Below the pieces are notes generated by a model. That model saw only the letters and a list, made by a program, of their open reading frames with translations. It had not been told where the DNA came from and searched no databases. Shown here in pieces: positions 1 to 25,064 of a stretch of 25,064 nucleotides of DNA. The stretch comes from Candidatus Eiseniibacteriota bacterium (GTDB lineage: Bacteria > Eisenbacteria > RBG-16-71-46). Made by a program: the position numbers and the translations under genes. The stretch is from the NCBI GenBank assembly GCA_005893185.1, contig VBOS01000149.1:1-25064 (forward strand). Reading direction: 5' to 3'. Each line of letters begins with the position of its first letter. Positions within the stretch are counted from its first letter, which is position 1.

Positions 1-109
1 TGGGGCGGGCCGGGTCCCGGAAGAAATGGTATTGGGACAGCCACCCAAGCGGCTTGTCGCGCACTGGCTCGACGTCTTCTTCCAGCCACTCCTGAACAGT
101 CTTGGACAC
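1..109 (-). CDS. psd: 5' fragment (runs off the window) of a probable phosphatidylserine decarboxylase-family protein
   Basis: Not in the ORF track. Manual translation from GTG at 109 gives (M)SKTVQEWLEEDVEPVRDKPLGWLSQYHFFRDPARP. FFRDPxR is the hallmark N-terminal motif of short-type Psd proenzymes. SD-like AGGGGA lies just upstream. Only 36 codons are visible. Confidence 0.55.
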   Translation of the reverse strand, partial: MSKTVQEWLEEDVEPVRDKPLGWLSQYHFFRDPARP

Positions 110-165
110 GAAAGCATCCCCTGGTGCGTGGCGTTTTCGACGGATAGCGGCCCGGTCAGGGGTGA

Positions 166-180
166 GCATGCGGCGTGCCA
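166..180 (-). promoter_or_regulatory. Candidate sigma54 (-24/-12) promoter for the psd-like gene
   Basis: Minus strand reads TGGCACGCCGCATGC, matching TGGCAC-N5-TTGC with one mismatch and exact GG-N10-GC spacing. It lies about 57 nt upstream of GTG 109. Confidence 0.35.
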
Positions 181-379
181 CGCCCGCCGACTCGCCCGGG
201 AAAGCGGCAAAGTGATGCGGGTCGCGAGGATTCCCGGGAGCCGCGATCACGTGGGGGCGGCCGCACAAGTGGCATTTGTACAAAACATCTGCACTGGGTG
301 AAGAAAGATCCGAACCTTGGGAGCCTGAGCGGGCTGCGGGTCCGTGGATGGGAGGGTGGACCTGCCGTTGGAATCCCGG

Positions 380-3079
380 TCAGGTGTCCCCGAGCGTCTT
401 CTTCCACTCCGCCAATCGCTTCAACGCTTCGAGCGGCGTGAGGGCCTCGGGGTCGAGGGCGCGGAGCTCGTCGAGCAGCGGGTGCGTAGGCTCGGCGAAA
501 AACGTTTGCTGCGATGCGGCCGCCTCCCGTGCCGCCCCCCCGCTGGCGCGCCCGCGGCGGGCCTCCAGGTGCTCCACCGTGCGCTCGCTCTCCAGCTCGC
601 GCAGCACCTCGCGCGCGCGCTCGATCACGGCCATGGGCAGCCCGGCGAGCCGCGCGACATGGATGCCATACGAGCGGTCGGCCGCGCCATCTGCGATCCG
701 GTGCAGGAACAACACCTGGTCGCCCCACTCCTTCACCGTGACCTGCACGTTGCGCAGCCGCGGCAGCGTCTCCGCGAGCTGGGTGAGCTCGTGGTAGTGG
801 GTGGCGAACAGGGTGCGCGGGCGCGGGCCGGCCGCCGAATGCAGGAACTCGGTCACGGCCCACGCCAGCGCCAGGCCGTCGTAGGTCGATGTGCCGCGCC
901 CCACTTCGTCGAGCAGCACCAGCGAGCGCGGCGTCGCGGAGCGCAGGATGTCGGCTGTGTCCTGCATCTCGACCATGAACGTGCTCTGCCGGGCGCCGAG
1001 CCGGTCGGTGGCGCCCACGCGCGTGAAGAGCCGGTCCACGAGCCCGATCTCGGCGCGCTCCGCCGGCACGAACGAGCCGGCCTGCGCGAGCAGCACACAC
1101 AGGGCGACCTGCCGCAGGTACGTGCTCTTGCCGCCCATGTTGGGGCCCGTTACGAGCAGGATCTGGCGCGAGCGCCCGTCCAGCTCGACCGAGTTGGGCA
1201 CGAACTCGCCGCGTGGCAGCAGGCGCTCGACCACCGGGTGACGCGCGGCTTCGAGAAGCAGCCGGTCCTTGTCCTCGATCCGCGGGCGCACCCACCCGCC
1301 GCGCGCGGCGGCCTCGGCCAGCGCCGCCTCCGCGTCGAGCGTGGCGAGCGCGTCGGCCGCGCGCTGCAGCTCGGCGACGAAAGCTGCTGCGCGTTCGCGC
1401 AGCTCGACGAACAGCTCGTGCTCGCGCGCCTCGAGCTTCTCCTCGGCGCCCAGGATCTCGCTCTCGCGCGCCTTCAAGTCGGGCGTGACGAAGCGCTCGG
1501 CGGTGGTGAGCGTCTGGCGCCGCTCGTAGTCGGGCGGGACCTTGGCGAGGTGCGGGCGCGTGACCTCGAGGTAGTAGCCGAACACGCGGTTGAACCCGAC
1601 CTTGAGGCTCGTGATCCCGGTGCGCGCGCGCTCGGTACCCTCGAGCTCCGCCACCCAGCGCTTGCCCGAGTGCGCCAGGTCGTCGAGTGCGTCGCGGTGC
1701 GCATCGTAGCCCGGCCGGATCACGCCGCCCTCGCGCGAGACCGGCGGCGGCTCGGGCGTGAGCGCGCGCGCGAGCAGCGCTTCGAGCTCGGGGATGCCGG
1801 CGAGCGCTGCGCGCGATTCGGCGAGCGCAGCTGTCCCCTCCGCGGCGGCGGCGACACCGTCCGCCGCCGCGCCGGCCCGCATTCCTGAGCCGGCTTCGCC
1901 GTCCATCCAGGCGAGCGACTCCGCGAGCGCCGGCAGCCGCGCCAGCGCATCGCGCAACGCGCCGAGGTCGCGCGGTGTGGCGCGGGCGCAGGCCACACGC
2001 GCGGCGAGGCGCTCGAGATCGGGGAAGCCGCGCAGCCGCTCGCGGAACGCTGCGCGCTTCTCCCCCGCCGCGAGCCAGCGTTCGACCGCGTCCAGCCTGC
2101 GCTCGATGGCGCGGGTCGAGAGCAGCGGCCGCGCGAGCCACGCGCGCAGGCGGCGCGCGCCGAGGCCGGTCACGGTCTGGTTCAGGTGGTGCCACAGGGT
2201 GTGCTGCGGCTCGCCCCCGGGCTGCGGCTGGAACAGCTCGAGGTGGCGCTCGGTGGCCGCGTCGTAGCGCAGCACGTCCTGCTCGCGCCAGCGCTCGACG
2301 CGCGTGAGCTGGCGGCTGCGCCCGCCCTGCATGCGGTCGAGGTAGTCGAGCGTCCCGGCGGCCGCGGCCAGTGCGGCCGGCATGTCCTCGAAGCCTCCGA
2401 TCTCCTTAGGCCAGCGCCCGCGCGGCAGCGATGCATCCCGGAAGCGTTCGGCCGGCACCGGGCTCATCGCCCCCGGGAGCCCGCGCAGCGCCCGCTCGAG
2501 CCGTTCGGCGAGCGCCGGATCGAGATCGGACGCCGCGGGCATCACCCACTCGGCGACGCGGACGCGCGACATGAAATCGGCCGCTTCGGCCCACGCCAGC
2601 TCGAGCAGGCGGACCTCGCCGGTCGATGCGTCGGCGAGGCACAGGCCCGCGATCTCGGGCTCCGGCCACACGGCCGCGAGATAGTTGTTGGCCGCGGGGT
2701 CGAGGAACAGGTCGGAGGTGATCGAGCCCGGCGTCAGGATCTCCGTCACGCCGCGCTGGACCAGGCCCTTCGCTCTCGCCGGGTCCTCGAGCTGGTCGCA
2801 GATCGCGACCTTGTGTCCGAGGCGCAGCAGCCGCGCGACGTAGGCGTCGCGCTGATGCCAGGGCACGCCGCACATCGGGATCGGCTCGGGATCCTGCCGG
2901 TTGCGCGAGGTGAGGGTGAGACCGAGGAGCTGGGCTCCCCGGACGGCGTCCTCGAAGAACATCTCGTAGAAGTCGCCCAGCCGGAAGAACAGGAACGCGT
3001 CCGGATGCTCGGCCTTGACGCGCGCGTACTGCTCCATGAGCGGCGTGCGCGCGGCAGAGGAGGAAGCAGCGCGGGTCAC
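380..3079 (-). CDS. mutS: DNA mismatch repair protein MutS
   Basis: 899 aa. N-terminal TPLMEQY..K..HPDAFLFFRLGDFYEMF mismatch-binding motif, P-loop TGPNMGGKSTYLRQ, STFMVEM, DEVGRGTSTYDG, FATHYHEL and SYGIHVARLAGLP. GTG start overlaps the upstream stop (GTGA). Confidence 0.97.
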   Translation of the reverse strand: MTRAASSSAARTPLMEQYARVKAEHPDAFLFFRLGDFYEMFFEDAVRGAQLLGLTLTSRNRQDPEPIPMCGVPWHQRDAYVARLLRLGHKVAICDQLEDPARAKGLVQRGVTEILTPGSITSDLFLDPAANNYLAAVWPEPEIAGLCLADASTGEVRLLELAWAEAADFMSRVRVAEWVMPAASDLDPALAERLERALRGLPGAMSPVPAERFRDASLPRGRWPKEIGGFEDMPAALAAAAGTLDYLDRMQGGRSRQLTRVERWREQDVLRYDAATERHLELFQPQPGGEPQHTLWHHLNQTVTGLGARRLRAWLARPLLSTRAIERRLDAVERWLAAGEKRAAFRERLRGFPDLERLAARVACARATPRDLGALRDALARLPALAESLAWMDGEAGSGMRAGAAADGVAAAAEGTAALAESRAALAGIPELEALLARALTPEPPPVSREGGVIRPGYDAHRDALDDLAHSGKRWVAELEGTERARTGITSLKVGFNRVFGYYLEVTRPHLAKVPPDYERRQTLTTAERFVTPDLKARESEILGAEEKLEAREHELFVELRERAAAFVAELQRAADALATLDAEAALAEAAARGGWVRPRIEDKDRLLLEAARHPVVERLLPRGEFVPNSVELDGRSRQILLVTGPNMGGKSTYLRQVALCVLLAQAGSFVPAERAEIGLVDRLFTRVGATDRLGARQSTFMVEMQDTADILRSATPRSLVLLDEVGRGTSTYDGLALAWAVTEFLHSAAGPRPRTLFATHYHELTQLAETLPRLRNVQVTVKEWGDQVLFLHRIADGAADRSYGIHVARLAGLPMAVIERAREVLRELESERTVEHLEARRGRASGGAAREAAASQQTFFAEPTHPLLDELRALDPEALTPLEALKRLAEWKKTLGDT

Positions 3080-3957
3080 GGGAACTTGGTCACCTGGTAG
3101 GTGACGCCCAGCGCGGCGGCGGCACGCTCACCGGCGCGGCGCGCCTCTTCGCGCGAGCCAAACACGCCGAGCGTCACCACGTGCATGCGGGAGTCGCCAT
3201 CTCCGCGCTCGACCACCGTGGCATCCGGGAATCCCGCGTGCCGCGCCGACTCCACGAGCGTCTTCGCGCGCGCGGGATCCGCGAACGCGCCGATCTGGAC
3301 CGACATCTGGCCGTCGGCGGCCGCCGGAGGCGGCGCGGCCGTGGCGGGCAACGATGCGAGCGCAGCCTCGATGCTGCGCGGGTATTCGCGGCGCAGCCGC
3401 TCGCGGGCGCGGCGCGCGACGTCGGGGCGCTCCAAACGATCGGCCAGGGCGATCAGGCGCTCGAGCGCAGCTGGGCCGGCCTCTCCCGGCGAGCGCGCGA
3501 GCACGCTCTCGACGGCCTGCAGCGCCTGGTCCGGCTTGTCCAACATCTCCCACGCGAACGCCACGCCCAGCATCGCTTGCGCGCGCAAGTCGGCGTCCGA
3601 CTGCGCCACCTCCTCGAGCGCCGTTCGCGCCTGCTCGGGCTGCTTGAGCGCCAGCCAGGAGAGCCCGGTCCAGTAGCGCGCTGCCGCCTGCCTTCCGGCC
3701 TCGAGCCGGGCGGCCGCGCGCCCGAAGGCGTCGCAGGCCTGGCGGTACTCGCCGCGCGCGAAGTGCAACTCCCCGAGCACGTACGCCGCCTCGCCGGCCT
3801 CGGCCGCCTGCGCGTGCTCGCTCTCGAACTTCCTGAGAGGCGCGACCAGGCTGTCGGCCGGCCGCGCATCGAGCAGCTCACGAAGCGGCTTGGAGACCGG
3901 GCCGAAGGAGGGGGCCGCGAGCAGCGAAAGCAGGATGTGGATCGCTGCCGGGAACAT
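3076..3957 (-). CDS. Exported TPR-repeat protein with C-terminal SPOR (peptidoglycan-binding) domain
   Basis: Hydrophobic N-terminus, TPR-like helices (AYVLGELHFARGEYRQA; ARYWTGLSWLALKQPEQA), an Ala/Pro linker, then SPOR-like SVQIGAFADPARA...VTLGVFGSREEA. Confidence 0.85.
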   Translation of the reverse strand: MFPAAIHILLSLLAAPSFGPVSKPLRELLDARPADSLVAPLRKFESEHAQAAEAGEAAYVLGELHFARGEYRQACDAFGRAAARLEAGRQAAARYWTGLSWLALKQPEQARTALEEVAQSDADLRAQAMLGVAFAWEMLDKPDQALQAVESVLARSPGEAGPAALERLIALADRLERPDVARRARERLRREYPRSIEAALASLPATAAPPPAAADGQMSVQIGAFADPARAKTLVESARHAGFPDATVVERGDGDSRMHVVTLGVFGSREEARRAGERAAAALGVTYQVTKFP

Positions 3958-4057
3958 GGGTGCGTGAGTCTACGGCGTGCCCATGCAGGATCCAAGCACG
4001 CGAATCGTGCCCTAGGACCCGGGAAGGCCGGCGCCGTCGTCCGGCCCCTTGCCGCTG

Positions 4058-4088
4058 CTCACGGGCGCGGCCCGTGAGAGCCGCGCCC
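4058..4088. terminator. GC-rich hairpin(s) downstream of rpsA, possible terminator or RNA stability element
   Basis: CTCACGGG(4058-4065)/CCCGTGAG(4071-4078) forms an 8-bp stem. An overlapping alternative 9-bp stem is GGGCGCGGC(4063-4071)/GCCGCGCCC(4080-4088). No U-tract. Confidence 0.35.
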
Positions 4089-4126
4089 GCTTCGTCTCGT
4101 CCCGCCTGAGGTCCGCGAGGCTTCGC

Positions 4127-5950
<1,824 letters not shown>

Positions 5951-5971
5951 GAGTTCTGAAGCCTCCTCGGT

Positions 5972-6643
5972 CTATGAAGATTGGCTGCGGCGGTCTCCCG
6001 CCGCGGCACGTGAAGCCGATGCCATTTGCCCGCTCTTGAGGGCCGCGATCTCGCGCATCACAGCTTCCGCCACCCGCTGGTAGAGGGCACGTCCAGGCGT
6101 GAGATCGCCTTCCTCGCCGGCCAGATCCCGCCACGGGCGCGCGCGCCCGAACCACAGGCGCGGCCGCACGCCGCGGCGCCACCACATGCCCGGGCGATTG
6201 CTGCCCGAGATGAAGCTCGGCACGATCGGCACGTCCGCGTGCACGGCCATCATGCCCACTCCCGGTCTCCCCGGGTGCAGCTCGCCGTCTCGCATCCGGC
6301 TGCCTTCGGGAAACATCAGCAGCGCGCCGCCGCCTGCGATCCTTTCGATCGCTCGGCTCATCCCGCTCAGGTCCGCCACGCCACGCCGGATCGGAATGGA
6401 GTTGAGGGACCGAATGAGCGGGCCGAGCAGCGGCGTCGCGAACAGCTCTTCCTTCGCGAGGAAGCTCAGCTCCCGCGGACAGGCAGCACCCACCATCGGT
6501 GGATCCCAGAACGAGATGTGGTTGCACGCGACGATCAGACCGTCTTGTCGCGGAACGTTCTCGCGGCCCTTCACTTCCCAGCCGGAGATCAACCCGAAGG
6601 TGGTGCTTGCCAGAGACCGGACGGCACTATAGTACGCGGGCAC
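5972..6643 (-). CDS. plsC: 1-acyl-sn-glycerol-3-phosphate acyltransferase (PlsC family)
   Basis: NHISFWD (HxxxxD), FLAKEELF and FPEGSR acyltransferase motifs. SD AGGAG upstream of GTG. Confidence 0.9.
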   Translation of the reverse strand: MPAYYSAVRSLASTTFGLISGWEVKGRENVPRQDGLIVACNHISFWDPPMVGAACPRELSFLAKEELFATPLLGPLIRSLNSIPIRRGVADLSGMSRAIERIAGGGALLMFPEGSRMRDGELHPGRPGVGMMAVHADVPIVPSFISGSNRPGMWWRRGVRPRLWFGRARPWRDLAGEEGDLTPGRALYQRVAEAVMREIAALKSGQMASASRAAAGDRRSQSS

Positions 6644-6763
6644 GAAAACTCCTAACGGCCTGCCCGTGACGGGGCATCGGCCCGCAATGGGCAGAGGCCA
6701 CGGGCGCCCCCCCGGGCCGCGCGCCGCGAGCGTCCCTGGGCTCGGGCGCCTTGTCCTCGGGCC

Positions 6764-7456
6764 TCACCGGCTTTCCTCGACCCGCGGGCAGGCGGGATGC
6801 GCGGTCACAACGGCCAGCACGGCTTCGACCTGCGGCTCGAGGTCCATCTCGGTGGTATCGATCACCTTCGCGTCGTCGGAGGGTCGCAGTGGGCTCTGGG
6901 CTCGATCGCGATCCCGGCGGTCCCGGCGCACGATCTCTTCCCGGACCTCGTCCAGCGAGGCGGCGATCCCGCGCTCCTGGAGGTCGCGGGCCCGGCGGCG
7001 CGCCCGCTCATCTACGCTCGCATCGAGGAAGATCTTGACCTCGGCCGCCGGGAACACGACCGTGCCCAGGTCGCGCCCCTCGGCCACCAGCGGCCCGCGC
7101 AGGGCGAGCGCCCGCTGCGTCTCGACCAGCCGAGCCCGCACATCGGGCATCGCGGCCAGGCGCGAGGACAGCTCGCTCACGGCCGGCGTGCGGATCTCGC
7201 GGCTCACGTCGCGGCCGTCGAGCCACACATGCGTGTGATCGGGCGAGCCGGAGAGGTCCACCTGCGCGCTCTCGATGCAGCGTCGCACCGCCGCCGGGTC
7301 GTCGGGCGAGACGCCGCTCTCCTGCACTTTGAGCGCCAGCGCGCGATAGAGGGCGCCTGTGTCCACATAGTGGAAGCCGAGCCGCGCTGCGACCGCGCGT
7401 GCCGTCGTGCTCTTGCCCGCGCCCGCCGGCCCGTCGATCGTGACGACGAAGCTCAT
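6764..7456 (-). CDS. cmk: Cytidylate kinase
   Basis: TIDGPAGAGKST P-loop, VDTGALYRA, VAEGRDLGTVVFP, RDRRDR..SPL. ATGA overlap with the aroA stop. Confidence 0.96.
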   Translation of the reverse strand: MSFVVTIDGPAGAGKSTTARAVAARLGFHYVDTGALYRALALKVQESGVSPDDPAAVRRCIESAQVDLSGSPDHTHVWLDGRDVSREIRTPAVSELSSRLAAMPDVRARLVETQRALALRGPLVAEGRDLGTVVFPAAEVKIFLDASVDERARRRARDLQERGIAASLDEVREEIVRRDRRDRDRAQSPLRPSDDAKVIDTTEMDLEPQVEAVLAVVTAHPACPRVEESR

Positions 7457-8874
7457 GACGCGCGCCCTCGTCCCGTCGCGGGTCCGGATGTCGCGGCGGA
7501 AGCTGGGCCCGTGGGTCTGCGGCCGCCGCTCGCCGGCTCGCGGGCTGACGTCGCAGCTGGCTCCATCCGCCCGCCGAGAGCTGTGAGCGCATCCGCGAAC
7601 CCCGGATACGAAGTCGCGATGCTCGAGGCGTCGTCGATCGCGATCGGGCCAGCCGCGCGTGTGCCGAGCACAGCGAAGGCCATCGCGATGCGGTGATCGC
7701 CGCCCGTTCGAACGGCGCCGCCCGCGACCGTAGCGCCCTCGATCTCGAGACCGTCCGGCCGCTCCCGTACCACGATCCCGAGGGCTCCGAGGTTGGCTGC
7801 GAGCAGCGCCAATCGGTCGCTCTCCTTGACCCGCAGCTCAGCTGCGCCCGAGAGGCGCGAGCGGCCCGCGGCGGTCGCAGCCGCGATCGCCCAGGCCGGG
7901 ATCTCGTCGATCATCCGCGGCACCCACTCAGCTGGCAGCTCGATGCCGAGCAGCCGCTCGGGCCCGGTCACGGTGATGTCGCCGACCGGCTCCTCGCCCG
8001 CTTCCGGCAGCGCGCGGACCTCGACGCGCGCACCCATTTGCACGAGCGCATCGAGCAGCGCCGTGCGCGTGGGGTTGAGCCCGACGCCGAGCGCGGTCAC
8101 GGAACCACCCGGTGTCGCGGCGGCGGCGGCGAGGAAGAAGGCCGCCGCCGAGAAATCGCCCGGCACCCGCAGTCGCGTCGCGCGCGGGCGGGCCGGGCCG
8201 GCGAGCCGGAGCCGCGGGCCGCTGCCGTTGCGCGCCGTGCTCTCAACTTTCACGCCGAAGGCGCGCAGCATGCGCTCGGTGTGGTCGCGCGCCGGGCCCG
8301 GCAACGTGACCTCGGTCTCACCCTCGGCTTTGAGCGCGGCGAGCAGAACGCAGGACGCGACCTGGGCGCTCGCCACCGGCAGGTCGTAGCGGATGCCGTT
8401 GAGCCGGCCCCCGCGGACCACGAGCGGCGGCAGCCGGTCGCCGTCCCGCGCGGTCAGCGTGGCTCCCATGCGTCGCAGCGGCTCGATCACGCGCGCCACC
8501 GGGCGGCGGTTCAACGACTCGTCGCCCGAGAGCACAGCCAGGAAGGGCTGGGCAGCGAGCACGCCGGCCATGAGCCGCAGCGTTGTGCCCGAGTTGCCGC
8601 ACTCGAGCACGCGGTCGGGCTCGATCAGGTCTCCCGCGCAGCCGCGGATCTCGACGCGTGCCTCTACGCCCGCGGCGAAGGAATCGCACGCGGCCCCCAG
8701 CCGCGCCGCGCACGCCAGGGTCGCGCCGCAATCCGCGCCCGGGTTGGGACTCTCAACCACCGTCAGTCCTTCGCCCACCAGCCCCAGCACGTACGCACGG
8801 TGAGTGATGGACTTGTCGCCCGGTGGGCGCACGGAGCCCTCGAGCGGTGCGCCCGGGTGAACGATCAGGCGCAT
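7453..8874 (-). CDS. aroA: 3-phosphoshikimate 1-carboxyvinyltransferase (EPSP synthase)
   Basis: True start at ATG 8874 (MRLIVHPG), inside the longer 7453..9471 ORF. Motifs PGDKSITHR, CGNSGTTLRL, GDESLNRRP, RDHTERML, ELRVKESDR and DHRIAMAF. Confidence 0.95.
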   Translation of the reverse strand: MRLIVHPGAPLEGSVRPPGDKSITHRAYVLGLVGEGLTVVESPNPGADCGATLACAARLGAACDSFAAGVEARVEIRGCAGDLIEPDRVLECGNSGTTLRLMAGVLAAQPFLAVLSGDESLNRRPVARVIEPLRRMGATLTARDGDRLPPLVVRGGRLNGIRYDLPVASAQVASCVLLAALKAEGETEVTLPGPARDHTERMLRAFGVKVESTARNGSGPRLRLAGPARPRATRLRVPGDFSAAAFFLAAAAATPGGSVTALGVGLNPTRTALLDALVQMGARVEVRALPEAGEEPVGDITVTGPERLLGIELPAEWVPRMIDEIPAWAIAAATAAGRSRLSGAAELRVKESDRLALLAANLGALGIVVRERPDGLEIEGATVAGGAVRTGGDHRIAMAFAVLGTRAAGPIAIDDASSIATSYPGFADALTALGGRMEPAATSAREPASGGRRPTGPASAATSGPATGRGRAS

Positions 8875-8882
8875 GGCGAAGA

Positions 8883-9392
8883 TCAGTGCACCGTCCGGCT
8901 CGCCGTGCCTCCGCGGGCGGCGCGGGCGACCTTGCGCTTCGCGGTCCGCGCGCGCGCGGCCGGGCGTTGCCCGTTCCCGCGGTTCGCCGCCGCGCGCAGC
9001 GCCTGGAGGTTGCGCCAGGTCACGAACTCCTCGAGCAGCATGCGCCTGCGGTCGTCGAGCCCCGAGAACATGCAGGCCAGCTCGAAACCCTTCGCGCCGC
9101 GCTTCGCCGGGGGCTCGCAGCGCACCACGATCCCATCGCACTTGATCAGCTCCTTCGCCCCCGGCATGCCGGGCAGGCGCGGCAGCACGATCGTGAGCGC
9201 CACCTTGGAGGCCGGCGCCAGGTAGTGCAGCGATGTGCAGTAGACGCCGTTGGCCGAGATGTTGTGGGTCTCGGTCACGATCTGGGTGCGCTCCCCTTCC
9301 GAAGGGGCAGCCTCCACACGCATGCTGAGCCGCGCGTCCGCGCGCGTACTGCGGCGCCGTTCGATGCGCCGCGCGCTCCGCTTCTTCTTCAT
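8883..9392 (-). CDS. PilZ-domain c-di-GMP receptor protein (169 aa)
   Basis: Start ATG 9392 with SD GGGAGG, inside the 8883..10271 ORF. Both c-di-GMP motifs are present: RxxxR (ERRRSTR) and N/DxSxxG (NISANG). Confidence 0.85.
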   Translation of the reverse strand: MKKKRSARRIERRRSTRADARLSMRVEAAPSEGERTQIVTETHNISANGVYCTSLHYLAPASKVALTIVLPRLPGMPGAKELIKCDGIVVRCEPPAKRGAKGFELACMFSGLDDRRRMLLEEFVTWRNLQALRAAANRGNGQRPAARARTAKRKVARAARGGTASRTVH

Positions 9393-11103
9393 GAATTCCT
9401 CCCGTGGTGGCGGCGACGGCCTCGCCGCTCCGGCACGACCAAGGCCAGATCGCACTCGCGGGCGGGCACATCCACCCGGGCCACGATCACGGCCACGGCG
9501 TCTCCCATGGTGAATCGCTTGCGGGTCCGGCGACCCGACATCCGGACCCCCGACGGCTCCAGGACGAAGTGATCGTCCAGATACTCTCCGATCCTCACGA
9601 AGCCCTCGGCGGGGACGTCGTCCAGCTCGACGAAGAACCCGCGGGGCACGAACCCGGTGATGATACCCGAAGCGCGCTCGCCGAGTCTCGTCGCGAGGTG
9701 GCGCAGGCACTTGACCTTGACCGCCTCGCGCTCGGCGTCGGCCGCGTTCTGCTCGGTGGCGCTGCAGCGCGCGGCCAGGGCCTCGAGCGCTACCGGGTCC
9801 CAGGCCGCGCTCTTCCTGCCGCGGATCCATTCCCGGACGCGGCGGTGGTTGTGGAGGTCCGGGTAGCGCCGGATCGGAGATGTGAAGTGGCAGTACTCGC
9901 GGGTGGCGAGTCCGAAGTGGCCGAGGTCGCGCTCGAGGTAACGCGCCTTGGTGAGCGAGCGCAGCACCAGCCGGTGGAGGAGCCGGCGGTGCGCGGGATC
10001 GAGAGGTGCTGCCAGCAGGCTCTGGAGCGCCCGCGCCGGCTCGTGCGGATGGCCGATGCGCGGCAGGCCGAGCACGCCGAGCATCGTGTCCAGCTCGGCG
10101 AGCTTCGAGGCCTGCGGCGGCTCGTGCACGCGGTAGAGCATGCCGGCCTTGCCGGCTCGCCCTGCTCGTCCACCCACGCCTTGGTCTCCGGTACGTCGAG
10201 ATCCAGCGCGCCCGACCCGAGCCTCTTCCGGCGCAGGGCGCGGGCGAGCGCCCGCATGTGCTCGAGCGCATGCATCAGCGACGTCGGAAGCTGGCGCTTG
10301 CCCTCGAGCGCCTCCTGCACCTCGCCGTAGTGGAGGCGGTGGCGGCTCCGGATCATGGTCTCCTCGAAGCGGCATCCGTGGAGCACGCCCTGCGTGTCGA
10401 GATCGGCGATCACGCTGAGCGCCAGCCGGTCGCGATCGGGCCGCAGCGAGCACAGGTCGGAGGAGAGCTTCTCGGGCAGCATCGGCACCACTCCGCCCGG
10501 CAGGTAGCAGCTCGTGCCGCGCGCCTCCGCCTCGGCGTCGAGCGAGGAGCCGACGGCGACGTAGTGGGAGACGTCGGCGATGTGGATGCCGACCGCATAG
10601 CGCCCGTGGCCGTGCGCACGAATCGAGAGCGCATCGTCGTGGTCGCGCGCGTCCTCGGGATCGATCGTGAAGACCAGGTGCTCGCGCATGTCGGCGCGGC
10701 CGTTGAGGTCGCTGGCGCCGGGCTCCGAAAACGCCTCCGCCTCGTGCTCGACCGCGGCGGGAAAACGCTGGCGCAGCCGGAACTGCGATGCGACGGCCGC
10801 GTCGTCCCACGCCGGGCGGTCCTCGACGCCCAGCACCTCGATCAGGAACGCGCGGTCGTCCTCCGTGATCTCGGCGATGACGAAGTCGCCGTCTTCGGGC
10901 TCGTGCGCGCGCTTCCAGGTGAGGGGGACGATGCCCGGACGCATGCGGCGCGCGGGATCGAACATCCAGCGGCCGTGCGTCTTCACAGCGCGCCCGAGAA
11001 GTCGCCTAGCCTCCATGTTCGCCAACGGCTTGCGGGTCCCCTCCCTGGAGACCCGCTGCGCGCTCGAACCCCGAAACTGCCCTCGTTCCGTCCTCTTTCT
11101 CAT
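9389..11103 (-). pseudogene. rnr: Ribonuclease R / RNB-family exoribonuclease, split by an internal deletion and frameshift near 10153
   Basis: The 5' half (from ATG 11103, frame of 9790..11196) has FTIDPEDARDHDDA, GIHIADVSHYV, RGTSCYLP..VPMLPEKLS..LCSL. The 3' half (frame of 9389..10810) has LYRVHEPP, HFGLA..YCHFTSPIRRYPDL and a C-terminal S1 domain. The frames switch at ...DEQGEP|KAGMLYRVH. Confidence 0.85.
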
Positions 11104-11164
11104 CCGTTGGCCCTCTCGCCCCCGATTTGCGTGCCCACGCCGGCCATGTCGAGCACGCGTACTG

Positions 11165-11374
11165 CTAGGGCTCCCCGTTCCGATGAAAGACCGCACCGGC
11201 GCGGAAGTCTACGTCATTCCGCTCCAAGGCGAGCGCATCGCCGATTCGCCAGCCCGTATCGAGGCGGTCCCTCCCGCTCGCGCACGCGCTCGAATGCGTC
11301 CTTGATGCGCCCCTCCTCCGCGATGCGCCGGGCCGCTCGCAGTTCGCGCTCCAGCCCCACGCGGGAGGCCGCAT
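11165..11374 (-). other. Possible small or degraded ORF upstream of rnr
   Basis: Perfect AGGAGG SD 4 nt before ATG 11374, giving a 69-aa ORF. The most protein-like segments lie in two different frames (GLERELRAARRIAEEGRIKDAFERVRERE and RLDTGWRIGDALALERNDVDFRAGAVF). Confidence 0.25.
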
Positions 11375-11465
11375 GCAACCTCCTGACCGGCCCGCCGTAT
11401 TGTCAACGAGGGCAATGTGCTCCCGGCCCGGGAGGGCACTCATTCCCACCACCCGGAGGTTCGCG

Positions 11466-11909
11466 ATGAGCAAGGAAAGGACGCTGGTCGTGCTGGTCGC
11501 AACGGACGCGTTTCTGGCGTTCTCGGTATGCGGAGTGGAGGCTTTCTTCCAGTGGACGCTTCCTTCGCCCCTGCGGGAATTCGTCGGCGGGTCGGGGCAC
11601 CCCAGCTTCCGGCAATTCGGGATGCTGTGGCTGTGGGGCCTGACGGCGGCATGCGCAATCACAGCCTGGATCGGGCTCGTCAACTACTGGTGGTTCGCCC
11701 GTCGCTTGTACATCGCATCCATGACAGCCACGTTGCTCCTCCGGCTGGCGTCCGGGCCGGTGGTGATGACCCCACTCGGGGCCATGCTCGACACGCTGGA
11801 CTGGGCGGCCGGCGGAGCGATTCTGGGGCTCGTCTACCTCTCCGATCTGAGTCGGCGCTTCGAGAGGCGGACCGTGCCGGTCGTGAACGGCGCGCAATCC
11901 AGGGCTTGA
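11466..11909 (+). CDS. Hypothetical integral membrane protein (147 aa, about 4 TM helices)
   Basis: SD GGAGG before ATG 11466 (MSKERTLVVLVA...). Several long hydrophobic segments. No family recognised. Confidence 0.7.
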   Translation: MSKERTLVVLVATDAFLAFSVCGVEAFFQWTLPSPLREFVGGSGHPSFRQFGMLWLWGLTAACAITAWIGLVNYWWFARRLYIASMTATLLLRLASGPVVMTPLGAMLDTLDWAAGGAILGLVYLSDLSRRFERRTVPVVNGAQSRA

Positions 11910-11928
11910 GGCCCGAGAGGGCGCGGCT

Positions 11929-12585
11929 TTAGCGCGACGATTCCCCGGCCACCGGCGACGCGCCGAGGACCTCGATGACCGTCACGGGGTGGATCTCCCA
12001 AGCGGTCGCGCGCCAGATGGTCTTGCCCGGCTTCCCGGTGTTGAGCGACTCCGGGGCGTGGTCGTAGTCGAACATCATCCATCCGGTCACGCGCACACGA
12101 TGGCGCGTGAGCGCGGCCGCGAGCGCAGCTGTGGACCAGTCCTTGCCCTGCGCGTGAACCTTACGCCGCCATCGTGGAGTCACCTCGACGATCACCCGCT
12201 GATCCGGCCGGGAGCGTTGCGCATCGAGCGAAAGCTCGATGTGCGTGTCGCGCCCGGCGGGGCTCGTCGCTTCGCAGTTGGCACTCTCGATGCCGCCGAC
12301 GTAGACCGTGTCCACGTAGCCATCTGCGATCGCGCCCCTGCCTGAGGAGAAGCGCGACTTGTCCTGGCCCGGGGCGACCATGGCCTCGAGCGTGATGGCG
12401 TGATCGATCTGGGCAGCTGCGGGCGCGGCGTCGCGATTCTTGAGCCGGTTGAGGGCGCGGGAACGGGCAGTCGGCCCGGTACCTTGGGGCGGGCATGACG
12501 GCGCCGCCGGCAGGGCCGGACCCACGAACGTCGCGCCCAGGAAGGCGAAAATCGCGATCTGCCGCGGCCACGGTCGGAGGCTCAT
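11929..12585 (-). CDS. Exported hypothetical protein, possibly OB-fold-like (218 aa)
   Basis: Likely start ATG 12585, with signal-peptide-like MSLRPWPRQIAIFAFLGATFVGPALPA. The body has RDTHIEL, VIVEVTPR, VRVTGWMMFD and WEIHPV segments, a pattern I associate with a conserved uncharacterised family. Confidence 0.7.
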   Translation of the reverse strand: MSLRPWPRQIAIFAFLGATFVGPALPAAPSCPPQGTGPTARSRALNRLKNRDAAPAAAQIDHAITLEAMVAPGQDKSRFSSGRGAIADGYVDTVYVGGIESANCEATSPAGRDTHIELSLDAQRSRPDQRVIVEVTPRWRRKVHAQGKDWSTAALAAALTRHRVRVTGWMMFDYDHAPESLNTGKPGKTIWRATAWEIHPVTVIEVLGASPVAGESSR

Positions 12586-12713
12586 GCCAGAGGTATCGAC
12601 CCCTCGGCGCGTGTCGTCCAGTCCGAGTCGAGGGACCGGCCCCGGGTCCATTGATGTGATCGAGGATCGAGGCTACTTCACTCTGCGCCCGCGGCGCCGC
12701 CCGGGACCGGCTG

Positions 12714-12722
12714 TGACATAAT
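12714..12722 (+). promoter_or_regulatory. Candidate extended -10 promoter element for the TMTC-like gene
   Basis: TG-A-CATAAT (TGn plus a near-consensus TATAAT) in the divergent intergenic gap. No recognisable -35. Confidence 0.35.
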
Positions 12723-12730
12723 CGGAGATC

Positions 12731-14612
12731 TTGAGCGAGCACCGAATCCGCTCCCAGAGCTCGAGGCCGGCCGCCAGAAATGAGCGCCGGGCTCGCGCGA
12801 CGCCCCCGCGCCGTCCCGTCACGGGAGGTCTCATGGCGGCGCTCGTCGTGACGGGGGCGGCGATCATCGCGTATCACAATTCCTTCGAAACCCCATTCCT
12901 GTTCGACGACCAGCCTCACATCCTGAGGAATCCACAGATCCGCCACCTGTGGCCACCGTGGGAGGCGATGGCGCACACGGGTCGGCCGATCGTGCAGCTT
13001 TCCCTCGCGGCCAATTACGCAGTGAGCGGCTTCGATCCCTGGAGCTACCACGCGATGAACGTGGCCATCCACGTTCTCGCGGGGCTCGTGCTCCTGGGCA
13101 TCGTCCATCGGACCTTCGCGAGCATCGAACTTCGCGATCGCTATCGCCCGGCAGCCGCCGGGCTCGCTATCGCCTCGGCACTGATCTGGATCGTTCACCC
13201 GCTGCAGACGGAGGCTGTGACCTACGTCATCCAGCGCTCGGAGTCGCTGGCGAGCCTGTTCTACCTGATCACCCTCTACGGGGCGATTCGGGGCGCCGAC
13301 TCCGCACGGGCATGGCGCTGGTACGTCGTGAGCGTGGCCTCATGCGCGCTGGGGATGGGAAGCAAGCCGGTGATGGTGACGGCGCCGGTCGCGATCTTGA
13401 TCTACGACCGCATGTTCCTCGCTCGCTCGTTCCGGGAGCTGTGGGATGCGCGACGCGGCCTGTACTTCGGCTTGTTCGCGACTCTGGGCCTGATGCCGCT
13501 CCTGTTCGCGAACGGACCTCAGGAGTGGCGAACCAGCGCGGGCCTCGGCGTATCTGGGGTGACACCGGTCCTTTACGCGGGCACCGAGCCCGGCGTCATC
13601 GTTCACTACCTTCGGCTCTGTCTGTGGCCACAACCGCTGTGCCTCGACTACGACTGGCCGATCGCCCGGACCGCGAGCGCCATCGTGGCGCCGGCCGTCA
13701 CCATCGCGGCGCTGGTGTCGCTCACGGCCTGGGCGCTTTGGAAGCGAAGTCGGCTTGGCTTCCTCGGCGTCTGGTTCTTTCTCGTCCTCGCGCCGACCTC
13801 GAGCGTGATCCCGATCGCCGATCCGGCGTTCGAGCATCGCCTTTACCTCCCGCTCGCGGCAGTGACGGTCCTCGGCGTGTGGGGGGGATACGAGGTGACC
13901 GTCGCCCTGGCGCGGAGGTTCGACTGGCCCGCCGCGACTCGCAGCATCGTCGCCGTCCTGGCGCTGCTGTCCATCGTCGGCCTCTTCACGGCACGGACGA
14001 TCGCCCGGAACTTCGACTACCGCAGCGCCATCGCCATTTGGACCGATACGGTGGCCAAACGCCCCGCGAATCCCCGCGCGCATACCAATCTCGGCATGGC
14101 GTACCTGACGGATCGGCGGGGCGACGAAGCGCTCTCGCAGTTCTACGAGGCCGTGCGCATCGATTCGAGCTACGGGTTCGGTCACCTGGCCCTGGCGATG
14201 GCATTGCGAATGGCGGGACGCTCCGATGAAGCGCTCCCGGCATGCCGACAGGCGGTCCGGCTCCCATTTCCTCCTGGGAAGCCTTCTGATCGACCGCGGG
14301 CAGGTCGATGAAGGCTACGACCACCTCTTGATCGCGGAGCGGCTCGAGCCTGATCGGGCGGCCACGCGGTACACCATCGGCATGGTGCTGGAACGCCGGG
14401 GCAAGACGAGCGAAGCGATCCGCGCCTATTCGGAGGCGGTGCGGATCAAGCCGGATTACGCGGACGCCCACCGCGACCTGGGCCTGGCGCTGGCGCGCGT
14501 CGGTCGCCTGGATGAGGCCCGCCGCGAGCTCTCGACCGCGCTGGCTCTATCTCCGGAGGATGCACGAGCGAGGCAGGGCCTCGATGAACTCCGGCAGGAC
14601 ACGGTCCGATAG
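12731..14612 (+). pseudogene. TMTC-like GT-C membrane glycosyltransferase (protein O-mannosyltransferase-like) with C-terminal TPRs, frameshifted near 14264
   Basis: FLFDD, YHAMNVAIH, HPLQTEAVTY..QRSE, SKPVMVTAP, YLRLCLWP..LCLDY and EHRLYLP are typical of the TMTC/DUF1736 family. TPRs continue in the 14226..14612 frame (HFLLGSLL...AHRDLGLALARVGRLDEA). The start may be ATG 12833, which has SD GGGAGG. Confidence 0.8.
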
Positions 14613-14660
14613 CGGCAGCCCGGCGACCCGCAGCCCATGACCGCGATGGAGCGAGAATTC

Positions 14661-14698
14661 CCGGCGCGCGGCCGCCCTTGGGCCCGGTCGCGCGCCGG
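14661..14698. terminator. 13-bp GC hairpin between convergent genes, possible bidirectional terminator
   Basis: CCGGCGCGCGGCC(14661-14673) pairs with GGTCGCGCGCCGG(14686-14698), with one G-T pair. It lies between the stops at 14612 (+) and 14706 (-). Weak U-tracts. Confidence 0.45.
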
Positions 14699-14705
14699 AT
14701 GGGTC

Positions 14706-14801
14706 CTACCGGATCCGCTTCTTGTGACGGTTCTTCCGCAGGCGCTTCTTTCGCTTGTGGGTCGCGATCTTCTTGCGCTTGCGTTTCTTTCCCGAGCCCA
14801 T
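14706..14801 (-). CDS. 31-aa Lys/Arg-rich AURKAIP1/COX24 (DUF1713, bS22/mS38-like) small ribosomal-type protein
   Basis: Below the ORF-track cutoff. Manual translation gives MGSGKKRKRKKIATHKRKKRLRKNRHKKRIR*, with SD AAGGAG. It matches the recalled GKKRKR.K.ATHKRKKRLRKNRHKK signature. Confidence 0.85.
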   Translation of the reverse strand: MGSGKKRKRKKIATHKRKKRLRKNRHKKRIR

Positions 14802-14833
14802 CGGATCTCCTTGTCGCGGTTTCGTCGAGCGAC

Positions 14834-15139
14834 CTACCGAACCACGGTCTCTTCCGGTTCCACGCTGCCCAGGACCTGGGCCTTCAGTTCCTTGCTGGGC
14901 TTGAAGAGCGGAACGAGCTTGGCGGGCACCATCACCTCGCCGCCGCTGCGCGGGTTGCGCGCCCGTCGCGCCCGTCGCTCGCGCACTTTGAATGTGCCGA
15001 AGCCGCGGATCTCGAGATGCTTGCCCTCGGTGAGCGCCTGGCTCACCACCTGGAAGAGCTCCTGCACGATGATGCCTGTGTGGCTCTTCGATACGCCGGT
15101 TTCCGTCGCGATCGTCTCCACGAGCTCGGCCTTCGTCAT
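14834..15139 (-). CDS. hup: Histone-like DNA-binding protein HU/IHF family (101 aa)
   Basis: Start ATG 15139 with SD AGGAGG. MTKAELVETIA...LEIRGFGTFKVRERRARRARNPRSG..V.VPAK.VP.FKPSKELK. Confidence 0.93.
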   Translation of the reverse strand: MTKAELVETIATETGVSKSHTGIIVQELFQVVSQALTEGKHLEIRGFGTFKVRERRARRARNPRSGGEVMVPAKLVPLFKPSKELKAQVLGSVEPEETVVR

Positions 15140-15150
15140 GGGGTCCCTCC

Positions 15151-15696
15151 TCAGGATTTCGGGTTTCGCCCTGTGGTGCTCACTGCTGCCGGCACACGCA
15201 ATCCGGTGAGCCGCATGGGCCCGGAGCCTTCTCCGGCCGCTGGCCCACGACCGCAAACGCGGAGAGCTGCCGCTGGACCTCGCGCGCCCCGCAGTGCGGG
15301 CACGGCGGGCTTGCCTCGTCCGCGCGCGCCTGCAGGTTCTCGAAGCGCTTCCCGCACGATGCGCAGTGGTACTCGAAAATCGGGATCGTCCCTCCTCGCG
15401 CGGCCTCCCCACGCCTCCCGCGCCTCGCGGCGCGAAATGCGCGACCGCAATGTAGCCACCACGACCGTGCGGATCGCGCCGCGTGGGCGGCGCAGCACCT
15501 GCGCCGCGCTGTTGCCTTCGTCCACCACCAGCACGCGATCGCCTACGCCCGCGTCCACCACGTCGACCGCCAGCATCGGCTGGCCCTTCGGGCTGCCTGC
15601 CACGTCCACCGGCTGGACGAGAAGCAGCTTGTGGGCCGCGAGGTCACCGTGCTTGATCGTGGCGACCACCTCCCCCACCACCCGCGCCGTGATCAT
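15151..15696 (-). CDS. BMC-P shell vertex pentamer (EutN/CcmL family) #3, normal C-terminus lost with read-through
   Basis: MITARVVGEVVATIKHGDL..KLLLVQPVD...AVDVVDAGVGDRVLVVDEG.SA. Homology stops at IRTVVVA (about 15454), where the usual (G/A)IVD strand is missing. The ORF then runs out of frame over the zinc-ribbon gene. Confidence 0.85.
   Translation of the reverse strand: MITARVVGEVVATIKHGDLAAHKLLLVQPVDVAGSPKGQPMLAVDVVDAGVGDRVLVVDEGNSAAQVLRRPRGAIRTVVVATLRSRISRREAREAWGGRARRDDPDFRVPLRIVREALREPAGARGRGKPAVPALRGARGPAAALRVCGRGPAAGEGSGPMRLTGLRVPAAVSTTGRNPKS
15180..15386 (-). CDS. FmdB-family zinc-ribbon protein (68 aa) with apparent ATC start
   Basis: Not in the ORF track. (I)PIFEYHCASCGKRFENL...CPHCGAREVQRQLSAFAV...CGSPDCVCRQQ* matches the MPxYEYxCxxCG..FE.L...CPxCG...R.LS.F pattern. 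AGGAGG (15391-15396) sits 4 nt before ATC at 15386-15384. Confidence 0.8.
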   Translation of the reverse strand: MPIFEYHCASCGKRFENLQARADEASPPCPHCGAREVQRQLSAFAVVGQRPEKAPGPCGSPDCVCRQQ

Positions 15697-16052
15697 CTCG
15701 CGGCTCCCGTCGACGGAGCGGGCCCGGTTGCCGGAGGCGGGCCCGACGTGGGCCCGGCCGCGCGTCCCGGCGGCGCGGGATCGAGTTTCTCCTCGCGGAG
15801 GTGGTCCACGATCCCCACGATCGCTGCATCGGCGGGATTGTCGGTGTTCGGGAGCGCCATCCCCGCCTCCCGGGCGCGCACGTAGAACACCTGCTGACCG
15901 GGCGCGGCCGAGACCAGGTCCACCGCCACGAACGGACGCCCCTGGTCCCCGCCCGACGTGTCCGTCGGCTGCAGGAGAAGGAGCCGGTGCCCCTTCCACG
16001 ATGGGACCTTCTCGGTGCAGACCACCGTTCCGATCACGCGCGCGAATCTCAT
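15693..16052 (-). CDS. BMC-P shell vertex pentamer (EutN/CcmL family) #2 with Pro/Gly/Ala-rich tail
   Basis: MRFARVIGTVVCTEK...LLLLQPTD...VAVDLVSAAPGQQV...ADAAIVGIVD, then a low-complexity tail. ATGA overlap with the next gene. Confidence 0.92.
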   Translation of the reverse strand: MRFARVIGTVVCTEKVPSWKGHRLLLLQPTDTSGGDQGRPFVAVDLVSAAPGQQVFYVRAREAGMALPNTDNPADAAIVGIVDHLREEKLDPAPPGRAAGPTSGPPPATGPAPSTGAAR

Positions 16053-16071
16053 GCGGGCATCGTCGCCGGCA

Positions 16072-16638
16072 TCATCGCTCGGCCGTCGCCCCCAGGATCT
16101 TCGCCTTCATCTGCGCGTGGAGCCGCGGCACCACCACCGAGCGCGTGAGCAGCCCGCGCTTCACGGCCTCGTCGCGTCCCGCTTCGATCGCGGCCTGCAC
16201 GTCGTGAACCGCGCCCGAGACGTAGAAATAACCCTTGCCGCCCAGCCCGTTGGCGAGCTTGATGTCGCGCACCACCACGTGGGCGGCCTTGGCGGCCTGA
16301 TCGGCCGCCACGATCGTGGCGGCAGCTGTCATGGTCTCGATCACTCCGAGCGCGTCGTGGTCCACCTTGGGAGCTGTGCCGGCCAGAGCCTGGAGCACGC
16401 TCTCGTGGATGTTGGGGATGAAGAGCGAATCGAGCAGCGTCTCGCCGGCCACGTCCACGCCGCGCCGGAACGATGCGCGCACCGGGCCGACCTCGCCGCC
16501 GATCAGCACCCAGTACTTGCCGGGCGAGAGCGTGCGGGCTTCCAGCAGCTCGACCTCGGCGGTCTTCACCATGGCGTCGCCGACCACGGTGCCCTGGGCG
16601 ATGCTGCTGGTCTCGATGGCGGCGATCGCGACCGGCAT
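16072..16638 (-). CDS. BMC-T tandem-domain shell trimer (PduT / single-layer type, 188 aa)
   Basis: Start ATG 16638 (TGATG overlap with the aldehyde dehydrogenase stop). Two BMC domains: IETSSIAQG..VGDAMVKTAEVEL...PGKY.VLIGGEV and ALGVIET...I.AADQAAKAA.V...GLGGKGY..VSGAVHDVQAAIEAG. Confidence 0.92.
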   Translation of the reverse strand: MPVAIAAIETSSIAQGTVVGDAMVKTAEVELLEARTLSPGKYWVLIGGEVGPVRASFRRGVDVAGETLLDSLFIPNIHESVLQALAGTAPKVDHDALGVIETMTAAATIVAADQAAKAAHVVVRDIKLANGLGGKGYFYVSGAVHDVQAAIEAGRDEAVKRGLLTRSVVVPRLHAQMKAKILGATAER

Positions 16639-18050
16639 CACACGATCCGGAAGTGGTCGACCAGGGTGCAGCGCCGGATGCGCGTGAAGCTGCGCGCGGT
16701 GGTCATGCCTTCGCCCGTGGGGCTCGCGATCGTGAAGCTGGTCGGCCCCTCGCCCCCGAATCCCAGGCCCGCGAAGTTGGGCCCATTCTTGACGAAGATC
16801 GAGCAGTCGCAGGCCCGCGCCATCTTCGAGAGCTTGTCGATGTTGCGCGAGTGCATCGAGGCGGTGTGGCGGTAGCCGTGCTCGACCGCGATCGCGAAGT
16901 CGATCGCCTCGTCGCATGTGCGCACCCGCGTGATCGGGTAGACCGGCATCATCATCTCGGTCCACAGGAACGGGTGGTCGTTGTCCACCTCACAGACCGC
17001 GAGCCGTCGCGAAGGATCGCACGGGATCCCGGCCTCGCCGAGGATCTCGTGCACGTTCTTCCCCACGTACTTGCGATTGATCACCGCGTACTTGCGCGGA
17101 CCCTGCTCCTTCTCGAGCAGCATGCCGCGCAGCTTCTCGGTCTGGTGCGGCTGGAGCATCACTGCGCCCGCGCGCGCGAACGCCTCCTTCAGCCGGTCGG
17201 CCACGATCGAGACCACGATCGCTTCCTTCTCGTCGGTGCAGATCACGTTGTTGTCGAACGATGCGCCTGCGATCAAGTCGCGCGCCGCCCGGTCGAGATC
17301 CGCGGTCTCGTCCACCACCGACGGGGGATTGCCGGGCCCGGCCGTAATCGCCTTCTTCCCCGCGTTCAGGGCCTCGCGCACCACCGCCGGCCCGCCGGTC
17401 ACAACGTTCAAGCGGATGCCCTTGTACTTGAGCAGCGCCTGGGCGATCTCGAGCGTCGGCTGCTCCACCGAGTGCAGCAGCGGGAGCTGCGAGCCCGCGC
17501 GCCGGGCCGCGCGGTTGATGAGGTCCACCGCCAGGTTCGAGACCTTGCGCGCGTTGGGGTGCGGGCAGAAGACCGCGGTGTTGCCGCCCGTGATCATCGA
17601 GAGCCCGTTGTTGATCACGGTCTCGCTGGGGTTGGTGACCGGCGTGATCACCGCGATCACGCCGTAGGGCGCGCGCTCCATCAGCGTGAGCCCGTGGTCG
17701 CCCGTCCAGGTGAACGGCTCGAGGTCCTCGGTGCCCGGCGTCTTCTCGGTGACCAGCTTGTTCTTGAGGATCTTGTCCTCGACCCGCCCCAGACCGGTCT
17801 CGGCGACCGCCAGCTCCGAGAGCGTCTTGTAGTTGGCAGCCAGGGTTTCGCGCGCGGCAGCGAGGATGCGCTTGCGGGTCTCGAGCGGGGTGCGCTCATA
17901 GGCCTCGAATGCCGCGCGGGCGGACTTGACCGCAGTTTCGAGGTCGGGGTGGATGCCGAGCAGCGGCTCGGCCCCCGGCTTGCCCACGGGCCTGCCGTTC
18001 TCGAGCCGCTCGAGCACGTCGGCCACGATGGCTTCGATGCGCCGCTCCGT
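16638..18050 (-). CDS. BMC-associated CoA-acylating aldehyde dehydrogenase (EutE/PduP family), true start codon apparently missing
   Basis: GLTLMERAPYGVIAVITPVTNPSET, NVVTGGPAVV, AGPGNPP.VVDETAD, catalytic SFDNNVICTDEKE, TEMMMP and GFGGEG..SFTIA.PTGEG. In-frame sequence upstream of GTG 18026 reads TERRIEAIVADVLERL, an encapsulation-peptide-like helix. Confidence 0.92.
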   Translation of the reverse strand, partial: TERRIEAIVADVLERLENGRPVGKPGAEPLLGIHPDLETAVKSARAAFEAYERTPLETRKRILAAARETLAANYKTLSELAVAETGLGRVEDKILKNKLVTEKTPGTEDLEPFTWTGDHGLTLMERAPYGVIAVITPVTNPSETVINNGLSMITGGNTAVFCPHPNARKVSNLAVDLINRAARRAGSQLPLLHSVEQPTLEIAQALLKYKGIRLNVVTGGPAVVREALNAGKKAITAGPGNPPSVVDETADLDRAARDLIAGASFDNNVICTDEKEAIVVSIVADRLKEAFARAGAVMLQPHQTEKLRGMLLEKEQGPRKYAVINRKYVGKNVHEILGEAGIPCDPSRRLAVCEVDNDHPFLWTEMMMPVYPITRVRTCDEAIDFAIAVEHGYRHTASMHSRNIDKLSKMARACDCSIFVKNGPNFAGLGFGGEGPTSFTIASPTGEGMTTARSFTRIRRCTLVDHFRIV

Positions 18051-18321
18051 CCTTGCCGCCGATCTCGACCGCGTCCACGATGCCGCAGATCACGGCGTCC
18101 ACCGGCTTCTCGCGGGACATTTCCGTCATGCGCGCCGAAGAGCCTTGCGCCACCAGCACCAGCTCGCCGGTCCCGGCGCCGACCGCGTCCGCCGCCACCA
18201 CGTGGTTCCCGGTGGGCTTGAAGTTCCCGTCCACCTCGCGCACCAGCAGCAGCTTGAGCGAGAGCAGGTGCGAGTCCTTCCGGGTCGAGACCACCGTCCC
18301 CAGCACTTCCGCCAGGATCAC
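17896..18321 (-). CDS. BMC-P shell vertex pentamer (EutN/CcmL family) #1, stop apparently lost at about 18051 with read-through
   Basis: MILAEVLGTVVSTRKD..L...KLLLV...VAADAVGAGTGELVLVAQGSSAR...PVDAVICGIVD.VE. The domain ends at IGGK (about 18052), and the remainder is an Arg-rich out-of-frame overlap with the dehydrogenase. Confidence 0.9.
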   Translation of the reverse strand: MILAEVLGTVVSTRKDSHLLSLKLLLVREVDGNFKPTGNHVVAADAVGAGTGELVLVAQGSSARMTEMSREKPVDAVICGIVDAVEIGGKDGAAHRSHRGRRARAARERQARGQAGGRAAARHPPRPRNCGQVRPRGIRGL

Positions 18322-18329
18322 GGCCGCTC

Positions 18330-18629
18330 CTACTTCTTCGCCGCCGCTCCGGTCGCGCGGATCGGGAGCACGTCTTCCAGCATCGGGTGCGGCCGCGGAA
18401 TGACGTGGACCGAGACCACCTCGCCGACCTTGGCAGCTGCAGCTGCGCCCGCTTCAGTGGCTGCGCGCACCGCCGCCACGTCGCCGCGCACGATGGTGGT
18501 GACGTAGCCGCCGCCGATCTTCTCGTAGTGCACGAGCTGGACTCGCGCGGCCTTCACCATCGCGTCCGAGGCCTCGACCATCGCCACCCAGCCGCGTGTC
18601 TCGATCAGTCCCAGGGCTTCTTCGTTCAT
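18330..18629 (-). CDS. BMC-H shell hexamer, canonical EutM/PduA-like (99 aa)
   Basis: [25 protein letters not shown]...[22 protein letters not shown]......[20 protein letters not shown]. Confidence 0.96.
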
Positions 18630-18651
18630 GCCTTGCTCCTTGCCGAGAGGA

Positions 18652-18954
18652 TCAGTACATGCGGGGCGTCCGGAACACGCCCGGCCCCGCGAGAGAGTCT
18701 TCCATCTGGCTGTCCGGCGCAGGGATCACGTGCTTCGCCAGCAGCTCCCCCACGCGCGCAGCTGCGCTCGCACCGTGCTCGACCGCCGCCTCGACCTCGG
18801 CGACGTCGCCGCGCACAGCGACCGTGACCAGCGCCGCCGCCGTCACCTCGTAGCGGATCAGGCGCACCTGCGCGGTCTTGCACATCGCGTCGGCGGCCTC
18901 GATCGCCCCGACCAGTCCGCGCGTCTCCACGAGCCCCAGGGCTTGCTTGGCCAG
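18652..18954 (-). CDS. BMC-H shell hexamer, divergent (probable CTG start at 18954; alternative GTG 18993)
   Basis: [27 protein letters not shown]...[17 protein letters not shown]....[25 protein letters not shown] (18961-18967) lies 6 nt before CTG, giving (M)[12 protein letters not shown]. Confidence 0.92.
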
Positions 18955-19017
18955 CGCCTGCTCCCCCGATGAGGACGAACTCCATGCGGCCACGGCAGCT
19001 ACCGGGGCGCGCGCCGC

Positions 19018-19046
19018 ACGCTATCAGGGATGGGGGGAGGGGTCAA
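19018..19046 (-). promoter_or_regulatory. Sigma70-type promoter of the BMC operon
   Basis: Minus strand TTGACC (19046-19041), exactly 17 nt, then TAGCGT (19023-19018), with an extended -10 TGn immediately upstream. Predicted TSS near 19011. Confidence 0.65.
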
Positions 19047-19216
19047 CGCGCATCTGCGTGTGAATTGGGAGTTTCGCAACGTCTGTCGGGTCGCGGCCGT
19101 GTGGAATATCGCGAGCGAGGTGCCGATGACCGGGGCTTGGAGGGTGGGCCCGGCCGTTCGTAGGCTGGGTTCAGCCGAGCAAAGCGAGGGGGAGCGATGC
19201 AGAGCGGAAGGATTGC

Positions 19217-20225
19217 ATGAAGCTGCCGCGAATCCTGCCACTCGTTCTCCTTGCTCCGCTGAGCTTCGCCTCTCCCCCTGCGGCAGACCCGGCCGCGGCG
19301 GATTGCGACCGGGTGCTCTGCTATTTCGCCTGCACACTGAGCAAGGTAGAGTGGCGCATTTACGATCCGGCTCGCGGGACCGACAAGACGTTCCTCACGC
19401 ACGCGCAGCCCGATGTCGTCCGCTGGGATTCCTCGATGACCCGGGTGGAGTACCGGATCGGCCGCGAGGTCTTCGAGGTGGATTGGAAGCTCGGGGCGAA
19501 GCCGCGTCACGCCGTTCGCCTGCCGGAGGTCCGGGGGATGGAGGATTGGTGGTTCAATCCCGACAGCTCGTCCTGGCAGCTCTGGACCATGGCCCCGCTG
19601 CCGGGGGGACCGGACCGGCCCGAGTACAAAGACTGCCGCGACGAGCTCTGGCAGTCATCTCGCAACGGGACAGACTGGCATCTCGTCGTCGCGGACACGG
19701 AAGATTGCCGGGGCTGGTACGAGGGTGATTTTCGCCCCAGCTTCGAATCGGACCCGCGCGGGGGATCGAGAATGCGACGCGCGCCGGCCGTGACGCCGGG
19801 CAGCCTGACGCAAGACCTGTCACCCCAGTCGGACGGCGCCGAAACGGGTCGAGTCGCCTCCAGATTGCGAATTCTCTTTCTACTTCGTCCCCTCGCGCAC
19901 GGTTTCGCAGCGTGGAACCATGTTCCGGTACTGCGATTGTCCACCCGAATCGCCCCGAACCCTCCACCCGGTCTACCTGGCCGACCGGGAGCATGGGACG
20001 CGCACTCTGCTCTGTGGGCCGGAATCCTGCCCCGAAGAGATATCGGGGAACAGCATCAGCGAGGAGTGCGGCCTGTTGCTTATCGCCTGCAGCATCGACA
20101 CGACACGCCTCGTCGATATCCGGACGGGGAGAGACGTGAAGCTAGTGGGCAACTCGACCGGACTTCGGCACGGGGGACTCGTGATGGGGATCGACGCGTT
20201 CTGGGGGCCGCCCCTGAAACGATAG
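19217..20225 (+). pseudogene. Secreted Cys/Trp-rich hypothetical protein, probable frameshift near 19847
   Basis: Signal-peptide-like MKLPRILPLVLLAPLSFAS and SD AAGGA. Protein-like sequence continues after ...SPQSDGAET in the 19920..20225 frame (VESPPDCEFSFYFVPSRTV...GLLLIACSIDTTRLVDIRTGRDVKLV). Removing one G from GGG at 19846-19848 would join the frames. Confidence 0.55.
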
Positions 20226-20256
20226 GCGGGCACTAGAGGCCGGTCCGCTCCAGGAG

Positions 20257-20367
20257 AAAATCATGGGCCCCGGCCGCGATGCGTGTTGTCGTGCAGGGGT
20301 GCGTTTGCACTGCGGGCTCGGGGCCCCAAAAAAGTTCCCCACCATGACCGTGCGCCGGTCCGTAAGA
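20257..20367. repeat. Structured direct repeat, copy 1 (111 bp)
   Basis: Matches 24942..25053 with three differences (GGGG vs GGGGG, T/C at 20311, C/T at 20343). Contains nested inverted repeats and an A6 tract. Confidence 0.95.
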
Positions 20368-20388
20368 TCTCACCTCCATTCGACCCCC

Positions 20389-21702
20389 TCAGCTGCGCAG
20401 GGGCGCCGCCACTTTGCGGTGGGATGGCGCCAGAAGCGAGAGCGCGTAGCGCACCCGTTCCTCGAGTGAGGCCTCCGGCATGCTCTCGCACGCCTCGGCT
20501 GCCCGGCGAGCATCCGCCAGCCGGACGCCCAGCTTCCGCAGCCAGGGGATCACGTCCCGATCGTCCGTCTCTCCGAGCGCCCGTGCACCAACATGCCCCG
20601 GGGCATGCTGGGTCTCCTGCATCCGCCCGCGAGCCGCCGACCCTTGCGCGCCGTGTCCAGGATGCCCCGGGGCATGTTGCTCCTCGGCTCGCCGGGTCCG
20701 TGCCTCCTGCCGTTTGTGGTTCATGAACGTCGTTCCGAAGGCGCACGCGGCGGCGTACTGATTGTGGGCGCGGCACAGCAGCCGGAGGTTCGCCACCGTC
20801 GCCTGACCCCCGCACGCCACCGGATCCTCGTGGTCATACCCGAGCTTCCACGTCGCCGTGCAGCGCTTCCCAGCGTCGCTGACGAACGTGCACCGGCCCT
20901 GATCGCGCTCGCACACGGCGCGCTTGACCGCCGCCGGGATGTGGCGGGCGGAGGCTCCGCGCCGTGAACCCGACCGTGGCCGGGCCGTGGCCGCGAACTT
21001 CTGCTTCTCCTGCTTCTCGATGAACGCATCGACGCACCATTCGATCAGGGTGGCCAGGACTCCCGAGGGAAGCTGGTGGCTCGCCAGGGTCCGGGCGTAG
21101 CGGATCTTCTCCTCGACCCGCCGGGGAAAGCTGCACTGGAGGGCGGAGCGCTCCGCCGACAACGGCAAGATCCTGGCCTGGCCGCCGGGGGACTCCACAT
21201 GCCCCGGGGCATGCCGGGCCGCGTAATCACCCACGGGATCCGGAGCCTGCTCCCCGGTCGGCGCCGAGGTGTCTCCCAGTCGCGCAGGCAGGTCGGGCTT
21301 GGGGAACCGCTCGGCCAGCAGATGAAGGATTTCATCGCGGGTTTTGTGGGTGGCGGCCTCCAGCAGCTCGTCGGCGTTTTCGGGAGTCAATCGGGGCGCC
21401 AGGGTCACGACGCCCGAGAGGTGCAAGCGTCCCTCGGCCACCGCCGCGAAGATCGCGGGAAACTGGCGCGCCGCACGGGCGGCGTAGACCCGTTTGGAGG
21501 CTGCGTCTTCAGAGAAACGGAGCTCGCGGATGCAGTACTCCTTCATGCACGGATAGGCCGCCGGCAGGTAGAGCCTGCGCTCGTCGAACTCGGCGATATG
21601 AGCGAGGACATCGGCATCGGAGGCGCGTCCCCGCGCGACGACTGTCTTCAGGCTGCAATTCAACTCGCCGTCGCCGAGGTGGGTGAGCGAGTAGCGGTTC
21701 AT
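20389..21702 (-). CDS. HNH endonuclease with DUF222-like N-terminal helical region (multi-copy mobile-type family)
   Basis: Start ATG 21702 with SD GGAG. N-terminal LAHIAEFDERRLY...YC..EL.FSEDAA.KR..AAR.ARQFP.IF.A...GRLHLS. C-terminal RHIPAAVKRAV.ERDQGRCTF...RC......YDH..P...GG...VANLRLLCRAHNQY, with CxxC-like Zn ligands and an apparently intact HNH core. Confidence 0.9.
   Translation of the reverse strand: MNRYSLTHLGDGELNCSLKTVVARGRASDADVLAHIAEFDERRLYLPAAYPCMKEYCIRELRFSEDAASKRVYAARAARQFPAIFAAVAEGRLHLSGVVTLAPRLTPENADELLEAATHKTRDEILHLLAERFPKPDLPARLGDTSAPTGEQAPDPVGDYAARHAPGHVESPGGQARILPLSAERSALQCSFPRRVEEKIRYARTLASHQLPSGVLATLIEWCVDAFIEKQEKQKFAATARPRSGSRRGASARHIPAAVKRAVCERDQGRCTFVSDAGKRCTATWKLGYDHEDPVACGGQATVANLRLLCRAHNQYAAACAFGTTFMNHKRQEARTRRAEEQHAPGHPGHGAQGSAARGRMQETQHAPGHVGARALGETDDRDVIPWLRKLGVRLADARRAAEACESMPEASLEERVRYALSLLAPSHRKVAAPLRS
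20592..20607. repeat. Perfect 16-bp palindrome CATGCCCCGGGGCATG inside the HNH gene (copy A)
   Basis: Read directly from the sequence. Encodes HAPGH. Confidence 0.9.
20662..20675. repeat. 14-bp palindrome ATGCCCCGGGGCAT inside the HNH gene (copy B)
   Basis: Read directly from the sequence. Encodes HAPGH. Confidence 0.9.
21198..21213. repeat. Perfect 16-bp palindrome CATGCCCCGGGGCATG inside the HNH gene (copy C)
   Basis: Read directly from the sequence. Encodes HAPGH. Confidence 0.9.
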
Positions 21703-22016
21703 GACCCGAACTCCAGCGGGGGCTGGTCTGATCACGGGGCCGCGGGGGCGACGCTTCCTTGTATCACGAGGGTCCGCGGCGCTCTCAGGGCCGCGGAGAG
21801 CTCACGAAACGCTGCGGCGCGAGATTTTTCCTGGGACGCAACAGTTCAAGCGGTCCGCACGCGGCCGAGGCGCTCTGATGCCCGCCGACAGGAGCCTCAG
21901 CGAGGAAGGGCGAGGCGTATGCCTCAGGCTGTCAAGAGGGATTTTATCGATGGCGCCAGATTCTCGACGCACGCTGACCGCGAGGATCCCAGGTGGGGCT
22001 CAAGCAGCTCGATCCG

Positions 22017-24866
22017 TTACCGAAGCACCGCGACCCGAGCGCGGGCTACGCTCCCGCCCTGAGTGAGCCGGAGGAAGTAGATTCCAGGTTGAAGGGCTCG
22101 GGCTGCCGTGAGGTCGAGCGCGTGGATCCCCGGCCCGAACGTGCCCACCTGCCGCGCCTGCAACAGTCGCCCTGCCACATCCATCAGTTCAAGGCGGGCT
22201 TGGCTTCCGTCGCGCAGCGAGAACTCCACCCGGAGTCGGCCGTCCGCGACCGGGTTCGGGATCGCCCCTCGGATCGCCAGCGCGAGCTGCGCCGGTGCGG
22301 GGTCCCCGACGCCGACCGTGGCCCCGATCGAGAACGCCGGGCTCACGCCGAGAACGCCCTCCACGATGGCGCCGGTCTCAGCGGGGGATTCCAGCAGCAC
22401 CGCCACCTTCGCCTGGTCGGTCGGAACGCTCGGCACCGTCCAATCGAAGCTCCCGGTGTTGGGCCGCTGGCGGGCGATCGTGCTCCAGTTTACGCCGCCG
22501 TCGGGCGAGAAGAGCAGACTCACCGGTCCTGCCACGACACCGCCCGGTGTCTCCCAGCGCACCTGCGCAACAGAGCCTCCCGCGAGATGGCTGCCGGCCC
22601 GCGGGGCCGCGATCCTCCCGCGGCCTACGCGGATGGTATCCGTGCCGATGAAAGCGTGGCCGTCCAGCTTGCCTTTGATCCTGACCGGAACGCTGTCGCC
22701 TTCGGTTACGGCTAGCTCCACCGCGAGCCGGTCGAACTTCACCGTCAGATCAGGGATGCCATTCCCGTCGTGGTCCCCGAGCACGGTGGGAGCCTCAGGG
22801 TCCACCGGCACCGTGCCGTTCAGCCGGATCGACGAAATGTCGATGTCGCGGGCCTCGAAGGGCAGGGCGGGCTCGAGGAAGCCCGTCACCCACTTGCCGC
22901 GCGAGGCCAGGTTGAGCGTGCCGGGCGAGAAATCGAACGTCATCGAGATCGGGGGCGGTTCGAGCGCGTGTACTACGACGTCGCTCGGACTCCGGGGGCA
23001 GAGGCGGAACGTGCCGCTCGCGAAGTGCAGGATGCCGGTCACGTCGATGATCGAGCCCGAGTCCGGCGGGGCGTAGCCGTCGAGCACAGTGTTCAGGCTC
23101 GAGATCAGGATCGTGTCCTCGAAGGCGCAGCACGGCCCAGCGGCGAGGAAGCTCTGGCCGACGGCCCGCCGCTCCGCGACCCGCAGGTCGTGGACCTTGA
23201 CCAGCATTCCCTCCTCGTCCTCGCCGTTGTCGATATTCTGAGCCGCGTCGCAGGTCAGGTCCGTCAGCACGGTGATGTTCTTGTCGTCCCTCGGCGCAGG
23301 CGCCCGGACGGCCCCGAGGTCCCCGAGGAACACGTTGTTCACGATCTCGGTCTCGCCGCCGAACTCCAGGATCTGCCCCGCGACCAGGTACCGGTTGCCG
23401 ACCACGATGGGCGCGCGGGGACCGAAGATCGCGATGCCGCTCCGATCGGCGCCGTCGGCGTCCTCCATGTACTGCAAGGAGCCGAACTGCCCAACCCCGA
23501 CGCCGCGCACCGTGATCCGTGTGCCCGGCGAGGTCCCGGCGCCCGCGAAGCGCGACCGGTCGACGCACACCGTCAGGCTATCCTCGTCGGCCGCCTGAAC
23601 CTGCTTCACGTCGAGCACACCGTTGATGAACGTGCGGCTCTGATTCGCCATCAGACAATCCGGACAGATCTCCGACCCGATCCCGCCGGCCGTGACGGTC
23701 TCGATGTCACCGTCCCTCCGGACGCTGGTGATGTCGAGCAGCACCACGTGGCCTCCACCACCCTCCACCGTGGCAAGGTCCACGGTTGAGCCATCGATCT
23801 TCGAGGCGAGCGAGTAGTTGCGTTCGTCCTCGGCCGTCGCGACGTCCACGCGCCGCCCGAATTCGAGCCGCACCCTGGTGTTGCTGGTCCCGAGCGCGTG
23901 CGGCCCGTCCGGCGGGCCGGTGAAGCTGTCGTCGATCGGGTAGGCGTCCGTCAGGCTGGTCGCGAACGGTCCGAACAGGTCGTCGCTGTCGCGGACCTGT
24001 ACGCGGTAGGACGTGAACGACGGGTTGCCCGATGGACCCTGGTTCACGATGCCCTGCAACGAGTCGATCAGCGTGCCCACCGCCGGCGGCGTGAAGGTGG
24101 TGAGGGCGTTGCCGTCGATCAGGGTGCTGTCCGACGGGCTCGCCACGCTCACGACCAGGAACGAGCCGAAGGGAAGCCCGGGACGCCCGCCCTGAACCGA
24201 GGTGCGGCCGACGCGGAGCTGACCGCGAACCCGCACCAGGCAGGCTTCCCACTGCTCCTGGATCGCGCTCGTCGCGTTCGGGCTCGGAATCCAGCTCATC
24301 GACGTGGGGGTTAGAACCTGGAAGGGCGGGAGCGGGTTCCCCGAGCTGATCTTGCGGATGACGATGTCGTTCGTGCTCTGGACGACGTCGGGGCCCTCGA
24401 TCTCGGTCGTGCCGTTGAGGCTGGGGAACTCCTGCACGGTGCCGTACACGGCAACGCTGTCGCCGAGGTTGAGGCTGTAGGGAACCGCCTTCCAGTTGTA
24501 GGCGCCCGTGAACACCTGAACCCCGTTGTAGGGACCGCCCTGGCTGTTCTGGATGTAGAAGGCGTACGCAGCCGGCTTGGCGTCGAATCCGATGATGATG
24601 CCCTTGATGCCCAGCACCGTGTCCCCGGAGGCCGGGGAGAAAACCCTCGGGTGGCAAGGTGCGAGCAGCGTGTCAGGCTGCTGGACGTCGTAGATCCTGA
24701 GCGTGTCCGGACAATTTCGGTACGGAGGACCGGGCGGGTACTTGTCTCTCGAGTAGGCGGAACTTCCGGTGCATAGCAGCAGGGCGGTCGCGAGGAGGGC
24801 CTTGGTCAGGCTCCTCCGGTATGGGTTGGCAGAGAATTCAGGGACGCGGGCCGGGGCGGTGATCAT
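22017..24866 (-). CDS. Large secreted multidomain protein (949 aa): tandem OB-fold-like modules, Ig-like domains, C-terminal T9SS/FlgD-like sorting domain
   Basis: Likely start ATG 24866, followed by a signal-peptide-like LTKALLATALLLCTGSSAYS. Two repeats of I/V.DVQ...V.V.G.....Y.(Q/E)(N/D)..G...G(V/I).(V/I)F...G..V.V.G.(V/I).EF...TEI. C-terminus LAIRGAIPNP...VEFSL....ARLELMDVAGRLL...PGIYFLRLTQGG....RVAVLR. The ORF-track start at 25028 lies inside repeat copy 2 and is probably spurious. Confidence 0.85.
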   Translation of the reverse strand: MITAPARVPEFSANPYRRSLTKALLATALLLCTGSSAYSRDKYPPGPPYRNCPDTLRIYDVQQPDTLLAPCHPRVFSPASGDTVLGIKGIIIGFDAKPAAYAFYIQNSQGGPYNGVQVFTGAYNWKAVPYSLNLGDSVAVYGTVQEFPSLNGTTEIEGPDVVQSTNDIVIRKISSGNPLPPFQVLTPTSMSWIPSPNATSAIQEQWEACLVRVRGQLRVGRTSVQGGRPGLPFGSFLVVSVASPSDSTLIDGNALTTFTPPAVGTLIDSLQGIVNQGPSGNPSFTSYRVQVRDSDDLFGPFATSLTDAYPIDDSFTGPPDGPHALGTSNTRVRLEFGRRVDVATAEDERNYSLASKIDGSTVDLATVEGGGGHVVLLDITSVRRDGDIETVTAGGIGSEICPDCLMANQSRTFINGVLDVKQVQAADEDSLTVCVDRSRFAGAGTSPGTRITVRGVGVGQFGSLQYMEDADGADRSGIAIFGPRAPIVVGNRYLVAGQILEFGGETEIVNNVFLGDLGAVRAPAPRDDKNITVLTDLTCDAAQNIDNGEDEEGMLVKVHDLRVAERRAVGQSFLAAGPCCAFEDTILISSLNTVLDGYAPPDSGSIIDVTGILHFASGTFRLCPRSPSDVVVHALEPPPISMTFDFSPGTLNLASRGKWVTGFLEPALPFEARDIDISSIRLNGTVPVDPEAPTVLGDHDGNGIPDLTVKFDRLAVELAVTEGDSVPVRIKGKLDGHAFIGTDTIRVGRGRIAAPRAGSHLAGGSVAQVRWETPGGVVAGPVSLLFSPDGGVNWSTIARQRPNTGSFDWTVPSVPTDQAKVAVLLESPAETGAIVEGVLGVSPAFSIGATVGVGDPAPAQLALAIRGAIPNPVADGRLRVEFSLRDGSQARLELMDVAGRLLQARQVGTFGPGIHALDLTAARALQPGIYFLRLTQGGSVARARVAVLR

Positions 24867-24941
24867 GAGACGAGCCGAGCGTACTCCACGGCTGTGACAG
24901 GTTGCGACGCAAGTGAGGTCTGGGCGCGCATGGAGCATTCC

Positions 24942-25053
24942 AAAATCATGGGCCCCGGCCGCGATGCGTGTTGTCGTGCAGGGGGTGCGTTTGCACCGCG
25001 GGCTCGGGGCCCCAAAAAAGTTCCCCACTATGACCGTGCGCCGGTCCGTAAGA
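24942..25053. repeat. Structured direct repeat, copy 2 (112 bp)
   Basis: Near-identical to 20257..20367, same orientation, offset 4,685 bp. Confidence 0.95.
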
Positions 25054-25064
25054 CTCCTTCGCTC

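Follow-up and report, generated by a model that had tools for sequence, protein, structure and literature searches.

The window analysed here, a stretch of 25,064 nucleotides from Candidatus Eisenbacteria, carries a seven-gene operon which, judged by its sequence, is the main locus of a MIC7-type microcompartment, a type already catalogued. The phylum is uncultured, as the original prediction had supposed. Together with tagged DeoC and RpiB enzymes encoded elsewhere in the genome, the operon probably forms a dispersed sugar-phosphate utilisation (SPU) metabolosome, which would lead from deoxyribose-5-phosphate through acetaldehyde to acetyl-CoA.

Structure of the shell operon

The operon runs on the minus strand from 18993 to about 15454 and encodes, according to Pfam (domain E-values from 1e-20 to 1e-37), BMC-H, BMC-H, BMC-P, an acylating aldehyde dehydrogenase (AldDH), BMC-T, BMC-P and BMC-P. 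Its junctions are tight or overlapping, with ATGA overlaps at AldDH/BMC-T and between the last two BMC-P genes; content, order and junctions are as originally predicted. BMC-H 1 (18652..18993, minus strand; Pfam BMC, 93.9 bits) is a divergent 'specialised' hexamer protein with non-standard motifs (CKTAQ for VKAAR, IPAPD for IPRPH) and 12-16 unconserved N-terminal residues, and aligns with its relatives at 56-82% identity. BMC-H 2 (18330..18629, minus strand; 103.6 bits) is a canonical hexamer protein with VKAAR, the pore motif KIGGGY and IPRPH, which matches EutM, HO-5815 and PduA at about 1e-35 and is 86-96% identical in relatives. It is followed by BMC-P 1 (17896..18321, minus strand; Pfam EutN_CcmL, 101 bits, domain 18073-18321).

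The AldDH (Pfam Aldedh; 16638..18038, minus strand, in a frame spanning 16638-18089) is of the CoA-acylating PduP/EutE class; its best PDB matches are the BMC-associated acylating AldDHs 5jfl and 4c3s (1e-120), and the catalytic-cysteine motif FDNNVIC is present. It bears an N-terminal encapsulation peptide (EP) with the core RRIEAIVADVLERLENG, kept in relatives as M-x-x-D-x-x-R-I-E-x-I-V-x-E-V-L-E-R-L. The next gene (BMC-Ts, 16072..16638, minus strand) codes for a PduT-type tandem-domain trimer protein with two Pfam BMC domains, closer to PduT (3pac/3n79, 1e-41, 146 bits) than to HO-T1 (5dih, 2e-23, 87 bits). Serine occupies its pore position (SPGKY), and the window copy has no cysteine and therefore would have no Fe-S pore. 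BMC-P 2 (15693..16052, minus strand; EutN_CcmL, 87.3 bits) ends in some 35 residues rich in Pro and Gly, and its stop overlaps the ATG of BMC-P 3 (15151..15696, minus strand; EutN_CcmL, 73.1 bits over model positions 1-80 of 83, domain 15454-15696). Position 15454, proposed earlier as the end of the operon, is only the end of this Pfam domain: no stop codon occurs there and the assembled frame is open to 15151.

A small zinc-ribbon gene (CxxC...CPxC; 15180..15386, minus strand, frame-2 translation), which we take to be FmdB-like, lies between BMC-P 3 and HU and was located by tblastn at the equivalent place in 16 relatives. The HU/IHF-type DNA-binding protein gene (14834..15139, minus strand; Pfam Bac_DNA_binding, 104.7 bits) is invariably the next gene past the shell operon in the roughly 25 loci compared.

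The single promoter first proposed for the operon was not recovered, as a sigma-70 consensus scan found no site ahead of it. The only candidate for a promoter or 5' leader is a conserved stretch of about 45 nt containing TTGACC (19007..19052, minus strand) directly upstream of BMC-H 1; in three related loci (L009, L020, L041), blastn aligns 31-47 nt at 85-90% in the same place. Pfam searches of all frames found no signature enzyme, PduL, alcohol dehydrogenase, kinase or transporter in the operon or the rest of the window, in agreement with the original prediction, and apart from upstream proteins without family the flanks consist of housekeeping genes: HU, TPR glycosyltransferase, RNB, aroA, cmk, acyltransferase, rpsA, SPOR and mutS.

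Lesions in the window copy

Four differences set this copy apart from about 25 relatives, including the same-genus genome G080. Compared with the latter, 69 nt have been cleanly deleted between two GACG repeats, and with them the BMC-P 1 stop, the ribosome-binding site of the intergenic gap and the ATG of AldDH; as assembled, BMC-P 1 reads through the AldDH start for 57 Arg-rich codons, whereas in relatives it ends 17-24 residues past the domain. At the 3' end of BMC-P 3, a 7-nt gap and about 30 missing nt disrupt the last strand (IVGVVD in relatives) and abolish the stop, leaving 99 further open codons where relatives end 9-21 residues past the domain. The zinc-ribbon gene starts with ATC instead of ATG or GTG, and a 4.7-kb insertion lies between the operon and the RNA gene that normally stands upstream of it.

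These lesions may impair the operon. It is nevertheless unlikely that decay in this organism has gone so far as to stop production of the compartment or to leave it without AldDH, a reading under which the family-wide function would stand for the relatives. Apart from the lesions, all seven Pfam domains are intact; GC3 is high, no stop interrupts the frames, and the tagged RpiB is intact in the same MAG. Translation of AldDH could begin at an ATC at 18038, with a well-spaced GGAG 6 nt upstream, which would preserve the tag core; a GTG at 18026 is another possible start. The lesions could also be consensus errors in a short-read MAG of 567 contigs.

Type assignment and distribution

The locus is orthologous to that of RBG_16_71_46 (L011), with 66-90% identity and identical gene order. 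The tree files of the catalogue assign bmcType=MIC7 to L011 and label its BMC-T Ts_drab. MIC7, the metabolosome with incomplete core 7, was catalogued with 6 loci and no proposed function (Sutter et al. 2021, Nat Commun 12:3809, Supplementary Data 2, PMC8217296). The window locus matches its description point by point: the same phylum, an AldDH with N-terminal EP as sole locus enzyme, two BMC-H of which one is standard and the other specialised, a triplet of BMC-P, a PduT-like BMC-Ts that lacks a pore cysteine and is not accompanied by PduS, and a satellite CsoS1D-clade BMC-Tdp. Nothing defining differs; the deletion at BMC-P 1/AldDH and the damaged BMC-P 3 end are peculiar to the window copy.

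The closest AldDH relatives (71-81% identity) all come from Ca. Eisenbacteria MAGs with the order H-H-P-AldDH-T-P-P-HU. The operon is kept in about 25 such MAGs, adjoining HU, RNB, aroA, cmk and rpsA, and of 201 genomes sampled from the phylum, 131 have the MIC7 type. Among more distant AldDH relatives, 38 of 59 loci, from at least eight phyla, have the order RpiB-DeoC-Tdp-H-P-AldDH-T-P-P, and the same arrangement is found in an Eisenbacteria genome of another family (G008). By gene order, the window operon is the SPU layout minus its first three genes, apparently relocated in this lineage. It shares with SPU microcompartments the gene order of the core, H through the final P, as well as the AldDH radiation and the pentamer triplet, and differs by an extra divergent BMC-H and by having DeoC, RpiB and Tdp at three separate sites outside the locus. 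It is because the catalogue's definition is locus-based that the locus is not filed as SPU.

Satellite genes and putative packaging tags

A genome scan for further shell genes and EP-tagged enzymes, proposed with the original prediction, recovered all three missing components. The shell set, at first thought to be full, is incomplete in the operon because BMC-Tdp sits on another contig (C280:17140-17781; match to HO-5816 at 1e-74). The RpiB gene (C431:3217-3810) precedes an adjoining adenosine deaminase gene and encodes an N-terminal amphipathic helix and a Pro/Ala linker ahead of the RpiB fold. On C519, deoB-cdd is followed by the N-terminus of a similarly tagged DeoC, of which 32 codons are present before the contig runs out; the complete tagged DeoC occurs in the same-genus genomes G015 and G080. 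DeoC lies within a deoB-cdd-deoC-deoA operon. These findings agree with the earlier suggestion that cargo such as DeoC or RpiB might lie at satellite loci.

A common pattern, h-x-x-h-h-x-x-h-h-x-x-h (h, hydrophobic), runs through the AldDH, RpiB and DeoC tags, whose hydrophobic moments range from 0.46 to 0.62. In an AF2 model of DeoC from G080, residues 3-21 form a helix (pLDDT 82-88) and residues 23-60 are disordered. When a profile built from 76 tags was scored against the genome's own 2994 frames, AldDH (18.5 bits) and RpiB (17.9 bits) stood out from the next best frame (8.9 bits). As in this genome, the DeoC (pfam01791) and RpiB (pfam02502) encoded within the SPU-type locus of G008 bear this kind of tag. 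The tags would presumably encapsulate DeoC, RpiB and AldDH.

Co-occurrence was assessed in 40 genomes of the window's Eisenbacteria family. A tagged RpiB ortholog is present in 34 (69-88% identity, matched from residue 2-4) and a tagged DeoC in 30 (matched from residue 1-4), with two further cut or split copies, counts which overstate independence as the compared genomes are kin, those without tagged enzymes spanning four genera. Five sampled genomes are without BMC-P. Three of these (G043, 98% complete, G147 and G164) have only untagged paralogs, and G100 has an untagged RpiB only and no DeoC match; no BMC domain at all was found in G043, G100 and G164. In the fifth, G156, both tagged enzymes and a Tdp-like match were found, and its main locus has therefore probably escaped assembly. 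Tagged paralogs are thus absent from all four sampled family genomes that seem genuinely to lack the main shell locus. In family f7, which has no BMC, DeoC was detected in one of five genomes, matching residues 98-312 only.

These observations bear on the first reading of the locus as an orphan metabolosome of unknown type, or a generic aldehyde sink, in which shell and AldDH would detoxify aldehydes of unknown or diverse cytosolic origin while the DeoC and RpiB extensions, unrelated to it, could be oligomerisation or regulatory helices. The window's want of a signature enzyme, the incomplete core and missing functional proposal of MIC7 in the catalogue, and three shell-positive genomes with no DeoC match to the query (G019, G095, G193) speak for it. 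We nonetheless consider it improbable, given the physical joining of the core operon to RpiB-DeoC in the other-phyla loci and G008, the tags in G008, the profile result and the co-occurrence pattern. A catalogued type, with tagged SPU-type signature enzymes elsewhere in the genome, essentially displaces the orphan reading, and no generic sink is needed.

Comparison with other systems and proposed function

The likeness to the Haliangium ochraceum (HO) compartment (model shell PDB 5V74) noted in the original prediction amounts to no more than a common core order, P-AldDH-T-P-P; AldDH as sole locus enzyme, the pentamer triplet and a Tdp most similar to HO-5816 are further points in common, and two Myxococcota loci (L082, L087) even read Tdp-H-P-AldDH-T-P-P. 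A compartment of HO type, in which a class II aldolase (pfam00596) would act on sugar phosphates of the fuculose or rhamnulose type, a role suggested for many HO loci, is still a very remote prospect here. HO systems have a single BMC-H, HO-T1-type BMC-Ts, two Tdp and often the aldolase, whereas the window system has two BMC-H, a PduT-like BMC-Ts and one Tdp, and its ortholog is filed as MIC7. No PF00596 match was found in this MAG or in two of three near-complete family genomes, the third giving a weak 40-bit match. The AldDHs of Myxococcota have a long-branched clade of their own in an AldDH tree whose deep nodes are weakly supported. Distal DeoC genes with EP-like extensions have also been noted in some HO genomes (PMC8217296).

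The SPU-type microcompartments of Hodarchaeales archaea (bioRxiv 10.1101/2025.11.08.687404) share the proposed nucleoside-fed chemistry, DERA yielding acetaldehyde and AldDH acetyl-CoA, with enzymes inside the operon rather than outside as in the window system. Their pentamer proteins have basic disordered tails, K/R-rich, conserved and shown to bind DNA; the Arg-rich tails of BMC-P 1 and BMC-P 3 in the window are, in contrast, out-of-frame read-through absent in relatives.

In the dispersed SPU metabolosome that we favour, the shell would consist of two hexamers, a cysteine-free PduT-like trimer and the pentamer triplet, completed by the stacked-trimer BMC-Tdp from C280, with AldDH packaged via its N-terminal amphipathic helix. 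In the cytosol, nucleoside phosphorylase and phosphopentomutase would supply deoxyribose-5-phosphate. Within the shell, DeoC (deoxyribose-5-phosphate aldolase) would cleave it into glyceraldehyde-3-phosphate plus acetaldehyde, and AldDH would trap the latter as acetyl-CoA, producing NADH; an RpiB-type sugar-phosphate isomerase would accompany DeoC, both being encoded within nucleoside-catabolism clusters. The SPU function is itself a bioinformatic proposal (PMC8217296; PMC12747264). We infer the substrate and the recycling of CoA and NAD+; no PduL phosphotransacylase was found in the window's Eisenbacteria family, nor was a tagged alcohol dehydrogenase found. Our analysis adds to the catalogue's MIC7 the link to tagged DeoC and RpiB, and suggests that scavenged DNA most likely provides the sugar which the compartment burns.

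Gene content of the operon and its flanks

The window, 25,064 bases long, is the entire contig C108 and belongs to a metagenome-assembled genome (MAG) of 3.12 Mb in 567 contigs, with 70% G+C and an estimated completeness of 80%. A Pfam search of the operon and its flanks bore out the gene content proposed in the original prediction, namely BMC-H, BMC-H, BMC-P, acylating aldehyde dehydrogenase (AldDH), BMC-T, BMC-P and BMC-P, without a signature enzyme in the window. The seven matches (E-values 1e-20 to 1e-37) are all on the minus strand: BMC at 18652-18993 (H1) and 18330-18629 (H2), EutN_CcmL at 17896-18321 (P1), Aldedh in the frame 16638-18089, a tandem BMC protein at 16072-16638 (T), and EutN_CcmL at 15693-16052 (P2) and as a domain at 15454-15696 (P3). 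The genes within the predicted bounds are thus correct, while the strand and the end coordinate had to be corrected, position 15454 being the end of a domain and not a stop codon. A sigma-70 and terminator scan of 14700-20500 gave no support for transcription from one promoter; it returned zero promoters, and terminators at chance level. Junctions between the genes are tight, those of AldDH/T and P2/P3 being ATGA overlaps, and P2 lies beside P3 with P1 ahead of AldDH. Three EutN_CcmL genes, all in this operon, are the only ones that Pfam detected in the genome.

H2 carries the motifs VKAAR and IPRPH of a standard BMC-H and H1 the divergent CKTAQ and IPAPD. The T protein has the pore motif SPGKY and zero cysteines, and is PduT-like (1e-41, 146 bits, vs 2e-23, 87 bits for HO-T1). 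In AldDH the catalytic-cysteine motif FDNNVIC is present and the best PDB matches, 5jfl, 4c3s and 6gvs (about 1e-120), are acylating dehydrogenases of microcompartments, the N-terminal domains of AdhE following at 1e-51; the enzyme is therefore predicted to be CoA-acylating, of the PduP/EutE class.

In the flanks of the operon within the window, Pfam detected neither a catabolic enzyme nor a kinase, a transporter or a classical regulator. The downstream genes code for HU/IHF, TPR/glycosyltransferase proteins, RNB, AroA, Cmk, an acyltransferase, RpsA, a SPOR protein and MutS. Between HU and RNB, the region 11373-14612 holds plus-strand genes for two unknown proteins, a PMT_2/TPR glycosyltransferase-like protein and a TPR protein; relatives do not have these genes and their HU directly precedes RNB, so that the region looks like a lineage-specific insertion. 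The upstream proteins (19217-25064) match no Pfam family and are not conserved beside the operon in relatives. The tail of an RNA gene, found in the window at 20257-20367 and about 24942-25053, lies in relatives 120-200 nt upstream of H1 and in the same orientation (for example L011:8650-8768 and L046:8722-8841), which indicates that the RNA gene normally precedes the shell operon and offers a lead for its regulation. Between the two, the window has about 4.7 kb of inserted DNA and a further 1.2 kb or so.

Assignment to the MIC7 type and distribution in the phylum

According to the 2021 catalogue of microcompartment types, MIC7 is hosted by Latescibacteria and Eisenbacteria, and its only enzyme besides the shell proteins is an AldDH with an N-terminal encapsulation peptide (EP) (PMC8217296, Supplementary Data 2). 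The catalogued shell combines one standard and one specialised BMC-H with a BMC-P triplet, its trimers being BMC-Ts without pore cysteine or PduS partner (Ts_drab) and a satellite BMC-Tdp, a stacked-trimer shell protein, near the CsoS1D clade (PMC8217296). Judged by motifs, the window operon likewise has one standard and one divergent BMC-H and three BMC-P; its T protein is cysteine-free, a Tdp is encoded at a satellite site, and AldDH is the sole enzyme, the core of its EP (RRIEAIVADVLERL) being conserved in relatives.

Scanning one genome per species with the AldDH gave about 25 loci (71-81% identity), whose titles nearly always name Candidatus Eisenbacteria, and the gene order H1-H2-P1-AldDH-T-P2-P3-HU-RNB-aroA-cmk-acyltransferase-rpsA-SPOR-mutS is common to all of them. 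The locus of RBG_16_71_46 (L011) has the same gene order as the window, with identities of 66% for H1, 90% for H2, 90% for P1, 78% for AldDH, 70% for T, 78% for P2 and 72% for P3. Two proteins of RBG_16_71_46 carry 'bmcType=MIC7 (main)' in the tree files of the catalogue, where its T ortholog A2W00_06470 is labelled Ts_drab/MIC7. These labels, together with the synteny between RBG_16_71_46 and the window, settle that the operon belongs to MIC7, a type already known. The Haliangium ochraceum type (HO) has a single BMC-H, BMC-Ts of the HO-T1 type, two BMC-Tdp and often a pfam00596 aldolase, whereas the window genome has two BMC-H, a PduT-like T, one Tdp and no PF00596. A class II aldolase was also considered as the signature enzyme and rejected, PF00596 being absent from the MAG and inconsistent in near-complete relatives.

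BMC-P was found in 131 of 201 sampled genomes of the phylum, nearly always in exactly three copies; it is present in 76/86 genomes of the window's own family and in 0/41 of another. These counts indicate that the MIC7 compartment is widespread in the phylum and vertically inherited.

Two loci have titles at odds with their content: L018 (DATJEP010000109.1) is titled Candidatus Udaeobacter (Verrucomicrobiota), yet holds an Eisenbacteria-type syntenic locus, and L080 (CAMAWH010000002.1) is titled as a Klebsiella pneumoniae MAG, yet holds a Myxococcota-like Tdp-H-P-AldDH-T-P-P locus. Errors of binning or labelling are the probable explanation for both. A frame change cuts the AldDH match in two in a pair of MAGs whose contigs are very long (L041:9986-11402 and L046:9986-11381), and it is more likely to stem from indels of sequencing or assembly than from genuine pseudogenes.

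Three displaced genes of the SPU layout

Further AldDH relatives, more distant at 53-61% identity, belong to Calditrichota, Chloroflexota, Planctomycetota, Verrucomicrobiota, Acidobacteriota and Actinomycetota, among others; of 59 such loci, 38 show the order RpiB-DeoC-Tdp-H-P-AldDH-T-P-P, the layout of the SPU type. The complete layout is also present in G008, an Eisenbacteria genome of another family. The window operon corresponds to this layout minus its first three genes, all of which were found elsewhere in the MAG; DeoC (pfam01791) and RpiB (pfam02502) thus lie outside the window locus, whereas the SPU type encodes both within its BMC locus.

The BMC-Tdp gene, on contig C280, codes for 213 residues and is the only BMC-domain gene of the genome outside the operon; its best solved relative is Haliangium HO-5816 (1e-74). 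Its neighbours, an M29 aminopeptidase and an ABC-F ATPase, were considered as cargo and rejected, with no sign of such a role. The RpiB encoded at C431:3217-3810 (197 residues) has an amphipathic helix at its start (core EVRRAVRAAVDRAL), which about 30 residues of Pro/Ala-rich linker join to the RpiB fold, and in the AlphaFold model the helix spans residues 4-19 and the chain is unstructured to residue 49, where the fold starts. An adenosine deaminase gene follows rpiB in this MAG and, among relatives, in each of the 28 loci that continue beyond rpiB. A second RpiB without tag, at C329:1799-2221, adjoins a run of N bases and has an unreadable N-terminus.

The third gene is at the end of C519, a contig of 2,474 bases that carries alr-deoB-cdd and then a gene broken off by the contig end after 32 codons. 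The first residues it encodes are RERDELVDIITRRVMEGLA, and a stretch of Gly/Ala/Pro comes next. In relatives the gene after cdd is deoC, in an operon deoB-cdd-deoC-deoA, and its product has the same helix start as on C519, then a linker, a short conserved cysteine-containing module and the aldolase barrel; in a same-genus DeoC model the helix covers residues 3-21 (pLDDT 82-88) and residues 23-60 are disordered. The contig break explains why no Pfam match to DeoC was obtained in this MAG. The module between linker and barrel (about residues 50-90 in the relatives' proteins, L115-L144) has the motif H-D-P-x-T-C-E-R-C-R-x-(F/W)-G-V with two cysteines in most family members, and a cysteine-free variant in some genera, e.g. 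in G037.

Satellite genes for DeoC and RpiB had been suggested in the original prediction, and the tagged RpiB on C431 and the tagged DeoC N-terminus on C519 agree with it. Its description of the operon as an orphan was accurate as to the signature enzyme missing from the window, and was not supported as to an unknown type, MIC7 being catalogued and tagged DeoC and RpiB being encoded elsewhere in the genome.

In the AldDH tree, the enzymes of the family form one clade (100/100) inside a radiation of loci with adjacent DeoC, and the HO-like enzymes of Myxococcota a separate long branch; the deep nodes of this tree are weak. In two other Eisenbacteria lineages, L111 (G087:C1:1314000-1331000) and L030, PduL stands ahead of H-H-P-AldDH-T-P-P; it is absent from this MAG and its family. 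The PduL frame of G087 has a Cys-rich N-terminal stretch and then an EP-like helix.

Lesions of the window copy

Comparison of the window with all relatives, including the same-genus genome G080, revealed four differences: two lesions in the operon, an altered start codon in a zinc-ribbon gene and the 4.7-kb insertion upstream. At the P1/AldDH junction (18041-18070, minus strand; compared with L178:1540-1735), a clean deletion of 69 nt between two GACG microhomologies takes about 11 last codons of P1 with its stop, the intergenic region, and the ATG and four codons of AldDH. As assembled, P1 continues for 57 out-of-frame Arg-rich codons; since the deletion is not in frame, no P1-AldDH fusion results. 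The only possible starts left to AldDH are ATC at 18038, with GGAG 6 nt upstream, and GTG at 18026. At the 3' end of P3 (15386-15470, minus strand), a 7-nt gap and about 30 bases missing relative to relatives replace the conserved final strand IVGVVD and remove the stop, leaving the frame open to 15151 across the next gene. The four differences may be genuine decay, or else errors in the consensus of a fragmented MAG. A DNA-binding role for the Arg-rich P1 and P3 tails, by analogy with Hodarchaeales, was considered and rejected, since these tails are missing in all relatives and overlap the frames of other genes.

A small zinc-ribbon gene (CxxC...CPxC; 15180-15386, minus strand), presumably FmdB-like, lies between P3 and HU and is kept in 16 relatives. 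It starts with ATC, 4 nt after AGGAGG, where relatives have ATG or GTG; the ATC of AldDH is thus a second putative ATC start in the same operon.

Putative packaging tags and their co-occurrence with the shell

The N-terminus of AldDH in relatives follows the pattern M-x-x-D-x-x-R-I-E-x-I-V-x-E-V-L-E-R-L-E-x-G. The helices of DeoC and RpiB have the same hydrophobic pattern, with hydrophobic moments of 0.46-0.62, and the same kind of N-terminal helix is found on the DeoC and RpiB that G008 encodes inside its BMC locus. When a tag profile built from 76 segments was run over 2,994 coding-like frames from the MAG, AldDH scored 18.5 bits and RpiB 17.9 bits, the third match being internal with 8.9 bits. 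No further tagged cargo was detected beyond these two, within the reach of a short profile and an 80%-complete genome.

Among 40 sampled genomes of the family, which are kin, a tagged RpiB ortholog is present in 34, besides a housekeeping paralog (45-54% identity), and tagged DeoC was matched from residue 1-4 in 30, with two additional copies cut or split. No DeoC match was obtained in three shell-positive genomes of the family. BMC-P is lacking in five of the 40: G043 (98% complete), G147, G164, G100 and G156. Only untagged versions of DeoC and RpiB occur in G043, G147 and G164, and G100 has an untagged RpiB only and no DeoC match; BMC domains are entirely absent from G043, G100 and G164. In G156, the two tagged genes are present along with a Tdp-like match, which suggests that its main locus is probably unassembled. 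In a shell-less family (f7), DeoC was found in 1/5 genomes and matched only from residue 98. This co-occurrence with shell genes is the strongest argument for the tags as putative encapsulation peptides, and it indirectly supports, together with the tags and their structural models and the profile scan, the prediction that the compartment takes up DeoC and RpiB as cargo.

Proposed function of MIC7

Our comparisons suggest that MIC7 is a dispersed SPU compartment, of which the tagged DeoC and RpiB are embedded in nucleoside-catabolism operons. In such an SPU-type pathway, DeoA (nucleoside phosphorylase) and DeoB (phosphopentomutase) would supply deoxyribose-5-phosphate, and the encapsulated AldDH would convert acetaldehyde to acetyl-CoA. 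A classical PTA_PTB family enzyme is present and untagged, and EutB, of the ethanolamine module, was detected in none of four genomes of the genus. Neither the catalogue nor a full-text search combining Eisenbacteria with microcompartments yielded this assignment of MIC7. The window locus is not a new kind of system; what is new is the specific functional assignment proposed for MIC7.

A broader proposal is that the cargo genes moved into nucleoside-catabolism operons, that the core organelle works without phosphotransacylase or alcohol dehydrogenase, and that expression is controlled at the RNA level; we regard this as rather improbable. If true, shell and cargo would be regulated separately, a novel route of CoA/NAD+ recycling across the shell would operate, e.g. 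through the Tdp pore, and the conserved, sigma-54-driven structured RNA could control the expression of the microcompartment in a new way, at the level of RNA.

About twenty catalogued types, MIC7 among them, combine an AldDH with no known source of aldehyde. Only packaging tags and joint occurrence with shell genes would reveal the DeoC and RpiB of a disassembled SPU, which suggests a recipe for other fragmented types with an 'incomplete core': a search for distal tagged paralogs of pathway enzymes that vanish with the shell genes. For MIC7 itself, our findings offer a testable function in a widespread soil and sediment phylum, which would be to break down the deoxyribose of DNA or nucleosides that the cell has scavenged.

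Follow-up and report, generated by a model that had tools for sequence, protein, structure and literature searches.

The direct repeats around an HNH gene and a secreted-protein gene in Candidatus Eisenbacteria are the 3' end of a conserved structured RNA gene and a drifting partial copy of it

Direct repeats of the attL/attR type, which correspond to the 3' part of an RNA gene, are well known from the islands and prophages found at the 3' ends of tRNA and tmRNA genes. Integron cassettes carry structured attC repeats, among them the Vibrio VCR of ~120 nt, and HNH genes with a DUF222 domain are known from mycobacteria as units of the REP13E12 type. IscB proteins combine an HNH motif with a structured RNA nearby, the omega RNA (HEARO). 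The sigma-54-dependent small RNAs of bacteria include Qrr, GlmY/GlmZ, CrcZ and NrsZ. Here we describe a locus of Candidatus Eisenbacteria that shares features with each of these systems and differs from each of them.

The window, i.e. the whole stretch of 25,064 nt which was analysed, is an entire contig of a metagenome-assembled genome (MAG; 567 contigs, 80% complete). Positions 20257-20367 (copy 1) and 24942-25053 (copy 2) are direct repeats with 97.3% identity over 112 columns (blastn E ~1e-47), which differ by two substitutions and one 1-nt indel and lie 4,685 bp apart from start to start. Exactly two genes are found between them, both on the minus strand and separated by a spacer of 314 nt, one for an HNH protein and one for a secreted protein (SEC). 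The stop codon of the HNH gene is located 21 nt from copy 1. The interval is filled by these two genes; no further ORF, transposase or integrase fits into it, and neither SEC nor HNH matches a recombinase family. In all these points, namely two same-orientation copies with three differences, two enclosed genes, no transposase or integrase, and copy 1 just past the HNH stop, our alignment agrees with a previous sequence-only reading of the window. A search of the whole 3.1-Mb assembly revealed no copies other than these two, and most relatives contain one, unlike high-copy REP or MITE repeats; the generic REP-like element that the same reading had named as the outcome which would speak against it is thus not what the repeat represents.

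An independent JGI contig, L142 (99.2% identical, 22 differences), covers the gene of a microcompartment protein (BMC-H), the neighbouring gene X, the complete copy 1 and the 3' part of the HNH gene. As L142 spans both junctions of copy 1, these junctions are real. The window ends 11 nt past copy 2, and the right-hand junction therefore rests on this contig and on its continuation from copy 2 into the conserved RNA core described below (covariance-model positions 54-176, 90.5 bits). The MAG assembly does not include the 5' part of the RNA gene; contig C176 resumes the synteny ~2.7 kb further on. It is hardly conceivable that the duplicate is an assembly artefact, produced by a chimeric join of two strains. 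The contig end so close to copy 2, the fragmented MAG and the little depth which public contigs give over 24844-25064 would fit such a join, but there are three differences between the copies, whose flanks are unique, gene X, copy 1 and HNH are joined independently in the different strain of L142, and a mis-join at copy 2 itself would need a module-like sequence upstream of SEC.

The repeat corresponds to the final 111 nt of a gene for a conserved, structured non-coding RNA and comprises the 3' strands of the core helices, the terminator hairpin and the U-tract. Judged from sequence comparison, the gene encodes a putative regulatory RNA, previously undescribed and widely conserved in Candidatus Eisenbacteria, with a predicted length of ~210-280 nt on the minus strand. 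A sigma-54-type promoter (YGGCAY-N5-TTGC) is followed by a variable leader of ~35-100 nt, a rod-like core of ~100 nt with the closing helix GUUCCCUG/CGGGGAAC, and a GC-rich terminator hairpin. The conserved block stops at this hairpin and its U-tract, and the repeat covers about positions 65-176 of the 176 model positions, ending at the terminator U-tract. The promoter-type motif GG-N10-GC is present in 57 of 60 distinct upstream regions, and rpoN is present.

Within the same family the element is conserved at 71-85% identity and is mostly single-copy. Covariance-model matches were obtained in 79 of the 89 family genomes and in all genera (28/28), and the RNA is single-copy in each of the 44 high-quality genomes of this family. 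Weaker single matches are found in other families of the class. The RNA is core to at least one Eisenbacteria family and its occurrence is probably class-wide. Compensatory changes are seen in 29 of 52 pairs versus 13.9 in shuffles, and 94% of the cells pair, compared to 36-51% when the partners are slid against each other. The element is a real structured RNA. Single-sequence folding gives unremarkable z-scores (-0.05 to -2.6), and the structure is evident only from the comparative analysis. A local helix UCGUGAU/AUCGCGA was discarded, as its 5' side varies while the partner is invariant. A small protein encoded in the repeat was likewise rejected, since both candidate frames are shifted by the 1-nt indel that distinguishes the copies and the SD-like AAGGAG is followed by no start codon.

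Scans against Rfam 15 with gathering and permissive thresholds, covering the window, the repeat and the loci of six relatives, gave nothing credible, and a scan of the window for tRNA and tmRNA genes was negative. The element is not 6S RNA, which maps elsewhere in the genome of the window and in the four relatives tested. Neither is it SRP RNA, which maps elsewhere in the same four relatives and was not found in the incomplete MAG. A search of the literature on Eisenbacteria and microcompartments gave nothing that bears on the RNA. With sigma-54-dependent small RNAs and terminator-ended leaders or riboswitches the RNA has in common a promoter of the -24/-12 type, a compact conserved structure, an intrinsic terminator and one conserved locus, as well as nitrogen- or peptide-related neighbours (an opp ABC transporter, an OPT transporter and proteases); in contrast to them it matches no Rfam family and is confined to Eisenbacteria. 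As a covariation-supported RNA absent from Rfam it is a candidate for RNA-motif curation and, in its neighbourhood of peptide-uptake, protease and microcompartment genes, also for experiments on nitrogen or peptide regulation.

The two copies are not equivalent. Copy 2 (24942-25053 within 24942..25064, minus strand) is the genuine 3' end of the native RNA gene, whose covariance-model match is cut on its 5' side by the contig end; the rest of the 5' core, the leader and the sigma-54-type promoter would be located past this end. It equals the same-genus ortholog at all three sites that distinguish the copies, and the last 11 nt of the contig continue an invariant core block which is present in all relatives. 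From these 123 nt and the synteny we infer that the RNA gene is whole through copy 2. Copy 1 (20257..20367, minus strand) is a drifting pseudo-copy of the RNA 3' module, whose homology to the model is confined to the 3' 111 nt. It contains the 3' strands of helices 2 and 1, the hairpin GACCG/CGGUC, the terminator hairpin and the tract AUGAUUUU, with which the native RNA ends as well; the 5' partner strands are absent. A G-to-A change (RNA sense) breaks one of its terminator pairs, and strain L142 carries two further private changes within copy 1. At most, copy 1 would now serve as a terminator for the HNH gene. Third, degenerate copies were found neither between gene X and BMC-H nor after the subtilase gene of the relative L092, and an nhmmer profile of the 3' module matched only the two copies of the window and the known tandem copies among all fetched loci.

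In relatives the RNA gene usually has an oligopeptide ABC-transporter gene on one side and the BMC operon on the other, which starts directly after the RNA terminator. In the window this operon (15151..19020, minus strand; assigned by Pfam and synteny) encodes two BMC-H proteins, an aldehyde dehydrogenase, BMC-T and EutN-type vertex proteins. The RNA is directly followed by it in 10 long loci and also in the majority of 66 species genomes, and the distance between RNA and BMC-H is 280-870 nt in nearly all loci of relatives. At ~85 related loci, no homolog of HNH or SEC adjoins the RNA. These loci are therefore empty sites, which hold at genus and family level, and HNH and SEC are a lineage-specific insertion of ~4.6 kb between the RNA terminator and copy 1. 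The sequence-only reading had offered two explanations, and the first of them, a repeat-bounded segment that was gained, survives in this weak form, as the empty loci are single-copy. Right of the element the relatives contain the remaining RNA gene, the sigma-54-type promoter and the ABC-transporter gene, and not the second HNH element that had been supposed past the window edge; overall, the earlier interpretation is partly supported.

The spacer after the RNA terminator is hypervariable. It contains a small ORF in the congener and an IS in L126, and after the RNA L092 has a secreted subtilase instead of the BMC operon. A second genome, L089, which is without HNH, contains a partial RNA copy that starts at about the same internal point (ACGGAC). 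Its spacer of ~180 nt includes an NHL-repeat remnant (PF01436, 20.7 bits), which is consistent with a decayed secreted-protein gene. Tandem full copies of the RNA, 528 nt apart, are found in G034/L107. In the window, gene X (19217..20225, plus strand), which is convergent with HNH, encodes a secreted protein of 335 aa from a family without assignment. Its reading in this contig passes through a frameshift of 1 nt at 19842; the gene is intact in L142 and in run X3, both of which are without the extra A at this position. DNA homologous to gene X is absent between the RNA and the BMC operon in the relatives.

SEC (22017..24866, minus strand) is a secreted multidomain protein of 949 aa that carries a signal peptide and, at its C-terminus, a T9SS type A sorting domain. 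The T9SS-type label given to it previously is borne out by a TIGR04183 match above the cut-off (28.1 bits, cut-off 23); the N-terminal part of ExeM/NucH is matched as well, but weakly. Its nearest homologs in same-genus genomes are 59-61% identical and are encoded at other loci without HNH. SEC belongs to a large Eisenbacteria family, of which it is an accessory paralogue.

The HNH gene is part of a selfish unit of ~1.45 kb with boundaries of its own, which is separately mobile. This unit (20389..21839, minus strand) consists of the ORF 20389-21702 (437 aa) and ~137 nt of conserved upstream sequence; the start at 21702 was preferred to the GTG at 21735, because the family consensus starts with MxxYSL. 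The protein has an N-terminal DUF222-like helical domain, an HNH core and a C-terminal helix bundle similar to RuvA domain III. Invariant residues in the 35 family sequences are D290-H291, N314 and four Cys. Pfam HNH (PF01844) matches 11 of the 35 and PF14279 six, and the window's own protein reaches only E = 0.11; RuvA_C matches 11 members of the family. PF02720 (DUF222) matches none of the 35 members at E <= 0.01, and the designation as DUF222-like, which was given to the protein from the sequence alone, is supported only by likeness in fold and sequence to DUF222-named AlphaFold clusters, with which residues 6-182/195/207 align in Foldseek (TM by hit 0.48-0.56, 18-33% identity). The fold matches are HNH- and DUF222-named clusters, and the model has helical N- and C-terminal domains, with no RuvC-like fold among the top matches. 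The palindrome ATGCCCCGGGGCAT is found three times inside the gene (20593, 20662 and 21199, span 20592..21213), each time read as HAPGH. Within the 3.1-Mb assembly it is restricted to these occurrences, and the same 20-mer is present twice in the closest homolog, L173.

This homolog (72% aa identity) adjoins an aminotransferase gene in an unrelated context without the module, and its unit is 79% identical at the nucleotide level over 21839-20417; the similarity among the HNH paralogues reaches ~21830. The genome of the window has eight matches to the HNH family, and 31 of 40 relatives have 5-21 matches per genome from two families, which are diverged and in some cases contain internal stops. 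Many fragments are located at contig ends, and >1,900 homologs are present in the protein collection. Flanking direct repeats are absent at 27 of 29 HNH loci of relatives and at the other HNH paralogues of this genome; the locus L146 has one weak pair of 48 nt with 75% identity. The second explanation of the sequence-only reading, in which the repeat is the 3' end or the cognate RNA of an HNH element, fails on these grounds: the RNA, common as it is in the family, is never found beside HNH, and the HNH unit (~20417-21839) recurs in other contexts without the repeat and mostly without any flanking direct repeat. The repeat is no part of the HNH machinery. This evidence removes the proposed RNA-guided or repeat-ended HNH system, and annotators may note that a repeat adjoining a selfish HNH gene need not belong to that gene.

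IscB shares with the locus the HNH motif and a structured RNA nearby. However, the HNH protein has no RuvC domain, its match to NF040563 is 16.2 bits against a cut-off of 175 and comprises only residues 258-333 (HNH), no Rfam HEARO match was found, and the RNA is a host gene, which is without HNH at ~85 loci of relatives. The mycobacterial units of the REP13E12 type share with the HNH unit a size of ~1.4 kb, an N-terminal helical domain followed by an HNH core, many diverged or broken copies per genome and no inverted terminal repeats. Here, in contrast, no Pfam DUF222 match is obtained, a RuvA domain III-like C-terminal domain is added, the gene contains in-frame GC palindromes, and the host belongs to the Eisenbacteria instead of the Actinobacteria.

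The repeat pair could also have been produced by the HNH nuclease itself, if it had cut the RNA gene near GGAGUC/UUACGG and repair had copied in the HNH segment with a long target duplication. The short distance of 21 nt between the HNH stop and the repeat boundary points in this direction, as do a multi-copy family with many contig-end fragments, which fits mobility, and the resemblance, in 11 of the 35 members, of the C-terminal domain to the RuvB-binding domain of RuvA. We nevertheless regard such an event as improbable, because neither the great majority of the HNH loci in relatives nor the other paralogues of this genome have flanking direct repeats, the closest homolog stands beside its aminotransferase gene without the module, the unit boundary at ~21839 leaves SEC outside, and L089, the second genome with a partial duplicate, is without HNH.

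We favour an att-type integration into the 3' end of the RNA gene, as in tRNA-gene islands and without an integrase. The analysis suggests that a circular DNA with the SEC gene and its own RNA 3' module would have recombined with the chromosomal RNA gene. The incoming 3' module would have replaced the end of the gene, leaving attL and attR as direct repeats, and the recombinase would have acted in trans or have disappeared since. The HNH unit would have joined later and independently, as a hitch-hiker within the 3' spacer of the island. This origin is preferred because the partial copy of L089 shares approximately the start point and adjoins a secreted-gene remnant. It is supported by the identity block, whose start is internal to the RNA gene and whose end coincides exactly with the final U of the terminator, i.e. 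the functional end of the gene, and further by the L092 subtilase after the RNA and by the hypervariable post-terminator spacer. The explanation as a whole, with the repeats as RNA-gene tail and decaying duplicate, the inserts as lineage-specific and the integration as att-type, has in our estimation somewhat better than even chances. Against the att-type step stand the lack of an integrase or other recombinase in the interval or the window, the absence of a match of the module on IMG/VR viral contigs, the occurrence of a partial duplicate in just two of ~90 genomes, and the boundary in L089, which is blurred by divergence (75-79%). Public contigs of four soil runs, which are short and of 2-10x depth so that rare forms are invisible, contained no empty-site or circular junction of this strain and no clean skip from copy 1 to copy 2. 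One apparent skip from 20278 to 24941 in these contigs includes 39 letters of foreign sequence and derives from a relative of higher abundance. Since gene X, likewise lineage-specific, and not the ancestral flank is located left of copy 1, at least two events are needed.

The tandem full copies in G034/L107 indicate that this region is also duplicated in other ways. At the long GC-rich hairpin, replication slippage or a template switch might have produced a short-range partial duplicate of the RNA 3' end, with SEC and HNH landing later and independently, and with no site-specific recombination involved. RNA duplications do recur, in tandem in G034/L107 and as a short-range partial copy in L089, a public contig contains two terminator 3' strands 39 nt apart, and the HNH unit is demonstrably mobile alone. 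Such a local duplication seems rather unlikely to us, as three or more separate events in one spacer would be needed, and it explains neither the approximately shared internal start and the stop at the transcript end of both partial copies nor the secreted-protein gene or remnant between the copies in both genomes. The duplicate could moreover have arisen by reverse transcription and insertion of a processed 3' RNA fragment that extended from a cleavage site to the end of the terminator. Copy 1 ends exactly at the U-tract and has an internal start approximately in common with L089, as expected for such a retro-copy; yet the window shows no reverse transcriptase, none of the genomes has dispersed copies elsewhere, and the position just past the inserted genes and near the parent is left unexplained in both genomes. 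This route is very improbable.

Going beyond the favoured att-type integration, the RNA 3' module might be a dedicated attachment site, at which integrase-less secreted-protein cassettes are captured behind the RNA promoter. We consider this a doubtful proposition. Even the DUF222-like HNH protein, whose tail resembles RuvA domain III, could be the recombinase of such a capture system. If true, an uncultured phylum would possess a capture system similar to tRNA islands or integrons, which is keyed to a regulatory RNA gene. If the integration is site-specific, the range of landing-site RNA genes would extend beyond tRNA and tmRNA, and there would be a handle on gene flow in a phylum that is known only from metagenomes.

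Among the described mobile systems, integron cassettes resemble the locus in that a structured, imperfectly palindromic repeat of ~110 nt brackets a gene of the same orientation and follows a promoter-proximal site; the gain of genes as a circle is a shared idea. The locus differs from them, as no IntI was seen by ORF and Pfam inspection of the window and the flanks of relatives, only one "cassette" is present and none of ~90 genomes contains an array, and the repeat is part of a functional RNA gene without the R/L-box pattern of attC. From tRNA and tmRNA islands the locus is set apart by its target, an undescribed RNA with a sigma-54-type promoter, by an insert of just 4.6 kb and by the missing integrase. 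It is like them in that the direct repeats correspond to the 3' portion of an RNA gene, the block of identity stops where this gene functionally ends, the intact gene stands on one side and a displaced fragment on the other, relatives have empty sites, and the cargo consists of accessory genes.

The near-identical direct repeats that had been noticed from the sequence are real. In a 112-column alignment the copies at 20257-20367 (copy 1) and 24942-25053 (copy 2) differ by two substitutions and a single 1-nt indel (blastn E about 1e-47), and as claimed they enclose two genes. Both genes lie on the minus strand; they encode an HNH protein of 437 aa (20389-21702) and a secreted protein of 949 aa, here called SEC (22017-24866), which carries a T9SS type A sorting domain. 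The window is one whole contig (25,064 bp) of a fragmented MAG (567 contigs, 80% completeness, about 70% GC), and it ends 11 nt past copy 2. The repeat is not a high-copy REP-like element, the finding which would have spoken against the sequence-only reading: the whole 3.1-Mb assembly contains just these two copies. Sixty relatives were searched at the DNA level: 19 of the 36 that belong to the same family have the element (71-85% identity), nearly always once each, and no relative outside the family has it.

When the relatives' loci were aligned, the repeat turned out to be just the final part of a longer conserved block, which continues through the 11 nt beyond copy 2 and has no such extension at copy 1. 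Along the window's minus strand the relatives encode an oligopeptide-type ABC-transporter ATPase upstream of the RNA, followed by a sigma-54-type -24/-12 element (YGGCAY-N5-TTGC) located 46-115 nt ahead of the first helix, a variable leader, a core of about 100 nt with the closing helix GUUCCCUG/CGGGGAAC, and a GC-rich hairpin with subsequent AUGAUUUU. At the ten long loci a distance of 15-480 nt separates the RNA from the downstream BMC (microcompartment) operon. The sigma-54-type element is found in 57 of 60 distinct upstream regions, and rpoN is present. The window's BMC operon (15151-19020) encodes shell proteins and an aldehyde dehydrogenase, and a signature enzyme is not obvious; throughout the family the operon is conserved and keeps its synteny, downstream of the sigma-54-type-promoted RNA.

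RNAalifold and then a covariance model (R1, 176 positions) were applied, which led to 79 aligned matches. Compensatory changes occur in 29 of 52 pairs, compared to 13.9 in shuffles, and 94% of the cells pair versus 36-51% with partners slid. These alignments are evidence that the element is a functional structured RNA. The repeat corresponds to R1 positions of about 65-176, that is the 3' strands of both long helices, a small hairpin and the entire terminator. R1 matches 79 of 89 family genomes, all 44 high-quality genomes and all 28 genera; other families of the class yield weaker single matches. In one of these, another Eisenbacteria family, clearly the same RNA core is found (G150:C1 1910898-1911021, 53.8 bits) with a different terminator and a subsequent OPT oligopeptide transporter gene. 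This neighbour and the opp genes which precede the RNA in the window's family suggest that the RNA is connected with peptide uptake. Some genomes contain second copies, either in tandem 528 nt apart (G034:C82 2507-3213) or as a diverged paralogue with a different terminator (G005:C124 60185-60332), which adjoins secreted-protein, thioredoxin-like and S10 carboxypeptidase-like ORFs. No Rfam match to the RNA was obtained for the window, the repeat and the loci of six relatives. In this genome and in the four relatives tested, 6S RNA is located at another place; SRP RNA also maps to other places in the same four relatives and was not found in the incomplete MAG. This new conserved RNA family is the most useful by-product of the analysis.

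An attenuator would be compatible with the terminator and with the RNA's constant place before the BMC operon. Among 66 species genomes collected by the core motif, nearly all loci that extend far enough downstream have the BMC-H start 280-870 nt past that motif. The RNA is retained without a BMC operon at the site in two species genomes (loci L092 and L097), in L097 with HU and RNB genes directly after it, and in another family it precedes a different gene. In the window's genome the BMC genes are intact despite 5.9 kb and a terminator copy which separate them from the RNA. We tend to regard the RNA as sigma-54-dependent, functional in its own right and connected with the metabolism of peptides or nitrogen.

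Copy 2 is the native 3' end of the RNA gene: it runs on into the RNA core and the same-genus ortholog agrees with it at all three sites differing between the copies. Copy 1 is a drifting fragment: it is found without the 5' partner strands, a G-to-A change (RNA sense) breaks a terminator pair, and L142, a 99.2%-identical strain, has two further private changes in it. A single L142 contig extends from BMC-H across gene X and copy 1 into the HNH gene, so the copy 1 junctions are no assembly artefact; an artefact is also a less likely origin of the duplication.

In ten relatives with long flanks the region corresponding to 14,700-19,050 (BMC operon and neighbours) adjoins the RNA, and nothing resembling 19,051-24,941 is found there. 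None of the 66 species genomes contains an HNH or SEC homolog at the RNA locus; the nearest same-genus homologs of SEC are 59-61% identical and located at other places without HNH. Of the proposed repeat-bounded cassette, the gain of the segment and the empty sites in relatives hold, while no excised form was seen in public contigs of four soil runs (short contigs, 2-10x depth). Gene X (19217-20225, plus strand, signal peptide) has one extra A at 19842 compared to L142 and soil run X3, in both of which its 335-aa frame is intact; the extra base results either from an error of assembly or from a frameshift specific to this strain. On another metagenome contig (L143, about 1330-1390) a gene X homolog, 49% identical, is followed by an apparent 3' half of a tRNA (T-arm, acceptor strand, CCA), where ARAGORN called no tRNA gene; the arrangement fits X-type genes riding tRNA-integrating islands. 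Internal 261-nt periodic repeats at 4400-5500, within a 615-aa minus-strand ORF, are probably repeated protein domains and unrelated to the RNA repeat.

The HNH gene is a separate selfish unit. Similarity to paralogues and homologs is confined to 20417-21839, and the closest homolog (72% aa) adjoins an aminotransferase gene. Genomes of two families contain 5-21 diverged copies each, some broken, and more than 1,900 homologs are present in the protein collection. Flanking direct repeats are absent at 27 of 29 HNH loci in relatives and at the other loci in this genome. The suggestion that the repeat is the end or cognate RNA of the HNH element is therefore not supported, and the proposed link between HNH and RNA counts as refuted. 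An HNH-driven event is a less likely origin of the duplication. Family scans assigned HNH to 11, RuvA_C to 11 and DUF222 to none of 35 members. Among AlphaFold clusters, the predicted fold (pLDDT 77.8) has matches that bear the names HNH endonuclease and DUF222, and the NCBIfam IscB model covers the HNH part only, with 16 bits against a cut-off of 175. Residues of about 380-437 (20389-20600) form a C-terminal helix bundle of the HNH family which resembles RuvA domain III (RuvB-binding); PF07499 matches 11 of 35 family members and the PDB profile matches are all RuvA (E = 0.04-0.2). This may be a sign that branch-migration machinery is recruited by the selfish nuclease. A 14-nt palindrome, ATGCCCCGGGGCAT, occurs at 20593, 20662 and 21199, always inside the HNH gene and read HAPGH in linkers, with no further occurrence in the assembly of 3.1 Mb. 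The 72%-identical homolog L173 retains two copies of the 20-mer (829-848 and 1414-1433). The palindrome might serve as a target for a nuclease or a methylase, or as a site of recombination inside the selfish unit.

The identity block of both copies stops exactly at the terminator's last U, the functional gene end. L089, from a different genus, contains a partial copy which starts from about the same internal point and runs on through the terminator; the spacer of roughly 180 nt between the full RNA and this copy contains the remnant of an NHL repeat (PF01436, 20.7 bits), oriented the same way, which would fit a secreted-protein gene that has decayed. The position directly past the terminator is a hot spot, occupied by a small ORF in the congener and an IS in L126; L092 has, in place of the BMC operon, a secreted S8 subtilase with a FlgD_ig domain. 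Because identity block, partial copy and hot spot point there, we infer a site-specific, att-type integration at the 3' end of the RNA gene. Against it count that no recombinase gene and, on viral contigs (IMG/VR), no element bearing the last 111 nt of the RNA gene were found, the missing excised form, and the full tandem RNA copies in G034, which represent other kinds of duplication at the locus. As the main alternative, a partial duplication would have arisen locally and been split later by independent insertions; a retro-copy is less likely. In run X3, at the joint of 20278 to 24941, a more abundant relative has the terminator 3' strand twice, 39 nt apart, another small duplication at the terminator hairpin. 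We would class the finding as inserted genes bracketed by a duplication of an RNA gene's 3' end. In an att-type integration an island would enter the 3' end of the RNA gene and bring a replacement 3' end, and the duplicate and insert in the window follow the same pattern as islands at tRNA and tmRNA 3' ends, which carry such a replacement.

Follow-up and report, generated by a model that had tools for sequence, protein, structure and literature searches.

Small RNAs that depend on sigma-54 for their transcription and end in a terminator are known from several bacterial groups, including GlmY in Enterobacteria, CrcZ in Pseudomonas, Qrr in Vibrio and Pxr in Myxococcus. Microcompartment genes can in turn be preceded by regulatory leaders, examples being the AdoCbl riboswitch-containing EutX/Rli55 and the ANTAR-controlled eut leaders of Enterococcus and Listeria. 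The eut B12 riboswitch is mentioned in PMC8547011. Here we report a new covarying RNA with a sigma-54 promoter motif and a predicted terminator, present in about two thirds of the sampled Candidatus Eisenbacteria, together with two covariance models for it (R1 and R2).

The RNA came to light through a repeat in a single stretch of DNA, hereafter the window, which is the whole 25,064-bp contig VBOS01000149.1 of a Candidatus Eiseniibacteriota bacterium (assembly GCA_005893185.1); the bin comprises 3.1 Mb in 567 contigs with 70% G+C and is ~80% complete, and the public runs holding the region are soil metagenomes. Reading the window alone, the original prediction had taken the repeat for a 111-nt plus-strand unit folded into a three-way junction and a separate hairpin, selected as an RNA or single-stranded DNA structure and not recognised as a tRNA, a known riboswitch, a ribozyme or an attC site. 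A selected RNA structure, one in no Rfam family, is what we find as well; the plus strand, the 111-nt unit and the junction did not survive comparison with relatives.

Results

A direct repeat and the conserved RNA to which it belongs

Two copies of the repeat are present in the window in the same orientation, copy 1 at 20257-20367 and copy 2 at 24942-25053, with the three differences that had been noted between them confirmed as T20311>C, C20343>T and one extra G in the GGGG run 20296-20299. No further copy was found in the 3.1-Mb assembly. A dispersed repeat of the REP or MITE type was rejected, there being two copies in the window genome and one in most relatives. Short open reading frames cross the repeat on both strands, and a small protein shared by the copies was likewise rejected, being ruled out by the single-base indel that separates them and by an ATG in one copy that reads ATA in the other.

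A DNA search recovered the 111 nt from 23 of 61 relatives, mostly once per genome, at full length and with 71-85% identity. In the aligned relatives conservation starts at the left border of the repeat, and to the right of the repeat all of them continue into a near-invariant stretch of ~75 nt (GACTCCTTCGCTCGCGATAGGGGGATCAGCCC...CAGGGAAC), with which copy 2 agrees in each of its 11 remaining bases. The repeat is the 3′ third of a predicted and previously undescribed minus-strand RNA of ~180-280 nt. We regard it as probable that the repeat represents the 3′-terminal 111 nt of a conserved minus-strand noncoding RNA gene, copy 2 being its native end and copy 1 a truncated duplicate.

Covariance model R1, built from 19 full-length sequences, located the RNA in 79 of the 89 genomes of the window genome's family, usually once, and in all 44 high-quality genomes of that family (44/44), where it is mostly single-copy; the two other families of the order gave weaker matches. 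With the broader model R2, the RNA was found in 103 of 151 genomes sampled across Candidatus Eisenbacteria, and it is restricted to this phylum. Three contigs that carry the RNA core (L120, L154 and L160) are filed in Methylomirabilota, Udaeobacter and Saccharimonadaceae bins, and are probably mis-binned Eisenbacteria contigs. At curated Rfam thresholds neither the window nor a full-length relative matched a known family, nor did permissive thresholds yield one, the window giving only chance-level matches outside the element; a literature search found no description of the RNA. 6S and SRP RNA were rejected as identities, both being found above cut-off elsewhere in five near-complete relatives, and the RNA locus itself scores 27 bits with the 6S model, for which the cut-off is 46.4.

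Structure and strand of the RNA

RNAalifold analysis of the 19 full-length sequences yielded two domains, a ~100-nt irregular hairpin (Domain I) and a second, GC-rich stem (Domain II), arranged as Domain I, a U-rich linker, and the Domain II hairpin with its U-tract. Domain I is closed by GUUCCCUG/CGGGGAAC and has an invariant apical region, GGCUGAUCCCCCUAUCGCGAGCGAAGGAGUC. At the native copy, Domain II occupies 24942-25012 on the minus strand, with a GC-rich stem GGGGCCCCG/CGGGGCCC, a variable interior and then AUGAUUUU, while the consensus fold and the pair counts place the U-rich linker, the 3′ strand of Domain I and the start of its apical region at 25013-25064 (minus strand); the 3′ strand of the closing helix P1, GGGGAAC, lies at 25026-25020 (minus strand). 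The invariant part of Domain I contains GAAGGAG, and in many family members (among them L028, L041 and L052) the Domain II loop often includes CACCUCC, a sequence identical to the anti-Shine-Dalgarno core; the window copies lack CACCUCC.

Covariation among homologues is strong by pair counts, which were made for related sequences on alignments fitted to the model. In the order-level set A4, drawn mostly from the window's family, 95.5% of cells are paired and 31 of 46 pairs show double changes (148 cells); the corresponding values for the phylum-wide set A6 are 93.3% and 37 of 46 pairs (261 cells). For both sets none of 500 shuffles reached the observed values, and slid controls were ~45% paired. 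The alignment of the 19 full-length sequences discriminates between the strands, with standard pairs in 903 of 943 cells on the minus strand versus 806 of 943 in the mirrored, plus-strand version; a plus-strand reading would turn 100 cells that are G.U on the minus strand into A.C. The homologue consensus fold reaches -56.9 kcal/mol on the minus strand versus -34.6 kcal/mol on the plus strand, contrary to the plus-strand-specific structure that had been proposed. Function is assigned to the minus strand, on which the HNH and cargo genes also lie, and not, as had been thought, to the strand antisense to them.

Every helix of the earlier plus-strand fold can be drawn at its coordinates, and yet the minimum free energy of that strand, -43.4 kcal/mol, does not improve on the dinucleotide-shuffle mean of -43.5 kcal/mol (z 0.03), and its minimum free energy fold lacks the two-arm junction; the minus-strand fold of the repeat has a z of -1.38 relative to shuffles. 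What remains of the three-way junction is the outer stem, which is the Domain II stem and shows double changes at 8 of 8 pairs across the phylum. The two inner arms are not conserved: of 49 homologues, only 3 are predicted to have two hairpins in the interior when the RNA strand is folded, and 9 when the plus strand is folded. Domain II has a length of 25 to 68 nt; in genus g20 it forms one plain hairpin, as it does in more distant families, where it consists of a simple hairpin with a U-rich tail. Because C and A predominate in the interior of the RNA strand, the plus strand is G/U-rich there and wobble pairs are easily drawn on it. The bases of the supposed separate hairpin, GACCG-TGCGC-CGGTC, make up the 3′ strand of Domain I, whose partner strand in homologues lies outside the repeat; in several homologues the local GACCG/CGGTC hairpin is broken, and four sequences have C-G to U-A double changes at these bases that are explained by the long-range pairing only.

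The variation between the copies, too, reads differently once relatives are considered. At each of the positions at which the copies differ (3 of 3), a same-genus relative (G001) agrees with copy 2, from which it follows that the changes all arose in copy 1. The T-to-C change, earlier taken as the conversion of a G-U into a G-C pair, is thus a derived T in copy 1 (T20311) that turns a C-G pair on the RNA (minus) strand into C.A, and variation that had seemed consistent with structure is instead decay of copy 1. The case illustrates how far a single-sequence fold can lead astray, since comparison with relatives overturned the assignment of the strand, the limits of the unit and the reading of one change as "compensatory".

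Putative promoter, terminator and neighbouring operons

To the right of the conserved core lies CGCAAG-N-GGTGCC, the reverse complement of which, TGGCACC-N4-CTTGCG, corresponds to the sigma-54 -24/-12 consensus, and the orientation of this motif points to the window minus strand as the transcribed one. Of 49 distinct copies of the RNA, 42 have the motif (TGGCAC-N5-TTGC) in the 260 nt upstream, compared with an expectation of 0.002 per 260 nt calculated from the background of the window genome. At the other end, both copies have an 8-bp GC stem followed by AUGAUUUU on the minus strand, and Domain II together with AUGAUUUU is the predicted intrinsic terminator of the RNA. A transcript would accordingly comprise, from the sigma-54 promoter onward, a short or variable 5′ stretch, Domain I and the linker, and would be ended by Domain II; its invariant internal loops would presumably bind a protein or another RNA.

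In the window's family and order, the RNA and its sigma-54 promoter are preceded by two oligopeptide-type ABC ATPase genes and followed by TTGACC-N16-TGnTAGCGT and then genes for BMC-H, BMC-H, BMC-P and an aldehyde dehydrogenase. The promoter motif and the terminator are kept in families f11, f4, f18 and f10, where the RNA precedes sppA-hup-rnr and a PilZ-like gene, and in family f13, where a large transporter-like gene follows. Second copies of the RNA in family f3 precede genes for a Fur-like regulator, a histidine kinase and an NtrC-like sigma-54 activator (L075, L078, L080 and L083, at G047:C4, G043:C58, G040:C28 and G038:C17), an NtrC-like two-component operon thus carrying a paralogous copy of the RNA in some genomes. 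No sigma-54 motif was seen upstream of these second-class copies, the terminators of which end ~25 nt before the Fur-like start codon; they may constitute a feedback link between the RNA and the sigma-54 activator.

A second promoter-like motif, TTGAC-N14-17-TGnTAnnnT, stands after the RNA terminator at 42 of the 66 homologous loci, where the background frequency is 0.003 per 430 nt; the whole window genome has only 37 matches to it. In the window it occurs once, as TTGACC-N16-TGATAGCGT at 19018-19046 (minus strand), before the microcompartment operon, at the point where the conserved locus is taken up again beyond copy 1. Elsewhere it often reads TTGACC...CCCTGNTAGCGT and fronts whichever operon comes next. 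Such a motif could be the strong housekeeping promoter of the lineage or the site of a specific sigma factor.

The reading of the RNA that we favour, by a modest margin over an even chance, is that of an independent sigma-54-dependent small RNA. It fits best because the RNA appears to have its own promoter and its own terminator, because the next operon has a motif of its own, and because the neighbouring genes change while the RNA is a near-universal single copy. The main alternative, to which we would give a distinctly smaller though still appreciable chance, is a cis-acting leader, either a riboswitch or a protein-controlled attenuator, in which Domain I would sense a signal and Domain II, as a conditional terminator, would control whether transcription begun at the sigma-54 promoter enters the downstream operon, in the window's family the microcompartment operon. 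In its favour, the RNA and the next operon run in the same direction at all the loci inspected, with gaps of ~80-480 nt at microcompartment loci, it has an aptamer-like domain with invariant unpaired bases followed by a terminator, and the closeness of the second-class terminators to the Fur-like start codon is what a leader would show; furthermore, to go by the sequence, CGGGG in the P1 3′ strand could pair alternatively with CCCCG in the terminator 5′ strand. Against it, the downstream genes lack a common theme across families, the strong promoter-like motif intervenes between terminator and operon in those 42 loci, there is usually one copy of the RNA per genome, and in the window genome 4.7 kb and a convergent gene separate the RNA from the operon, whose own promoter motif remains. 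Of the traits of a riboswitch, a covarying aptamer-type fold and an expression platform are found here, and a shared metabolic theme without a separate promoter is not.

Native and duplicated copies

Copy 2, with the 11 core bases that adjoin it (GAGCGAAGGAGUC), forms the native 3′ part of the RNA gene at 24942-25064 (minus strand). This region aligns to positions 55-178 of the 178 in the covariance model with 88.8 bits and an E of 1e-18, as a 5′-truncated match, and it is recognized as the native tail by its continuation into the conserved core, up to the point where the contig stops. A search of the window genome's assembly for the 5′ half of the RNA showed it to be absent, the sigma-54 promoter region lying beyond the contig end; from the 11 extra bases and from synteny we infer that the gene itself is intact in this genome.

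Copy 1 (20257-20367, minus strand) is a duplicate of the last 111 nt of the RNA, comprising the 3′ strand of Domain I and the terminator. It begins 22 nt past the HNH stop codon, has neither a 5′ partner strand nor a promoter, and in the alignment diverges at once where relatives enter the conserved core; its global match to the covariance model is weak (49.7 bits). Without the 5′ half it cannot form Domain I, and it appears to be a decaying relic that can at most serve as the terminator of the HNH transcript.

Possible origin of the duplication

In minus-strand order, copy 2 is followed by 76 nt, the cargo gene (24866-22017), the HNH gene (21702-20389), 22 nt and copy 1, after which come a convergent plus-strand open reading frame, the promoter motif and the microcompartment operon. 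The 4.7-kb segment with the cargo and HNH genes that lies between the copies is missing in the same-genus G001, where the distance from the RNA to the microcompartment genes is 483 nt and homology to the window resumes at 19051. The repeat starts inside Domain I and stops precisely where the terminator ends, and the duplication is private to the window genome among those searched. The convergent open reading frame (19217-20236, plus strand) encodes a signal peptide, and its frame appears to shift near 19900, a second frame at 19920-20225 reading like a real protein, so that the bin may contain a frameshift here, or else two genes may be present; the 1.2-kb stretch around it has no counterpart in G001.

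Copy 1 would have arisen as the segment with the cargo and HNH genes was placed immediately behind the RNA gene, and two routes to this state are the most likely ones. In the first, Campbell-type recombination would have taken place through ~113 bp of homology; in the second, a tandem duplication of the RNA gene would have been followed by insertion. Tandem whole-gene copies do occur, at G034:C82:2506-3214, where each has its own sigma-54 motif, and at G010:C197:4604-4946, where the second copy is degenerate and lacks the motif. No integrase or recombinase is encoded between the copies, only the HNH/RuvA_C-like and T9SS cargo proteins, and no empty-site or excised form was seen in the Logan contigs of public runs. 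A candidate excision joint linking 20278 to 24941 with 39 foreign letters was rejected, as it comes from the RNA of a relative.

It is very improbable that assembly created the duplication artificially, by joining strain variants into a chimera through shared sequence in an organism with a single copy. Such an origin would be in keeping with a bin of 567 contigs and 80% completeness, with the position of copy 2 at 11 nt from a contig end beyond which the rest of the RNA gene is missing, with thin public-contig coverage at 24684-25064, and with junctions that occur in no independent assembly, neither of them having been found in JGI metagenome contigs. It is opposed by the three differences between the copies, by the unique sequence on both sides of each, and by Logan contigs that bridge both borders of copy 1, the copy 2 junction lying outside their coverage: a contig from run X1, which may be the source sample, covers 20313-20814 and joins copy 1 to the HNH gene, and contigs from X2 and X3 join its other flank.

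The HNH and cargo genes

The HNH nuclease gene (20389-21702, minus strand) encodes 437 aa from the ATG at 21702, with an alternative GTG start at 21735, and its product combines an HNH core and a RuvA_C-like C-terminal domain with a ~230-aa N-terminal part that has no assigned domain. By sequence the protein has no relative in the PDB, and no record of the exact protein was found elsewhere; its nearest relative (72% identity) stands in an unrelated context, with 39 nt after the stop codon and the element absent. The family is numerous, with ~10-30 matches per genome in the lineage, a total of over 1,200 matches spread over 84 of the 89 genomes of the window genome's family, and at least 3,262 homologues among the matches listed from the protein collection, and it looks like a selfish or mobile gene. 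Several of its copies in the bin sit at contig ends. The product of the cargo gene (22017-24866, minus strand) is a secreted protein of 949 aa that carries a T9SS C-terminal sorting domain (28.1 bits with TIGR04183, cut-off 23), and the nearest homologues of the gene, with 61% identity over residues 19-630, are on other contigs and have no adjoining HNH gene. A recurrent cassette of T9SS cargo and HNH genes was rejected, being absent in five homologous loci.

A search for direct repeats flanking other HNH genes at ten loci from long-contig or closed genomes revealed no consistent pattern. In a closed relative (L103, G016:C1, ~2,425,656-2,429,590), a ~130-nt repeat stands right after an HNH stop codon and again 3.8 kb downstream, so that here, too, a long duplicated sequence adjoins an HNH gene at its 3′ end, though in an arrangement that differs from that of the window.

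Least probable of all is the idea that the repeat itself functions, as a plus-strand RNA or single-stranded DNA junction and a recombination or processing site of an HNH-cargo element, for although the copies bracket exactly the two genes, copy 1 starts 22 nt after the HNH stop codon, the L103 repeat has a like position and the plus strand allows several G.U pairs, HNH genes are absent from the vicinity of the RNA at all 155 of its other loci (0/155), the nearest HNH relative lacks the element, the element is mostly single-copy in relatives and part of a longer RNA, and the evidence is for the minus strand, with arms that are not conserved, a plus-strand fold no better than shuffles and a G/U richness that eases wobble pairing. 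The absence of HNH genes from those 155 loci, together with the occurrence of HNH and cargo relatives elsewhere, marks the repeat as sequence of the host RNA gene and not as the end of an HNH element.

Discussion

In a more far-reaching and tentative reading, the RNA would be a new phylum-wide sigma-54 class whose invariant Domain I binds a metabolite or a protein, as an orphan riboswitch or as an NtrC-linked sequestering RNA, and the HNH/RuvA_C gene would separately be mobile, its insertion having made the duplication. We put this forward as a possibility with the odds against it. For an uncultured soil phylum the RNA is one of few handles on regulation, and its ties to sigma-54, to the microcompartment locus and, through paralogous copies, to the NtrC-like operon offer hypotheses that can be tested.

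Among known systems in which an HNH-domain gene adjoins structured noncoding sequence, HEARO, the omega RNA that accompanies IscB, offers an obvious likeness. An IscB-omega RNA system was nevertheless rejected here, the HNH protein scoring 16.2 bits with the IscB model against a cut-off of 175 and in the HNH part only; moreover, unlike HEARO, the Eisenbacteria RNA has no match to the Rfam HEARO family and is conserved without an HNH neighbour, at 155 loci. The duplication itself resembles the attL and attR ends of islands at tRNA and tmRNA genes, in that the 3′ end of an RNA gene has been duplicated, the copies flank an insert, and the gene stays whole through the copy that is attached to its body, whereas the window insert, unlike those islands, is without an integrase or recombinase.

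With the eut leaders the Eisenbacteria RNA has in common a conserved fold and an intrinsic terminator upstream of, and co-directional with, microcompartment shell genes. It differs from them in not being a cobalamin riboswitch, as it has no Rfam match, in that no ANTAR-type paired hexaloop hairpins were seen, in preceding unrelated genes in other families, and in having a promoter motif after its terminator. The closest counterparts are GlmY, CrcZ, Qrr and Pxr. Unlike these, the Eisenbacteria RNA matches no Rfam family and has the form of one long irregular hairpin plus terminator; like them, it is a structured noncoding RNA of one to a few hundred nucleotides with a predicted terminator at its end, stands behind a putative -24/-12 promoter, usually in a single copy, and is conserved within its lineage.
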